In this document: piece after piece, positions 1 through 64,000 of the stretch
How the letters are laid out: the number at the start of each line of letters is the position of its first letter
Position numbering within the stretch: the first letter of the stretch is position 1
DNA from: an uncultured Actinomycetes bacterium
Lineage (GTDB): Bacteria > Actinomycetota > Acidimicrobiia > IMCC26256 > DASPTH01
Assembly (NCBI GenBank): GCA_963756895.1
Contig: CAVWPI010000007.1
Location: 281,230-345,229 of the forward strand
Direction: 5' to 3'
Length of the DNA stretch: 64,000 nucleotides
The notes under the pieces: generated by a model
Database searches by the model: none
The model's input: the letters and a program-made list of their open reading frames with translations, nothing else
What the model was told of the DNA's origin: nothing
Translations under genes and position numbers: made by a program

Positions 1-654
1 TGATGGGCGAGTTCCTCCCCGACGACGGCATCATCGGCACCGTCACGCTGCTGATCGGGGGCGGGTTCGACACCACGACGTCGTTGCTCGCCGGCGCGCT
101 CGAGTGGCTCGACACGCCGCGTCGACGAGCGTGTGCGCCTGGTCGACGACACCGACTACATGAACACCGCCACCGAGGAGTTCCTGCGTTACTTCACGCC
201 CGCGCAGGGCGGAGGGCGCACGATCACGCAGGACTGCGAGGTCGCCGGGTTCCCGTTCTCGGCGGGCGACCGCATGTTCCTGTCGTACGCGATGTGCAAC
301 CACGATCCCGCGTCGTTCCCCGAGCCCGACGAGATCGTGCTCGACCGGTTCCCGAACCCGCACGCCGCATTCGGCCTGGGCGTGCACCGCTGCATCGGGT
401 CCAACCTGGCCCGGCTCGACTTCAAGATGATGCTGCGGGAGGCACTGGCGCGCATGCCCGACTACCGCATCGACCGCGCCGGCGTGGAGCAGTACGAGTC
501 GATCGGCACCATCAACGGCTACAAGCACCTCCCGGCGACGTTCACGCCCGGCCGGCGTGAGGGTCCACCACTCGCCGAGGTGCTCGACATGTGGCAGGCG
601 AAGCTCGACGTCGAGCCCGCACCCGAGAACCTGCGCGCGGAAGCGGGTTCGTGA
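1..654 (+). CDS. Cytochrome P450, C-terminal part (truncated by window edge; frameshift near 120)
   Basis: I-helix GGFDTT in ORF 3..560, then ExxR (EEFLR) and heme motif FGLGVHRCIG in ORF 133..654. Confidence 0.92.
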
Positions 655-851
655 TGGCGCGGGCGATCGTGAACGCGGAGCTCTGCCAGGGGCACACGCT
701 CTGCAACATGGCAGCCCCCGACGTCTTCCAACTCCGCGACGAGGACGGCCACGCCTACGTCGTCGTCGACGAGCTGACGCCCGAGCAGCTGCCGGCCGCC
801 CGCAAGGCGGAGCTCGGCTGCCCCGAACGCGCCATCACCGTCGAGGAGTGA
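654..851 (+). CDS. Ferredoxin ([3Fe-4S] type), likely P450 partner
   Basis: CQGHTLC...CPERAI; ATG overlaps the P450 stop (TGATG). Confidence 0.92.
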   Translation: MARAIVNAELCQGHTLCNMAAPDVFQLRDEDGHAYVVVDELTPEQLPAARKAELGCPERAITVEE

Positions 852-876
852 CGCCACCGGAAGACCCGACCAGCAG

Positions 877-921
877 GGTTGCGTCACATGAGGTCGTAGA
901 ACGACCCCGAGTGACGCAACC
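877..921. terminator. Palindrome between convergent genes (terminator or REP-like)
   Basis: GGTTGCGTCAC...GTGACGCAACC 11-bp perfect arms with inner GGTCGT/ACGACC stem. Confidence 0.6.
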
Positions 922-927
922 TCGTGG

Positions 928-2096
<1,169 letters not shown>

Positions 2097-2100
<4 letters not shown>

Positions 2101-3317
2101 GCGAGGAACTCCTCCACGGTCCTGGTGACGACGTCGAGGGTCTCGTCGCCGAAGGCGTGGCTCAGCGGCAGCAGCACGCCCCGTTCCATGACCGCGTCGG
2201 CGTGGGGCAGACCGTCGCCCGGTACCCGCACCGGCACGCCGCCGAGCATCGGCTGGCGGGTGACGTTGCCGGTCCAGATGGTGCGGGTGTCGATGCCGCG
2301 CCCGTCGAGGAACACCTGGAGGTCGGCGCGTTCGAAGCCGGCATCGGGCTCGATCATCAGCGGGTAGCCGAGCCACGCGGTCTCCAACTCGGGGAGCTGC
2401 TGCGGGAGCGCGAAGCGGTCGGTGTGCGCGGCGAACCACTCGGAGTACCGGGCGTGGTGTCGCCGACGCAGGTCCAGGTTCTCGGCGAGCTTCTCCAGTT
2501 GCACGAGCCCGAACGCTGCGCCCAGCTCCGACGGCTCGAAGTTCCACGCCACCTCGTCGAAGATGAACTGGTTGTCGTAGTGGATGCCGTCGAGGTCCTG
2601 CCAGAAGTCGTGCTCGCGCCGCTTCGATCCGAAGAAGTTGACCTCCGAACGCCTCCCCCACCGGCGGAGCATGACGGCCCGGTCGCGCCACGCGTCGTCG
2701 TCGACCATCACCATCCCACCGTTGCCGGCGCAGGTGATGACATGTGAGTTGGCGAAGCTGGTGACGCTGATGGTCGAGCGCGCGCCGGTCGGCGTGCCGC
2801 GCAGCGTCGCACCGAGCGTGTCGCACGAGTCCTCGACGACGGGGAGGTCGTGGCGTGCCGCGATCTCGGCGATGCGGTCCCAGTCGGGCGCGTTGCCGAT
2901 GAGGTTGGGGAACAGGAGCGCACCGGTGCGGTCGGTGATCATCTCCTCGATGCGGTCGACGTCGACGCAGTAGGTGAGGGGCGCGCAGTCGACGAAGACG
3001 GGGACCCAGCCGCCGCGCACGATCGGGGCGACGTCGGTGGAGAAGGTGAGCGCGCACGTGACCACCTCCGCACCGGGCGGGAGGGCGAGCAGCTCCAGCG
3101 CGAGGTACAGCGCCGACGACCCCGAGTTGCACATGACGCCGTGGGCCTTGCCGAAGCGTGCCGCCACCTCGCGCTCCATGCGCACGACGCGCCGTCCCGG
3201 CCACAAACCCTGCGGCCCCGAGCGCAGCACCTCGACGACCGCGTCGATCTCACGCTCGTCGTGCACGCTGCTCGAGTAGAAGATCCGCTCGTCGCCATCG
3301 CTCGCGCTCGCGCTCAC
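2097..3317 (-). CDS. DegT/DnrJ-family PLP enzyme, His-type (NDP-4-keto-6-deoxyhexose 3-dehydratase-like)
   Basis: NSGSSA, VVEDSCD, SFANSHVIT; GTG start overlaps the SDR stop. Confidence 0.85.
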
Positions 3318-4105
3318 GCCATCCACCGCCCGCCGTTGACGTCGAGGGTCTGGCCGGTGATCGAGCGGGCGCGATCGGAGGCGAGGAACACGATGGCATC
3401 GGCGATGTCGTCGGGGGTCGGCAGCCGTCGCAGCGCGGTGTCGGCCGCGATCTGCTCCTGCACCGCTTCGACCGTCGTGCCGCGCCGCTCGGCCATCCGG
3501 GTGAACATCGTCTCGGTGTTGGGACCGGGCACGAATCCCGGAACCACCACGTTCACGCGGATCCCATCGACGCCCACCTCGCGCGCCAGCGTCTGGGCGG
3601 CGACCGTGAGCGCGGCCTTCGTCGCCGCGTAGGCACCCTGGCCGGGATTGATCGCCCGCACCGCCAACGCCGAGACGGCCACGATCGCACCGTCGCCCGC
3701 CACCGCGAGGTGCGGGACCGCGGCGCGGAACAGCTCGAGTGGACCGAGCACGTTGACCAGCCAGCTCTGCTGCCAGTCGTCGAGGTCGGCGTGCATGATC
3801 GTGTGGTTCGGCGCGCCCTTCGCCGCGCTGCTCACCACGACGTCGAGACGATCGAAGTGCTCGACCGCGCGTTCGACCAGTGCACGGCACTGCGCGACGT
3901 CGCCGGTGTCGGTCGGGACCGAGAGCGCCCGCGCCCCGATGTCCTCGAGCTCGTCCTCGACTTCGCGGAGGTAGTCGGCGCGCCGGGCGGCGACGACCAC
4001 GTCGCAGCCCTCGCGCGCCAGCGCGAGCGCGGTCGACCGTCCGATGCCGGGTCCGACGCCGGTGACGATCGCGACCCGGCGGGCGTCGACGTCGGCGAGG
4101 CTCAC
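3314..4105 (-). CDS. SDR oxidoreductase
   Basis: TGVGPGIG, YAATK, LDVNGG. Confidence 0.92.
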   Translation of the reverse strand: MSLADVDARRVAIVTGVGPGIGRSTALALAREGCDVVVAARRADYLREVEDELEDIGARALSVPTDTGDVAQCRALVERAVEHFDRLDVVVSSAAKGAPNHTIMHADLDDWQQSWLVNVLGPLELFRAAVPHLAVAGDGAIVAVSALAVRAINPGQGAYAATKAALTVAAQTLAREVGVDGIRVNVVVPGFVPGPNTETMFTRMAERRGTTVEAVQEQIAADTALRRLPTPDDIADAIVFLASDRARSITGQTLDVNGGRWMA

Positions 4106-4172
4106 GGCGCCTCCATGGGCCGTTCGCTCACGCTCACGACACCTCCATGGGCCGTTCGCTCAGGCTCACGGC
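4099..4172. repeat. 32-bp tandem repeat, ~2.3 copies
   Basis: GGCTCACGGCGCCTCCATGGGCCGTTCGCTCA / CGCTCACGACACCTCCATGGGCCGTTCGCTCA / GGCTCACGGC. Confidence 0.85.
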
Positions 4173-4618
4173 CGTGCCGCGCCGAAGTCGTCGGCCATGC
4201 GGGCGAGCAACCGGGCGAGCTCGGTCAGCTCGCTCGCCTTCCACCCGGCCAGGGCGTCGCCGGCCGCGGCCACCGACGCGGCCCGGAGGCGGCGGTACGC
4301 GTCGCGACCCTTGGCGGTGATCTCCACGACAACCGCGCGGCCGTCGGACCCGTCGGAACCACGGGTGACGAACCCGTGCTCTGCCAGGTGACCCAGCTCC
4401 CGGCTGGCGAGTGGCGCCACCATGCCCGCCCGCCGGGCCACCGCCGACACCCGCTGCGGGCCACCCCGCTCGAGCACCCCCAAGATGCCCATGCCCGGGG
4501 CGGACACGTCGACGCCAGCCCGGTCGGCCCGGCGGCGCGCCGCCATGACGCTCGACCCCGACCGTCCGATGCGGCCCATCGACCGCTCGATCTGCTCCAG
4601 CGCCTCGGCCCGTCGCAC
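4166..4618 (-). CDS. MarR-family regulator
   Basis: wHTH pattern SRELGHLAEHGFV...DGRAVVVEITAKG. Confidence 0.85.
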   Translation of the reverse strand: MRRAEALEQIERSMGRIGRSGSSVMAARRRADRAGVDVSAPGMGILGVLERGGPQRVSAVARRAGMVAPLASRELGHLAEHGFVTRGSDGSDGRAVVVEITAKGRDAYRRLRAASVAAAGDALAGWKASELTELARLLARMADDFGAARP

Positions 4619-4706
4619 GACGCGGAGCGTACCGCAGCACTTGCGGCGACGACGTCGAGATCCTTAACATTGTTCTCTACTTGGCGGATCGATCGAAGGG
4701 GACGAC

Positions 4707-5504
4707 ATGGGACGGCTCGAGCAGCGGGTCGCGGTGATCACCGGCGGCGGCGAGGGCATCGGCAAGGGCATCGCCCGCCGCTTCGCCGAAGAGGGCGCTC
4801 GTCTCCTGATCGCGGAGATCGACGAGGATCGCGGTCGCACCACCGCCGACGAGCTGGCGTCGTCGACCGGCGCCGAGACGCTCTTCGTGCGCACCGACGT
4901 CGGCCGCAAGGGCGACAACGAGGCGATGATCGATGCCGCCGTCGAGCGGTGGGGCACGATCGACATCCTCGTGAACAACGCCTGGGGTGGTGGCAAGATC
5001 AGCCGCGCCGAGCTCAAGACCGACGCGCTCATCGACCACGGTCTCGCCATCGGCTTCCGCGGACCGCTCTGGGCGATGCAGGCCGCCTTTCCCACCATGA
5101 ACGCGAACGGCTACGGCCGCGTGATCAACATCTGCTCGCTGAACGGCGTGAACGCGCACATCGGCACGCTCGAGTACAACACCGCCAAGGAGGCGCTGCG
5201 GGCGGCGACCCGTACTGCGGCGCGGGAGTGGGCGAGCACCGGCATCGTGCTCAACGTGATCTGCCCGGCCGCGAAGTCGTTCACCTTCAAGGAGGTGATG
5301 GCCGAGCACCCCGAGCTCGTCGCCGCCGCCGACGCCAGCAACCCGATGGGGCGCATCGGCGACACCTACGAGGACATCGCGCCGGTTGCCCTCTTCCTCG
5401 CCAGCGACGACTGCCGCTACCTCACCGGCAACACGCTCTTCGTCGACGGGGGCAGCCACATCAACGGCTCGGCCTGGGCGCCCGACCTCCCCGACGAGCC
5501 GTAG
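4707..5504 (+). CDS. SDR oxidoreductase
   Basis: TGGGEGIG, VNNA, YNTAK, LFVDGG. Confidence 0.92.
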   Translation: MGRLEQRVAVITGGGEGIGKGIARRFAEEGARLLIAEIDEDRGRTTADELASSTGAETLFVRTDVGRKGDNEAMIDAAVERWGTIDILVNNAWGGGKISRAELKTDALIDHGLAIGFRGPLWAMQAAFPTMNANGYGRVINICSLNGVNAHIGTLEYNTAKEALRAATRTAAREWASTGIVLNVICPAAKSFTFKEVMAEHPELVAAADASNPMGRIGDTYEDIAPVALFLASDDCRYLTGNTLFVDGGSHINGSAWAPDLPDEP

Positions 5505-5529
5505 GCCGACGCGCCGTAGGCTCGCCCCC

Positions 5530-6692
5530 GTGACGGGGGAAGATGCGCGACCGCGCGGGGGGCCGCTCGCCGGCGTCACCGTGCTCGAGTTGGGGGGCAT
5601 CGGTCCGCTCCCCCTGTTCGCCATGCTCTACGCCGACCTCGGCGCCCGCATCATCCGCGTCGATCCCGCCGGACCCGCGTACGGGACCATCGGCCCGCAC
5701 CTCTGGATCTACCGCGGCCAGGAGTCGGTGACGATCGACCTGCGCCAACCGCGGGGCCAGGAGCTCCTGCTGCACCTCGTCGACCGCGCCGACATCCTGG
5801 TGGAGGGATACCGGCCCGGCGTCGCCGAGCGCCTCGGCGTGGGTCCCGACGTCTGCCTCGCCCGCAACCCGCGCCTGGTCTACGGGCGGATGACCGGCTG
5901 GGGCGAGGGTGGCCCACTCTCCGACCGGGGTGGCCACGACATCAACTACATCGGTCTCACCGGCGCGTTGGAGGCGATGGGGCCCCCGGACGCGCCCCCG
6001 CCGGTGCCGCTCAACCTCGTCGGCGACTTCGGCGGCGGAGCGATGATGCTGGCGATGGGCGTGCTCGCCGCGCTGCACGAGCGCGAGCAGAGCGGGCGCG
6101 GTCAGGTCGTCGAAGCGGCGATGTCCGACGGCACGCTCGCGTTGATGGCGCTCTTCTACGCGATGCGCGACGCCGGCCACTGGGTCGATGCGCGCGGCGC
6201 CAACCAGCCGCAGGGGTTCGCGCCCTTCTACCGGTGCTACGAGACCAGCGACGGCGGCTACTTGGCGGTCGGTGCCGTCGAAGGGAAGTTCTACGTCGCA
6301 TTGCTCGACGGCCTCGGGTTCGATCCCGCGCTCGCGGCGACGCAGCACGACCGCGCGCAGTGGTCCGCACTCATGCCGGTGTTCGAGGAGACGTTCCGCT
6401 CGCGCACGCGTGCAGAGTGGGAAGCAGTGTTCGCGACGCGCGCGATGCGTGCGTCACGCCCGTCTTGAGCATGATCGAAGCGCCCGCGCACCCGCACAAC
6501 GCCGAGCGAGACTCCTTCGTCGACGCGAACGGTCACCTGCAGGTCGCCCCGCCCGTGCGGTTCGATCGCACGCCGGCGACCATCGGCGGTCCGTCGCCGG
6601 AGGCCGGTGCGGACAACGACCGCGTGTTCGCCGAGCTGGGACTCGACGCCGACGAGATCGAGAAGCTGCGCGCCGACGGCACGATCGGATGA
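5530..6692 (+). CDS. CaiB/BaiF CoA-transferase III (alpha-methylacyl-CoA racemase-like); frameshift near 6440
   Basis: LAGVTVLELGGIGP, EGYRPGVAERLG, GHDINY, NLVGDFGGG; C-terminus in ORF 6234..6692. Confidence 0.9.
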
Positions 6693-6705
6693 ACCGGAGG
6701 ACACC

Positions 6706-7767
6706 ATGACCGAAACCTGCCGAGCCGCCGTCTTCATGGGCGATCACACCTACGACGTGCGCGAGTTCACGGTCCCCGATCCGCCGCCGGGCGGCGCGGT
6801 GCTGCAGGTCGAGGCGGTCGGGCTGTGCGGCAGCGACGTGGCGCAGTACGGGGGCATCGAGCTCGTGCCGGGCGCCTGCGCGTTCCCGGTCGTCCCCGGC
6901 CACGAGACCGTCGGGCGCGTCGTGAAGCTCTCGCCCGACGCCGAGCTCGGCGTGGACGAGGGCGACCGCGTCGCGGTGAACGAGATCCTCATGGCGGCGG
7001 GGCCGTTGCGGCTCTACGGCTACTCCGACATGCGCGGCGACGGTGAGCTCGGGCTCTGGGGCGGCTACGGCGAGTACATGGAGATCTTCCCCGGCACCGA
7101 GCTGCACCGGATGTCGACCACGGCGCCGGCCGAGCACCTCACGCTGTTCGAGCCGCTGGCGAGCGCGGTGCACTGGGTCGACATCGTGGGCGTGCACGAG
7201 AAGGAGACGGTCGTCGTGCAGGGCCCGGGTCACCAGGGCCTGGCGGTGCTGGAGGCGGTGCTGGCGAAGCAGCCGCGCCAGGTGATCGTCACCGGCACGT
7301 CGGACGACGGGATCCGCCTCGACGCCGCGAAGGAGATCGGCGCATCGAACGTGGTGATGGTCGACGTCGAAGACGCGCACACCGTCGTCTACGACCTCAC
7401 CCGCGGTCAGGGGGCCGACGTCGTCTTCGACGTGGCGACGGCCACCGCGACCGTGCCCATGGCCGTCGACCTGGCCCGCAGCGGTGGTCGGATCCTGCTG
7501 GCCGGGTTGAAGCACTTCGACGCGATTCCCGGGCTGGTCACCGACCACATCGTGCTGAAGAGCCTGCAGCTCTTCGGCGGGGCCGGGTTCACCCCGGCGT
7601 CGATGGCGGCCGCGGTCGCGCTCATCGAGTCGGGCGGGGTGCGCGCCGACGTCGTCGCCGGCGAGGTGTTCGACCTCGACCACATCGACGACGCCATGGC
7701 GCTGCTCACCCGCAGCGTCCCCGGCCGCGACGCCGTCCGCGTCGGCCTCAAACACACCCGCTCCTAG
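6706..7767 (+). CDS. Zn-dependent alcohol dehydrogenase (MDR family)
   Basis: GLCGSD, GHE, GPGHQG; RBS GGAGG upstream. Confidence 0.9.
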   Translation: MTETCRAAVFMGDHTYDVREFTVPDPPPGGAVLQVEAVGLCGSDVAQYGGIELVPGACAFPVVPGHETVGRVVKLSPDAELGVDEGDRVAVNEILMAAGPLRLYGYSDMRGDGELGLWGGYGEYMEIFPGTELHRMSTTAPAEHLTLFEPLASAVHWVDIVGVHEKETVVVQGPGHQGLAVLEAVLAKQPRQVIVTGTSDDGIRLDAAKEIGASNVVMVDVEDAHTVVYDLTRGQGADVVFDVATATATVPMAVDLARSGGRILLAGLKHFDAIPGLVTDHIVLKSLQLFGGAGFTPASMAAAVALIESGGVRADVVAGEVFDLDHIDDAMALLTRSVPGRDAVRVGLKHTRS

Positions 7768-7770
7768 CCA

Positions 7771-7815
7771 TTTGGCGTGGCAGACCCGCGCATATCGCGG
7801 GTTCGCCACGCCAAA
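7771..7815. repeat. Intergenic palindrome (REP-like or terminator)
   Basis: TTTGGCGTGGC...GCCACGCCAAA arms with inner CCCGCG/CGCGGG stem. Confidence 0.6.
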
Positions 7816-7849
7816 ACGGAATCCGGTAACGCCGGGTACTGTCGGGTCC

Positions 7850-9280
7850 ATGCTGTACATCAACGGGGAATGGCGGGACGCGACGTCGGGGGCGACGTTC
7901 GCCTCCACGAATCCGGCGACGGGTGACGAGATCGGCACCGCGGCCGACGGCGGTGTCGCCGACATGCAGGCGGCGATCGAGGCCGCCGACGCCGCGTTCG
8001 CCGAGTGGTCCACCCGCACCGCGTACGAGCGCTCGAAGTACCTGTACCAGGCGTACCAGCTCATGCTCGAGCGGCGCGAGGCGCTGGCCAAGCTCATGAC
8101 CGAGGAGCAGGGCAAGCCGATCCGCATGGCCCGCAACGAGGTGGGCTACGCGGCCGACTTTCTACTGTGGTTCGCCGAGGAGGCCAAGCGGGTCTACGGC
8201 GAGACCATCCCGTCGGCCCGCGCCGACCAGCGCTTCCTCGTGCTGCGCCAGCCCGTCGGGGTCGTGGGTGCGATCACGCCGTGGAACTACCCGGTGTCGA
8301 TGCTCACCCGGAAGATCGCGCCCGCGCTCGCGGCCGGATGCACGATCGTGCTCAAGCCGGCCGAGCAGACGCCGCTGCTCGCGGTCGAGGTGTTCAAGAT
8401 CTTCGAGGAGATCGAGCTGCCCGCGGGCGTCGTGAACCTCGTCACCACCGCGCAGCCCGAGACCGTCGGCTCCGAGCTGGTCACCCACCCGCTCGTGCGC
8501 AAGATCACCTTCACCGGCTCGACCGAGGTCGGCAAGCTCATCGCGCAGCAGGCCGCGGCCGGCGTCAAGCGCGTCAGCATGGAGCTCGGGGGCCACGCGC
8601 CGTTCATCGTGTTCGACGACGCCGACCCCGTGCACGCGGCCAAGGGTGCCGCGGCGGTCAAATTCCTCAACACCGGCCAGGCGTGCATCTGCCCGAACCG
8701 CATGCTCGTGCAGCGCGGCATCGCCGAGCAGTTCACCGCCACGATGGAGGAGCGCTTCGCCAAGTTGCAGGCCGGCAGCGGCTTCACCGACGGCGTGACC
8801 GTCGGACCGCTGATCGACGCCGACGCGCTGGCGAAGATGGAGCGGCAGGTGGCCGACGCGCTCGACAAGGGTGCGCGCCTGATCACGGGCGGCGAGCGCC
8901 TCACCGCCGACGGGCTCGACGCCGGGTGCTTCTACGCGCCCACGCTGCTCGCCGACGTCACCCCCGACATGCTGATCTACCGCGAGGAGACCTTCGGTCC
9001 CGTCGCGCCGGTGATCGTGTTCGACGACGACGACGAGGCCATCGCGATGGCGAACGACACCGACTACGGGCTGGCGTCGTACGTGTACACCCAGTCGCTC
9101 TCCCGGGCGTTCCGCGCCGTCGAGGCCCTGAAGTTCGGCATGGTCGGCGTGAACGACATCAACCCGACGTCGGCGGCGGCGCCATTCGGCGGCGTGAAGC
9201 AGTCGGGCCTCGGCAGCGAGGGCGCCCGCGAGGGCATCAACGAGTACCTCGACACCAAGCTCGTCGGCCTCTCCGTCTGA
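7850..9280 (+). CDS. gabD: NAD-dependent succinate-semialdehyde dehydrogenase-like ALDH
   Basis: ITPWNYP, FTGSTEVG, ELGG, GQACIC, EETFGP, PFGGVKQSG. Confidence 0.85.
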   Translation: MLYINGEWRDATSGATFASTNPATGDEIGTAADGGVADMQAAIEAADAAFAEWSTRTAYERSKYLYQAYQLMLERREALAKLMTEEQGKPIRMARNEVGYAADFLLWFAEEAKRVYGETIPSARADQRFLVLRQPVGVVGAITPWNYPVSMLTRKIAPALAAGCTIVLKPAEQTPLLAVEVFKIFEEIELPAGVVNLVTTAQPETVGSELVTHPLVRKITFTGSTEVGKLIAQQAAAGVKRVSMELGGHAPFIVFDDADPVHAAKGAAAVKFLNTGQACICPNRMLVQRGIAEQFTATMEERFAKLQAGSGFTDGVTVGPLIDADALAKMERQVADALDKGARLITGGERLTADGLDAGCFYAPTLLADVTPDMLIYREETFGPVAPVIVFDDDDEAIAMANDTDYGLASYVYTQSLSRAFRAVEALKFGMVGVNDINPTSAAAPFGGVKQSGLGSEGAREGINEYLDTKLVGLSV

Positions 9281-9306
9281 CCCTCCCCACCCTCCCTCGA
9301 CGAACA

Positions 9307-9345
9307 TGCGTCAAGGTTGCGGAATAGTTGCGCAACTTTGACGCA
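9307..9345. repeat. Intergenic palindrome (REP-like or terminator)
   Basis: TGCGTCAAGGTTGCG...CGCAACTTTGACGCA, 14/15 complementary. Confidence 0.6.
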
Positions 9346-9363
9346 GGAACGCATGGTGTGGGG

Positions 9364-10494
9364 ATGGAGATGAGCACGGATCGGGAGCGCAACCTCGAGG
9401 TCGTCGAGCAGTTCTTCAGCGGGCCGCGCGACCTCGACCGCCTGTCGCTGATGAGCGACGACTGCGAGTGGTTCAACGGGATCGGCAAGTTCCCGGCCGC
9501 GCCCGGACAGACCACGTTCGTGGGCAAGGACGAGATCGGGCGCGTCGTCCTCGGGCGGGCACCGTCGCCCACGCCGCCGAGTGGACGCAAGGTCGACCGC
9601 TACGACCTCACCACCGCCCGCTTCCACGACGTCCACGCCGTCGCCGACGGTCCGTACGTGTTCCGTCAGCACGGCTACACCGCGACCACGCTCGGCGGCC
9701 GCGACTACGCCAACTTCTACGGCTTCCTCTTCCGCTTCGACGGCGACGGCCTGATCGACCGCGTGTGGGAGCACTGGGGCACGCTCGCCGCGTACGAGCA
9801 GCTCTTCCAGAGCGATCTCGTGGTGCACGACCCCGACGAACTGCTCATGACCACGCCGTCGGTGCGGCTTCGGCTCGACCTCGAGCGGCCGGTCGAACGC
9901 GAGGTGATCGAACGATGCCTCGACGTCGCGGTGCACGCGCCCAACGGCTCGAACACCCAGCCCTACAAGTTCATGTGCGTCGACGACCCCGATCGGAAGC
10001 TCGCGATCGCCGAGCTCTACCGCGACGCGATGTCGAAGTTCGTGAACCGGGCGCGCACCGACGCGCCCGAGGACAACGTCGACCGCACCACCGAGAAGCA
10101 GCAGCGCATCGCCCGCAGCGTGTTCCACCTCCGCGACCACCTGCACGAGGTCCCGGTGCTGTGCGTCCCGATCGTCGCCGGCCGCACCGACGGCCTCGGC
10201 AAGGGCGCGCAGGCCGAACGCACGGAAGTGTTCTGGCAGGCGAGCCGCTGGGGGTCGGTGATCCCGACGCTGTGGTCGTTCATGCTCGCGCTGCGCTCAC
10301 GCGGCCTCGGCTCCGCGTGGACCACGCTCACGCTGTTCCGCGAGCGTGAGATGGCCGAGCTCCTCGACCTGCCGTTCGACGAATGGATGCAGGTCGGGCT
10401 GTTCCCGATCGCGTACACCCACGGAACGGATTTCGCGGTGACGCCGCGCGAACCCGGCGCCGAGCACCTGCGCTGGAACAGCTACAAGCGGTAG
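9364..10494 (+). CDS. SnoaL/NTF2-like domain fused to a nitroreductase-family domain
   Basis: N-half ends YANFYGFLFRF-DG-LIDRVWEHW; C-half TTPSVR...APNGSNTQP...LALRSRGLGSAWTT. Confidence 0.82.
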   Translation: MEMSTDRERNLEVVEQFFSGPRDLDRLSLMSDDCEWFNGIGKFPAAPGQTTFVGKDEIGRVVLGRAPSPTPPSGRKVDRYDLTTARFHDVHAVADGPYVFRQHGYTATTLGGRDYANFYGFLFRFDGDGLIDRVWEHWGTLAAYEQLFQSDLVVHDPDELLMTTPSVRLRLDLERPVEREVIERCLDVAVHAPNGSNTQPYKFMCVDDPDRKLAIAELYRDAMSKFVNRARTDAPEDNVDRTTEKQQRIARSVFHLRDHLHEVPVLCVPIVAGRTDGLGKGAQAERTEVFWQASRWGSVIPTLWSFMLALRSRGLGSAWTTLTLFREREMAELLDLPFDEWMQVGLFPIAYTHGTDFAVTPREPGAEHLRWNSYKR

Positions 10495-11595
10495 ATCCGC
10501 GCCGCGTTGCCGCCCACCATCAGGCGCATCTCGTCGACGGGCACATCGTCGAAGTGCGTGTGGATCACCTGCTGCGACTCCGGCCACGTGCAGTCGGGGT
10601 GGGGGTAGTCGGTCGCCCAGAGCAGGTTCCCGACCCCGATCTCGTGGCGGTTGGCCACGCCGAACTCGTCCTCTTCGAACGTGGCGAACATGTTCTGGTG
10701 CCAATAGTGGCTCGGGCGCTCCGGCAGGTTCATGCCGAGCTGCTCCCAGCCGTGGCGGTCGGACATCCGGTCGAGGCGGGTGAGGAAGTAGGGCAGCCAG
10801 CCGAGCCCGGCCTCGACGAAGCCCACCTGGAGGCGGGGGTGGCGCACGAAGATCCCGGGCAGCAACCAGCTCGCCATCGCTTCGGCCATGTACATCGACG
10901 GCAGCGACTGGAAGATGCCCTTGGCCGGCGTCGGGTCGCGGTCCATGAGCTCGAACAGGTACTCGTTGGCGCCGGTGTGCTGGCTGATCGGGATGCCGAG
11001 GTCTTCGATGGCCGACCACAGCGGGTCGTACACCTCGTCCCAGTACGGCGCGAGGTCGACGTCGGACGGGTAGAGCGGGAGCTGCACCGCGTGCGCGCCC
11101 TCGTTGGCGATGCGCTGCACCTCCTTCAGCGCGCACTCGGCGTCGTGCAACGGGAGGATGTAGACGGGGATGAGTCGTGACGGGTCGACCGACGCGAACT
11201 CGATCGCGGCGTCGTTGGTCGCCTGGAACGCGGCGAGGCACGCGTCGGCGTCCAACGAGTAGAACTCGGCGCCGCCGGTCGCGTTCGCGTACAGCACCTC
11301 GGCATCGACCTGGTCGATGTCCATGTCCTTCAGCCGCTCGTGGGGGTCGTACGCGCCGGGGCGACCGGCCGCCTCCCACGGCTTCTCGGTCGGCAGGCCC
11401 ACCGTCGGCGCCGCCGCGCCTGCCTTGTTCTTGAGCTGCTTCTGCGGCTTGCCCTCGAGGATGCGCTGGTGCTGCGCCATGCAGCGCGCCCTGGTACGCC
11501 TCGTGGTGCTGGCGCGGCAGGTGCCCGAGGATCTTCTCGGGCTTCAGCTCGAGGTGCGAGTCGGCGGAGATGATGCGTTCGGTCACGTGGTCCAC
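10482..11595 (-). CDS. Amidohydrolase_2-family protein; frameshift near 11485
   Basis: IISADSH, SQHTG, VEAGLGW, WATDYPH. Confidence 0.9.
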
Positions 11596-11598
11596 CCT

Positions 11599-12408
11599 TC
11601 AGGACTGGCCGGACATGGCCGCGAAGACGGCTTCGTCCGACGAGTTGCGCCAGAGCTCGAGCATGCCGAACGACATCGGTTCACAGCCGTGCCGCATCGG
11701 GCCGTCGTCGTCGAGGATCGCGGCGCGGATCGCGGCGGCCGCCTCGAGCGCCGGCGTGTACTGGTCGCGGATGGCCTTGCGCCCCTCGTAGACCGCCTCC
11801 GCCATCGCGCGGTACTCCTCGTGCTCCGCCGCTTCGGACATGCGGTCGGAGTCGTAGAGCATGTCGCTCTCGACCGGTCCCGGCATGATCTCGACCACCC
11901 GGATGCCGAACGGTGCGAGCTCCACCCGCAGCGTGTCGTCGAGCGCGCTCACCGCCGCCTTCGACGCCCGGTACACCGCGTAGAACGGTACCGGTACGAG
12001 GATCGACGAGGAGGTGACGTTGCAGATCACGCCGCCACCGTTCGCCCGCAGGACCGGGATGGCGCGCCGAGTGACCTCGACCAGCCCGAACACGTTGGTC
12101 TCGAACACGTCGCGCCACTGGTCCATCGGGACGTGCTCGACGGGCAGGTAGTCGCGCTCGATGCCCGCGTTGTTCACCAGGACGCGGAGGTCGGACGGGA
12201 GCTCGATCGACGACGGGTCGTCGACGTCGAGGCGCTGCACCGTGATCGAACCGGACGCCGCGCCGACCTCGTCGACGAGGTCCTCGCCGGCCTTCGGATC
12301 ACGCATCGTCGCGACGACGTCGAAGCCGGCACGAGCGAGGTCCACGGCGATGCCGCGCCCGATGCCGCGACTGGCGCCGGTGACGACGGCGACACCTGCG
12401 GGTTCCAT
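11599..12408 (-). CDS. SDR oxidoreductase
   Basis: TGASRGIG, VNNAG, YRASK. Confidence 0.9.
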   Translation of the reverse strand: MEPAGVAVVTGASRGIGRGIAVDLARAGFDVVATMRDPKAGEDLVDEVGAASGSITVQRLDVDDPSSIELPSDLRVLVNNAGIERDYLPVEHVPMDQWRDVFETNVFGLVEVTRRAIPVLRANGGGVICNVTSSSILVPVPFYAVYRASKAAVSALDDTLRVELAPFGIRVVEIMPGPVESDMLYDSDRMSEAAEHEEYRAMAEAVYEGRKAIRDQYTPALEAAAAIRAAILDDDGPMRHGCEPMSFGMLELWRNSSDEAVFAAMSGQS

Positions 12409-12467
12409 GGCCGGAGCTTGGAAGCTGCTCCGCGGAAGCGCAAGTCCGTCGTTCAGTGCAGACCGAC

Positions 12468-14853
12468 TCAGTGCAGGACTCCCCCGACGACGACGTCGCC
12501 GATCACGCCCTCCGCCTCCAGGCCGTCGACGTCGGCGTCGGTGAGCCCGAGGATGCGGGTCAGGACGTCGCGATTGTGCTCGCCGAGCAGGGGCGAGCGC
12601 ACGCGGTGGTGCGCACCAGGTCCATTGGCGAGTCGGAAGGGGGCCCCGATGAAGTCGGCCGCGCCGGTCACCGGATGGTCGATCCGCTCGAACAACCCGC
12701 GGACCACCACCGGAGGGAGGCGGTCGTGCTCGTGGGCGCGCACGACCGCCTCGCACGGGATGCCGGCGCCCGAGACGGTGCGCACGATGTCGTCGGTCGC
12801 GCGCGTCGCGCACCACCCGGCGATCAGTGCGTCGAGCGCATCCTGGTCTCCCCGACGCGCGACCTCGACGCCGAGCAGCGCCGCGAACGCGCGCCACTGC
12901 TCGTCGTCGGCGACTGCGACGGCCACCCACCGGTCCTGGGTGCCGTCGGCGTCGACGTCGGCGGTGCGGTACACGCCCTGCGGCACGCAAGCCGACGATC
13001 GATTGCCGAGCCGTTCGAGCAGGCGACCGTAGGCCGAGAACTCGATCACCTGCTGCGCCGCGACGTTGAGCGACGCGCCGACCATCGGGCACTCGAGGAA
13101 CATGCCGCGTCCCGTGCGGCGTCGGTGCTCGAGGGCGAGGAGCAGCGCGAACGTCGCGTGCGCGCCGCCGAACGCGTCGGCGATGCCGGACGGCGGCTCG
13201 GGGCCACGATCGCGGAATCCGGTGGTCCACGCGATTCCCGCCTGCGCCTCGATCGTGGGGGCGTAGGCGAGACGCTCGCGCCACGCGCCGTCGACGCCGT
13301 ACCCCGGCGCCCGCAGGACGATCACGCTCGGGTTGCGCGCCAGGAGCACGTCCTGATCCAGCCCGAGCTGATCGAGCACCCGCGGGCTGAAGTTGTCGAT
13401 CACCACGTCGCTGACCGCGACGAGGTCGAGGAAGAGCTCGCGGCCGCGCTCGGTGTCGAGCTCGACTGCGAGGTCGAGCTTGTTGGTGTTCGAGCCCTGG
13501 AACATGGGGCACCACTCCCACCACCGCGGCTCGTCCATCGTCCGTGTGGTGTTGCAACGGATGCCATCGGGTTGCTTGGTGGACTCGACGTGGATCACCT
13601 CGGCGCCGAGGATGGCGCACGCGTGGCCGATGAGCGGTCCCGCCCAGAACGCGGTGAGGTCGAGCACCCGGATCCCTTCGAGCGGGAGCGGTGGTGCAGT
13701 GGCGACCGCACTCGTCGCTCGCGGTCGCGTCGCGTCGACCCGGGCGCGGAGCCGTTCGGTGTCGCGCCCGATCGCCGGCGCCACGCCGAACGGACGGGGC
13801 GTCGCTCCGCCGCCGAGCCGGTACGGCACCGACGGCTGCGTGAACCCGTGCGCATTCGTGGTGAACCAGCCGCCGTCGACGAGATGGTCGAAATGAGGGA
13901 GGTTGGCGCCGTTGCCGACCTCCGCCACCGGGACGCGCAACGCGGTCGCCAGCTCGACGACGCCGGCGGTGCCACGCGTCGACGTCCACGCGTCGATCAC
14001 CGGCTCGATCTCGCCGCGGTGCAACGTGCGGTACGTCCCCCGCGCCATGCGTTCGTCTGCGAGCCAGTCGTCTCGCCCGAGCATCACGCAGAAGTCGAGC
14101 CACTGCTGTCCGGTGGTGGTCTGCAACGAGACCCAGCCGTCGGCGGTCGGATGCACACTCGGCAACTGCGACGAGCGCAGTGGCCGGAACGGCTCGCCCG
14201 CGACCTGGAACCACGTGACCGGGTACAGCGGCTGGCTGTACATCGAGCGCGTCGAGCGCGGCGACGTCGACCAGATCGCCGATCCCATGCTGGGTGGCGC
14301 GGCGCAGTGCTGCGACTGCACCGATGGCGCCGTAGGTGCCGGCGGCCCACTCCCCCGGTGCGCCGCCGCACATCAGGGGCGGGAGTGCAGGGGTGCCGCG
14401 TTGCACGTGGCCGCCACACAGCGCCTGGCGCGTGAAGTCGGTCGACGGACGCCCCTCCCAGGGACTGTCCAGCCCGAATGGCGACAGGGCCACGACGACG
14501 AGGCCGGGGTGGGTGTCGTGGAGCGCACGCGGCGCGCACCTCGCGTCGTCGGCGAGAGAGGTCCCGGTCGACCACACCACGACGTCGGCACGGGCAATCA
14601 GCTCGCGTGCGAACGCGACGTCGCCCACCACGCTGTCGCTCGACGCGCACAGGAACTGGAACAGCGCGCCGTCGTCACCCGCCGCCAGGGGCGCACCGCA
14701 CTCGACGACCCGACGCAGTGGATCGCCGTCGCCGCCCTCGACCTTCACCACGTCGGCGCCGCCGTCGGCCAGCAACTTGGCGCAGTACGCGCCCGCCAGC
14801 CCGCTCGACAGGTCGACGACCTGCACACCGTCGAGGGGCCACGCACCGGTCAT
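12468..14853 (-). CDS. Double-domain CoA-transferase III; frameshift near 14250
   Basis: LDGVQVVDLS...DGGADVVKVE and a second domain LEGIRVLDLTAFWAGP...DNFSPRV. Confidence 0.88.
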
Positions 14854-14957
14854 GCCGGCGACGGTAGGTCAGACACACCCGCGCCCGGTGGTGCCTCCCC
14901 CCTTTCCGGACCGGGGGATCGGTGATTGGCTCGGGGCGTGCAGGACAGCGGGCGCCG

Positions 14958-17321
14958 ATGACCGCGGCGTGGATGTGGGCCCGGGCCGAGCTCCGGGCGC
15001 GCTGGAAGGCGTGGCTCCTCCTCGGCATCCTCGCCGGCGTGACCGTCGGGGTGGCCGCGGCCGGCTGGGCCGGCGCCCGCCGCACCGAACGGGCGGTGCC
15101 GGACGCGGTCGTCGCGGCCCGGGTCCCGACCGCGGCGCTCCTGGCGAACGACCCCGAGTTCGGTCCCGACCAACGGGCCGAGGTCGCGAAGCTGCCGAGC
15201 GTCACCGCGGCCTACCCGTTCCTGGTGGGGTTCTCGACCCAGGTGTTCAGCCCGCCGCGACTCGGGAACGAGAGCGCGTCGCTCTTCCCCGTCGAACCGG
15301 CCTCGATCCCCATCCTCGCCGGCCCGCTGGTCGCGGGTCGGCTGCCGGATCCCGACCGGGCCGACGAGATCGTGGTCGACGAGAACACCCGCGATCGGTT
15401 CGACCTCGACATCGGTTCGACGATGGTGCTCGGTCAAGAGGTGCAACCGGGCGAGGAGATCCCGCCGCAGTTCGAACCGGTCGACGGCGCGACGAGCTTC
15501 CGCGAGCAGATGAAGGTCGTGGGCATCGCCAAGTCGACGTCGAGCGAATTGGCGTGGACACCGTCGAGCGGCTTCTACGCGAAGTACGGATCGCACATGC
15601 CGTCGCTGGTCAACGAGTTCGTCGACCTGCGCGACGGTCGCGCCGGCATCCCTGCGTTCAACCAGCAGGTCAACCGGATCCTCGGTCACCCGGTGAACGT
15701 CGAGGACACGTACGAGCTGTACGGCATCCGCAAGGCACTCAACGTCACCGACCTCGAGCGCGACGGCCTGCTGCTCTTCGCGCTCGCCGCGCTGATCGGT
15801 GGTGGCGTACTCGTGGGTCAGGCCCTCGTGCGGGCGGTGTCGGCCAGCGCGGCCGACCTGCCGACGTGGCGGGCGATGGGCGCGGATCGACCGCTCGCCC
15901 TCCGCGCGCTCGTCGTTCCCGCGGTCCTCAGCGCGGTCGTCGGCGCGGTCACCGCGATCGTCCTCGCCGTCGCGCTCTCGTCGCGCTTCCCCCTCGGCAC
16001 CGCACGCGACTACGACCTCGACCTCGGGACCCACGCCGACTGGCTGGTCCTCGGCGTCGCCGCGGCAACGGTGCTCGCGGCGGTGCTGGCCGTCGCCGCG
16101 ATCGCGGCGTGGTGGCGGGTGACGCGCGCCGCCCCCGAGACCACCCGACCGTCGTACGTCGACCGCATCGTCGCGCCGATGAGCCGTGCTCCCGCTCTCA
16201 TGATCGGCGCCCGGCTGGCCGGAGAGCCCGGCCGCGGTCGCCGCGCGGTACCGGTGCGTTCGGCGCTCGTCGGCGCGATCGCGGGGATGATCGGCGTGGT
16301 CGGTTGTCTCACGTTCCGCGCCGGCATCCAGGACGCGGTCGCGGAGCCGACCCGTTCGGGCGTCGTCTGGAACTACGTGCTCGCAGCCGGCGAAGCGGTG
16401 GTCCCGCGGGCGGCGCAGCAGGCCGTCACGAACCACAAGGACGTCGTCGCTGCCCTCGACGCGCGCTGGGAGCGCGCGGTGCCGGTCGACGGACGCCCGA
16501 CACCGATGTTCGGCATCCGCACGGTCAAGGGATCGCTCCCGCTCGTCATGCTGCGCGGGCGCGCACCCGACGGTCCGGACGAGGTCGCGTTCGCACCGAC
16601 CACGATGCGGTCGCTCCGCCTGGCGATCGGCGACCACGTACGCGTCGGTGACGACGGCGCGCGGTCGGTCACGGTGGTGGGAGAGGCGCTCCTCCCTGCC
16701 ACCTCGCACACCGACTACGACCAGAGCGGTTGGATGACCGCCGCCGGATTGACGCGTGCGGTCGGACCCCCGAGCAACAACGGCGAGGACTACCTCCTAC
16801 TGAAGTGGGCGCCCGGTACCGACGTCGCGGCGGCCGAGCGGCGGGTGGCCAGGATCGGCGGCGACGAGCTGTTCGCGCAGGCCGCCGTCCTGCCGGTCGC
16901 AGTCGCCGACCTCGCCCGCATCGAGGGCCTCCCGCTCGCGCTCGGCGCGTTCTTCGCCCTCCTGGCGTGCGCCACGGTCGCGCACGCGCTGGTCACGACG
17001 GTGCGGCGCCGGCGTCAGGACCTCGCGGTGCTGCGCGCGATCGGATTCACCCGCCGCCAGACCCGCGGCGCGATCGCGTGGCAGGCGACGCTGCTCGCGG
17101 TCGGCGGGCTCGTCATCGGGGTGCCGGTCGGGATCGCGGTCGGACGCATCGCGTGGCGGTGGCTGGCCGACGACTTCCCGATCGTCTACGTGCCGCCCGC
17201 CGCCGTGCTGGCCGTGCTCGCAGTGGCCGGGATCGCGATCGCGCTGGCCAACCTTTTGGCCGCGGGCCCTGCGCACGCGGCGACCCGCATCCATCCCGCG
17301 GAGGCACTCCGGGTCGAGTGA
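14958..17321 (+). CDS. FtsX/MacB-like ABC permease (duplicated architecture)
   Basis: Two periplasmic+TM halves; RRQDLAVLRAIGFT; C-terminal PAEALRVE. Confidence 0.88.
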   Translation: MTAAWMWARAELRARWKAWLLLGILAGVTVGVAAAGWAGARRTERAVPDAVVAARVPTAALLANDPEFGPDQRAEVAKLPSVTAAYPFLVGFSTQVFSPPRLGNESASLFPVEPASIPILAGPLVAGRLPDPDRADEIVVDENTRDRFDLDIGSTMVLGQEVQPGEEIPPQFEPVDGATSFREQMKVVGIAKSTSSELAWTPSSGFYAKYGSHMPSLVNEFVDLRDGRAGIPAFNQQVNRILGHPVNVEDTYELYGIRKALNVTDLERDGLLLFALAALIGGGVLVGQALVRAVSASAADLPTWRAMGADRPLALRALVVPAVLSAVVGAVTAIVLAVALSSRFPLGTARDYDLDLGTHADWLVLGVAAATVLAAVLAVAAIAAWWRVTRAAPETTRPSYVDRIVAPMSRAPALMIGARLAGEPGRGRRAVPVRSALVGAIAGMIGVVGCLTFRAGIQDAVAEPTRSGVVWNYVLAAGEAVVPRAAQQAVTNHKDVVAALDARWERAVPVDGRPTPMFGIRTVKGSLPLVMLRGRAPDGPDEVAFAPTTMRSLRLAIGDHVRVGDDGARSVTVVGEALLPATSHTDYDQSGWMTAAGLTRAVGPPSNNGEDYLLLKWAPGTDVAAAERRVARIGGDELFAQAAVLPVAVADLARIEGLPLALGAFFALLACATVAHALVTTVRRRRQDLAVLRAIGFTRRQTRGAIAWQATLLAVGGLVIGVPVGIAVGRIAWRWLADDFPIVYVPPAAVLAVLAVAGIAIALANLLAAGPAHAATRIHPAEALRVE

Positions 17322-17349
17322 CGCACCGACGCCTCACGGTGTGGACGGC

Positions 17350-17730
17350 TCAGGAGGTGGACGTCTCACTCACGTAGAAGCGGTTGCCGTCGAGGTCGAC
17401 GAAGGAGAACATCAGCGGCACGTCGGGCCAGTCGAGCAGATCGCCCGCGTCGAGGCCGGCCTCGGCGACGGCGGTGCGTGCCGCACGGGCGTCGTCGGTC
17501 GCCAGGCGGATGCCGGTGTCGATCCCGACGGGGAGGTCGGGTCCGGTGCGCACCAGTGCGAGCGAGGCCTGCCCACCCGGCAGGTCCATCTCGATCCAGC
17601 GGAACCCGGGCTGCAGTTCGGCGTCCATCGACACCGTGAAGCCCAGCTGCTCGAGCACGGCCTTCGTGCGGTCCTGGTCGGCGACGGGCACGGCCACGGT
17701 CCTGATGGTGTTGAACAGGTTCGTCGTCAT
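17350..17730 (-). CDS. VOC/glyoxalase-family protein
   Basis: VPVADQDRTK...LGF...FVDLDGNRF. Confidence 0.85.
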   Translation of the reverse strand: MTTNLFNTIRTVAVPVADQDRTKAVLEQLGFTVSMDAELQPGFRWIEMDLPGGQASLALVRTGPDLPVGIDTGIRLATDDARAARTAVAEAGLDAGDLLDWPDVPLMFSFVDLDGNRFYVSETSTS

Positions 17731-17759
17731 GCAGATACGACCGACGAGCGACCGCGGAC

Positions 17760-18344
17760 TCATCGGTGCCAGCGGCGCGTGGCCGCCGTTCCCTCAGGCA
17801 GACCCGCCCCGCGATATGTGAGCACGACGATGCCGGAGGCGAACGTCCGGACGTCCTTGACGTCGAGGCGCGCATGCATGTCCTGGCCCCAGATCATGTC
17901 GTCGATCGTGCCGGCACCGGCGAGGACCGGGTGGACCCACAGGCAGAGCTCGTCGAGCAGACGGTTGCGCATCAACGTCTTCGCCACGGGCCCGTACCCG
18001 TGCATCAGGATGTTCTTCCCGTCCTGTTGCTTGAGCTGGGTGACCGCTTCGACGAGGTCGCCTTCGATCACGGTGGTGTTCGACCAGCTCGGCGTGTCCA
18101 GCGTCGTGGACGCCAGGTACTTCGGCATGGAGTTCAGACGTTCGGCGAGCTCGCCGTCGCGTCCGGGCCAGGCGGTGGCGTAGACCTCGTACGTGTGGCG
18201 TCCGAGCAGCAGTCCGTCGCTCCCGCGGACCTGTTCGAGTGCAAGCGCTTCGAGCTCCTCGTCGATGAAGTCGAAGTGCCACCGATCCATGTGGTTGATC
18301 ACGCCGTCGAGGCTCATGAAGGTCGAGTTCAGGATCTTGCGCAT
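17760..18344 (-). CDS. Dihydrofolate reductase-like (RibD_C) protein
   Basis: FMSLDGV, LLGRHTY, PKYLAS, DELCLWVHPVLAG. Confidence 0.88.
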   Translation of the reverse strand: MRKILNSTFMSLDGVINHMDRWHFDFIDEELEALALEQVRGSDGLLLGRHTYEVYATAWPGRDGELAERLNSMPKYLASTTLDTPSWSNTTVIEGDLVEAVTQLKQQDGKNILMHGYGPVAKTLMRNRLLDELCLWVHPVLAGAGTIDDMIWGQDMHARLDVKDVRTFASGIVVLTYRGAGLPEGTAATRRWHR

Positions 18345-18400
18345 GGCGGCAGGATACGGATCGACCGGATCGGTGTCTTGAACGATTGCGACACCCTCCG

Positions 18401-19117
18401 TCACCGTGCGCGGCATAGTGCGACGCGAGCCGGTGTCTGACCGACGAACCGTTGCAGCGACCGCGTCAGGTGGGCCTGGTCGGCGAAGCCGAGCCGCGTG
18501 GCCACGTCGGGCGGCGACAGGCCTCGCTCGAGTGCGTCGACGGCACCTTCGGCGCGGCCGATCTGTCTGATCGTGCGTCGCGTGAGCCCGGTCGCCCGAG
18601 CGACGCGGCGTTGCAGGGTCCGGGTCGGCAACGCGCCGGCGTCGCCCGGCAACCAGTGGGTGACGACGGGATCGCGAACGATCACGTCGGATTCGACCAG
18701 ACGATCGACGAACACGTCGGCGTTCGCGGGCGTCGGGATCTCCCACCGCGAGCCGTCGATCCAGACCGAGCGCGAGGTGGCGGCGGGGAGCGTCAGCGTC
18801 CGATCGACCAGGCGGTCCAGCGGGAGTGCCGGCGCGAACGCCCCGAGGCTGAACGCGATGCCGAAGAACTCGGCGTCATCGGGGATCGCCGTGATCGTCG
18901 CTCTGGTCTCGGGACCACGGATGGTGACCTGGGCGCGATCGTGTCGCGTCGTGACCACGAGTCGCCACTGACTCGCCGCGACCGAGATGAAGAACGGCTC
19001 GGGCTCGCTCCGAGCGCTCCAGGCGCGATCCACGAACTCGGAATCCGATCCCCAGTCGGCGAGGGTGAACAGCTGCGCGGCCCGCTGCAGATGACCGGGT
19101 TCCTTGCGTCGCATCAC
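18401..19117 (-). CDS. AraC-family regulator
   Basis: RTLQRR...ATGL and GFADQAHLTRSLQRFVGQTP. Confidence 0.85.
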   Translation of the reverse strand: MMRRKEPGHLQRAAQLFTLADWGSDSEFVDRAWSARSEPEPFFISVAASQWRLVVTTRHDRAQVTIRGPETRATITAIPDDAEFFGIAFSLGAFAPALPLDRLVDRTLTLPAATSRSVWIDGSRWEIPTPANADVFVDRLVESDVIVRDPVVTHWLPGDAGALPTRTLQRRVARATGLTRRTIRQIGRAEGAVDALERGLSPPDVATRLGFADQAHLTRSLQRFVGQTPARVALCRAR

Positions 19118-19248
19118 ACCTCCGCCCGCTGATTCATCCCGTCCGACGATGCAGACCGCGGCTCGACGTCGAATTCATCGCGGGCGTGCGTCGGGACCGA
19201 GCAGCCGGTCCAGGGACTCGGTGGTGGTGCGGAACGTACGATCTCTCG

Positions 19249-20430
19249 GTGCCCTCGGCTCCGCCGCGCATCGATCTGCTCGAACCCGACTTCTACGTCG
19301 ACGGCGCCCGCGCGGCATACCGGTGGATGCGACAGCACTCACCGGTGCACTTCGACGAGAAGAACGGATGCTGGGGCATCGCCACCTACGACGGGGTCCG
19401 CCAGGCCGAGGGAAACGCCGCGGTGTTCTCGAGCGCCGGCGGGAGCCGTCCGGAATCCGGGCCGCTCCCCTGGATGATCGACATGGACTCGCCCGAGCAC
19501 CGGAACCGGCGGCGGCTCGTCAGCGGCGCGTTCACCCCGGTGCGTGTACGCGCGAGCGCGCCGGGCATTCGAATCACGTGCGACGAGCTGATCGACGCCT
19601 TCGCGGACCGTGGTGAGTGCGATCTTCGCCGCGACCTGGCGGCCCCGCTGCCGCTGATCGTCATCTGCGACATGTTGGGGGTCCCCGCTGAGGACCGCGA
19701 CGCGATGTTGCGCTGGTCGGACGCGCTGCTCGGCGCGTTGAACGGCGGCGCGGCCGAGATGGAGGCCGCGGCGGCTTCCTTCGCCGACTACGCCGAGTAT
19801 GCGCACGCGATGATCGCCGATCGACGCGCGCACCCGGGTGACGATCTCGTCAGCGTGCTCGTCCACGGTGAGGTCGACGGTGTCCGACTCCGCGACGACG
19901 AGATCATGTTCGAAGCCCTGCTCCTCCTCCTCGGAGGCGACGAGACCACGCGGAACGTGACGTGCGGCGGCGTCGAGGCATTGCTGGCACACCCCGATCA
20001 GCGACAACGGTTGGCGGACGACCCCCGGTTGCTGGGAGGTGCCGTCGAGGAGGCGCTGCGGTGGGTGTCGCCGATCAAGAACATGAAGCGCACCGTCACC
20101 CGCGACGTCGAATTCGGCGGACAACGACTCCGCGAGGGGGACTCGACGCTCCTGCTGTACGAATCGGCGAACTTCGACGAGGCACAGTTCGACGAGCCTG
20201 ACCGCTTCGACGTGGAGCGGTCACCCAACGAGCACGTCGCGTTCGGCTTCGGCTCGCACTTCTGCCTCGGTGCGCACCTCGCCCGGCTCGAGCTGCACAC
20301 CGTCTTCGAACGAGTGTTGACCCGCCTCCCCGGCCTGGAGCTCGCCACCGCCGGGCCGCCGCCACGCTCCCTCACCGGCATCTCGGAGATGCCGGTGCGT
20401 TTCACCCCCACGCCCCGACTGACGGTCTGA
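19249..20430 (+). CDS. Cytochrome P450 (Cyp142-like)
   Basis: GGDETTR, EEALRW, FGFGSHFCLG. Confidence 0.92.
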   Translation: MPSAPPRIDLLEPDFYVDGARAAYRWMRQHSPVHFDEKNGCWGIATYDGVRQAEGNAAVFSSAGGSRPESGPLPWMIDMDSPEHRNRRRLVSGAFTPVRVRASAPGIRITCDELIDAFADRGECDLRRDLAAPLPLIVICDMLGVPAEDRDAMLRWSDALLGALNGGAAEMEAAAASFADYAEYAHAMIADRRAHPGDDLVSVLVHGEVDGVRLRDDEIMFEALLLLLGGDETTRNVTCGGVEALLAHPDQRQRLADDPRLLGGAVEEALRWVSPIKNMKRTVTRDVEFGGQRLREGDSTLLLYESANFDEAQFDEPDRFDVERSPNEHVAFGFGSHFCLGAHLARLELHTVFERVLTRLPGLELATAGPPPRSLTGISEMPVRFTPTPRLTV

Positions 20431-20455
20431 ACCATCCAGGCCAGGAGGAAGCCAC

Positions 20456-21385
20456 ATGGTTGAGGAGCTCCGCTTCGACGGCGAGGTGGCGATCGTCACG
20501 GGCGCGGGCAACGGACTCGGTCGCGGCTATTCGGTGGAGCTGGCGGCGCGCGGTGCCGCAGTCGTGTGCAACGACCTGGACGCGACCGCAGCCAACCGGA
20601 CGGTCGACGAGATCGTGGCCAGCGGCGGTCGCGCGGTCGCGGAGACGAGCTCGGTCGCGAGCGCGGGAGGTGGCGCCGCGATCATCCAGGCCGCGATCGA
20701 CTCCTTCGGCTCGGTCGAGGTCGTCGTCAACAACGCCGGTCAGCTGCGAGCGGCACCCTTCGAGGACATGACCGTCGCCAACTTCGAGGACGTCATCGGG
20801 ACGCACCTGTTGGGCGCGTTCTACGTCACGCAACCCGCATTTCGACACATGAAGGCAGCCGGGTACGGGCGTGTGATCTTCACGTCGTCGAGCAGCGGGG
20901 TCTACGGGTCGCCGTGGGCGGCGAACTACGCGGCGGCGAAGACCGGCGTGCTCGGGTTGGCCAACGTGGTGTCGCTCGAAGGAGCCGCACACGGCATCAA
21001 GGCGAACGTGATCATGCCGCAGGCGCTGGACACCGCGATGGGCTCCGAACGCGGTGAGCCCTACCCGCCCGAGTACCTCCAGGAGATGTTGCGGGCGTTC
21101 AAGCCGTTCTTCAAGGCGACGACCGTCGACAACGTGACGCCGCTCGTGGTCTACCTCGCCCACCGATCCTGTGACCTGACCCAGCGGATCTTCTCGGTGG
21201 GCTGCGGCCACGTGAGCCGCGTCTTCGTGGGAGTCGCGCCCGGATGGTTCGCACCCGACCTCACCCTGCCCAGGACGGAGGAGGTCGTCACTCATCTCGA
21301 CGAGGCGTCCGACCTCGACGACTACGAGATCATCGAGTCGGCAACCGAAGAGCTGCGGTTCATGGCCGAGCAGATCGCTCGGTAA
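20456..21385 (+). CDS. SDR, MFE-2/3-hydroxyacyl-CoA dehydrogenase-like
   Basis: TGAGNGLG, VNNAG, NYAAAK; RBS AGGAGG. Confidence 0.9.
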   Translation: MVEELRFDGEVAIVTGAGNGLGRGYSVELAARGAAVVCNDLDATAANRTVDEIVASGGRAVAETSSVASAGGGAAIIQAAIDSFGSVEVVVNNAGQLRAAPFEDMTVANFEDVIGTHLLGAFYVTQPAFRHMKAAGYGRVIFTSSSSGVYGSPWAANYAAAKTGVLGLANVVSLEGAAHGIKANVIMPQALDTAMGSERGEPYPPEYLQEMLRAFKPFFKATTVDNVTPLVVYLAHRSCDLTQRIFSVGCGHVSRVFVGVAPGWFAPDLTLPRTEEVVTHLDEASDLDDYEIIESATEELRFMAEQIAR

Positions 21386-21400
21386 CCGTCGCGAGCGGCC

Positions 21401-21715
21401 TCAGTGCGACGCCGGCGTCGACCGGTTGACGAGGTCCCGGATCCTGACCTCGGACCAGATCCAGAGCGGGAGCACGACGAGCGGCACGACGACGAGGAAG
21501 ATGCCGACGACCCCACCCGCGGTGCTCGGGTAGTCCGTCGCGATGTCGGTCCCGGGATACGCGCACACCTCACCCGGCGGGAACCACTGCCATGACGACT
21601 TGCCGTACGTCGAGTCCGACGCGCCCGGCACCGGACAGTTGAGATCACCCTGGAAGGAATAGCGGAACCAGATCCAGAGCGCGAACCCCGCCGCCGCGAC
21701 GATCCAGAACCCCAT
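21401..21715 (-). CDS. Small two-TM hypothetical protein with a Cys-pair loop
   Basis: Two hydrophobic helices flanking C...WQWFPPGEVC. Confidence 0.55.
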   Translation of the reverse strand: MGFWIVAAAGFALWIWFRYSFQGDLNCPVPGASDSTYGKSSWQWFPPGEVCAYPGTDIATDYPSTAGGVVGIFLVVVPLVVLPLWIWSEVRIRDLVNRSTPASH

Positions 21716-21834
21716 GATGCATCCGACGATGCTGCGATTCTCGCTCGCCCGTGCTCGCAACTCGCCGGGCGTGGGCCTCTCGTCGGTTCGCCGCCACCAC
21801 GCCTGCACGGACGTATCTTGCCCGCTCGGCGCGC

Positions 21835-22074
21835 GCGGCGGATCTGAAGCAGCAACCCGACGCGAACCTCCTGAAGTTCGGCACGGGGTCGTTCTCGGTG
21901 ACGTTGATGCAGCACGGTCTCTTCGACGAGTTGCACCTGTGGCGATTCCCCGTGATCGCGGGGACCGCCGACTCCACCTTCGACGGACTCCCCCTGACCC
22001 ATCTCCAGCTGCTCGACACGACCACGTTCGGATCAGGGATCGTCGTGCAGGTACTCGGCCCGAAGTCCGCCTGA
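21835..22074 (+). pseudogene. 5'-truncated RibD_C/DHFR-like fragment
   Basis: LKQQPDANLLKFG...DELHLWRFPVIAG...TFGSGIV; N-terminal half absent. Confidence 0.7.
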
Positions 22075-22081
22075 TTCCGGC

Positions 22082-22900
22082 TTACGTGCGAGTCGCAGTC
22101 AGAAAGCCGCCCGCCGAATCGCCCAACACCCGGTTGCACGCCAGCGCGAAGGTCGTTCGACTGGTCGACACAACGTCCCATCCGTGCTGGCGGAGCCACG
22201 CGGCGGAGTCTTCACCGAGGCCGCCTTGCCACATCGACGCCACCGCTTCCGTGCCCGCCAGGTCGCGTGCGCGATCGAGGGTCGAGCCCTGGTCGGGGAG
22301 GTCGCAATCGAACGACAGTCGGCTGCCGCGGGCGGAGAAGTCACGCACGACAGTGAGCAGGCGCTCGGCTCCACCCTGGACAGGTAGCCGAGCAGTCCCT
22401 CCGCGACCCAGGTCGTCAGGCGACCGGGTTCGAAACCTGCCGCTGCGCAACGGTGTGGACCAGTCCGAACGAAGGTCAGCGGGAACGACGCGACGATCAC
22501 ACCTGGGTGACGCGTTCTGGGTTGCGAGCACGCGCTCCTTGAACGCGAACAGTTCGGGGAGGTCGAGTTCGAACAGGCGCACGTCGTCGGGCAAGTGCAG
22601 ACGGAAGGCTCTGGTGTCGAGGCCGGCGGCCAGGAGCACGACCTGGCGACATCCAGCCGCGCACGCCGCCTCGACGTGCTCGTCGAAGAACCGCGTACGG
22701 ATCGCGACGCCGCTGATCCCCGCTTCGACGAGCGCGGCGAGATCGTCGTGATCGGAGAGCGAGGGGACATCCGGAAAGAGCGGTGGTGCGACCGCGACGA
22801 ACGCCGCGGCGTACGGATCGTCGAGGAGCCGGTCGACCCGCTCGCTCTCCGCCGCGCGCATCTCAGCCGCGCCGAGCGCGGTCTCGCTGACGCCATCCAG
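22082..22900 (-). CDS. SAM-dependent methyltransferase (LCM family); frameshifts near 22435 and 22380
   Basis: TALGAAEMRAAE, RTRFFD, QVVLLAAGLDTRAFR, WVAEGLL in a shifted frame. Confidence 0.85.
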   Translation of the reverse strand: MDGVSETALGAAEMRAAESERVDRLLDDPYAAAFVAVAPPLFPDVPSLSDHDDLAALVEAGISGVAIRTRFFDEHVEAACAAGCRQVVLLAAGLDTRAFRLHLPDDVRLFELDLPELFAFKERVLATQNASPRCDRRVVPADLRSDWSTPLRSGRFRTRSPDDLGRGGTARLPVQGGAERLLTVVRDFSARGSRLSFDCDLPDQGSTLDRARDLAGTEAVASMWQGGLGEDSAAWLRQHGWDVVSTSRTTFALACNRVLGDSAGGFLTATRT

Positions 22901-22958
22901 TGATCCCCCCGGCTCGGACTGCACCCCCGCATCTTGCCCGGTGTGGCGTCGGCAGATC

Positions 22959-23641
22959 TCATGAGAGGGGCCGGACCGATTCGATGAGTCGGGCGAGTCC
23001 ATACTCGAACTGTTCGCTCGAGGCAGCGGTCGTGAGCTCGTCGCGCAGCGCATGCATCGTTGGGTATGCGTCGATGTCGAGCCGGTCGATCGCGGAGTTC
23101 CACGAATCGACGTACGACGCCTCCGGTTGGTCGTGAACGCGTGGGAGCTCCCAGATGATGAATCCGAACACGTACGTGAACAGCGCATAGAAGGTGCGGA
23201 CCGCACCCATCTTGGAGAACCCGGCGCGAACGAGGATGTGGTGCGCCTGTTCGAGCTGTAGAAAGACCGGTCCGACCGTGAGACCGCGCTCGGCGAGTAT
23301 CCGAGCGAGTGCGGGATGTGCGAGCGCGGTGGTTCTCAGAGCTCGGAGGTAGCCGACGACGCGGCCTTCCCAGTCGTCGTCCTTCCCGTCAGGGACTTGA
23401 ACATCGCCGATGATGTGTTCGGCGACGGCGTTGATCAGATCGTTCTTGTCCTCGACGTGACGGTAGAGCGACATGGTCCCCACGCCGAGGTGTCTGGCGA
23501 GCTCGCGGCATGGTGACTGCGTCGAGGCCGTCCGCATCCATGAGGGCCAGCGCGCCCTCGATGACGCGGCCGCGGGACAACGTGTTCCGCGGGAACGCGC
23601 TTCGTGGCCCTCGTTGCGCCGTCGCTCTTCTTCGTTGGCAT
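22959..23641 (-). CDS. TetR-family regulator; frameshifts in the N-terminus
   Basis: LSRGRVIEGALAL, LARHLGVGTMSLYRHV, FEYGL across frames. Confidence 0.85.
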
Positions 23642-23660
23642 CGCAGCTCGAGATCCTCCC

Positions 23661-23702
23661 TTGCGTATCTCGTACGCTAGTGGTAGCGTATCACATACGC
23701 AA
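23661..23702. promoter_or_regulatory. Probable TetR operator in a divergent promoter
   Basis: Nested inverted repeats TTGCGTAT/ATACGCAA and TACGCTA/TAGCGTA. Confidence 0.65.
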
Positions 23703-23719
23703 GCTGGAGGAGGACTCTC

Positions 23720-24596
23720 ATGGCCAGCCGCATCACGCGTGTCTCGCGCTTCAGCACCGGAACTGTCGACATCCACCCGCAACACGCGTACCGGGGTCAG
23801 TCGCCGATGTACTGGTGGATTCTCACCTCACGACGTTGGCTCGAAGGCCGACCGATCAACGTCTACGTCATCGAACACGCGGACGGCGTGGTCGTGTTCG
23901 ACACAGGACAGGACCGAGCCTCGGTCACAGACCCGTCGTACTTTCCCGACGGGGTGAACGGCGTGATCTATCGCCGCCTCGCCCGTTTCCACGTCAACCA
24001 GGACGAGACCTTCACCGCCGGGCTCGAGCGTTTGGGCTACCGCACCACCGACATCACCCATGCGGTCGTCAGCCATCTCCACCAAGACCACATCGGCGGC
24101 ATCGGTGAGATACCTGGCGCCGAGCTGTTGATCTCCGACGACGAGTGGCGATCTCTGCATCGGCCGATGGCGGAGGCTCGTGGTCTGCTGCGCGCCCACA
24201 TCAACCTGCCCGACGCGAAGGTGGACGCCCATCACCTACGAACCTGTCGACGACCCAGCGCTGCGGCCGTTCGTCGCCGGCCGCGACGTGTTCGGGGACG
24301 GCTCACTCATGCTTCTCCCAACGCCTGGACACACGCCGGGTTCGATGTCGCTGTTCGTGCGCATGAATGAAGGACCTCCACTGCTCCTTGTCGGAGACCT
24401 CACCTACGACGTTCACGCACTCGAATGCGGCGCCTCGAGCGGCGTCGGTAACAAGCGCGCGTTGCGCGAGACGCGCACCAAAGTGATGGCGCTCCGGGCG
24501 ACCCATCCTGCGATGCCGATCCTTGCCGCTCACGATCCCACTGCCGCAGGGCTCCTCGATGCGGCGACACGCGGACGAGAAGCCGCTGGAGGCTGA
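23720..24596 (+). CDS. Metallo-beta-lactamase-fold hydrolase (AHL-lactonase family); frameshift near 24220
   Basis: FDTG, SHLHQDHIGG, TPGHTPG, GD, AHD; RBS GGAGGAGG. Confidence 0.88.
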
Positions 24597-24691
24597 CCGA
24601 CATACCGCCTGATCGGTGCGCGTGGTTCTGTACGCGAAGCCCGACCCTGCGTCCACGCATCTCGACCGATCTGGCGTTCGTGTCGATCAGC

Positions 24692-25456
24692 TCAGCCGTG
24701 CGCGGCGAGCACGCCGCGGACCTCGGCGAGGAGCGTCATCACATCGGCGCTGGCGATCGACGGTCGGGCGTGGGTGGTGCGACGTTGCAGCGCGAGCTGG
24801 GGGGCAACCAGATCGGGAGCGCGCGCGATGACCCAGCGCGCTGCCTCAGACTTGGAGCAATGACCGCCCTCGACCGCTCGATACCAGAGGCGGCAGGCGG
24901 TGAAGATCATCAGCTCGGCGTGTTGCTCGTCGTACCCGATCTCCTGCCATCGCTCCAGGCATCGGTCGCCCACGTCGAGCAGCCAGTCGTCGGGGACCGT
25001 GCCGATCAGGCTCGTGGGCGCGGGACCGACCAGGGAGACTCCTACGTCGCGGCAGATCGCGTACTCGAAGAGAAGGTCCGGTTCGCCGGTCGGTGTGTGC
25101 TCGATCTCGACGCCCTCGGGGAGGTCCGGGTGAATCCCGACGTAGAAGTCGAGCGTCGGTGTGCGCGACGGGCGCAACGCCTGTTCCGAGGTCACGACCC
25201 GATAATCCACCCAGGCACGCCGCGGTTGGGCGAGCTCGGTGACCGCGTCAGCGAGGCTGCGTCGCTGCTCGTCGGTCAATGAGATGCGGACGATCAGGAG
25301 GAGGTCGACGTCGCTCCGGTCTGCCACGAAGTCGGCTGCGACGAGGGAGCCGTGCAGGATCACCGCGACGAGATTCGAGCCGATCACACGCTGCGACTCG
25401 TGCGACAACGCGTCGGCAGTGTGGCGTGCTGATCTCGCAGCATCGTGCCGAGCCAT
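24692..25456 (-). CDS. Nucleotidyltransferase, aminoglycoside adenylyltransferase-like (DUF4111)
   Basis: LHGSL...SDVDLL; C-terminal TACRLW...SKSEAARW. Confidence 0.75.
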   Translation of the reverse strand: MARHDAARSARHTADALSHESQRVIGSNLVAVILHGSLVAADFVADRSDVDLLLIVRISLTDEQRRSLADAVTELAQPRRAWVDYRVVTSEQALRPSRTPTLDFYVGIHPDLPEGVEIEHTPTGEPDLLFEYAICRDVGVSLVGPAPTSLIGTVPDDWLLDVGDRCLERWQEIGYDEQHAELMIFTACRLWYRAVEGGHCSKSEAARWVIARAPDLVAPQLALQRRTTHARPSIASADVMTLLAEVRGVLAAHG

Positions 25457-25553
25457 GAAGGCGCCATCTTGCAACGTCTCGACCGAAGCCACCGCTCGGT
25501 CTCTGCACGCACGACGCTCGCCCGGCCGAAACGCCACCACTACGCTCCCGACC

Positions 25554-26012
25554 GTGGCCCCGAAGCTCCGCATCGACGCCACGCTGGAACCGCGAGGCCC
25601 GGCGGCCGCGATCGTGCTCGATGATGCGCAAGTCGCATCACTCGGCTGCGACAAGAAGACCTTCCCGGTGACGGTCTCGGTCAACGGCACCACGGTCTCG
25701 CTGCGACTTGCACGAATGGGCGGCGAGTCCCTCATCGGGTTCTCGAAGGCAGCTCGCGCGGATGCCGGCGTCGAGATCGGCGGGACCTACCGGGTCGTGA
25801 TCGAACTCGAAGCCGGCGAGCGCCGAGTCCACGTCCCGAACGACCTCGCGACCGCGTTGACTGCGGGGCGCGTCGACAAGCAGTTCGCGGAGCTTGCGTA
25901 TTCACATCGCAAGGAATACGTGCGTTGGATCACCGAAGCGAAGAAGCCAGAGACGAGAGCTCGTCGCATCACGCAGACGGTCGAGATGGTCCAGGCAGGC
26001 AAGACACGCTGA
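25554..26012 (+). CDS. DUF1905 + YdeI/OmpD-associated protein
   Basis: VPNDLATAL...LAYSHRKEYVRWITEAKKPETRARRI. Confidence 0.85.
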   Translation: MAPKLRIDATLEPRGPAAAIVLDDAQVASLGCDKKTFPVTVSVNGTTVSLRLARMGGESLIGFSKAARADAGVEIGGTYRVVIELEAGERRVHVPNDLATALTAGRVDKQFAELAYSHRKEYVRWITEAKKPETRARRITQTVEMVQAGKTR

Positions 26013-26048
26013 GACCGTGCAGTTCCGGCGCGGTCCGACAGGCGGCGA

Positions 26049-27222
26049 TCAGGGAAGCGGAGCCCCGAAGTGGACCGCAAGAAGGCCCGAAGCGGCCGCG
26101 GCCAGCAGGGTGGCTACGACGCCGAGTCGGAAGGCGAAGAGGAGCACCCCTGCCGCAACGAGTATCGCGAACTGCCATCTCTGGTGGAGTGCGAACGCGA
26201 GTGGGAGAGCCACGCCGATGATTGCTCCGATAGCTGCGGGTCCGGCGCCGTCAAGGAAGGCTCGGACATCTACGTTCTGTCGGATCTGGTCGAAGTGTCG
26301 AGCACCGAAGACTACGAAGAGGAACGAGGGCGAGAACGCGACGAAGGCGGCGAGTAGCCCGCCCGTGACGCCTGCGGCGGCGTAGCCGACTGCCGCCACG
26401 GTTTGCACGACCGGGCCGGGTGTGACCTGGCCAAGCGCGACGGCGCTCAGGAACTGGCTGTTGGTCATCCAGTGGTAGTGGTCTACGGCGTCGTTCTGCA
26501 TCAGAGGAACAATCACGAATCCGCCGCCGTACGACAGCGCACCGACCTTGAGCGCGACCCAAGCGAGTGCGAAGAGACCACCGGTCGCGGGCATGACTGC
26601 CGCGAGCGCAACTGGAACCAGATGCATTCCGAGGTGCGGATCGCGTCGGAGGCGTCGCCAGCCCATCTCGGCAAAGCCGCATCCGAGGAGCACGAGCACG
26701 AACCAGGGACCGACGCTCGCAGCGGCCGAGCCGCCGACTGTGGCGTACGCGATCCATCGCCAGTGCGGCTCCGAGAACCGATGCCAACTCGCGGGGAGCA
26801 GTCCGACCCCCGCGCTGACGGCGACTGCGGCGACAGCCGCTCCAGCGCCCGCGGCTGCTGCGAGTACCGACGTCGGCGGTGCGGCCGCGAGGAACACGCT
26901 GGCGAGACCGAGGATGATCGCGAGTCCGGGAACGATGAACGCGATGCCCCCGACCAATGCGCCGCCGACTCCCGCGACGCGCCACGCACAATAGATCGCA
27001 AGTTGCGTCGATGCCGGGCCGGGCAGCACGTTGCACGCGGCGATCCCGTCCTCGAACTCCCTCGCCGTCATCCACCCGCGCTCGCTCCACGCACAAGTCG
27101 CGCAGGAGTGAGATGTGGGTGGGTGGACCACCGAACCCGATGCATCCCAGACGGCCCCACTGTCGGGCGACCGTCGACAACGACGGACGCTCGGGTGCGC
27201 CGCCCGTTCGTCCCCGCGCCAC
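26049..27222 (-). CDS. chrA: Chromate efflux transporter; frameshifts near 27100
   Basis: IGFGGPPTHI, LPGPASTQ, SYGGGF, GQVTPGP. Confidence 0.88.
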
Positions 27223-27240
27223 GGTGCTCCCCCGGTCGGG

Positions 27241-27426
27241 TCAGCGGACCACGGGCTGGTAGAGCTCCACGAAATTGCCCGAAGGATCCTGGAGGAGCAC
27301 CTGCTTCCCGCCCGGGCCCTGCACGATGTCGTTGCGGAACGTGGCGCCTGCATCGCGAAGCTGAGCTCTCTCGGCGTCGACATCGTCGACCATGTAGCGA
27401 ACGTTGACCGTCTCATCGTGCGGCAT
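27241..27426 (-). pseudogene. VOC protein with an apparent internal in-frame deletion
   Basis: VRYMVDDVDA joined directly to ERAQLRDAGATFRNDIV...DPSGNFVEL; only 61 aa. Confidence 0.6.
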
Positions 27427-28228
27427 TCGTTGGCCTCCTGTTCCGTGTGTCCTCGATCTGACGCAACAGAAACCCGACCCGCCATTCGAGATCTGTTGCC
27501 AGACGCTCGAAGGCCGGCAACGTGGCCCGATTGTTCTGCCCTTCGAGCGCGGGATCGGCAATGCTCCAGTGCACGAGGTCGGGACGCGACGGGAAGTCGG
27601 GGCACACTTCTCTGATCCGGTCGCACAGTGTGACCACCACGTCGAAGCGCTTCGCAGCGAATACGTCCAAGTGTTTGGTGCGGTTACCGCTGATATCGAT
27701 TCCGCGCCGCTTCATCACCCGGACTGCGTTGGGATGAAGTGCCTTCGGATTGCTCCCGGCCGACACGGCGGCAACCGCACCGTCCGCCATCGAGTTGAGT
27801 AGCGCCTCAGCGATCTGCGAACGCGCGCTGTTCCCGGTGCACAAGAACAAGACGCGTGGCCTCCTGCGCCGGGTGCTCCTGTCATCGGAGGTTGGGGTTG
27901 GCACTGCGAGCCGGAGCCCGGGGTGCAATGCCCCGCCCGTCGCTTGGAGCTGCTCCCGGCAACGAATGAGATCGACGGCGTAGTAGCTGTCCCGGCGATC
28001 CGCGGAGCTGCGACGCATGCGGACAAGTCCACCCGCTCGCAGTCGACTCAGGTGGTACGACACCAAGCTCTGCCGCTCGATGAGCAATTCCGTCAACTCG
28101 CGAACGGTGCGGTCGCTACGAACGAGCTCGCGCAACAATCGCCACCGCAGAGGGTTTGCCAGCAGACGCACGAATCCCGGCGGACCCACCGGAGTCGGGT
28201 CCAACACCACAGACGACACGCAGAGCAA
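27413..28228 (-). CDS. ArsR regulator fused to LMW arsenate reductase (ArsC)
   Basis: LANPLRWRLL...SLVSYHL wHTH, then LFLCTGNSARSQ, VTLCD, HWSIADP. Confidence 0.88.
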   Translation of the reverse strand: MLCVSSVVLDPTPVGPPGFVRLLANPLRWRLLRELVRSDRTVRELTELLIERQSLVSYHLSRLRAGGLVRMRRSSADRRDSYYAVDLIRCREQLQATGGALHPGLRLAVPTPTSDDRSTRRRRPRVLFLCTGNSARSQIAEALLNSMADGAVAAVSAGSNPKALHPNAVRVMKRRGIDISGNRTKHLDVFAAKRFDVVVTLCDRIREVCPDFPSRPDLVHWSIADPALEGQNNRATLPAFERLATDLEWRVGFLLRQIEDTRNRRPTNAAR

Positions 28229-28251
28229 CGTAGCCGAGAATGCTTCAGTGG

Positions 28252-28267
28252 ATCAATCTAGATTGAT
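28252..28267. promoter_or_regulatory. Probable ArsR operator
   Basis: Perfect 16-bp palindrome ATCAATCTAGATTGAT just upstream of arsR-arsC. Confidence 0.65.
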
Positions 28268-28426
28268 GTACTTCGAGTGTTCACCGATTCGTTCGCGCCG
28301 GCCATGAAGCCGACCATTCCAAGGATCAGGCACGCATGGATGATGCGCGAACAGCGCCGAGGCAACTGCGGCACGTCGGGCTCGGAGTCGCGGCGGTACT
28401 GCGGCAGATCTGGCGCGTCTGCCGGA

Positions 28427-29137
28427 TCAGCTTGGGGCAGGATCGAGTCGTGCTTTCTTTCGCATCCTGCGCGCGAGGCGATGGAGGTTCGCGATCTCGG
28501 CGGGAGTCATGTGCCGATCGAGTGTCTTGAGGTCGGCTGCGACCGCGATCCGTTCCGCGAAGCTGTTGTCCTGGTAGCGACGGGCGAACAGTCGAGCCAG
28601 GCTCTCCCGAGCGGGCTGCGCGGCGATCCGCAGGACCCATGGTCCGGGCATCTGCGGGCAAGTCAACAGCACGTAGGTGAGCGCAACATCGCTCAGTGCA
28701 TCGCCGCGCGCGGCGTTCGACCAGTCGATCACTACCGGGCCGCGGCTCGAGAGGATGACATTGAGTGGATGGAGATCCAGGTGCACGAGCCGGTCGCCTC
28801 CATCAAGAGACTCGCCGAGCCAATCAGGCGCAGGGATCTCGTGAAGTTGGTCGTGGAGATCGGCGAGCAGCGATGCGTAGCGTGCGATGGACCACGGTCG
28901 CTTCGCCATCGGTCCCATCATCAAGGGACCATCGATGCGCTCCATGATGATCTCGGAACCGTTGGCGCGTACGTCGTGCACCTCCGGGACCGGATAGCCC
29001 TGCTCGGCCGCGTAACGCATGACGCGAGCCTCGTGCTCGATACTGCGCCCGTCGCGAGTCTTTCGAAGCACCAGCCCGTCGCCGAACTCGAAGACATCGC
29101 CATCGCGCCCACTCGCGATCAAAGCACCCTGCTCCAT
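28427..29137 (-). CDS. APH-family phosphotransferase
   Basis: ASGRDGDVF, HLDLHPLN, VIDW. Confidence 0.85.
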   Translation of the reverse strand: MEQGALIASGRDGDVFEFGDGLVLRKTRDGRSIEHEARVMRYAAEQGYPVPEVHDVRANGSEIIMERIDGPLMMGPMAKRPWSIARYASLLADLHDQLHEIPAPDWLGESLDGGDRLVHLDLHPLNVILSSRGPVVIDWSNAARGDALSDVALTYVLLTCPQMPGPWVLRIAAQPARESLARLFARRYQDNSFAERIAVAADLKTLDRHMTPAEIANLHRLARRMRKKARLDPAPS

Positions 29138-29369
29138 CGTCCGCCGTTCTACACCGCGACCACGAACACGCCAACGGGGGTTCCCGCGAACTCATCGACC
29201 GAACGCCCGAGTCCTGCACGACGTCCACGGACCTGTAGGGCACGCAGTTAGATACTCACGATCCGCGAGGTCCAGCCCTCCTGTGGCGCACAGGGACGAC
29301 AGTGGTGATCAGGGCCAGAGCCCGGTACCGTCGAAGCGCGTCCGGCCGACGAACCGATGGGGAGCCACC

Positions 29370-30326
29370 ATGTACAACATCCGGTCCACCACACCGATGA
29401 CGTCGATCGACGGTCACGTCGACATCGACTTCACCGACCGGAAGGGCTGGACCGAGAACATGGGCGCGACGATCCTGCCGATCATGATCGGCGACGATCG
29501 CTGCGGCCCGTTCGTCGCGCTCAGCTACGTCGAGCCGACCGACGAGCAGATGCCGCTGTCGTTCGCGCATGCCCACGCGAGCGACAACTGGCGCATCTCG
29601 GTGCGGGGCACCACCAACATGGGCCGTGACGCCTACGAGCAGGGTCAGTTCCGGTTCCACGACGGCGGGGTGCCGTACGCGAGCGACAACTTCGCCTGGG
29701 GCCCCGACGGCGGTTACGGCATCATCATGTTCGCCGACCGGCGCGGCTTCGCCATCCGACCGGTGAAGGCCGAGCTCGCCGAGCAGATGATGCCGGCACA
29801 GGAAGTCGCCGGGAGAGCCATGGGCATCGACGTGCAGGATCCGTGCCCGGGTGCACCCGCGATCATCACGACGCTCGGCCCAACGGAGCGGGCGCACCTC
29901 GACGGCGGCTTCGACACTTCCGAGCAGTGGGACGAGATCGCGCCCGGTGTCCGCATGGCTGCCGGCCTCGCCGGCGAACCGACGTGCGGTCCGGTGCTCG
30001 TGTTCGTCGACTGCGCGGCCGCCACCGAGGTGGTCCCCGTGCACGCGATCGGTTCGGAGGCGATCATCGCGCCGGTGTCAGGATCGATCGACGTCGCGGG
30101 CGTCACGATGAGCCAGGGCGACGTGCGCGTGGAGGAAGCCGACGTTGACCATCCCGCGCTCGTCGCCGGTCCCGACGGCGCGCAGGTCGTGATCATCTTC
30201 GCCGATCGGCGCGAGCTGCGATCGGCACTCGACGACGGGAGGATGGCCGGCGCGCTCGGCGCCGCGCTGTCGCCGGTGCTCGAGGACCTCCAGCGCCAGC
30301 TCACCCTCGCGGACCCCGCGTCGTGA
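29370..30326 (+). CDS. Hypothetical protein, probable tandem cupin-like domains
   Basis: HAHASD motif; repeated module (GPDGGYGIIMFADRR / GPDGAQVVIIFADRR); strong GC3 bias. Confidence 0.65.
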   Translation: MYNIRSTTPMTSIDGHVDIDFTDRKGWTENMGATILPIMIGDDRCGPFVALSYVEPTDEQMPLSFAHAHASDNWRISVRGTTNMGRDAYEQGQFRFHDGGVPYASDNFAWGPDGGYGIIMFADRRGFAIRPVKAELAEQMMPAQEVAGRAMGIDVQDPCPGAPAIITTLGPTERAHLDGGFDTSEQWDEIAPGVRMAAGLAGEPTCGPVLVFVDCAAATEVVPVHAIGSEAIIAPVSGSIDVAGVTMSQGDVRVEEADVDHPALVAGPDGAQVVIIFADRRELRSALDDGRMAGALGAALSPVLEDLQRQLTLADPAS

Positions 30327-30431
30327 CTTCGGAGTAGCCCGGCCCGACAATGGCGAGCTCATCGTGCGATCTCGCGATCGGCCAGTCGCGGCGGATCGCC
30401 CGCAACGAGGAGTGAGGGACAGTCATCCGCT

Positions 30432-31007
30432 TCATGCCGGCGAGGTTGGCGGATCGAGTCCGAACCCGGTTGCAGGTTCGCCGGCTCGCACGCGCAACCA
30501 GTCTCGGAGCCGCTCCGCATGTCTCGCAGCGAGATCGGCAACACGCGGTAGGTCGTCCGCCGAGAACCACCGAGCTTCGGACACTTCTCCAGAGTCCAAC
30601 TCGAACTCTCCGTCGACCTCACCGCAGAAGGTGACGACCTCAACGACCTCATCGAGCCGTGGGTCCATGTAGAAGCCCAAGAGCCCAGTGAGCCGCACGA
30701 CGACACCCAACTCTTCGCCGATCTCGCGTCGCGCCGCGTCGGCAAGATGTTCGCCCACCTCGACGAACCCGCCGGGCAACTCCCACAATCCGCGCCACGG
30801 CTCCTGTGCTCGCCTCACGAGCAAGACGCGGTCGTCGTCCACGATCAGCACCTCCGCACCGAGCGCGTTCCGGACCAGCTTCCACCGCGGGCCGCAGCGC
30901 GGACACGTCGGAACGCCGTCGACGGTCGGGGCTCGACCGCCGCACTCGTAACAGAACCAGCGCTGCTCAGGGCCTGTACCCACGCGTTCCACCACGCCGT
31001 TGATCAT
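30432..31007 (-). CDS. NUDIX hydrolase with N-terminal zinc ribbon
   Basis: CYECG...CPRCG; PGGFVEVGE...AARREIGEELG. Confidence 0.88.
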   Translation of the reverse strand: MINGVVERVGTGPEQRWFCYECGGRAPTVDGVPTCPRCGPRWKLVRNALGAEVLIVDDDRVLLVRRAQEPWRGLWELPGGFVEVGEHLADAARREIGEELGVVVRLTGLLGFYMDPRLDEVVEVVTFCGEVDGEFELDSGEVSEARWFSADDLPRVADLAARHAERLRDWLRVRAGEPATGFGLDPPTSPA

Positions 31008-31064
31008 GGCCCGTCGAGTACCAGCGCGGTAGCTACGCGTCCGCGATCGACGCATCCGACGACT

Positions 31065-31853
31065 TCAGGCGTCTGCGTCCCTTCCGTCGCTCAGCAAGCC
31101 CCGCCCCATGCTCAGACTGCAGTGGCGGACGTCGAACTCGTCAGTGGTCTCGGCACCCTTCGTCACCGTGAGCCAACCAGGTGGTCGGAGCTCCATCGAC
31201 TCGATGACATCGGTGTACACGGAAGCGAGCACGATCTCGAACAGCAGCCGCGTGAGCGGCACGACGTGCTCGAGCTCGGGACGCTTGGCGATCTCCTCTT
31301 GGATCCGGTTCGCGACCACGGGATTGCGAGCCGCCTCTCGCTCCAGGCTCAGGTCGACGCCCCAGTCTTCGATGACGTAGACGCCTCCGGGCCGCAGCAG
31401 CGGGAACAGCACGTTGAACGACGAGCGCGTCGGATCGAGGAGGTGCGACGCGTCGTCGATCACGAGATCCAGCGGCTCGCCGCCGAACTCGTCCGCGACG
31501 ATCCTGCGAAGTGTCGCCGCGTCCCCCTGGTCGACGCCGTAGTACGCGTGGACCACGTCGTCGTGCGCCTGTCGCCAGTCTTCGAACCGTGCGCTGCCCT
31601 TCGGTTGGTAATCGATCGCCACGTGCCGGTCGGGCTCGGCCAGGAGCGCGAGGAAGGCCACGCTGCCACCGTGGAAGATCCCGAGCTCGAACATCCGTTT
31701 CGGCTTCACGTCGTCGATCAGCGCGGCATACCGCTCCACCATCCAGCGTGGCTTCATGAGCAGGAGCTCATTGGAATCAGGCTGCGTGTCTGTCCCGAAG
31801 CCCACCCGGAACCGCGTCCCCGCGAGCGTCAGCCCTCTGTCGTTCCACTCCAT
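31065..31853 (-). CDS. Class I SAM methyltransferase (Methyltransf_24/CmcI-like)
   Basis: ELGIFHGGS, DLVIDDASH, LRPGGVYVIEDW. Confidence 0.85.
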   Translation of the reverse strand: MEWNDRGLTLAGTRFRVGFGTDTQPDSNELLLMKPRWMVERYAALIDDVKPKRMFELGIFHGGSVAFLALLAEPDRHVAIDYQPKGSARFEDWRQAHDDVVHAYYGVDQGDAATLRRIVADEFGGEPLDLVIDDASHLLDPTRSSFNVLFPLLRPGGVYVIEDWGVDLSLEREAARNPVVANRIQEEIAKRPELEHVVPLTRLLFEIVLASVYTDVIESMELRPPGWLTVTKGAETTDEFDVRHCSLSMGRGLLSDGRDADA

Positions 31854-32011
31854 GCCGTTGCCTTTGCCTCCGAGCAGCGGCCCACGTCGATCACGCGCGC
31901 CCGAACACCTGCGACGACGTCACGCTCCGTCACAGATGCGGCCCGCCCGCGTGGGATTCGCCCAAGCGTAGGCCGCGTCGCTCGACCCGAAAATCGACAG
32001 TCGTGCGGAGA

Positions 32012-32865
32012 TCAGCCCACCGTCACCGGATCGCCTGCGCGTATGTCTCTTTCGCCAACCACATCCGCATACACGCCGACGCACGGATAGTGGACACCAC
32101 CACCGAGGTGGACGGAGTTGTGCCGTGCGATGGTACGCAGCACGTCTCGGTCTGCAGGAATATCGCCCTGCGCGAGCGTCGTCATGACGCAGCGCGCCAC
32201 GGTCATGGTCACCGCCAACCGGGCGTCGCCGATTGCGATCGTCTTGCCTTGCCAGGCCGTCTCCAGGAATCCCTCATCACAGGTGTCGATCACGACATTC
32301 GGACGGAACCGATGAGGGTCGAAGCGACTGTTGGGGGCGAGCTCGCCGAGGCGACGAGTGGTGCTGGTCGTGACGAGGTGGATGGCTCCGTAGTTGAAGA
32401 AGTGACCTCCGGGGCCCATGGTCTGACCGGCGTCGACAGCTCTTCGCCATCCACCATTCGCGACTCGGCGACCGGGGGGTCGATGCCGTTCTTGAGTTCT
32501 CGCACCCATGACTCATCGAACGTCGCGTCGACCGGCGGAGACGACGCAACCGAAACGGTTCGTCCGAAGAACTCGCTGAGCTCACGCGGTAGATCAGGAT
32601 CCTCGATCGACAGCGACCGCCCGTCGGGGAACACGACGTTGACGCCCGCTGGCTCCGTCGTGGCGTGCAGCTCGAAGATGCGGCCCCAACGTCTTGGGTA
32701 CTTCACGCTGACGACCTTGCCGGTCTCGTCATCGATCAACGCATATGCACGGTCACCGACGACCCCGCGCACGGCCACCGATGCGACGTCGAGCTCCTCG
32801 CCCAGCATCGACTTCACCGGATACCGAGCGATCGATTGCACAGTCCCGACCACGACGGCGCTCAC
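32012..32865 (-). CDS. MOSC-domain protein; frameshift near 32430
   Basis: RYPVKSMLGE, GDRAYA, RFRPNVV, RCVMTT. Confidence 0.88.
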
Positions 32866-32936
32866 ACGTTCATACTCCCTGCCCGGTCAAGGCAATGCAG
32901 TGGTCATGGGGTACTACCACTGTGTTCGCGAGAGCA

Positions 32937-33535
32937 TCATGTCGCGCGGGTAGCGATTCCTTCGCCGAGGTAGACGAGGGTGTCGGCGAGCAACTCGGTG
33001 GGCGCGGTCTCGGGGTCGAGACGGTGGAGGCCGGCCAATCCGTCGACAACAGCGATGATCATCGTTGCGAAGTCCGCGGCGGGATCGGGAGAGAGAACTC
33101 GGCACGCGCGCATTCCCGTTCGATGATCGCGGTGACGCGCTCTTGAACGTCGTGGAGTCGCTGTCGCATTCGGACAGCGTGTTCTGGATCTCGGAGCGCG
33201 TGCGGGCGAACTCCGCGACCGCAACTTCGAGTGGTGACTGAGTGGCGAAGGTCTCGTCGAACCAGGCGGCGAGCGTCGTGGAGACCGTGTGCGGTGGGGT
33301 CGGCATCGAGCTTCCGGTCGAGCGCGTCCAGGTTGGAGCGGCTCTCGGAGTCGAGCAACGTCAGGAGGAGGTCGGCTTTGTCGCGGAAGTTGGCGTAGAA
33401 CGCGCCCCGGGTGAATCCTGCGGTCGCGGCGATGTCTTCGACGGTGGCGGCGTGGAAGCCGCGATGCGCGAACACCGACGCTCCGGCCTCGAGGAGCGCC
33501 GAGCGCGTCCGGGCCTTGGTCTCGGTGCGATTCAT
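32937..33535 (-). CDS. TetR-family regulator; frameshifts
   Basis: GFHAATVEDIAATAGFTRGAFYANFRDK. Confidence 0.85.
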
Positions 33536-33548
33536 TCGGCGTGCGGGA

Positions 33549-33583
33549 TTGACATTCATGACGTATCCAGATACATAGTGTAT
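33549..33583 (+). promoter_or_regulatory. Probable promoter with TetR operator ahead of a leaderless start
   Basis: TTGACA at 33549; palindrome ATACA-TAG-TGTAT ends right at the ATG (33584); no RBS. Confidence 0.55.
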
Positions 33584-34702
33584 ATGAGTGAGGTCTTGGT
33601 AGGGGGAGACAAGGACTTTCTCCTGGTGCGCCACCTCGTGTTGCGTGGCAGTCAGCGTGCCATCGGACGGTCCCTGGCCGTCGAGGTGCAGCGCCGGTTC
33701 ATGCAAGCCCCCCTCGACGGAGATCCGCTGCGCCTTCGCGCGCGCCGACGTTGGTTCGAGCGGAACTGGCCGCAACACGCTGCCCGCATGGAAGGAATCG
33801 CTGAAGTTCTGAGTCCGATCGGCGGCGCTGACGGTTCGGATGTCGCCGACCTACCCGCGGTCCCATTCCGAGCAGGGTGCTCAGCACTGTGGTGCCCGCC
33901 TTCCGCCTCGAGCGATGGACGTGCACGCATCGGACGGAACTTCGACTTCGTGACCGGTTCGGCACTCGAAGTGGCGGGGCTGGCTCCCGACGCTGAGCAG
34001 CCGCCGATGCTGTCTCGGCCCTACGTGATCGAAACCTATCCCGACGACGGGCACGCTGCCCTCGCAGTCGCCGGTTTGGATCTCAGCGGCTGCTTCGACG
34101 GCGTCAACGATGCCGGGCTCGCCGTGGCTCTCTTCGCCGACGACGAGAGCGACAACCTCCGCCCCACTCTCCAGGTCCAAGCCGGCCTCCACGAACTCCA
34201 GCTCCCACGGTTTCTGCTCGACACCTGCACAACGGTCGACGAAGCCATCGAGGCGCTCTACGGAGCGAAGCAGTACGACAACTTCATCACCTGCCACTAC
34301 CTCGTCGCTGACAGCGCCGGCGACGCCTTCGTGTGGGAACGCGACACCCACAACCGCGAACACGTGATCCGAGCAATCGACGCGCCGATGTGCGTGACCA
34401 ACTACCTCCTGCACCGTCATCCAGGCGTCGATGCGCTCCCCGCCGATCGACCCGACGCCAACATGTACCAGCGAGCCCAGATCCTCGACTCGAGAACGCG
34501 CACAGGCCCGCTGTCCCACCACGACATCGCCGACGCGCTCCGCACGGTGCGCGTCGAGGGCCCCGATCCCGTCGCTCGAACGGTCTGGAGCGCGATCTAC
34601 GACCTCGAAGCACGATCCGTCGAGCTCGACTTCTACCTCGGCGAAACCCCGCACGGTCAGCAACGCCGCAGCCCTCCCATCCAGATCGCCCTCGCCGGAT
34701 AG
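33584..34702 (+). CDS. C45-family Ntn hydrolase/acyltransferase
   Basis: Autoprocessing site G|CSA, GRNFDF, DGVNDAGL, VTNY. Confidence 0.85.
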   Translation: MSEVLVGGDKDFLLVRHLVLRGSQRAIGRSLAVEVQRRFMQAPLDGDPLRLRARRRWFERNWPQHAARMEGIAEVLSPIGGADGSDVADLPAVPFRAGCSALWCPPSASSDGRARIGRNFDFVTGSALEVAGLAPDAEQPPMLSRPYVIETYPDDGHAALAVAGLDLSGCFDGVNDAGLAVALFADDESDNLRPTLQVQAGLHELQLPRFLLDTCTTVDEAIEALYGAKQYDNFITCHYLVADSAGDAFVWERDTHNREHVIRAIDAPMCVTNYLLHRHPGVDALPADRPDANMYQRAQILDSRTRTGPLSHHDIADALRTVRVEGPDPVARTVWSAIYDLEARSVELDFYLGETPHGQQRRSPPIQIALAG

Positions 34703-34789
34703 CAACCCACTCGGACGCGCGCGCTCGAAATCGCTGGTCGGGGTCCGACTCGATGGGACAGGCTGATCGAGCTGCGTGGAGGCGGACCT

Positions 34790-35506
34790 GTGGACGACTG
34801 GGATCGGCACGTCGAGTTCGAGGCGTGCTCCAACTACCGAGATCTCGGCGGGTACGCCACGATCGACGACAAGGAGGTCCGTCGCGGTGCGCTCTACCGG
34901 TCGGACTCACTCCATCGCCTGTCACCCGATGACCTCGCCACCCTGGCCGCGTTGCGGGTACGTGCGGTCATCGATTCACGCACCAGCGCCGAGGTCGCCG
35001 GACACGGACGCGCCGCTGATCACGAGGAACGACTGTTCAAGCACCTTCCATGCCCAGACGCGTCCGACGACCATCTCGAACCACGCGCTGACATCTACCT
35101 CCCGTTCGCCCAGCTACGCGGCCCTCAGATCGCAACCGCACTTCAGTTCATCGCACACGAGGACGGGCCAATCGTTTTCCACTGCATGGCGGGGAAGGAC
35201 CGCACCGGTGTACTCGCCGCTCTCCTTCTCGCAGCCTTCGGCGTCCCGGACTCGGTCATCGCCGAGGACTACGCGCTGACCGAACGAAGCCTCGCTCCGG
35301 CGACCGCGTGGGCTTCCGAGCACGAACCGGAATGGGCGGCTTGGTTTGCAGCTGCGCCGAGCGAGAGGCTCACCGCGCCCTCAGACGCCATGCTGGGGTT
35401 CCTCAGACAGCTCCGTGCCGCGGACGGAACTGTCGAGGACTACTTCGCCAGCACAGGCGTCGAAGCGCGAACGCTTGATGCACTTCGAGTGCGCTACCTC
35501 GCCTGA
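34790..35506 (+). CDS. Protein-tyrosine phosphatase (PtpB-like)
   Basis: NYRDLGGY, LYRSD, HCMAGKDRTG, EDYALT. Confidence 0.9.
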   Translation: MDDWDRHVEFEACSNYRDLGGYATIDDKEVRRGALYRSDSLHRLSPDDLATLAALRVRAVIDSRTSAEVAGHGRAADHEERLFKHLPCPDASDDHLEPRADIYLPFAQLRGPQIATALQFIAHEDGPIVFHCMAGKDRTGVLAALLLAAFGVPDSVIAEDYALTERSLAPATAWASEHEPEWAAWFAAAPSERLTAPSDAMLGFLRQLRAADGTVEDYFASTGVEARTLDALRVRYLA

Positions 35507-35541
35507 AGCGAACCCTGCAGACCAGTTCGGCAGTTCCCGAG

Positions 35542-36024
35542 TCAGCGCGTCGTGGAGAGCGCGGCGACGTACAGCGCCGATGGATTGCCTGGCTGCCAGC
35601 CCGGTAGTGGGTCGATGCAGTCGATCTGCACAAACCCACGACGCTCCCAAAATGCTCGCGTCGCAACGTACGGCTCGTAGCCCGCGGAAGCGTCCAACGT
35701 CTTCACCTCGACGAGCACGACACCCTCTGCGCGCAAGCAGTCGAGCGCCGCGTCTACGAGCCGTGTACCGATGGCTGCTCGCTGTCGCTCAGGTGTGACG
35801 GCAGCGATCACGATCTCAGCAGACGTCGGATACCGACGTTCAACGAAGATGACGCCTTCGATGGAATCAGTGTCGACCGCAACCCACACCAAGTGTTCGC
35901 TGACAGCGGCACGCATTTGCTCGTGAGTGTCCGGAGTGAAGTGTTCGGGCAACCGCTCGAGTATCTGGACGCACGCGACAGCATCCTGGCGTGTGGCCCG
36001 GCGAATGTCGATCACACGGTGCAT
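35542..36024 (-). CDS. GNAT N-acetyltransferase
   Basis: AVTPERQRAAIGTRL, VKTL, TRAFWERRGF. Confidence 0.85.
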   Translation of the reverse strand: MHRVIDIRRATRQDAVACVQILERLPEHFTPDTHEQMRAAVSEHLVWVAVDTDSIEGVIFVERRYPTSAEIVIAAVTPERQRAAIGTRLVDAALDCLRAEGVVLVEVKTLDASAGYEPYVATRAFWERRGFVQIDCIDPLPGWQPGNPSALYVAALSTTR

Positions 36025-36237
36025 GATGCTCGTTCCACGAACGCCCATGCGACAGTTCGGACGCGCAGCCGTGGGTCCTTGATTGGGCGATCGGGGCACC
36101 CACGGCACTCCCACGCGAACGGGCATCCAGGCGGCGGGTGATGTGCGCACCTGAGGCAGCAGTCGGATGCCCCACCTTCCGAAGCTGGTGTCCGCACTGG
36201 CGTTGCTTCTCGATCCGCCATCAAGCAGGCTTCGTCG

Positions 36238-36711
36238 GTGCCAGTTGAGGTCGAGTTCATCTCCGCGCTGGAGGCCCCACCCGCCGTCGTGTGGGATCGA
36301 GTCGTACGGGTGACCGGCGCGAACGATGAGCTGTGGCCGCTCGCGAAGATGACGCGGCCGTCCGTTGTCGACCGCCTTACTGCGCCCGGGCACGGAGGGC
36401 TTCCCCCGTTCCGCAGCTGGTTTCTGCTGTTCGGCGTGGTGCCGATTGATCGCCGCACCATGGAGTTCGAGGTGCTCGAAGAAGGGCGTTTGGTCGAGAG
36501 CTCGACCAGCTGGCTCAACGGGAGAGCGCGTCACGAGCGAACAGCAATCGCGGGTATGGGTGGTTCAACGGTTCTCACCGACAGGTTGGTCGTCGAGTCC
36601 CGTGGAGTGCTCGTGGACGCGCTGATTCGGGCGAGTGTCACACAGACGTTCCGCCGTCGTCACCGCCGGCTCCGTCGGCACTTCCAAAAGGCTTATCGTG
36701 CGCCCGAGTGA
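36238..36711 (+). CDS. SRPBCC-like hypothetical protein
   Basis: LEAPPAVVWDRV...TDRL...FRRRHRRL pattern. Confidence 0.65.
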   Translation: MPVEVEFISALEAPPAVVWDRVVRVTGANDELWPLAKMTRPSVVDRLTAPGHGGLPPFRSWFLLFGVVPIDRRTMEFEVLEEGRLVESSTSWLNGRARHERTAIAGMGGSTVLTDRLVVESRGVLVDALIRASVTQTFRRRHRRLRRHFQKAYRAPE

Positions 36712-37424
36712 CCGGAGGCGTTACAGCTCGTCCTTGAGGTGCCGATACAGGGCGTGCTAGCTTGCCGGCTCCGGCGGAGCCCTGCGGCGGCAATGGCGCG
36801 GCCTGCGTGTAGGCGGGTCTCGATCCAGCCTCGAACTCCAGCTTCGACCCGATCGATGTCGCGACCCGCTGTCCAAAGCGTCGGCCGTAGGTAGAGCACT
36901 CGCGTCTGCTGCGAGGGCGCTGTTGAACTCGACCCACCTCGCGAACCGAACCGGGGTCCGCGTTGGGTTCGCGGAGGGTAAGTCTTGCGCGGAGGACCTC
37001 GGGTGGACAGGTCAAGCACAAGAACTGCACCGAGTCGAAGTAGTCGACGAGGTCTCGGTTCGCGAGAGCTGTTCAGGCCTCATGACCGAGAAATACACAA
37101 CGACGACTCGGTTCTGAGCGAGTTCATGCGCCAGGCGCAACATGGTGCGCCAGAAGGACTCGTAATCTTCGTTCGGCGAGGCAACGCTGACGAGCTCGTT
37201 GGCGAAGATGTCCGCGTCGAGGAGCACCGCGCCAGGAATCGTTCCCGCGAGCCGTGCGGCAGACGGTGGACTTGCCGATTCCGACGGTGCCGGTGACCAC
37301 CAAGAGCTTCAGACGAGTGAAGCGGCGCTCGGTGACTACAACCCGGGCAGCGCAGCACACCGCCATCCGGCGGGATCTGGTCTGGGAAGGTGCTCCGTCC
37401 GCAGGCGTCACATGTGAACGGCAC
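36693..37424 (-). pseudogene. P-loop kinase (AAA_33-like) with N-terminal zinc finger; several frameshifts
   Basis: CDAC...CPGC, TGTVGIGKST, LLDAD, LTCPPEVLRARL in different frames. Confidence 0.6.
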
Positions 37425-37766
37425 CGCGCGATGATGGCAGCGACCTGAGTCCGGCGCTACGCCTCGGCGATGCAAGTGCGAGGATCGGGCAGAACGCCAG
37501 CACGGCAGCTGTACGTCCGGTCGTCAAACCGTGGGGTCAGCCTCACGCCATGACGATTCGCTCTCGGCTTCCAGCGCGTCGGGAACCTACGGAGCACCGA
37601 CGCCGTCGATCTCGAGTCCGTTGTAGCAACCAGTCGCGGCCGGTGATCGACGTCCCTTGGTCCTCGACGAACGTTGCCGAGGCGATGAACTGCTTCCCGG
37701 TCCGGCGCATCGGGCGCATCCGTTCAGTAGCACTGGCCAGGACTTCACCGTGCCAAAATCGGGACC

Positions 37767-38125
37767 GTGTCATCCTTCATCTTCAACGTGACATTCGACT
37801 GCGCCGACCCGAGATCGCTCGCCACGTTCTGGTCCGCAGTCACCGGCTACGAGCCGGGCGAAGTGAGAGACGACTTCGCTCGGCTGAACGCTCCCGACCA
37901 TCGAGGCGTCAGACACATCCTCTTCTTTCTGTCGTGGAACCGAAGACGGCCAAGAACCGGATGCATGTCGACCTCGCGACTCGCGACGCCGAAGCTGAGA
38001 TCGCGCGCTTGCTCGATCTCGGCGGTTCTCTCGTCGATGGCACACCTCCGCGATGGCGAACCGGGAACGGAACCCAGTGGGTCGTTCTGCAGGACCCCGA
38101 AGGAAACGAGTTCTGCCTCGGCTGA
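37767..38125 (+). CDS. VOC (Glyoxalase_6) protein; frameshift near 37930
   Basis: VTFDCADPRSLATFW...KNRMHVDL...DPEGNEFC. Confidence 0.85.
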
Positions 38126-38328
38126 GGTCCGGGTGGCAGTCACGGCTTGGCCACTTCGGCCGCCGCCAAGTCACACACAGAGCCTGGGCAGGCGGGCGAC
38201 GCAGGCAGTCATGCGCTGATTGTTCTGACTGAGTCACTGCTCCACCGCCGATTCTCCGAGGAGTTCGTCGTGTTCGTAGCGTTGACTGATTCGGTGCGCA
38301 GGTACCTCCGAGAGCGAGAGGTCAGAGG

Positions 38329-39370
38329 ATGGGCGTCATTTCCGACTTGGTGCGCTGGCCACTGATTCAAGCGCCGATGGGTGGCGGCCCCAGTCGTCCC
38401 GAACTGGCGGCGGCGGTGAGCAACGCCGGCGGGATGGGCTTTCTCGCTGCCGGCTACAAGACCGCGGATGAGATGCTCGGTGAGATTGCAACGACCGCGC
38501 GCCTCGACCGATCAACCATTCGGGGTGAACGCGTTTGTGCCGTACGCCCCGCCGATCGATGCTCCATCGTTGGAGGACTATCTGGCGCTCCTCGAAGTCG
38601 AGGCGGGCGTGCTCGGCGTATCCCTCGGCCCTTCCGGGTGGAGCGATGACGACTGGGACGCCAAGCTGGCTGGCCTTGTGGAGCACCCGGTCGTGGTCGT
38701 CAGTTTCGCGTTTGGATGTCCGTCCCTTGACGTCATCGGCGCCCTTCACCGGGTTGGCACGCGTGTCATGGTCACGATCACAAACCCCGCGGATGCAGAC
38801 CTCGCGGTCGCACGCGGCGTTGATGCGCTGTGCGTGCAGGGCATCGAAGCTGGCGCTCACCGCGGTGGCTTCACCGACGAGGAACGCGACGATGGCCTCG
38901 GGCTGCTCGCACTCATCGGCGCCGTTCGCGCCCGAACCGATACGCCACTCGTCGCGGCAGGAGGGATCATGGACGGATACGACCTGGCGGCCGTGCTCGT
39001 GGCGGGCGCGGAAGCTGCACAGATCGGCACCGCGTTCGTGCGCAGCCCTGAGAGCGGGGCACACGAGACCTACAAGGCAGCCTTGGCCGATCCCCAGTTC
39101 ACAACCACAGCAATCACACGTGCCTTCAGCGGTCGGCGTGCCCGTGGCCTGGTGAACCAGTTCATGCTCGACCATCCATCCGCGCCGAGCGCGTACCCGC
39201 AGATCAACGGAGCAACGCGCCCGCTCCGCGCCGAAGCCGCCCGACTCGGCGATGCGCACCGCATGAGCTTGTGGGCAGGACAGGGGTTCCGGCGTGCCGA
39301 AACGCGCCCAGCGGCTGAGATCGTGGATCGGATCATGACCGGCTACCACGCCGCGATCGCCGACATCTGA
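38329..39370 (+). CDS. Nitronate monooxygenase family; frameshift near 38495
   Basis: [31 protein letters not shown]. Confidence 0.9.
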
Positions 39371-39510
39371 GCCTCACGTCGCTCGGCGGATTGCCTCGTG
39401 GCGCAGTGCTTCGACGAACGCGGTCCGATCTCGACTGCGTGCGCCTGCTCTCGACTGGCCGCGATCCGAGGTCAGGCGTCGCTCTCAGCGCCTTCTGCCA
39501 TGCTGGCAGC

Positions 39511-40845
39511 ATGTCGAGGCATCCGGTCGAGTGGCTGAGAAACGGAGAGCGTCACATCGCGTACCAGGTGACGGGTCAAGGGCCACCGGACCTGGTGTTC
39601 CTGGGAACCTGGGCGAGCAATCTCGACAGGGATTGGGACGACCCGAGCACGTCCGGATTCTTCGATCGACTCGCGGCATCGTCTCGCCTCGTCCGCGTCG
39701 ACCTGTCCGGAATCGGACTTTCGGACCGGGTGCTCCCGGCACCCGACTTCGCCCTGGAGCAGTGGGCCGACGAGGTCATGGGCGTCTTGGATGCGATCGG
39801 CTCCGAGGCGGCGTGCATCTGGGCCGAGGGCTGGTCGGGTCCGCTGGGCGTGTTCCTCGCCGCCCATTTTCCCGACCGGTTCGAGCGTCTCGTCCTCACC
39901 AACACCTTCGCCAAACTCGAAGAATGTGACGATCATCCGTTCGGTGTGTCCAGCGAGACCATTTCGGCGAGTCGTGCGGTCCTGCTCGACGGTTGGGGGA
40001 ACGGCGCGACGCTCGACATGTTGGGCCTCCCACATGACGAGGTGACGCGGCGCCGGTACGCCGAGTACGAGCGGTCTGCGATCTCACGTGGCGACCTTTC
40101 GTGCCTCATCGACGTCTACTTGGCCATCGATGTCCGCGACCTGCTTTCCCGCGTCGATCTCCCAACGCTCGTACTCCACGAAGCGAACCATCTCGTCAGC
40201 GACGGGCAGGCTCGATGCCTCGCCGACGGCATCGCATCGAGTCGGCTGCAATTGCTGAGCGACCAGTACTTCTGGCGACTCGCCGAAGATGACTACCCAG
40301 CAGGAATCGACATCGCGCTCACTTTCCTGACGGGCGTCGCCTTCGAGCGGGACCTCAACCGCGAACTTCTGACCATCGTGCTCATTGACATCGTCGAGTC
40401 CACACGACACGTCCAAGTGCTCGGGGATCGCCGATGGACCGCAGCGCTCGAGCAATTCGACAAGATGGTCCTCACGCAGCTGCAGCGTTACCGCGGGGAA
40501 TACATCAACTCCACCGGCGACGGCCTGCTTGCTGTCTTCCACAGCCCGACGCGAGCGCTGCAGTGGAGCCTGGCGATGTTGTCCGAGGTGCAGAACCTCG
40601 GCATGGAACTCCGAGCGGGAATCCACACCGGCGAATGCCTGCGCATCGGCGACGAAGTTCGCGGGGTCGCGGTACACGTCGCGTCGCGCTTGCTCAAGGT
40701 CGCGACGCCATCCCAGGTACTGCTGACGCAGAGCGCCAAGGACCTGATCGGCGACCAAGCCTCTCTCGAGGCCCGCGGAGCCCACGACCTCGAGGGCGTG
40801 ACGGGCGAGTGGTTCCTCTACTCCGCTACGACGCCCGCGGACTAG
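39511..40845 (+). CDS. Alpha/beta-hydrolase domain + class III adenylate cyclase (LipJ/Rv1900c-like)
   Basis: IAYQVTGQGP N-domain; DIVEST, TGDG, RAGIHTGE, AVHVASR. Confidence 0.88.
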   Translation: MSRHPVEWLRNGERHIAYQVTGQGPPDLVFLGTWASNLDRDWDDPSTSGFFDRLAASSRLVRVDLSGIGLSDRVLPAPDFALEQWADEVMGVLDAIGSEAACIWAEGWSGPLGVFLAAHFPDRFERLVLTNTFAKLEECDDHPFGVSSETISASRAVLLDGWGNGATLDMLGLPHDEVTRRRYAEYERSAISRGDLSCLIDVYLAIDVRDLLSRVDLPTLVLHEANHLVSDGQARCLADGIASSRLQLLSDQYFWRLAEDDYPAGIDIALTFLTGVAFERDLNRELLTIVLIDIVESTRHVQVLGDRRWTAALEQFDKMVLTQLQRYRGEYINSTGDGLLAVFHSPTRALQWSLAMLSEVQNLGMELRAGIHTGECLRIGDEVRGVAVHVASRLLKVATPSQVLLTQSAKDLIGDQASLEARGAHDLEGVTGEWFLYSATTPAD

Positions 40846-40924
40846 TCGAGATCAACGGTTGTCACACACCGTGCTTTTCGCAAGCGCGCCGACGCGACGT
40901 TCTTCGCCGCTCACGGTCGTGAGA

Positions 40925-40963
40925 CGAGCGGCACCCTTCCTACGAGGTGAAGGGTGCCGCTCG
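40925..40963. terminator. Strong hairpin between convergent genes
   Basis: 15-bp perfect stem CGAGCGGCACCCTTC/GAAGGGTGCCGCTCG. Confidence 0.7.
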
Positions 40964-41173
40964 AGTGAAGCCGACACGCGCGCAGTGGCCCCCACAGCGA
41001 ACGCCGGTCGACGGCAGTATCGGAAGCGCGGCACCTCAAGGCAACACGTCGTGCCGAGAGTCACTCTCCGCGAGCTGAGACTCGTCATCATCACGCCGTG
41101 GTGACCCTCGCCGACGAGGTGCTCGCAACGGCGATGGTGCAGCGCGGGGTTCTGAAAGAACGGACGTGATGCC

Positions 41174-41431
41174 TCAGTCGGCGTCGGCCGCGGTCGCGCA
41201 GTCCCGACACGCGCCGCGGCTGATCGTCACGGACCGGAAGTTGTGATCCGCGAAGCGGTGGAGGCCCTCGGTGGAGAGGCCGCAGAGCGTCCATGCGCCG
41301 CCCGGCTCGGCGCCGTGAAGAACGCCATCCGCGACCCACAGCGGGCGGTCGTCATCGACCTGGCTGCCGGCGATGATCCCTTGGGACGTGGGCCCGCGGT
41401 TCGTCGACGTCGCGTAGACACAGAACTTCAT
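41174..41431 (-). CDS. Small hypothetical protein, possibly zinc-binding
   Basis: LHG...TLCG...CRDC; high GC3. Confidence 0.55.
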   Translation of the reverse strand: MKFCVYATSTNRGPTSQGIIAGSQVDDDRPLWVADGVLHGAEPGGAWTLCGLSTEGLHRFADHNFRSVTISRGACRDCATAADAD

Positions 41432-41628
41432 GTCCGAAGGGTACGGCGCGGGTGCGCCATGCAAGACGCGACGAGGCCCCGACCCAAACGGTCGCCAGAT
41501 CGAGCAGTTCTGTATTTCGGCCTGGGTGGCCTTGTTCACCGCGCCGTGGGCACTCGGTAGAGTGGCCCGTCGCTCCTTTGGCGCGGTGGAACCGGAGCTC
41601 GGGACGCCTCCACCCGAGGAGGCTCCCC

Positions 41629-42648
41629 TTGTCGCAATCATCGCCTGATCCCCTGCATCGCGTCGGCTGGTCCGACCGTGTGCAGGCGCTGTTCTCGTCG
41701 TTCGATCACCCCGGGGTTGTCCCCGCTCGGGTGGTGGGTGTGGAGCGCGGGTGGTGCCGAGTCGTCACACCCGCCGGCGACCGATCCCTCGAGGTTCCAG
41801 GGATGGCCGTGGGCGATTGGATCGCCCTCGACGGTGAGGCGGTCCACGGCGTCGTCCCCCGTTGGTCGGCCCTTGCGCGCCTCGGACCCGACGGCACCCG
41901 ACAGGTGCTCGCGGCGAACCTCGATCTGGTCCTGATCGCCGCGCCGGCGGACCGTCTCTCACCGGCTCGCGTCGAACGCGAGGTCGTGCTCGCCTGGGAG
42001 AGCGGTGCACGACCGATCGTCGTGCTCACCAAGCTCGATCTCGCCGCAACCGGCGCGGCCGAGGATCTCGTCGATCGACTCCCCGCCGTCGATGTGATCG
42101 CGACAAGCGCGGTCACCGGTGACGGGATCGACGTAGCCCGCGCCATCCTGACCCACCCGATCACGGCGGTGCTCCTCGGTCCTTCGGGGGCCGGGAAATC
42201 GGCGCTCGTCAACGCGCTACTCGGCGAGGAGCGCCTCGCCGTCGGCACCGTGCGCGAGCAGGACCGTCGCGGCCGGCACACGACCACGTCGCGACGACTC
42301 GTGTCCCTCCCGTCCGGCGGGTCCCTCATCGACATGCCCGGGCTTCGAAGCCTCGGCACCGACGCAACCAACGATTCCGTGGCGGCGACGTTTCCCGACA
42401 TCGACGAGCTCGCGAGGCATTGCAGATTCGCTGACTGCAGCCACGAGACCGAACCCGGGTGCGCGGTCAATGCAGCCTCGGGCACGGGAGCACTCGACCC
42501 GGCCCGCTTGTCGAGCTACCGCAAGCTCCTGAACGAGACCGCCTTCGAGCGCCGCCGCGCCGACCGCCGCGCCGAGCAGGCCCACACCCAGTTGTGGAAG
42601 ACGCGAGCGAAAGAGTTGCGCCGCACATACCGAGACCGCAACAGGTGA
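41629..42648 (+). CDS. rsgA: Ribosome small subunit-dependent GTPase A
   Basis: TKLD, GPSGAGKS, GRHTTT, DMPG, CRFADCSHETEPGCAV; RBS GAGGAGG. Confidence 0.92.
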   Translation: MSQSSPDPLHRVGWSDRVQALFSSFDHPGVVPARVVGVERGWCRVVTPAGDRSLEVPGMAVGDWIALDGEAVHGVVPRWSALARLGPDGTRQVLAANLDLVLIAAPADRLSPARVEREVVLAWESGARPIVVLTKLDLAATGAAEDLVDRLPAVDVIATSAVTGDGIDVARAILTHPITAVLLGPSGAGKSALVNALLGEERLAVGTVREQDRRGRHTTTSRRLVSLPSGGSLIDMPGLRSLGTDATNDSVAATFPDIDELARHCRFADCSHETEPGCAVNAASGTGALDPARLSSYRKLLNETAFERRRADRRAEQAHTQLWKTRAKELRRTYRDRNR

Positions 42649-42761
42649 GTAGCGACGTTCATCCCGACGCAATGAGCAGCTTGCGCATCGCAAAGGAGCC
42701 GAATGCGGCAGTCGTGTAGCCGTCCGGGGTCGCCCTCAGGACGTGCCCCGTCCGACCACGG

Positions 42762-44249
42762 TCACCGGAACCTGGCTTCTGGGAATTGAGGCGGCGATCC
42801 ACTCAGGAGTGGCTCGGTCTCCCCACGCAGATGCGCACCGAGGAAGGCGAGTACGTACGCAGACTGGAGCGTGAAACCGCGCCCTGGATCGACGGCGCCG
42901 ATGTCGAACGAGTCGCGAGGTTCGTTGGACGGCCGGAACAGGGAAAGAGCCGGCCAGTCCGTGAACGTCATGTGGCCCGTGCCGCGCAGGAACAGGGATT
43001 GCGCCGCAGACGAACTGGTTCGAAACGTCGTCCAAGTCTCGTCTTCGGGCCGGTCGCTGCTCACGAGCAGGAACGGTCGGTCGAGACCGGTCGTGATCAC
43101 GTCGCCGTAGAGCGTTCCGTCAAGGTTGACCCCAGCATCGAACCGATCATCGACGCGCATTGCTTCGGCGGCCGTCGCGCCACCAAGCGAGTGGCCGACG
43201 AACGCAACGCGTTCGAGGTCGAGCGCGTCATGGAACGGGCTGGTCACGTCGGCGTCCAGAGCCTGTAGGTCATCGAGGACTGCTCGAGCGTCGGCCACGC
43301 GGACCGCCACCCTGGTGTCTTCGGAAGCATCCTCGGCTCGAACTGTGTGCCCATCGGGAAATTCGACGAGTTGACCGTCGCCTGGGTGATCCAGCACGGC
43401 AACGAAGTAGCCGTGGCTGGCAATCTCGGCGCTGAGACCGCTGTACAGAGTGCGGCTGATGCCTTGCCCGGGCGACACCAGGACGATCGGCAGTCGCCCC
43501 GACGCAGGCTTCACCGGTGACGACTTCGTGGCGTGTGTGGTGACGGTACTGACATCCCGTGCTGGAACTGCGAGTTGCTCGGCCAGGAAGAGGGACGTGG
43601 CGGCCGGCGCATACGGAGCGTCGGTGCCCGCCGGCCGGGGCTGAGCGTTGGTGGGATACCAGAGCTGCACCGGGATGTCCCGACCGGCGCGTGCGCGATC
43701 GTTCACCACGACGGTCTGATTCCCGAGCTCGTCCTTGCCGGTCGGGATCGGGAGCGACACGGGAGCCATGTGGAGCGCGACGCGCGATCGCAGGGGGATC
43801 GACTTGAAGTTCAGTTCCGAGATCTGCCCGGTGTCGTCGACACCGATCGAGATGACGTGGCGGGGGCCGTTCGACCCGAGTTGGATCGCGGCTTCGAGAG
43901 CGTTTGGTCCGGCACTGATGATGCCGTCGAACCTGGCGTGGGACGCATCTGCGCCTTCGGCAAGCGCGGAGTTGAGTTGTGCGGGCGTTACCTCGGCGAG
44001 GAAGTCATGTGAGAAGTGGGCTTCGATCGCTGCCACTGCGATCGGCTGGTGGCGCGCCGCGCCGAGCAGCCATCGGAACTGCTCGCCGACAGCATCATGG
44101 GGAATGGTCGACGAGACGTAGCTCACCGGTGCTGCGGCTCGAGCCTCCGCGTTCGTCACGCCTGCGTTCGTCACGAGGACCAATGCCGAAGCGCCGACGG
44201 CGACACCAAGCAGCGCGCGACGCCAACGCCTCGAGTTCGAGCGACCCAT
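42762..44249 (-). CDS. Secreted alpha/beta-hydrolase (PAF-AH-like) with an N-terminal Cpe/LpqF-like domain
   Basis: Signal peptide; VQLWYP, DHPGD, GHSLGG, NLDG, HMTFTD. Confidence 0.8.
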   Translation of the reverse strand: MGRSNSRRWRRALLGVAVGASALVLVTNAGVTNAEARAAAPVSYVSSTIPHDAVGEQFRWLLGAARHQPIAVAAIEAHFSHDFLAEVTPAQLNSALAEGADASHARFDGIISAGPNALEAAIQLGSNGPRHVISIGVDDTGQISELNFKSIPLRSRVALHMAPVSLPIPTGKDELGNQTVVVNDRARAGRDIPVQLWYPTNAQPRPAGTDAPYAPAATSLFLAEQLAVPARDVSTVTTHATKSSPVKPASGRLPIVLVSPGQGISRTLYSGLSAEIASHGYFVAVLDHPGDGQLVEFPDGHTVRAEDASEDTRVAVRVADARAVLDDLQALDADVTSPFHDALDLERVAFVGHSLGGATAAEAMRVDDRFDAGVNLDGTLYGDVITTGLDRPFLLVSSDRPEDETWTTFRTSSSAAQSLFLRGTGHMTFTDWPALSLFRPSNEPRDSFDIGAVDPGRGFTLQSAYVLAFLGAHLRGETEPLLSGSPPQFPEARFR

Positions 44250-44448
44250 CCGTGTCTCCGATTCTCGTGGCCCACCCGACAAGTCAGGATTGGTCCACGT
44301 TCATGACGAGCCAAGCGCGATCTCGTCTACGTGGAACTCCGGGGAGAGGCGAAGGCTCAAGTCGAGCGAGGTCAAGGCCAGGCTCAAACACGGCGTCGCA
44401 ACCAAGAGAACTACGCCGGACGCTACACCCACCGCGATCGTGGGTTCG

Positions 44449-45092
44449 TCAACCCGGCGAAGGAAAGATCGACTCGGTGCGGCTGGTGCGCCCCTCGAGC
44501 AATCGGTCGGCGTACCAGAGCAGCGCGACGAGGGAAGCGAGCGCAACGAGTCCGCCCACACCCGCGGCGACGCCGAGCGGGGCATCGACGATCGCACCGA
44601 GGGCGATCGCGATCGCGCTACCACCGACCACGCTGTTCACCACCGCGACAACCGTCGCGAACGTGAAGAACTGCCTGCGCTTCTCGGACGGCACCGCCGC
44701 GTTCTCGAACACCCCTCGTCCGTCGTCGTGCCCGGAGAGCAGAACACCTTCGCCTGGTCGCCCGCGATCTGCTTGTAGTAGTTGCGGATCCGGTTGATGG
44801 CGACGCCGTAGCGGAAATCCTCGGCACCACACTCGACCACGCGCACGAACGTGAAGACCCCGAGGACGTAGAGCGTCGGGAGCACGGTGAGGGCGAAGAC
44901 GTCGAAGGTGGAGCCTGTCTGTGACGCCGGACCGATGAACCCCAACGCGACGAGGGTGCTCGACACCGCGAGGATGTAGAGCGAGGCGCGCGACGCGCTC
45001 TCGCTCGCGGTCTGGGAGCGGGCGCTCTGGAGCGTGAAGTGCTCGGTGGTCAGCGCGGTCAAGAGCTGCTGGCGATCCGGATCCTCCGCCAC
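44449..45092 (-). CDS. Four-TM hypothetical membrane protein; frameshift near 44745
   Basis: LTTEHFTLQSAR...INRIRNYY, followed by two more helices in ORF 44449..44832. Confidence 0.65.
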
Positions 45093-45147
45093 CCGATCAA
45101 CGTACCAATGCGGATCGTGGAGCAAAGGGTGCCAATCGAGTCCATCG

Positions 45148-46065
45148 TCAGTCGACCAGCGTGGCGAGGTGGTCGAGGGTCCGCCGGCGATCGCGCTCGG
45201 TGCCGGTGGGGATGGCGACGAAGTCGGTGGCTCCGACCGCACGGAGTCGCTCGAGGTGCGCAGTGACGGCTGCCTCGTCGCCGACGACGGAGACGTCGGC
45301 GGGACCTTCGGCGCCTTCCGCGTCGAGCACGGCGCGGTACACGGGCAGATCGCCGTATCCCGCGAGCTGTTCACCGGCGGCGGCGCGACCGTGGGCCTCG
45401 TCGTCGGTGACGATGGTCGGGAGCGCGACGACCACACGCGGATCGGAACGCCCCGCCGCGCGCGCGGCGTCGTGGAGCAGTGGAACAACCTGCCGCTCGA
45501 GCGTGACCGGGCCCGTGCACCACGTGACCGTGCCGTCGGCCACACCACCTGCGAGCGCGAGCATCCGAGGCTGCAGTGCGGCGAGCAGCAACGTGGGCGC
45601 GGTCGCGCCGGGCAGCGCGAGCTGCGCGTGCGCGGAGACGGTCTCGCCGTCGACGTCGACTGCGCCATCCTGCAACAGCGGCACCAGTGCGTCGAGGTAT
45701 TCGCGCATGTGCCGCGCCGGACGGTCGTACGACAACCCGTACGTCCGCTCGATGGTCACGCGATGCGACAGCCCGATGCCGAGCAGCAGCCGCGATCCGG
45801 TGGCCGCATTCACGGTGAGCGCCTGCGCGGCCAGCGCCACGGGATGCCGCGGGTAGGTCGGCACCACGGACGTCCCGAGCTCCACCCGGCGATCGGCGTG
45901 CCTCGTCTCGCGCCCGACGAGGGCGAGGACGGTCAGTGCGTCGAAACCGAAGCTCTGCGGCAACCACACCGACGAATAGCCGCGGCTTGCGACCTCGACC
46001 ATGCGGGCCACGGTCTCGTCGAGCGGTGCGTGCTCCTTGGTAGGGAAGAAGACGCCGATGCGCAT
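45148..46065 (-). CDS. LLM-class (probably F420-dependent) oxidoreductase
   Basis: LGTSVVPTYPRHP, LGIGLSH, LAALQPRMLALAG. Confidence 0.9.
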   Translation of the reverse strand: MRIGVFFPTKEHAPLDETVARMVEVASRGYSSVWLPQSFGFDALTVLALVGRETRHADRRVELGTSVVPTYPRHPVALAAQALTVNAATGSRLLLGIGLSHRVTIERTYGLSYDRPARHMREYLDALVPLLQDGAVDVDGETVSAHAQLALPGATAPTLLLAALQPRMLALAGGVADGTVTWCTGPVTLERQVVPLLHDAARAAGRSDPRVVVALPTIVTDDEAHGRAAAGEQLAGYGDLPVYRAVLDAEGAEGPADVSVVGDEAAVTAHLERLRAVGATDFVAIPTGTERDRRRTLDHLATLVD

Positions 46066-46127
46066 GCTGTGGCGAGGCTGACACAGCCGACGACCGACCA
46101 CAACACCACACGCGCGATGATCGGGTG

Positions 46128-46826
46128 ATGCTGACCGACGAGCGCGGGGACCTCGACGCGCCCGACCGCGGTCCCGGGCCCCGCCACGGGCCTGCGCTGT
46201 GGCAAGTCGTCGCCCTCGTGGTGGCGCTGTGCTTCCTCGCCGGCGTCGTCGGGTGGTGGCTGAACCAACCCGACGACGAGTCGTTCAGCAAGGTCGACAT
46301 CGGGTTCCTCAGCGACATGGAGACCCATCACAACAGTGCCATCAACATGAGCTTCGACTACCTCGATCGTTCGCACGATCCGGTGGTGAAGCACTTCGCA
46401 CAGGAGATCATCAGCAGCCAGACGCTGGAGCTGGCGGCCATGAACGGCTACCTCAACCGGGCCGGTGGTGCTGCCGTCGCCGGCGACGGATCGGTGGCGA
46501 TGGCGTGGATGGGCCACCCGGTGCGGCCCGCCGACATGCCGGGGATGCCCTCCAAAGCGGAGATGGCCGACCTCGACGGGTCGGAGGGCCTCGCGGCCGA
46601 CGACCTCTTCACCCACCTCATGATCCGTCACCACGCCGGCGGCATCGGCATGGCCGAGTACGCCGCCGAGCACGGCGAGCACAGCGGCGTGCGGAACCTG
46701 GCCGCGACCATGGCAAAGGTGCAACGCACCGAGATCGCCGAGATCAACACCCGCCGCGTCGCCCTCGGCCTCCCGCCGATCCCCCAGTCGGAGATCCGCG
46801 AGCTGGAGACCACCCACTCGACCTGA
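46128..46826 (+). CDS. DUF305 protein, membrane-anchored
   Basis: FLSDMETHH, MPGM, MIRHHAGGIGMA. Confidence 0.88.
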   Translation: MLTDERGDLDAPDRGPGPRHGPALWQVVALVVALCFLAGVVGWWLNQPDDESFSKVDIGFLSDMETHHNSAINMSFDYLDRSHDPVVKHFAQEIISSQTLELAAMNGYLNRAGGAAVAGDGSVAMAWMGHPVRPADMPGMPSKAEMADLDGSEGLAADDLFTHLMIRHHAGGIGMAEYAAEHGEHSGVRNLAATMAKVQRTEIAEINTRRVALGLPPIPQSEIRELETTHST

Positions 46827-46863
46827 TCGGGTGATCCCTCGGCGCGGTCGCGCGCGGGGGACG

Positions 46864-48975
46864 TCAGGTGCCGAGGACCGGTCGGTTCGGAGGTTGCCAT
46901 GGGTGGCGTCGCAGCGCGTTGACCATGCGCAGCGCCTCCTGGGCGATCGCCCCCGAGAGCTTCGACTCCCCTGCGGTGCGGTCGTGGAACACGATCGGGA
47001 CCTCCACCACCGTGGCGCCGAGACGCGTCGCCCGATGGAGCATCTCGAGCTGGAACGCGAATCCCTGTGCGCCCACCGTGTCGAGCTCACACGCGTGGAG
47101 CAGCCGGGTGCGGAACGCGCGGAAGCCCGACGTCGGGTCGTGCGCCGGAAGATGGAGCAACAACCGCGCGTACTCACCGCCGACGCGCGAGAGCATCCGT
47201 CGCCGCCACGGCCATCCCGGCGTCGCGCCGCCATCGATGTACCGCGTCCCGATTGCGAGATCGGCACCCGCGTCGAGCGCCGCGATCAACGCGGGGAGGG
47301 TCACCGGATCGTGCGACAGGTCGGCATCCATCTCGATGACGGCGTCGTAGCCGTGCGCGAGGGCGTAGCGGAACCCGTCGCGGTAGGCGGCGCCGAGGCC
47401 GGGTTCGCCGTGGCGCCGCTCGACCGTGATCGCGCCGAGGGAACGGCCGAGACGTTCGGCGAGGTCGGCGGTGCCGTCGGGGCTGGCGTCGTCGACCACG
47501 AGCACGTCGACGGTCGGAGCCGCGCGCCGGATGCCGCGCAGCAACCGCTCGATGTTCTCCACCTCGTCCAGCGTGGGGACGACCACGAGCGCGCGGGAGA
47601 TCGGCTCGTGAGCGACGGTTCGCGCGACGTCGAGCGCAGGTGACTGCTCCTCGGTGGACGGGTCCGACCGCGCGCCGACCACGAGCGCCGCGAGCAGTCC
47701 GAGCACGATCAGGGGACCTCCGACCGCCGCGAGCTGGTGGAGATCGGCGCCGAAGGCGCCCGGTACGGGCTGGCGCACGATCTCGTACGCCATCACCAGC
47801 ACCACCCCCTGGTACGCGGCGATGCGGGCGACGCGACCACGGTGCTGCAACGCCGCGGTCGGGAGCGCCCAACCGACGTAGCCGGAGAGTGTGTACGCAG
47901 CGCCGAGCGTGAGCGCAGTGAGGGTGGCCGGCACCGCGACCTCGGGTCCCGACCGCGCGCTGCGCAGCAGCACCCAACACACGACGAACCCGACCACGGC
48001 CAACGCCAGCTGGGTCGTCGGCAGCGACCCACCCAGCACCATCGGTACCAACCGCCAGATCGACTCCCGCGAGTAGAGCGAACCTGCGGTGTCCATCGGC
48101 GTGAGGATCGCCGACCTGCCCGCGAGCGCGTAGGCGCCGACGACGGTGAGCGCCGCGGCGATGCCGACGCGGCGGGCCAAGCCACGTTCGCCGCGCACCA
48201 CCAACGACACCACCAGCGCGACGACGCCGACCATGCCGGTGAGCTTCACCAGCGCACCGAGGCCGCCGACCACGCCCGCGGCCGTCGGGTGCTGCCGCTG
48301 CGCGAGCACGACCGCGCCGAGCAGCGCGACACCCACGAGGATGTCGTTGCGCCCGCCGTTGACGAGGTACAGCGCGGTGAACGGGCTGAGGGCGAAGAAC
48401 GCGATCGCATCGGCCGAACGCGTCCGTCGCCACACGACGACGCAGGCCGTCACCAGCGCCACCGCGGCCAGACCCTGGTAGAAGAGGCGCGTCCCGAGCA
48501 CCGACGTGCTCAGCACCACCGATGCGACCCCCGACAGCGCGGTGAACGCGGGGCCGTACACCGACGGTGTGTGCCGCCAGGTGTGCCCGACCAGCGCGAG
48601 CAGCGGGTCGTGCGGGTACTGCACCGCGACGTGCGTGTACGGGCTCGCGTGGTACACCGCGAGGATGCGTCCGTAGATCGCGTACCACCAGAGGTCCTCG
48701 GTCGCGCCGGGCGGGCGGGCCAGAGCGACGACGGTCTGCAGCGCGACGGCGGCGCCGACGAGCTTGATCGAGAGGCCGGACGGGGCGCGCCGTGTGATCA
48801 GCGCGAGGTAGGCCACGCACGCGATCGCAATGAGCGCGACGTGCGCACCGTTCGAGAGCGACCCGCCCGCGCCGACGACGACCGCGGTGGCGAGGGTGGT
48901 GACGATCAAGGCGCTGACACAGAGAACGGTGGGCCCCGGCGCGGAGGGCAGTCTTCCTCGGCCGGGACCCACCAT
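46864..48975 (-). CDS. GT-C (MptA/GT87-like) glycosyltransferase fused to polyprenol-monophosphomannose synthase (GT2)
   Basis: EDLWWY, SPY, SVYGP, GRND, multi-TM; then VPTLDE, VVDDASPDGT, EMDADLSH, DPTSGFR. Confidence 0.82.
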   Translation of the reverse strand: MVGPGRGRLPSAPGPTVLCVSALIVTTLATAVVVGAGGSLSNGAHVALIAIACVAYLALITRRAPSGLSIKLVGAAVALQTVVALARPPGATEDLWWYAIYGRILAVYHASPYTHVAVQYPHDPLLALVGHTWRHTPSVYGPAFTALSGVASVVLSTSVLGTRLFYQGLAAVALVTACVVVWRRTRSADAIAFFALSPFTALYLVNGGRNDILVGVALLGAVVLAQRQHPTAAGVVGGLGALVKLTGMVGVVALVVSLVVRGERGLARRVGIAAALTVVGAYALAGRSAILTPMDTAGSLYSRESIWRLVPMVLGGSLPTTQLALAVVGFVVCWVLLRSARSGPEVAVPATLTALTLGAAYTLSGYVGWALPTAALQHRGRVARIAAYQGVVLVMAYEIVRQPVPGAFGADLHQLAAVGGPLIVLGLLAALVVGARSDPSTEEQSPALDVARTVAHEPISRALVVVPTLDEVENIERLLRGIRRAAPTVDVLVVDDASPDGTADLAERLGRSLGAITVERRHGEPGLGAAYRDGFRYALAHGYDAVIEMDADLSHDPVTLPALIAALDAGADLAIGTRYIDGGATPGWPWRRRMLSRVGGEYARLLLHLPAHDPTSGFRAFRTRLLHACELDTVGAQGFAFQLEMLHRATRLGATVVEVPIVFHDRTAGESKLSGAIAQEALRMVNALRRHPWQPPNRPVLGT

Positions 48976-49040
48976 TCGACCGACCGCAGTGGAGGGTCCT
49001 TGCGGCTGCGATCGGCGCACCACACGATCGTCGTCCCCTG

Positions 49041-49059
49041 CCGCTGAACCGCCGCTGAA
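49041..49059. promoter_or_regulatory. OmpR-type tandem binding site
   Basis: CCGCTGAA repeated at 11-bp period upstream of the GT fusion. Confidence 0.55.
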
Positions 49060-49065
49060 TCGCCG

Positions 49066-50425
49066 TCAGACGCCGGCGTGGAGCGGGAGCACGACAGTGA
49101 AGGCCGCCCCGGGAGCGTTCTCGACGGCGACCGAACCGCCGTGGGCGACGACGACGTCGTGCACGATGGCGAGACCGAGCCCGGCGCCGCCACCGTCGCG
49201 CCCGCGCGCGTCGTCGAGCTTGGCGAAGCGCTCGAAGACCCGCTCACGGTCGGCATCGGGGATGCCGGGACCGTCGTCGACGACCCGCAGGGTGACGTCG
49301 GTGCTCGACTCGACGAGCGACACGACCACCTCCGAACGCGCGTGGTGCGCGGCGTTGTCGAGCAGGTTGCGCACGACGCGCAGGAGCTGGTCGGCGTTGC
49401 CGTCGACCTGCGCGCCCGACACCGCGCTCGGTGTCGACGGCGAGCGCGCTGCTCGTGTGGAGACGACGGGTCTCGGCGAGGACGATCTCGTCGAGGTCGA
49501 CCGGCGCCCGGTGCGCGGCGTCGAGTGCCGACGCGTCGACGACGGCGATGGCGAGCAGGTCGTCGACGAGTCGCTGCATCCGGATCGCGTCGGCGAGGAC
49601 CTCCCGCTCCGTTGTCTGCCAGTCGGCGAGCTCCGGGTGCTCGAGGTCGACCTCGAGCTGCGCGCGGATCCCGGTGAGCGGGCTGCGCAGCTCGTGGCTG
49701 GCGTCGGCGACGAAGCGCCGTTGCCGATCGGTGGCGTCCTCGAGGCGGACGAGCATGGCGTTCATCGTGCGGGCGAGACGGCCGATCTCGTCCTCGCTGG
49801 CCGGTTCGGGCACGCGTCGGTGCAGGTCCTCGGCGCCGATGACCTCGACCTCCTGGCGGATCGCCTCCACCGGACGGAGCGCACGGCCGGTCACCACCCA
49901 GGTGACGGCGCCCATGAGCACGAGGAGCGCCGGCACCGCCCACCACAGCAGCCGCACCAGGCTGTCGGTGCTCCGGGCCACGCCCTCGAGGCTGCGCGCC
50001 ACGTAGACCACGTACGACCCGGTCGCCGTCTCGACCCGCCGCGCCACGACTCGGTACGGGCCGTCGCCCTGCCGCCCGATGCCAGCCACGGTGTGCGCGG
50101 CGTAACCGTCGGCGTCGGGATCCAACCGGCTGATGCGGACGTCACCGGGGATGTTCGCCGACGCGTCGACGACCACGCCATTGCCGTCGACGACCTGCAC
50201 GAGGTTCTCGTCGCCGCGCGGTACGGCCAGCGGATTGCGGAAGTCGCCGTCGTCGACCGCGGCGGCGATGTCCTGGGATCGCAACCGGGCGGTGGTCTCG
50301 AGATTCTTCGTGAGGGTGCTGCGGTGCGCGTGCACCAACCAGAACGAGCCGACCACGAGCGCGGCGCCGACGACGATCACCGCCGCCGCGGTGATGCGGA
50401 CCCGCACCGTCGCTAGTCGTCGCAC
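49066..50425 (-). CDS. HAMP sensor histidine kinase; frameshift near 49425
   Basis: ADASHELRSPL, NLLDNA, DDGPGI, GAGLGL. Confidence 0.92.
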
Positions 50426-50428
50426 GGG

Positions 50429-51106
50429 TCAGCCGCCTTCCGGATCGAGCCGGTAGCCCGCGCCGCGGATGGTCTCGATCAGCTGCTTCCCGAACGGCTC
50501 GTCGAGCTTGCGCCGCAGATGGCGGATGTAGACCTCGACGATGTTGGGGTCGCCCTCGAACGCGAAGTCCCACACGTTGTCGAGGATCTCGCCCTTCGAC
50601 ACGACCTCCCCGGCGCGCCGCAGCAAGAACTCGAGGACCGCGAACTCGCGCGCGGTGAGCGACACCTCGACGTCGCCGCGGCGACACCGATGGGTGACCG
50701 GATCGACCGCGAGGTCACCGGCGGTGTACACGACCGGCCGGGCGCGGCCGGTGCGGCGGAGCAAGGCCCGCAGTCGAGCCAGGAGCACGACGAACGAGAA
50801 CGGCTTGGTGAGGTAGTCGTCGGCCCCGGTGTCGAGGGCTTCGGCGTGGTCGTACTCGCCGTCTTTCGCGGTCAGCATCAGGATCGGTGTCCAGTTGCCG
50901 CCGTCCCGGAGCTGCTCGCACACCCGGTACCCGTTGATGCCGGGCAGCATGATGTCGAGCACGATGACGTCGTAGGGGTGCTCGGTCGCCATCCAGAGCC
51001 CGTCGGTGCCCGTGAGCGCCACGTCGACCGCGAAGCCCTCCGCCTCCAGGCCGCGCCGAACCGCCCCCGCGACCTTCTTCTCGTCCTCGACGATGAGCAC
51101 GCGCAC
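50429..51106 (-). CDS. OmpR-family response regulator
   Basis: VEDE, LDIMLP, DYLTKPF, TIRGAGY. Confidence 0.93.
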   Translation of the reverse strand: MRVLIVEDEKKVAGAVRRGLEAEGFAVDVALTGTDGLWMATEHPYDVIVLDIMLPGINGYRVCEQLRDGGNWTPILMLTAKDGEYDHAEALDTGADDYLTKPFSFVVLLARLRALLRRTGRARPVVYTAGDLAVDPVTHRCRRGDVEVSLTAREFAVLEFLLRRAGEVVSKGEILDNVWDFAFEGDPNIVEVYIRHLRRKLDEPFGKQLIETIRGAGYRLDPEGG

Positions 51107-51130
51107 CGGCAGCAGCGTGCTCCGTCGTTC

Positions 51131-51158
51131 CTGAAGACCTGCTGAACGCGCGCTGATC
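51131..51158. promoter_or_regulatory. OmpR-type triple binding site in a divergent promoter
   Basis: CTGAAG, CTGAAC, CTGATC at 51131, 51142, 51153. Confidence 0.6.
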
Positions 51159-51225
51159 GCAGAGAGTCGACAAAATGGTCACCACTGGGTCACGATGCGC
51201 ATCCGCAGACCGCGCAGGGGGACAC

Positions 51226-51660
51226 ATGTCGATGAACCAGGGTCAGTACGACACCCGGGCAGCCGAGGGCATCGGCTGGAAGATGTTCGCCGGCCTCATG
51301 ATGATCATGGTCGGCGCGTTCAACGTCGCCGACGGGCTGGTCGCGATCACTGACTCCAACTACTTCGCCAAGGCCGGAGGCACCGATCAGCTGCCGATCA
51401 CGAACGACCTCAAGACGTGGGGCTGGATCGTGTTCGTCTGGGGTCTGCTCCTCATCGTGTCCGGCGGGCTCGTGTTCGCAGGCAACGCCTTCGGCCGGGT
51501 GATCGGCCTGGTCGCCGCGATCGGCAACGCCATCGTGCAGCTCGGGTTCCTGGCCCACTACCCCTTCTGGTCGGCGATCATCATCCTCGTCGACGTCCTC
51601 GTGATCTACGCCCTGGCCGTGCACGGCGGTCGCATCGACTACGCCGACACGGGCGGCTGA
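51226..51660 (+). CDS. Four-TM actinobacterial membrane protein
   Basis: GWKMFAG...WGW...YPFWS...DVLVIYAL. Confidence 0.8.
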   Translation: MSMNQGQYDTRAAEGIGWKMFAGLMMIMVGAFNVADGLVAITDSNYFAKAGGTDQLPITNDLKTWGWIVFVWGLLLIVSGGLVFAGNAFGRVIGLVAAIGNAIVQLGFLAHYPFWSAIIILVDVLVIYALAVHGGRIDYADTGG

Positions 51661-51681
51661 CACCGCCCGACCCGCAGATGT

Positions 51682-51700
51682 TCTGAGAATCGTTCTCAGA
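51682..51700. promoter_or_regulatory. Fur/Zur-like operator
   Basis: TCTGAGAA-TCG-TTCTCAGA; core TGAGAAT-C-GTTCTCA; TAACGT -10 candidate at 51706. Confidence 0.6.
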
Positions 51701-51718
51701 TCAGGTAACGTCTCGGCC

Positions 51719-52339
51719 ATGACGAACGACGAGGCGCACGAATTCTGGGAGCATTTCTACGCCGAGCGCGACCAGGTGTGGAGCGGCCACCCCAACGTCG
51801 TCCTGGTGGAGGAGATCGACGCCCTCACCCCCGGCACCGCGCTCGATCTCGGTTGCGGCGAGGGCGCCGACGCGATCTGGCTGGCGAGCAAGGGCTGGCA
51901 GGTGGTCGCCGCCGACATCTCCCAGGCCGCGCTGGATCGGGGGCTCGCGCACGCGACCGACGCGGGCGTGGCCGACCGGATCGTGTGGGCGCGCCACGAC
52001 TTCTCGCGCTCGATCCCCGAGGGCCCGTTCGACCTGGTGTCCGCGCACTTCCTGCACTCGCCCGTCGACGACCCCCGCGATCCGGCCCTCCGGGCGGCCG
52101 CCGGCGCCGTCGCGCCGGACGGCACCCTGCTCGTGGTGAGCCATGAAGCCGTGCCGTGGCACCAGCACGTGGAGTTCCCCACCGCCACCGAGGTCCTCGA
52201 CGCACTGGACATCGACCGCGACGAGTGGACGGTCGAACGGCTCGGGTCACGAGGTCGACGAGCGAAGACGCCCGACGGCGTCGAAGTCGACGTGACCGAC
52301 AGCGTGGTACGACTCCGGCGTTCCCGATCGGCGCCTTGA
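51719..52339 (+). CDS. Class I SAM methyltransferase
   Basis: WSGHPN, LDLGCGEG, FDLVSAHFLH. Confidence 0.9.
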   Translation: MTNDEAHEFWEHFYAERDQVWSGHPNVVLVEEIDALTPGTALDLGCGEGADAIWLASKGWQVVAADISQAALDRGLAHATDAGVADRIVWARHDFSRSIPEGPFDLVSAHFLHSPVDDPRDPALRAAAGAVAPDGTLLVVSHEAVPWHQHVEFPTATEVLDALDIDRDEWTVERLGSRGRRAKTPDGVEVDVTDSVVRLRRSRSAP

Positions 52340-52630
52340 CCGAATTTTACCGGGTTTTGCTGGGTTTTCGCGCCGCCGGTTCTTCGTACCGACCGGTAGG
52401 ACGCGACCATGGGGCTCCCCACGAAACAGAGAAGCAGGTAGCTATGCCCTCAGTCCTCGACAACGACGTCGAACGCCCCTCCATGCAACAGCCCTACCCG
52501 GTGACCGATCTGGTCCGCACCTACCTCCAGCAGACCGGGAGCAAGTTCTTCGGCCCCGGCGCCGACCGGCGCGAGGAGCCCGAGCCCCGGACGGTCCACG
52601 ACCTCTGGGACTACCTCGGCGACTTCGCCT
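51935..52630 (+). repeat. Direct repeat, copy 1 (696 bp)
   Basis: Matches 62701-63397; by eye one substitution and one homopolymer T indel. Confidence 0.95.
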
Positions 52631-52632
52631 GA
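52444..52632 (+). CDS. Small 62-aa protein, copy 1 (ends WDYLGDFA)
   Basis: ATG after a purine-rich RBS; strong GC3 bias. Confidence 0.7.
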   Translation: MPSVLDNDVERPSMQQPYPVTDLVRTYLQQTGSKFFGPGADRREEPEPRTVHDLWDYLGDFA

Positions 52633-52739
52633 TCCGGTTCAAGCCTCGGACCGCGTCCGTCGTGCACCACGGCGTCTGCCACACATCGCCTCCGCCGGGC
52701 ATCACCGTTCAACGATCACCACACGCGGGTCGTCGATGA

Positions 52740-52960
52740 CACGTCATCGCGTCCGAGGGCGTCGTGGTTCTCCTCGCCGGTGCGGACTCGCACGACTCGA
52801 CCGATAGAACTCGCCCACGTCTTGCATCCCCGACCTTCCCCGAACGGGCGGCAGCCACGATCGCATCGACGATGGTGTCCGCCGACGAGTCGTCGACGAG
52901 CACTTGCGCGTTGCTTTCGGCAGGAAGTCGACCTTGTACTCGGTACCCCGGTAGGTCTCG
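52740..52960 (-). pseudogene. P-II (GlnB/GlnK) C-terminal remnant
   Basis: YRGTEYKVDFLPK, IVDAIVAAARSGKVGD, VRVRTGE...DAL in shifting frames; no N-terminus seen. Confidence 0.7.
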
Positions 52961-52977
52961 AAGGCGCGAGTCCGCGA

Positions 52978-53649
52978 TCAATCTGTGGGTGACGAAGGAT
53001 CCTGGGCGTCCACGTGTTCGGGCTCCTTCCGTTCTTCCTCGTGAGGCGCGGACTCTCGCCAATGACCGATGCCTTCATTCGTCGCGAAGGTGGCGACAAG
53101 GAGCGCTGCCGCGGCATCGGTCCACCACCAGCCGAGCGAAGCGTTGAGGACCAGCGCGATGAGGATGCCGGTACTCAGACACCCATCGAGGAAGGTCATA
53201 CCCGCTTCGGCCTGGAGGGGTTCGCTCCCGAGTTCGTCGGCTGTCACGCGTTTGAGTCTGGCGAGGCCAAACATGATGAGCGCGGTGACACCCAGATAGG
53301 CGATGCCGAGAGGTGAGTGGTCGGGTCGATCACCTCGGATCAGGGCGCGTGTACTTACGATGGCGAGGAAGAGGGCTAGCAACCAGAACGCCGCTGCGAT
53401 CAGGCGGAGCGCTCGGTGCACTCGCCGATCGCCGGGGTCACGACGTTTGTCGTGAAGGTTCCTGATCACGACCATGGACGCGAAGATCTCGATGATTGAG
53501 TCGAGTCCGAAGGCGATCAGGGCGAGCGACCCGGCCTCCACGCCGAGCGAGATGGTGACCACCACCTCCATCGAGTTCCAGGCATTGGTTGCCCATTCGA
53601 GACGGACGCCGCGTCGGCGCAGCTTCTCGATCGTCGCGGGCTTCGTCAC
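52978..53649 (-). CDS. Cation-efflux (CDF-like, TM-only) transporter
   Basis: GSLALIAFGLDSIIE, LGSEPLQAE, LGWWWTD. Confidence 0.85.
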   Translation of the reverse strand: MTKPATIEKLRRRGVRLEWATNAWNSMEVVVTISLGVEAGSLALIAFGLDSIIEIFASMVVIRNLHDKRRDPGDRRVHRALRLIAAAFWLLALFLAIVSTRALIRGDRPDHSPLGIAYLGVTALIMFGLARLKRVTADELGSEPLQAEAGMTFLDGCLSTGILIALVLNASLGWWWTDAAAALLVATFATNEGIGHWRESAPHEEERKEPEHVDAQDPSSPTD

Positions 53650-53696
53650 TTCACCATTGGCGCACAGGGCTCCTCCATCGCAAGGTCGCGGCGTCC

Positions 53697-55082
53697 TCAC
53701 TGCGGGGGCGCCAGCCACACGCAGAGGCTCACATCGCGCCGTCGTGCGCGTCGTTCGCGGCGTCGCCGACCGAGAAGAGCGACTTCTTGAAATCCTCGCG
53801 CCGCATACAGGATCAGGATCGGCATGACCACAGATCGAAACCGCTCACCCCGTCCGCCGGTGGCTTCAGGTCCCGCCGAGACCAGAAGAACGTAGGCCGC
53901 GACTCCCACGACGAAGACATGCGCGAGCAGACGTCGGCGCGCGCGGACCACCAGTACGAGGCCGTACAGGAAGAGTGCATAGAAGCAGGCGAGCAAGAGC
54001 GTGCCCGCGTCCTCGAGCGTGCCCGATGCCGGCGGCAGGCCCAGGTAGGCGAAGGTACGGGACCGGGTGCTGTCGATCTCGTCCAGCAGGCCTCGGACTG
54101 CACCTTCGGCAGCTTCCCACGGTTGTGCGGCAAGGATGTGCAGTCCTTGTCGGTACATCCGTCCGAAGTACGCGCCTTGACTTTCACCCGGGTGGCTGCC
54201 GAGCCGCATGAGCAAGCGCCGCTGCGCAGCATTGAGACTGATCCCGTCCTCGTCGGCGACGACACCTGCCCCTCGGAACAAGTCGAGGTTCTTCGCCTCG
54301 ACCGCGCTGAACCGCCATGAGTTCACCGTTTCGTGGTTTCTGAACTGCCAGCCCCCGACGATCACGATCACCGGAAGCAGGAACACCGCGATCATGCGGG
54401 CGCCGTGTCGCAGCGTCTCCCGTCGGCGCAGAGCCTGATACACCAGGAGCGCGGTGACGAACAGCGGAAGGTAGTACGTCACCGGTCGCACCATCGTCGC
54501 GGTCGCCGCCGCGATTCCCAGTAGGAACGGCCACCGCAGCTTCGGTCTCTCCTGGGTGAACATGACGAAGCCGATCGCGACGACGAGCACGAGAAGCAGC
54601 GTGTCGAGGCTCTCGCTCAGGATCGTTCCCGCGGAATACCACTGCAACGGCTCCAATGCAGTCATGCCCGCGGCGAGCAAGCCGACCGATACCGACCACA
54701 TGCGCGCACCAATGAGGTAGACGATGAGCACGGTCACGGTGCTGAGGAGGACCTGCATCAGCAACAAGGCGGCATGGCTCTGACCGAAGATCCAGTACAC
54801 GGTTGCGATGAACGCCGGATAGCCGGGCGTTCGCAGGAATTCGGCTCGGGCATCCTGCGGGCTCCGGGAGAAGTGCCCGTCCTCGAGCAATGCCAGTGCG
54901 GGCTGTTCGTAGGTCGGGGTGTCCGCTTGGGTCACGACGTGCGGGTCGGTGTCGAGCACCGCGGCGACTGCGCCCGCGCGTAGGAGGAAGCACAATCCGA
55001 GGATGACTACGAGCAGCACCCGCTGGGATCGAGCTGCGGGCCTGCGTCGCACCGACGGTGCCGCGTCACTCTGCAGTGCCAC
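53697..55082 (-). CDS. GT-C (PMT_2/ArnT-like) membrane glycosyltransferase
   Basis: DTPTY, RTPGYP, LSESL, MVRP, ERFR; multi-TM. Confidence 0.8.
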   Translation of the reverse strand: MALQSDAAPSVRRRPAARSQRVLLVVILGLCFLLRAGAVAAVLDTDPHVVTQADTPTYEQPALALLEDGHFSRSPQDARAEFLRTPGYPAFIATVYWIFGQSHAALLLMQVLLSTVTVLIVYLIGARMWSVSVGLLAAGMTALEPLQWYSAGTILSESLDTLLLVLVVAIGFVMFTQERPKLRWPFLLGIAAATATMVRPVTYYLPLFVTALLVYQALRRRETLRHGARMIAVFLLPVIVIVGGWQFRNHETVNSWRFSAVEAKNLDLFRGAGVVADEDGISLNAAQRRLLMRLGSHPGESQGAYFGRMYRQGLHILAAQPWEAAEGAVRGLLDEIDSTRSRTFAYLGLPPASGTLEDAGTLLLACFYALFLYGLVLVVRARRRLLAHVFVVGVAAYVLLVSAGPEATGGRGERFRSVVMPILILYAARGFQEVALLGRRRRERRARRRDVSLCVWLAPPQ

Positions 55083-55373
55083 CCACCCATCATGCTCCCG
55101 ATCTCCCGCATTCGCGCGTCCAGCGCACGGCTGACAGGTCAGAGCGTGCTGACGAAGATCTTGGCGATGCCGAGGATCAGGCGGTAGACGGCGAAACGGC
55201 AGGAGCGTTCACGTCCCGACCAGTGGGCGAGGGCTTGGGTCGCACCCAGACGCAGGCAGCAAGACCCGCCGCCCCCAAGTTCTCGCGCTCTTCTTGCCCG
55301 GCGTTAACCCGCCACTCGTACAGTCGGCGCCGCCGGGTGATCATCCGGCGGCGCCGATACGAACGAGGGGCGC

Positions 55374-55688
55374 GTGGCACCACAACGACCCGCGGACCGC
55401 GACAACGGCATGCGCCGAATCTCGTCGACGACGCGCTGGCTTGCCGGCTCTGGGGTTGCGCTCGTCGCTGCGTTCTCGTTGTTCTTTGCCGAGCGGGCGT
55501 CTTCGTCTTCCGGGAGCAACGCCCCGTCGGTGAACACACCGGTGGTGACCGCACCTCCGGCGACGTCACCTGCCGTGACCGATGGCGGTTCGAGGTCGGC
55601 GTCGCCAGTGCAGCCCACGCAGCCGGCGCAGACCGCGCCCCCCGTCACGTATCCGCCGCAGCGCCATACGCGCTCGGGCGGCTCGTAG
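55374..55688 (+). CDS. Membrane-anchored Pro/Ser/Thr-rich protein ending HTRSGGS
   Basis: RBS GAGGGG; single TM after TTRWLAG; low-complexity linker. Confidence 0.72.
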   Translation: MAPQRPADRDNGMRRISSTTRWLAGSGVALVAAFSLFFAERASSSSGSNAPSVNTPVVTAPPATSPAVTDGGSRSASPVQPTQPAQTAPPVTYPPQRHTRSGGS

Positions 55689-55703
55689 CCGCGTCAGGCG
55701 CTG

Positions 55704-56876
55704 GTGAATCCGGTCCTCGCGCTTTCCGGTGGCACGGTGACGTGGTACGTCGCGCGGGCGACAGGTGTCGTCACCCTCGGGTTTCTCACCACGAGCGTGC
55801 TACTCGGGATCCTGACGTCGTTCCGTTGGAGCAGTCCCGCCTGGCCGCGCTTCGTCGTCGAGTTCGTGCACCGCAATGTCTCGCTGCTGGTACTCGTCTT
55901 CCTGGCCATCCACGTGGTGTCGGTCGTCGTCGATTCGTTTGCGCCGATTCGTTGGATCGACGTGGTGATCCCCTTCGTGTCTGCGTACCGGCCGTTCTGG
56001 CTTGGCCTCGGCGCTGTCGCCTTCGACCTGCTGATCGCGTTGGTGGTGACCAGCCTCGTGCGTCACCGGATCGGCTTCGCGACTTGGCGATTTGTGCATT
56101 GGCTTGCGTACGCGTGCTGGCCGGTCGCGGTGTTGCACGGTCTCGGGACCGGCTCCGACACGACGACGGGGCTGGTGCTGGCGTTCACGGCAGTGTGCGT
56201 CGTCGCGGTGCTGGTTGTCGCCGGACTGCGCGTCGGTGCCGGCCTGGCGTCGCGCCCGGGCGGGCGCGCGCTCGGTTTCGCCGCGGTGACGGTCGCCCCA
56301 GTGCTGCTCGTCATCTGGTTGTTCTCGGGTCCGCTTGCCGATGGGTGGGCCCGCAAGGCCGGGACGCCTGACAGCGTCCTCGCCGCGGTGTCGGGCACCA
56401 CGGGTTCGGGCACGGCTGGGGCGGGTGCGGCGCCGAGCTCCGGGAGCAAGGCCACGCCGACGCAAACCGCCACGTTCGCGACGGTCGGGTTTGCTGCCAC
56501 TGCTCAGGGCACGCTGCACGAGCGTGCGGCCGACGCGAAGGGGCAAGTGGTGCTGAGTCTCGCCGGCACTCTGTCGAACGGTGCGACCGGCAGCGTCGAC
56601 GTCGAGCTCACCGGCACCCCTCTTTCCGATGGCGGCGTGTCGATGCACTCGGGCACGGTCACCCTTTCCGACGGCACCAACTCGTATCGAGGTGCCGTGG
56701 TCGGTCTGGGCTCGGCGCAGGTGATCGCCGACATGCCAGGCCCAGGCGGGGCGTCGTGGCGGGTGAACATCGACTTCACGCAGCTCGATCAGCAACGCGG
56801 CGTGATGACCGCTGCCGTACACGTCGGTCAGAGTGCTCGAATCCCGCCTGGCGACGACGACGATGGCGGCGAGTGA
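55704..56876 (+). CDS. Ferric-reductase/MsrQ-like cytochrome b with a C-terminal extracytoplasmic extension
   Basis: WYVARATG; four His (VHR, IHV, VHW, LHG); extra TM, linker and beta-rich domain. Confidence 0.82.
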   Translation: MNPVLALSGGTVTWYVARATGVVTLGFLTTSVLLGILTSFRWSSPAWPRFVVEFVHRNVSLLVLVFLAIHVVSVVVDSFAPIRWIDVVIPFVSAYRPFWLGLGAVAFDLLIALVVTSLVRHRIGFATWRFVHWLAYACWPVAVLHGLGTGSDTTTGLVLAFTAVCVVAVLVVAGLRVGAGLASRPGGRALGFAAVTVAPVLLVIWLFSGPLADGWARKAGTPDSVLAAVSGTTGSGTAGAGAAPSSGSKATPTQTATFATVGFAATAQGTLHERAADAKGQVVLSLAGTLSNGATGSVDVELTGTPLSDGGVSMHSGTVTLSDGTNSYRGAVVGLGSAQVIADMPGPGGASWRVNIDFTQLDQQRGVMTAAVHVGQSARIPPGDDDDGGE

Positions 56877-58164
56877 TGAGCACCGATGCGCCCGCGGGTC
56901 TGCCACGCCTGCTCGCCGCACCACCGCGCGATCACCACGACCACGTCGCGCGCTACGGTCCGCTCCCCGAGCTCCGTCGACACACAGAGCGCGCCGAGTT
57001 CGTCGCCATCGTCGAGCGCAGCGGCCTGCGCGGCCGTGGCGGTGGTGGCTTCCCGACCGGCCGCAAGCTGCGCGCCGTCGCCGACCGCAGGCGCCATCCC
57101 ATCGTGGTGGCCAACGGCGCCGAGGGCGAGCCCGCGAGCCGCAAGGACCCGCGTTGTTGCAGCGCGCGCCGCACCTGGTGATCGACGGCGCTGCCGTCGC
57201 GGCCCGGGCGGTCGGCGCCGAGGAGATCCATTTCGTCGTCGACCGGGGCGATGGCGCCGGCCGCGATGCGCTCGAAGCCGCGCTCGCGGTCCCGGGTCGG
57301 GGAGATGCCACGTCCCGGACGCTTGGCGTGTCGCCGTCGTGCCGAGCCGCTACGTGGCCGGCGAGGAGAGCGCGGTCGTCAACTTCCTCAACGGCGGCGA
57401 CGCCAAGCCGGTCTCGGTGCCGCCGCGCCCTTACCAGCGGGGAGTGCGCGGCCGGCCCACCCTGGTGCAGAACGTCGAAACGCTGGCCAACCTCGCGCTC
57501 GTCGCTCGCTTCGGGGCCGAGTGGTACGGGTCGGTCGGCACCACCGACGAGCCCGGGTCCGTCCTCACCACCACGGTGGGTGCCGTCGCCCGTCCCGGCG
57601 TGTACGAGTTCGCGCTCGGCACGCCGTTCACCCGGGTGATCGAGTCGGCCGGCGGGCCCACCGAACCGCTCGGCGCGGTTGCTCGTCGGCGGCTACTTCG
57701 GCACCTGGCTCGGCCTCGAAGCCGCCGAGAGGCTCGTGCTGGCACACGGGGTGCTGCGCCAGGCCGGCGCGACGCTCGGATGCGGCGTCGTGGCCGCGCT
57801 CCCGATGCTGAGCTGCGGTGTCGTCGAGACGGCACGCGTCGCCCGCTACCTCGCTTCTGAAACCGCGGGCCAATGCGGACCCTGCGTGCACGGACTCGGC
57901 GCCATCGCGTCCGCCCTCGAAGCTCTCGCCGTTGCACGGGCGCCGCGGGGAACCGTCGCCACCGTCGAACGCTGGCTCGGCGACGTCGCCGGGCGCGGTG
58001 CGTGCCACATGCCCGACGCAGTCGTAGGGTTCGTGCGCTCGTCGCTCGCAGTGTTCGCGGACGACTACCTCCTGCACGAACGCAAGGGGCCGTGCGCGGC
58101 GACGGCCCACGCTCCGGTGCTCCCGCTGCCCGACTCGGCAACGCGCGATGGGAGCTGGCGATGA
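56876..58164 (+). CDS. Stand-alone NuoF-like NADH:FMN/[4Fe-4S] protein; about three frameshifts
   Basis: GLRGRGGGGFPTG, NGAEGEP, YVAGEESA, NVETLA, GQCGPC...C across frames. Confidence 0.85.
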
Positions 58165-58370
58165 GCAAGCGACTCGCAGTCGACATGATCAGGTGCGACG
58201 GCCACGGCATCTGCGCCGAGCTCTTCCCCGAGTGGGTGCGGCTGGACGACTGGGGCTACCCGATCATCGACGGGCACGACATCACCCCGGCGCTGCTCGC
58301 CCATGCCCGCCGGGCGGTGACCGCGTGCCCGTCGCTGGCGCTGCGGCTCGAAAAGGGGAACGGAGCATGA
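58161..58370 (+). CDS. Ferredoxin
   Basis: CDGHGIC...DDWGYP...CPSLAL; ATGA overlap. Confidence 0.9.
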   Translation: MSKRLAVDMIRCDGHGICAELFPEWVRLDDWGYPIIDGHDITPALLAHARRAVTACPSLALRLEKGNGA

Positions 58371-58825
58371 GGGGCAAGCAGCAGGCGACGTTCGAGCGCG
58401 AGCTTGCGGCGTCGACGCTGTTCGCCGCGCTCTCGCCCGAGCAGATCCACAACCTCGCCCGTACCGCCACACGCGTGCACGAACCAAAGGGCATGGTGTT
58501 CTCGAAAGAGGGCGAACGCGGCGATGAGATCGCCGTGCTGCTCGAGGGCGCGGTCGAGATCCGGCACGGCGACGCGGTGCTCGCGCAGCTCGGTCCGGGC
58601 GAGCACTTCGGCGAGATGGCTTTGCTCGACGACACCGCCCGCCGTTCGGCGACGGTGGTCGCGATCACGCCGGTAGTCGTCGCCTACCTGTCACGCCACC
58701 ACTTCGACACGCTGCTGGCCACGACTCCCTCGATCCGCGCCGCGGTCGAGCGCGTGTTGCACGAGCGGTCCGCGGTCCCGGAAGCGCCATCGCGCCGGTA
58801 CGCGCCCAAGGAAACGACCTGCTGA
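58367..58825 (+). CDS. Stand-alone cyclic-nucleotide-binding protein
   Basis: EGERGD, LGPGEHFGEMALL, RSATVVA; ATGA overlap. Confidence 0.88.
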   Translation: MRGKQQATFERELAASTLFAALSPEQIHNLARTATRVHEPKGMVFSKEGERGDEIAVLLEGAVEIRHGDAVLAQLGPGEHFGEMALLDDTARRSATVVAITPVVVAYLSRHHFDTLLATTPSIRAAVERVLHERSAVPEAPSRRYAPKETTC

Positions 58826-59286
58826 CGCTCCGCGACGAACGCCACGCACGCCGGCCCGATCGGGCAATGAAGTGGTCGGCGGGTTCCGGCAACAGACCGC
58901 TCGACGCCCGACCGCAGATCAGGGACGCTCGCGATCGCCCCGAAGTCGGACACCGTTGTCGATTCGGGTTCGGAGAAGGAACCAAGACCGCCGGGATGTG
59001 GACCAGGAAGAGCGTGGAGCGTGCGTCTGGCGTACCCTCGAGCGCCGGCGATCCAGGTGTGTCGGAGGGGGACTCGTCGCTCATTCTGCGCGCTCCTGCT
59101 CACGACAGCTCCAATCACTGTATGAGAGACTCGACTGATCTCCCGGCGGTCACCTTCGGCTCCGGGCAGCCTCTCGGTGTCGCAGAGCTGACGACACTGA
59201 CCGAACGCGGGTGCTGGAGCGCACAGCCTGCGCGCTGCCTCAACCCCTTCACGCTCACTGCAGTGCGACCACATTCCCCGTGGGGG

Positions 59287-59850
59287 TCAGTTGGGAGCGC
59301 CCGAGTCATCAGCGCCGGCCCTGGCGGCGCGGCGCGGCGACCAAACGCGTACAAGCGTCATCGTGAGGACGACGGCTGCACTGATCAAGCAGGCCCACTG
59401 GAAGAGTGAGTTGTGGCGGTCGGTTCCTGCTGTGAGACCGTGCACGGTTGCGACGACGAAGACGATGTAGCTGGTGAGGTGAACGGCATGCCAGCGGTGT
59501 CGCGGAATGCGCCGCATCATGAGCGACGTGATCTCGACGGCAAGGAGCAGGTACATCGCGATGACGCCGAGGGCCACCGCCGCGGGCTTGTAGCTCGATG
59601 CGAACGGGAGGAGGAAGTCGGCCGGTCCGAAGCCGATGAACTGGTCGAGCGCGAGGCCGAGGAGGTGAACACCGAGGAACACCACTGCCAGTCCTGCGAC
59701 GAAGCGGTGAACGTCGAGGGTCCACGCGGGAGCGGGCTTGCGTAGCAGTCGAGTCGAGAGTTGCAGCCCGCCCACGACTGCGAGGGTGGCCAGCGCCCAT
59801 GAGACGATCCCGCCCGCGCGGGCCATGTACCACCATGTGTGTGAGCGCAT
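59287..59850 (-). CDS. Second ferric-reductase/MsrQ-like cytochrome b (TM only)
   Basis: WWYMARAGG; four His (VHR, VHL, VHL, VHG); AGTD. Confidence 0.85.
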   Translation of the reverse strand: MRSHTWWYMARAGGIVSWALATLAVVGGLQLSTRLLRKPAPAWTLDVHRFVAGLAVVFLGVHLLGLALDQFIGFGPADFLLPFASSYKPAAVALGVIAMYLLLAVEITSLMMRRIPRHRWHAVHLTSYIVFVVATVHGLTAGTDRHNSLFQWACLISAAVVLTMTLVRVWSPRRAARAGADDSGAPN

Positions 59851-59875
59851 CTGACTCGAGCCTAAGGGGCCCGGC

Positions 59876-60307
59876 TCAGCTGCCGCGGGTGGTCGTGTGC
59901 GCGACCTGCGGTGTCGTCGAACGAGTCGTTGCTTTCTGCGCCGCCGACGACGCTGGCGTTGCCGCGGTCGCCGGCTGCGCTGCGGGCCTCGCAGTGACCG
60001 CCGTGCCCGTGGGCTGCGCCGCGGGCATGTTGCCCTGGTTCGCCACCGCGACCGTTCCACCGATCGCGAGGAACGACGCAACACTCAGCCCGCCGAGGAG
60101 CCACCGCGTCGCGGCGGCAGGGTGCCGACGGCGAGCCCGCTTCGGGGGCAGCCCGGGTTTCGACGACGTCTGCACCGGCGCGGGCGAGTCACAATTTGCG
60201 TTTGCGGTGGGCGCAGCCGCGCGCTTCGCCGTCTGCGCCGACGCGGCGCGGCGCTCCTGCAGCCGACGGATGCGCTCCGCGCGTTCGAGGTCGTTGGGGT
60301 CAGTCAT
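59876..60307 (-). CDS. Membrane-anchored Ala/Thr/Pro-rich protein ending HTTTRGS
   Basis: RRRHPAAATRW followed by one TM and a low-complexity linker. Confidence 0.75.
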   Translation of the reverse strand: MTDPNDLERAERIRRLQERRAASAQTAKRAAAPTANANCDSPAPVQTSSKPGLPPKRARRRHPAAATRWLLGGLSVASFLAIGGTVAVANQGNMPAAQPTGTAVTARPAAQPATAATPASSAAQKATTRSTTPQVAHTTTRGS

Positions 60308-60614
60308 CGTGTGCTCCGCTGCGTGCGTTCGATCGGACGGTCGGGTTCGTGGTCGCTCGGGCCGAAGGGCGCCCGGTGTCGTCGTGCTCCCTCGCAGTGA
60401 CGTGCGGGTCGGCGACGTTCGCCGTGGTCGTCGGCTGGTTCTGGTTCGCGGCCGGCGCCGGGACGGTCACGGCTGCGGGGCTCGTGCGCGCTGTGGGCGC
60501 GACCGCGGCCGACCCGAACCCGAGGGCGCCCAGGTGAGCGCCGACGAACACCACGCCCGAGAGCAGGCTCATCGAGATGGCGGATGCCGCGGCCACTGCG
60601 GTTCGTCGCTGCAT
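60300..60614 (-). CDS. Small exported Ala/Thr-rich protein with repeated HDD tail
   Basis: RBS AAGGAGG; signal-like N-terminus; EHDD and AHDD. Confidence 0.65.
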   Translation of the reverse strand: MQRRTAVAAASAISMSLLSGVVFVGAHLGALGFGSAAVAPTARTSPAAVTVPAPAANQNQPTTTANVADPHVTAREHDDTGRPSARATTNPTVRSNARSGAHDD

Positions 60615-60677
60615 CGTTCCTCCTTCGGCGGCTGGCTCGGCCGAGCCCGGTTGCTGTTGTGCACAGACAACGCCGCG

Positions 60678-60721
60678 CCCATGAAGGCCCCCGAGCGGCG
60701 CCCGTGAAGCTCCCGTGAAGG
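60678..60721. promoter_or_regulatory. OmpR-type direct repeats in a divergent promoter
   Basis: CCC(A/G)TGAAG at 60678, 60701, 60712. Confidence 0.6.
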
Positions 60722-60780
60722 CTCGGCCCCGGGAGTCCAGACTCCGTTCCTCGCCCGGCACGCACTCCTACGCTTCGACC

Positions 60781-61473
60781 ATGCCCAAGCGCGTGCTCGT
60801 CGTCGACGACGAAGATCGGATTCGTTCCGTCGTGCGGGGTTACCTGGAGAACGACGGGTACGAGGTCGCCGAGGCGAGCGACGGCGAAGCGGCCATCCGG
60901 GTCGAGCAGGATTGGCATCCCGATCTCGTGGTCCTCGACGTGATGATGCCTGGAGTCGACGGGCTCGAGGTGCTCCGTCGACTCCGCACCCGGTCGGAGG
61001 TGCCGGTGATTCTGCTCACGGCGCGCTCGGAGGAGGTTGACAAGCTCGTGGGCCTGGCGGTTGGCGCCGACGACTACGTCACGAAGCCCTTCAGCCCCCG
61101 CGAGCTCGTTGCCCGCGTCAAGACCGTGCTGCGGCGTCGGGTGGGGCAGGTGGCCGAGACCTCGGAGCGGCTCGAGTTCCCGCGGCTCGTGATCGACGTC
61201 GGCGCCCGCGAGGTCCGTCGCAACGGTGAGTCCGTCGAGCTGAGCGCGCTCGAGTTCGATCTCCTGGTCGCGCTCGCTCGCACTCCCGGTCGTGTGCAGA
61301 CGCGCAGCCAGTTGCTCGAGAGGGTATGGGGATACGACTTCTTCGGCGACGAGCGCGTCGTCGACGTCCACATCCGCAGCATTCGTAAGTCCCTCGGTGA
61401 CAACGCGGAGGCACCCGAAATCATCGGCACGGTGCGCGGTGTCGGGTACAAGTTCGTGGCTTCGAGACCGTGA
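60781..61473 (+). CDS. OmpR-family response regulator
   Basis: VVDDE, LDVMMP, DYVTKPF, TVRGVGY. Confidence 0.93.
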   Translation: MPKRVLVVDDEDRIRSVVRGYLENDGYEVAEASDGEAAIRVEQDWHPDLVVLDVMMPGVDGLEVLRRLRTRSEVPVILLTARSEEVDKLVGLAVGADDYVTKPFSPRELVARVKTVLRRRVGQVAETSERLEFPRLVIDVGAREVRRNGESVELSALEFDLLVALARTPGRVQTRSQLLERVWGYDFFGDERVVDVHIRSIRKSLGDNAEAPEIIGTVRGVGYKFVASRP

Positions 61474-62912
61474 GGCGTCTGTGGCGTCGCCTCGACGTGC
61501 GTCTGTTCGCCTCCTACGCGCTGGTCGCGTTGGTCGTGATCGGTGCGCTCTGGGTCACCGTGAGCCTCGTCGCGCCGGCGCAGTTCGACGACGAGTTTCG
61601 GGCCACCGCGACCTCACACGAGGGAGCGGAGGAGCGTGAGGCCGAGGGGCATTCCGTCTTCGTCAGCGCCCTCCGGTCGTCGCTGCCATACGCGCTGGCC
61701 GCGAGCTTCGCCGCCGCCGCCATCGTGTCGGTGCTCGTGGCGCGCAAGATCCTCCGTCCGGTGCGACAGGTGCGCAGAGCGACGCGTCGGCTCGCAGCCG
61801 GCCATTACGACGAACCGATAGAGGAGCCCGCGGAGCTGGAGCTCGCTGAGCTCGCGCGTGACGTGAACCTGCTCGCAGTGCAGCTGCAGACCATCGAACG
61901 GCGCCGGGCTCGCCTGATCGGCGAGGTCGCGCACGAGCTGCGTACACCGCTCACCACCATCGAGGGCCTCGTCGAAGGGATGCTCGACGAGGTGTTCGAG
62001 CCGAACGAAGAGGTGTTGACCTCACTGGCCGAGGAGGCCACGCGACTCCAGCGCCTGGCTTCCGATCTCTCAGAGTTGTCGCGGGCGGAAGAGGGCGCGA
62101 TCGTGCTCGACCTCGAATCGGTTGATCTGGGTGAGCTCGCGGAGGCGTGCGCGAACCGCCTCCGACCCCAGTACGAGGACAAGCACGTCGAGCTCGAGGT
62201 CCGGGCGTACCCGTCGCTCCCGGTCCGAGTCGACCCGGATCGGATCATGCAGGTGCTGACCAACCTGTGCGGAAACGCACTCACCTACACGCCGGCGCGC
62301 GGTCGCGTCGTCGTGACCGCGAGCCGTGACGGTGACATCGCGCGCGTCGCGGTGGCCGATACCGGCGTCGGCCTCGGAGCGGGGGACCTCGAGCTCGTCT
62401 TCGACCGCTTCTATCGGGTTCCCGGGCCCGCCCGGCCAACGGGCGGAAGCGGGATCGGTTTGACGATCGCGCGCGGACTGGCCCACGCACACCACGGCGA
62501 CGTGCGCGCGTCCTCGCCGGGTCCGGGCCGTGGGTCGACCTTCACGCTGTCGCTCCCCACCGCCTCAGCCAACGACGCCGCGCTGAGCTTCACGGGGCCT
62601 TCGGGCGACGTGCTTCACGTCGAGGACAAGGACGAACACCCGGATTTGACTACACAGGTGCACGGGTGGGTTCCTCGCGAGAGTCCCTCAGGTCGCCCTC
62701 GATCGGGGGCTCGCGCACGCGACCGACGCGGGCGTGGCCGACCGGATCGTGTGGGCGCGCCACGACTTCTCGCGCTCGATCCCCGAGGGCCCGTTCGACC
62801 TGGTGTCCGCGCACTTCCTGCACTCGCCCGTCGACGACCCCCGCGATCCGGCCCTGCGGGCGGCCGCCGGCGCCGTCGCGCCGGACGGCACCCTGCTCGT
62901 GGTGAGCCATGA
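61470..62912 (+). CDS. BaeS-like HAMP histidine kinase; ORF reads through into repeat copy 2
   Basis: HELRTPL, NLCGNA, DTGVG, GSGIGL; domain ends near 62560 (FTLSLP). Confidence 0.88.
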   Translation: MRRLWRRLDVRLFASYALVALVVIGALWVTVSLVAPAQFDDEFRATATSHEGAEEREAEGHSVFVSALRSSLPYALAASFAAAAIVSVLVARKILRPVRQVRRATRRLAAGHYDEPIEEPAELELAELARDVNLLAVQLQTIERRRARLIGEVAHELRTPLTTIEGLVEGMLDEVFEPNEEVLTSLAEEATRLQRLASDLSELSRAEEGAIVLDLESVDLGELAEACANRLRPQYEDKHVELEVRAYPSLPVRVDPDRIMQVLTNLCGNALTYTPARGRVVVTASRDGDIARVAVADTGVGLGAGDLELVFDRFYRVPGPARPTGGSGIGLTIARGLAHAHHGDVRASSPGPGRGSTFTLSLPTASANDAALSFTGPSGDVLHVEDKDEHPDLTTQVHGWVPRESPSGRPRSGARARDRRGRGRPDRVGAPRLLALDPRGPVRPGVRALPALARRRPPRSGPAGGRRRRRAGRHPARGEP

Positions 62913-63105
62913 AGCCGTGCCGTGGCACCAGCACGTGGAGTTCCCCACCGCCACCGAGGTCCTCGACGCACTGGACATCGACCGCGACGAGTGGACGGTC
63001 GAACGGCTCGGGTCACGAGGTCGACGAGCGAAGACGCCCGACGGCGTCGAAGTCGACGTGACCGACAGCGTGGTACGACTCCGGCGTTCCCGATCGGCGC
63101 CTTGA
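62701..63105 (+). pseudogene. 5'-truncated duplicate of the 51719 methyltransferase
   Basis: Same C-terminal sequence; SAM motif I absent. Confidence 0.85.
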
Positions 63106-63397
63106 CCGAATTTTTACCGGGTTTTGCTGGGTTTTCGCGCCGCCGGTTCTTCGTACCGACCGGTAGGACGCGACCATGGGGCTCCCCACGAAACAGAGAA
63201 GCAGGTAGCTATGCCCTCAGTCCTCGACAACGACGTCGAACGCCCCTCCATGCAACAGCCCTACCCGGTGACCGATCTGGTCCGCACCTACCTCCAGCAG
63301 ACCGGGAGCAAGTTCTTCGGCCCCGGCGCCGACCGGCGCGAGGAGCCCGAGCCCCGGACGGTCCACGACCTCTGGGACTACCTCGGCGACTTCGCCT
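62701..63397 (+). repeat. Direct repeat, copy 2 (697 bp)
   Basis: Matches 51935-52630. Confidence 0.95.
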
Positions 63398-63399
63398 AG
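63211..63399 (+). CDS. Small 62-aa protein, copy 2
   Basis: Identical protein to 52444..52632; stop is TAG rather than TGA. Confidence 0.7.
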   Translation: MPSVLDNDVERPSMQQPYPVTDLVRTYLQQTGSKFFGPGADRREEPEPRTVHDLWDYLGDFA

Positions 63400-63411
63400 G
63401 CCGACGGCCTC

Positions 63412-63436
63412 CGCCGCGGGGACGCACCCCGCGGCG
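63412..63436. terminator. Hairpin between convergent genes
   Basis: CGCCGCGGGG-ACGCA-CCCCGCGGCG, 10-bp perfect stem. Confidence 0.65.
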
Positions 63437-63495
63437 TGATGCTCGTCACGTCTTCTCGCCCACATTCCCACGCGCTTCGCTGGCGGTCGGGCGGC

Positions 63496-63987
63496 TCACG
63501 CTCGGTGGTACGCCTCGTAGAGCTCGCGCGGCCAATATCGCTCCACCGTCACTGCGTCGGCCTCGACCAGCTCGGTGCTGATTCGGTCGTACTCGTAGCA
63601 GTTGAGCTCGTACTGGTTGCCCCACGGATCGACGAGATCGAACGCCCAGCACATGTCGAAGTCGACGAGATCGGTGACCACGAGACGCTCGCCCCGCGGG
63701 TGATCGATGTCCCGGGGCAGCGAGCGGGCGAACGCCATGAAGGTGTCCGCGTCGACGGAGAAGGCGACCCCGGTCTGCTGGGGAACCATCGGGTGACCCT
63801 CGCTGGCCTCGAACAGGGCGAGCATCGTCCGACCGCCATCGGCCGAGATCTGCAGCGGTCCACCCTCGAACCCGGAGGCCCAGAAGTCGAACTGCTCGAC
63901 CGGCTCGAACCCGAGCTGCTCCGAGTACCAGCGGGCCGCGTCGGCGCGATCCGGTACGCGGATGTGCACATGATCGAGCCGTCCCAT
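63496..63987 (-). CDS. VOC/glyoxalase-family protein
   Basis: LDHVHIRVPD...WYSEQLGF...DPWGNQYEL. Confidence 0.85.
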   Translation of the reverse strand: MGRLDHVHIRVPDRADAARWYSEQLGFEPVEQFDFWASGFEGGPLQISADGGRTMLALFEASEGHPMVPQQTGVAFSVDADTFMAFARSLPRDIDHPRGERLVVTDLVDFDMCWAFDLVDPWGNQYELNCYEYDRISTELVEADAVTVERYWPRELYEAYHRA

Positions 63988-64000
63988 GCGGAACCTCGGC

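Follow-up and report, generated by a model that had tools for sequence, protein, structure and literature searches.

The closest described relatives of the locus analysed here are the 'MsrQ-like' flavinylation-associated gene clusters, 31 of which include a NuoF-like gene, that were delineated bioinformatically by Méheust 2021 (eLife, PMC8238504). As that survey presents them, these clusters are mostly actinobacterial and combine a PF01794 di-haem membrane protein with a cytosolic NuoF-like (PF10589) donor, electrons flowing from NAD(P)H to the outside; the survey also cites the idea that MsrQ and Fre form a 'two-component NOX-like' system. The association of ferric-reductase-domain (FRD) cytochromes with NuoF-like proteins is therefore already published. 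Work on the flavin transferase ApbE supplies two further points of reference: a Flavin-tag of 12 residues, placed at a protein terminus, is described as being flavinylated by ApbE, and as working in the cytosol with a signal-less ApbE (PMC9400968), and FMN_red proteins are reported, with experimental confirmation, to carry their flavinylation site on a disordered extension of the C-terminus (Huang et al. 2024, mSystems, PMC11334425).

The window (the whole stretch of 64,000 nucleotides that was analysed) belongs to a genome that is 82% complete in 16 contigs. Pfam searches and a reading of the gene junctions confirmed all eight genes of the preliminary description, which are listed here with the adjoining two-component system:

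55374-55688, + strand: tether1, 104 aa, without a Pfam family
55704-56876, + strand: cytb1, 390 aa, Ferric_reduct PF01794
about 56873-58164, + strand: NuoF-like protein, Complex1_51K, SLBB and NADH_4Fe-4S matches over three frames
58161-58370, + strand: ferredoxin, 69 aa, Fer4_15 PF13459, E 5e-10
58367-58825, + strand: cNMP-binding protein, 152 aa, PF00027, E 1e-18
58826-59286, no strand: spacer between convergent operons, 460 bp
59287-59850, - strand: cytb2, 187 aa, Ferric_reduct PF01794
59876-60307, - strand: tether2, 143 aa, without a Pfam family
60300-60614, - strand: HDD protein, 104 aa, without a Pfam family
60781-61473, + strand: response regulator, OmpR/PhoB-type, PF00072 and PF00486
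61470-62912, + strand: histidine kinase, HAMP, HisKA and HATPase_c

The stop/start overlaps described for the forward run were borne out (GTGATGA at cytb1/NuoF, ATGA at NuoF/ferredoxin and again at ferredoxin/cNMP), the HDD and tether2 genes overlap by 8 nt, and each cytochrome has its four histidines as an H-x13-H and an H-x12-H pair. Like the clusters of Méheust 2021 (PMC8238504), the locus joins a PF01794 di-haem protein to a NuoF-like donor and is linked to ApbE in orthologous loci; unlike them, as they are portrayed, it has no ApbE in the cluster within this window, its cytb1 has a further helix as well as a beta-barrel, and the place of the typical FMN-binding-domain gene, of which none was found, is taken by a tail-tagged protein without such a domain.

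The NuoF-like protein stands alone, outside any nuo operon, as had been proposed, and its intact orthologues are about 429-440 aa long. It shares the Complex1_51K, SLBB and NADH_4Fe-4S domains of NuoF/Nqo1 of complex I and retains the FMN/NADH-site motifs (the glycine-rich FMN loop and GEES/NVET) and six invariant cysteines; it departs from complex I in that an intact orthologue (G021) reaches only 214 bits on TIGR01959 against a cut-off of 558.65, and in that an invariant alanine replaces the first cysteine of the CxxCxxC motif, a substitution that we count against the flavin-tail model developed below. Contig C16 has a separate NuoF-like match of 30% identity. The ferredoxin has a C-x2-H-x2-C...C-P cluster motif, which may indicate a [3Fe-4S] cluster.

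A survey of the neighbourhoods of stand-alone NuoF-like genes (80 related loci kept from 558 relatives) showed that the core trio of FRD cytochrome b, NuoF-like protein and ferredoxin is widespread. The FRD gene lies directly upstream of the NuoF-like gene in 69 of 74 eligible loci and the ferredoxin gene directly downstream in 74 of 77; both are present in 66 of 72, and the trio is complete in all 12 relatives' loci. These loci span Actinomycetota, Chloroflexota and Dormibacterota, and because the gene order recurs across phyla it is far beyond chance. The chain from NADH through Fe-S and haem b to the outside is partly supported, a cytosolic NuoF-like protein and a ferredoxin feeding the FRD protein being the best reading of the trio, although it was incomplete as first drawn. 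The stand-alone cNMP-binding protein, which had been placed in the electron-transfer set, is confirmed as a gene of the locus, but it is lineage-specific, occurring in 9 of 12 relatives' loci and in only 7 of 72 wider loci.

As an FRD di-haem cytochrome b, cytb1 has six transmembrane helices, oriented N-out by the charge rule, and all 25 aligned homologues keep H56, H70, H132 and H145. After the helices come a GPLxxGWAxxAGTP motif, juxtamembrane and conserved, and a linker that leads to a barrel of eight beta-strands on the extracytoplasmic side (about residues 263-376). The haem-binding helices and the spacing of their ligands are those of the NADPH oxidases and the FRD superfamily at large (SpNOX 8qta/8qq7, NOX2, NOX5, DUOX1, STEAP). 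In the AF2 model (pLDDT 78.3; barrel modelled alone, 86.5), residues 11-183 align with residues 26-183 of SpNOX 8qta (Z 12.4, rmsd 3.6, 154 aligned) and residues 8-187 with residues 44-294 of NOX2 (Z 10.2, rmsd 3.5, 166 aligned), so that cytb1 would begin at the start of NOX TM2. The barrel resembles PloI4 (7x80; Z 11.4, rmsd 3.6, 117 aligned) and pyocyanin demethylase (5k21; Z 10.6, rmsd 3.4, 110 aligned). Unlike the NADPH oxidases, cytb1 has no fused FAD/NADPH domain: the dehydrogenase is a separate protein, as in MsrQ/Fre, and the donor would be the NuoF-like FMN/Fe-S protein with its ferredoxin.

The preliminary description called tether1 a tether, but its tag, its usual adjacency to ApbE in related loci and the complex model speak against a merely passive role: it is the likely ApbE substrate and likely supplies the first helix that the FRD protein lacks. 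A basic N-terminus (DRDNGMRRISSTTRW) precedes one transmembrane helix, a Ser/Thr/Pro/Ala-rich linker and the C-terminal HTRSGGS-COOH; tether1 matched neither a Pfam nor an NCBIfam family, and FMN_bind matched none of 20 tethers. None of the 30 close homologues has a name other than 'hypothetical'; every one of them ends in H/Q-[TS]-x-[ST]-x-x-S, and 28 keep the histidine at -6. A tether profile search gave 1303 clusters at E<=1e-3; among the best 150 of these, the strict tag stands at the end in 143 and [ST]G[GA]S in 126. The tag, SGGS or SGAS at the C-terminus, is flavinylation-like, and endings in SGAS and SGAT both occur among the profile matches; compared with the canonical [S/T]GA[S/T], tether1 has Gly for Ala, and its candidate Ser is the very last residue. 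The tether is likely an ApbE substrate without a fold, a putative covalent carrier of flavin. Such a protein would recall the Flavin-tag, where by the published account a short terminal S-G-A-T-like peptide suffices without a folded flavin domain, although that tag is man-made (GVDGLSGATLTS) and has three residues after the modified Thr, while in the natural tails nothing follows the candidate Ser and Gly mostly replaces Ala (PMC9400968). Its candidate motif on a disordered C-terminal stretch likewise resembles that of the FMN_red proteins, whose tail is described as folding back on their own flavin-binding domain (PMC11334425); the tether has no such domain, its tail issuing from a single membrane helix.

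The link to ApbE flavinylation drawn in the preliminary description proves apt. ApbE lies immediately upstream of the FRD gene on the same strand in 42 of 68 eligible loci (Pfam confirms it in 9 of 20 loci sampled). An ORF with a transmembrane and a low-complexity segment abuts ApbE or FRD in 52 of 62 eligible loci, with the relaxed tag in 47 of the 62 and the strict terminal tag in 32, against backgrounds of 3.5% and 1.5% of 8907 ORFs; across phyla, the end of the tether gene typically overlaps the start of ApbE. Of 41 relatives, 34 have ApbE and only 4 have FMN_bind; 30 of the 34 ApbE-bearing relatives lack FMN_bind, and all five FRD-less relatives also lack ApbE. Because the relatives are not independent of one another, phyletic counts exaggerate the support. 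In this genus ApbE is unlinked to the locus: the own genome has one, on another contig and split by a frameshift, and searches of it for the known ApbE substrate families PF04205, PF03116 and PF10029 found none. By inspection, a signal peptide would not fit into the ApbE genes of this family, and the predicted location of the tether tail is on the outer side. Méheust 2021 (PMC8238504) is stated to have set aside genes for which no signal peptide was predicted; the ApbEs here seemingly lack one.

The model of the tether1-cytb1 complex has an ipSAE of 0.85 (runs 0.84-0.86) against 0.00 for the best control, with at least 35% of contacts agreeing between runs and partner pLDDT of at least 54; among reference pairs, 116 of 157 solved complexes attain the ipSAE mark, as do 2 of 215 mismatched ones. 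Tether1 residues 8-42 are modelled against cytb1 residues 11-30, 46-69 and 152-158, which would put the tether helix at the position of NOX TM1, and the model thus suggests that this helix likely completes the FRD bundle.

We see a slightly better than even case that the forward module is a split, NOX-like transmembrane electron conduit with a flavin-tail tether, of the 'MsrQ-like' flavinylation-associated kind. The cytosolic NuoF-like protein would oxidise NAD(P)H at its FMN, and its putative Fe-S cluster would hand single electrons to the small ferredoxin, which would reduce the inner haem of the FRD cytochrome b; the electron would then cross to the outer haem. The transmembrane helix of the tether would complete the FRD bundle in trans, replacing TM1 of NOX and MsrQ, so that the first helix, unlike that of the NADPH oxidases, would be a separate gene product with a flavin tail at the outer face. 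ApbE, encoded elsewhere in the genome, would load FMN on the last serine of the tether1 tag, and the flavin, leashed on the disordered outer tail, would take electrons from the outer haem to an outside acceptor, for which the likeliest candidate is a metal ion or a small, planar, redox-active molecule held in the cytb1 barrel.

A conduit with haems only is the principal alternative: the tether would be a flavin-free structural subunit (a split-off first helix with a docking peptide), O2, Fe(III) or Cu(II) would receive electrons straight from the outer haem, as in NOX/STEAP, and the ApbE of related loci would have another target or role. We judge this somewhat unlikely. It would accommodate the complex model, in which the helix packing is the sole tether part confidently placed and the C-terminal tag is not; the lack of signal-peptide room in ApbE, counted against the flavin tail; the non-canonical tag of tether1 and the more deviant one of tether2; and the unlinked ApbE of this genus. 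The clade-conserved histidine at -6, moreover, could be a metal or haem ligand and not part of a transferase site. Against it stand the overlaps of tether stops with ApbE starts, the SGAS and SGAT endings inside the tether family, the many ApbE-bearing relatives without FMN_bind, and the failure to find another known ApbE substrate family in the own genome.

The direction of flow can also be questioned. The FRD protein might draw on menaquinol, as has been proposed for MsrQ, or electrons might run inwards, the NuoF-like protein and ferredoxin then forming the acceptor side, where an outside donor would serve to make NAD(P)H or reduced ferredoxin, a reversal that Méheust 2021 (PMC8238504) presents as possible in principle. 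Most tether/FRD pairs, including that of the reverse-strand module and a third on contig C4, lack a NuoF-like or ferredoxin partner, so that another donor must exist for them; but the near-obligatory adjacency of FRD, NuoF-like and ferredoxin genes with coupled stops and starts points to direct partnership, and, to judge by the redox potentials of such cofactors, an outer flavin would reduce NAD+ only uphill, at the cost of an energy input for which no component was seen. We regard such chains as improbable. Still less probable is that the forward module is a pseudogenised remnant in this organism, with real indels in the NuoF-like gene. DNA alignment with four intact orthologues locates four frame-breaking single-base indels within 530 bp (a deletion after 57148 and insertions near 57286, 57319 and 57677), and the adjoining operon genes are intact. 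However, GC3 tracks each frame switch and each piece is 86-97% identical in amino acids to intact orthologues, so that any decay would be very recent; none of the four indels recurs in short-read soil contigs, 91-98% identical, that come from other strains; the only ApbE of the genome is likewise split in the same assembly; and sister genomes split other operon genes (cytb1 in G007; nuoF and cNMP in G005; cytb1 and nuoF in G002; tether1, cytb1 and cNMP in G024). This pattern, with 82% completeness in only 16 contigs, fits an indel-prone assembly, and the four indels are probably assembly errors; the decay raised as a doubt in the preliminary description is accordingly unlikely.

The two modules had been read as one system, which the surveys do not bear out: in 3 of the 12 loci from relatives the reverse-strand module adjoins the NuoF operon, its orthologues adjoin the response regulator in 11 of 11, and by this gene order the second tether/cytochrome pair is assigned to the two-component system next to it rather than to the NuoF operon. 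Its cytb2 is a five-helix FRD protein (H48/H62 and H123/H136) with a cytosolic C-terminus and orthologues in relatives. Tether2 has a charged helical N-terminus, one transmembrane helix, an Ala/Thr/Pro linker and a C-terminal AHTTTRGS-COOH; its orthologues end in HTTTRGS, HTTTRAS or HTKTKAS, and its tag (TRGS) also lacks the Gly at -2. A tether lies directly upstream of FRD in 20 of 30 loci. The HDD protein has a signal-peptide-like N-terminus, a low-complexity region and His/Asp motifs (REHDD and a C-terminal GAHDD), and an HDD-ending orthologue occurs in 4 of the 30 FRD loci, all closest orthologues of this module. The response regulator ORF is open from 60715, ATG 60781 being the likely start, and falls below every NCBIfam equivalog cut-off; homology of the histidine kinase ends near 62590, its ORF running about 110 aa past the relatives' stop. 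The HDD protein, tether2 and cytb2 would thus form a paralogous tether/FRD unit, putatively governed by the adjacent two-component system.

Candidate regulatory sites flank both modules. Upstream of tether1, a conserved element at 55274-55340 (+ strand; TTCTCGCGCTCTTCTTGCCCGGCGTTAACCC...TACnGT), with invariant columns in an alignment of 7 upstream regions from the same genus or family, comprises a direct repeat TTCTYGC, spaced by 11 bp, and after it a -10-like TAnnnT; the repeat has only one copy in the window against a chance expectation of 1.6 at 2 mismatches, and the element may be a promoter or regulator site. Between the divergent HDD and response-regulator genes, the direct repeat CCCGTGAAG-N2-CCCGTGAAG (60701-60721, + strand) is another putative regulator site; the window has 5 copies of CCGTGAAG, where chance alone would give 2.6 on average. 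The spacer at 58826-59286 has no frame-specific GC3 signal and no Rfam match at E<=0.1, its conservation being limited to 58906-58973 (87-88%, two relatives). The forward gene set is a conserved, soil-bacterial one that probably conducts electrons of NAD(P)H through the membrane by way of a two-haem protein.

The two gene groups considered here, module 1 and module 2, lie at 55374..60614 in DNA of about 68-72% GC, and because the DNA is so rich in GC, reading frames were picked by third-position GC together with Pfam matches. The re-read sequence agrees with the preliminary description in gene order, overlaps and junctions: the genes adjoin through GTGATGA, ATGA and ATGA, plus one 8-nt overlap. 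Both cytochromes are ferric-reductase-domain cytochromes b (FRDs), and the tethers are small proteins with a single transmembrane helix and a low-complexity tail.

Genes of module 1 (first five lines), module 2 (next three) and the adjoining two-component system
55374-55688, + strand: tether1
55704-56876, + strand: cytb1, cytochrome b (Ferric_reduct, PF01794)
about 56873-58164, + strand: NuoF-like gene
58161-58370, + strand: ferredoxin, 69 aa (Fer4_15)
58367-58825, + strand: cyclic-nucleotide-binding (cNMP) protein, 152 aa
60614-60300, - strand: exported His/Asp-rich protein ending HDD (HDD protein)
60307-59876, - strand: tether2
59850-59287, - strand: cytb2, cytochrome b (Ferric_reduct)
after module 2, + strand: OmpR-type response regulator, then histidine kinase

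The FRD, the NuoF-like gene and the ferredoxin form a recurrent set. With the C-terminal piece of the NuoF-like gene as query, orthologues at at least 50% identity were found in 14 of 40 related genomes, and the three genes stood in one order in all 12 of the relatives' loci that were fetched; the cNMP gene was present in nine of these and module 2 alongside in only three. A wider scan, built on an alignment of nine intact NuoF-like proteins, returned 558 relatives, from which 80 loci were retained, spanning Actinomycetes, Acidimicrobiia, Solirubrobacterales, Chloroflexota, Dormibacterota and one Acidobacteriota MAG. Among loci with enough flank for each feature to be scored (eligible loci), an FRD lies directly upstream of the NuoF-like gene in 69/74 (it is missing at L056, L063, L069, L072 and L085), a ferredoxin directly downstream in 74/77, and both together in 66/72; a response regulator or kinase falls within the locus in 41/59, and a cNMP gene downstream in 7/72. 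Absence of co-occurrence in other genomes would have refuted the preliminary description; the trio does recur across genomes.

The preliminary description had joined both modules in one chain from NADH through Fe-S and haem b to the outside; its partnership of NuoF-like protein, ferredoxin and FRD stands on these counts, but not its inclusion of the second module. Orthologues of cytb2 adjoin a response regulator in 11/11 closest loci, and in 20 of the 30 best cytb2-type loci a tagged tether (one bearing the C-terminal motif described below) immediately precedes the FRD, with ApbE, the flavin transferase that attaches FMN, in that place in most others. Module 2, then, is a paralogous pair of tether and FRD that goes with the two-component system and forms no further arm of the NuoF operon. 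The HDD protein is limited to four of the 30 loci. Module 1 has a cation-diffusion-facilitator (Cation_efflux) gene nearby, both in the window (52978-53718, - strand) and in two relatives (L017, 12798-13385; L025, 5200-5766); this gene in three loci and the His/Asp-rich partner are weak hints of metal handling, in line with the VIT1 association that is reported in the portions of Méheust 2021 (PMC8238504) used here.

In this assembly the NuoF-like gene is spread over three frames, and compared with four intact orthologues (G007, G021, G012 and G014) it has four single-base indels: one base lost after 57148, and one extra near each of 57286, 57319 and 57677. Real frameshifts in a decaying locus, an outcome the preliminary description had envisaged, would account for the broken frame, but we consider them very improbable: third-position GC tracks each frame switch, the pieces keep 86-97% protein identity to the intact orthologues, and none of the four indels occurs in short-read soil contigs, an indirect line of evidence as these come from other, related strains, with 24 differences over 57026-57285, 10 over 57197-57495 and 6 over 57449-57721. 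Across sequencing runs, the share of words sampled from the stretch peaked at 0.21 and in none came to half. The same assembly (82% complete, in only 16 contigs) likewise breaks its only ApbE into two frames, and sister genomes split other genes of the NuoF operon. Assembly errors are thus the most likely source of the indels.

On the donor side, the NuoF-like protein matches PF10589 (E 1.5e-14), and its intact G021 orthologue scores 214.2 bits on the complex I NuoF model TIGR01959, below the cut-off of 558.65; the gene is flanked by those for an FRD cytochrome and a ferredoxin and has no other nuo genes with it, as had been described. The FMN loop, rich in glycine, is preserved, as are the motifs GEES and NVET. 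In canonical NuoF, cluster N3 is held by four cysteines, CxxCxxC...C; in the aligned sequences of the NuoF-like protein an invariant Ala stands in place of the first and the other three candidate ligands are kept, and six Cys are invariant, among them C303 and C314 upstream of the CxxCxxC. The query has a second match in the genome, on contig C16, at 30% identity. The ferredoxin carries C-x2-H-x2-C...C-P, which we take to be the [3Fe-4S]-type motif of actinobacterial ferredoxins. At the start of the window (55-848) a cytochrome P450 fragment adjoins a Fer4_13/Fer4_15 ferredoxin, so the genome has other small ferredoxins of the module 1 type; a second P450 lies at 19069-20427.

The gene immediately upstream of the FRD in NuoF loci is a tether-like ORF or ApbE. 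A same-strand ApbE is found upstream in 42/68 eligible loci (Pfam confirms ApbE in nine of 20 sampled loci), and where it occurs the tether-like ORF nearly always stops at or just before its start, giving the order tether, ApbE, FRD, NuoF-like gene, ferredoxin (L047, for example); a tagged tether is adjacent in 31 of the 40 ApbE-bearing eligible loci. Across 62 eligible loci, the adjacent ORF has one hydrophobic helix and a low-complexity tail in 52, and ends at its very C-terminus in [ST]x[GA][ST] in 32 or in a relaxed form of this tag in 47, the background among 8907 ORFs of at least 60 aa from the same loci being 1.5% for the strict and 3.5% for the relaxed tag. Typical endings are VVSGGS, ASSGGS, AVSGAS, VTSGGSG and SSGSHGGG; tether1 ends in SGGS and tether2 in TRGS, and the family in SGGS, SGAS, SGAT or SGGT. 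The ApbE motif is given as [S/T]GA[S/T] in the part of Huang 2024 (PMC11334425) drawn on here, and by its sequence the tag would be that motif with Gly often for Ala, a near rather than an exact match. It is placed at the end of a disordered tail and not inside an FMN-binding domain: FMN_bind (PF04205) matched none of 20 tethers, even at E<=1.

The tethers form a large and unannotated family. Every one of the 30 nearest database homologues of tether1 lacks a name or is called 'hypothetical', and each terminates in H/Q-[TS]-x-[ST]-x-x-S. A profile of 20 tethers retrieved 1303 clusters at E<=1e-3 among 1.84 billion representatives, and 143 of the best 150 have the strict tag ending and 126 have [ST]G[GA]S, counts that are partly circular because the profile itself contains the tag. 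In L089, L095, L096 and L151 the ORF before ApbE is a tether variant whose tail has a Cys-flanked motif at its end (CHTSASGTFLGCW, CYSTPSGHVTCI, CAGSQC) in place of SGGS, and these may be disulfide-looped tags. At L058 (4256-5467, Acidobacteriota) and L073 (4655-5461, Chloroflexia) the tagged tether is replaced before ApbE by a YceI-domain protein, which is a lipocalin-like barrel. MRRISS in the tether might be taken for a twin-arginine signal, a reading that was rejected since homologues have RK, RQ or HK in place of RR; two stretches of the FRD itself that resemble flavinylation motifs, TGSD of the outer loop and NGAT of the barrel, did not fit the motif. Read-through fusion of tether1 with cytb1, which lie in the same frame 15 nt apart, was also rejected: no relative has lost the stop, and at other loci the two genes occupy different frames or have ApbE between them.

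No ApbE or FMN_bind gene was found beside either module in the window; the sole ApbE of this genome lies on contig C8 amid unrelated genes. Searches of the 82% complete genome gave no match for FMN_bind (PF04205) at E<=0.01, nor for NqrB/RnfD and DUF2271; DUF3570 also gave none, a result that is uninformative since control genomes were silent too. Of four FRD genes in the genome, three have a tagged tether directly upstream. The third such pair (contig C4; L114, 6249-7425, - strand) has a tether ending ESHTSTGGS and no NuoF-like gene or ferredoxin beside it; the fourth FRD (contig C16; L113, 6218-7273, + strand) has no separate tagged tether upstream, and an in-frame '...RARTAHDD' a few codons before its start recalls the HDD protein of module 2. 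Among 41 relatives, 36 hold an FRD and 34 ApbE, the five without FRD also lacking ApbE and two FRD holders (G022, G027) having no detected ApbE, although these counts overstate independence because the genomes are kin. FMN_bind is present in only four of the 41, always beside an extra ApbE copy, so that 'orphan', as Méheust 2021 (PMC8238504) uses the term, applies to 30 of the 34 genomes with ApbE; that survey, in the portions used here, still leaves some apbE genomes 'orphan'. G021 has a canonical cluster of FMN_bind, ApbE and FRD on contig C5 (623051-624977), directly upstream from L016, with its module 2 and NuoF operon a few kb away at most; one genome can thus carry both the version with the domain and the version without.

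PF01794 is found in both cytochromes, the four His of cytb1 are invariant in 25/25 aligned sequences, and the FRD helices show H-x13-H and H-x12-H spacing, which cytb1 shares with the NOX family. By inspection under the positive-inside rule, the tether is N-in/C-out, cytb1 is N-out with six helices, and cytb2, also N-out, has five helices and ends in the cytosol. An AF2 model of cytb1 (pLDDT 78.3) aligns over residues 11-183 with SpNOX 26-183 (Z 12.4, rmsd 3.6, 154 aligned) and over 8-187 with human NOX2 44-294 (Z 10.2, rmsd 3.5, 166 aligned), starting at what is presumably the second NOX helix; on this model cytb1 would therefore begin at that helix. Its helices align to NOX TM2-TM6, and in a complex model the remaining sixth helix, first in order, comes from the tether. 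The predicted complex of cytb1 and tether1, with two haems and FMN included, scored 0.85 (runs 0.84-0.86) and the best control 0.00; the mark for this score is reached by 116/157 solved complexes and 2/215 mismatched pairs, a calibration that holds only roughly because our own alignments and small molecules were used. The runs share at least 35% of contacts, with partner pLDDT of at least 54, and the confident interface sets tether 8-42 (basic N-terminus and helix) against cytb1 11-30, 46-69 and 152-158, in an orientation that fits N-in; the C-terminal tag has no confident placement. From these models we take the tether to be TM1 of a former six-helix FRD that became separate along with an enlarged first outer loop.

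FRDs of NuoF loci come in two lengths: roughly half have 190-210 aa, and the others, cytb1 among them, have 345-398 aa, adding a sixth helix, a conserved GPLxxGWAxxAGTP stretch and an eight-stranded beta-barrel. The C-terminal domain is thus a barrel in cytb1 and a dehydrogenase in the NOX family, and no Pfam domain like the fused FAD/NADPH dehydrogenase of that family is present in cytb1 or cytb2. The modelled barrel (pLDDT 86.5) resembles small-molecule-binding barrels: PloI4 (7x80; Z 11.4, rmsd 3.6, 117 aligned), pyocyanin demethylase (5k21; Z 10.6, rmsd 3.4, 110 aligned), and dirigent proteins, allene oxide cyclase and Diels-Alderases (Z 8-10). Likeness of fold does not establish function, but it hints that the barrel might dock a planar ligand, hydrophobic or redox-active, or else the flavin on its tether. 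Neither model had a PDB match by Foldseek at E<=0.001, and the fold assignments rest on VIA-align. On the MsrQ model (NF003831) cytb2 scores 16.1 bits against a cut-off of 130, and cytb1 has no match.

Several non-coding stretches accompany the genes. A 460-bp spacer (58826-59286), its third-position GC profile without coding signal, separates the convergent cNMP and cytb2 genes; 68 bp of it (58906-58973) are conserved at 87-88% in two relatives, and an Rfam scan of 54500-61500, spacer included, gave no match at E<=0.1. In the divergent region between the HDD and response-regulator genes, the direct repeat CCCGTGAAG-N2-CCCGTGAAG at 60701-60721 looks, as sequence, like an OmpR-type binding site, and the likely start of the regulator is the ATG at 60781, not 60715. 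Upstream of tether1, a non-coding block at 55274-55340 is common to seven relatives and holds a TTCTYGC direct repeat at 11-bp spacing, an invariant GTTAAC and TAnnnT. A search for shared regulator sites found no second copy of the module 1 repeat in the window, no CCCGTGAAG repeat upstream of module 1, and no link between the two-component system and module 1. The histidine-kinase ORF overruns the kinase end of its relatives by about 110 low-complexity Arg/Gly/Pro residues (62590-62912), which may reflect a lost stop or another indel. In a second two-component pair (49247-51178, - strand) the kinase ORF has HAMP and HisKA, and HATPase_c was not matched at E<=1e-5, possibly another assembly frame break.

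The locus is a variant of the MsrQ-like/NuoF-like flavinylation kind, itself known from genes alone. As far as the portions of Méheust 2021 (PMC8238504) considered here describe them, the MsrQ-like system and its NuoF-like subtype share with this locus the two-haem PF01794 protein and the PF10589 donor in the cluster; by contrast, their PF01794 gene is clustered with an ApbE or FMN-binding-domain gene, which holds in orthologous loci but not in the window, and their typical PF04205 acceptor was found here neither in the genome nor in the 20 tethers. Similarly, ApbE substrates, which carry covalent FMN on the last Ser/Thr of their motif, are encoded beside ApbE, as are homologous tethers in other loci but not those of the window. 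In the same portions, and in those of Huang 2024 (PMC11334425) and of the Flavin-tag and multi-flavinylated-protein work, accepted ApbE substrates have a folded domain around the flavin in each named case, and neither a domain-less, membrane-tethered terminal tag nor a split FRD is described. Méheust 2021 discarded genes without a predicted signal peptide, and ApbE genes of the NuoF-locus kind start a few codons from the tether stop or an upstream stop and have no hydrophobic leader; that filter, as the paper's relevant part presents it, may be why its survey omits this variant.

In the boldest reading, ApbE would act in the cytosol without a signal peptide, its gene often coupled in translation to that of the tether, and would put FMN on the last serine at the ribosome exit; the unfolded flavinylated tail would then be threaded through the translocon. 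The chief obstacle is that, with ApbE cytosolic and the tag outside, the serine would have to be loaded before export; such export of a pre-loaded, unfolded tail, which we infer, is possible in principle. The tether would also be the split-off first helix of the NOX-type cytochrome, so that the leash would be anchored exactly at the outer haem, and a covalent flavin would be displayed outside monoderm soil bacteria without FAD export. Alternatively, the tag may be a docking peptide only. We judge the flavinylation step, taken by itself, to be evenly poised. The mechanism as a whole, in which electrons would pass from NAD(P)H by way of the NuoF-like protein, the ferredoxin and the FRD haems to a flavin on the tether tail, we favour slightly. 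The boldest reading, with its loading before export and with the tethers as a natural flavin tag that lacks a fold, the missing substrate class that explains part of the 'orphan' apbE genomes, and a split NOX helix as well, is more speculative, and we hold it to be rather unlikely.

For the window alone the meaning is modest: it holds a member of a recurrent system whose ApbE has moved elsewhere, with a broken NuoF-like gene that is most likely an assembly artefact. Extracytosolic electron transfer via flavinylated proteins is already known; if flavinylated as outlined, the tether family (1303 clusters, proteins of roughly 100 residues with the tag on a disordered leash) would add a new class of ApbE substrate, and a NOX-type cytochrome with its first helix made as a separate protein that bears the acceptor cofactor would be a new piece of FRD evolution. 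A cytosolic ApbE and an outward-facing tag raise a testable question, the export of a pre-modified tail, and a function would be assigned to many unannotated small genes of soil Actinomycetota, Chloroflexota and Dormibacterota.
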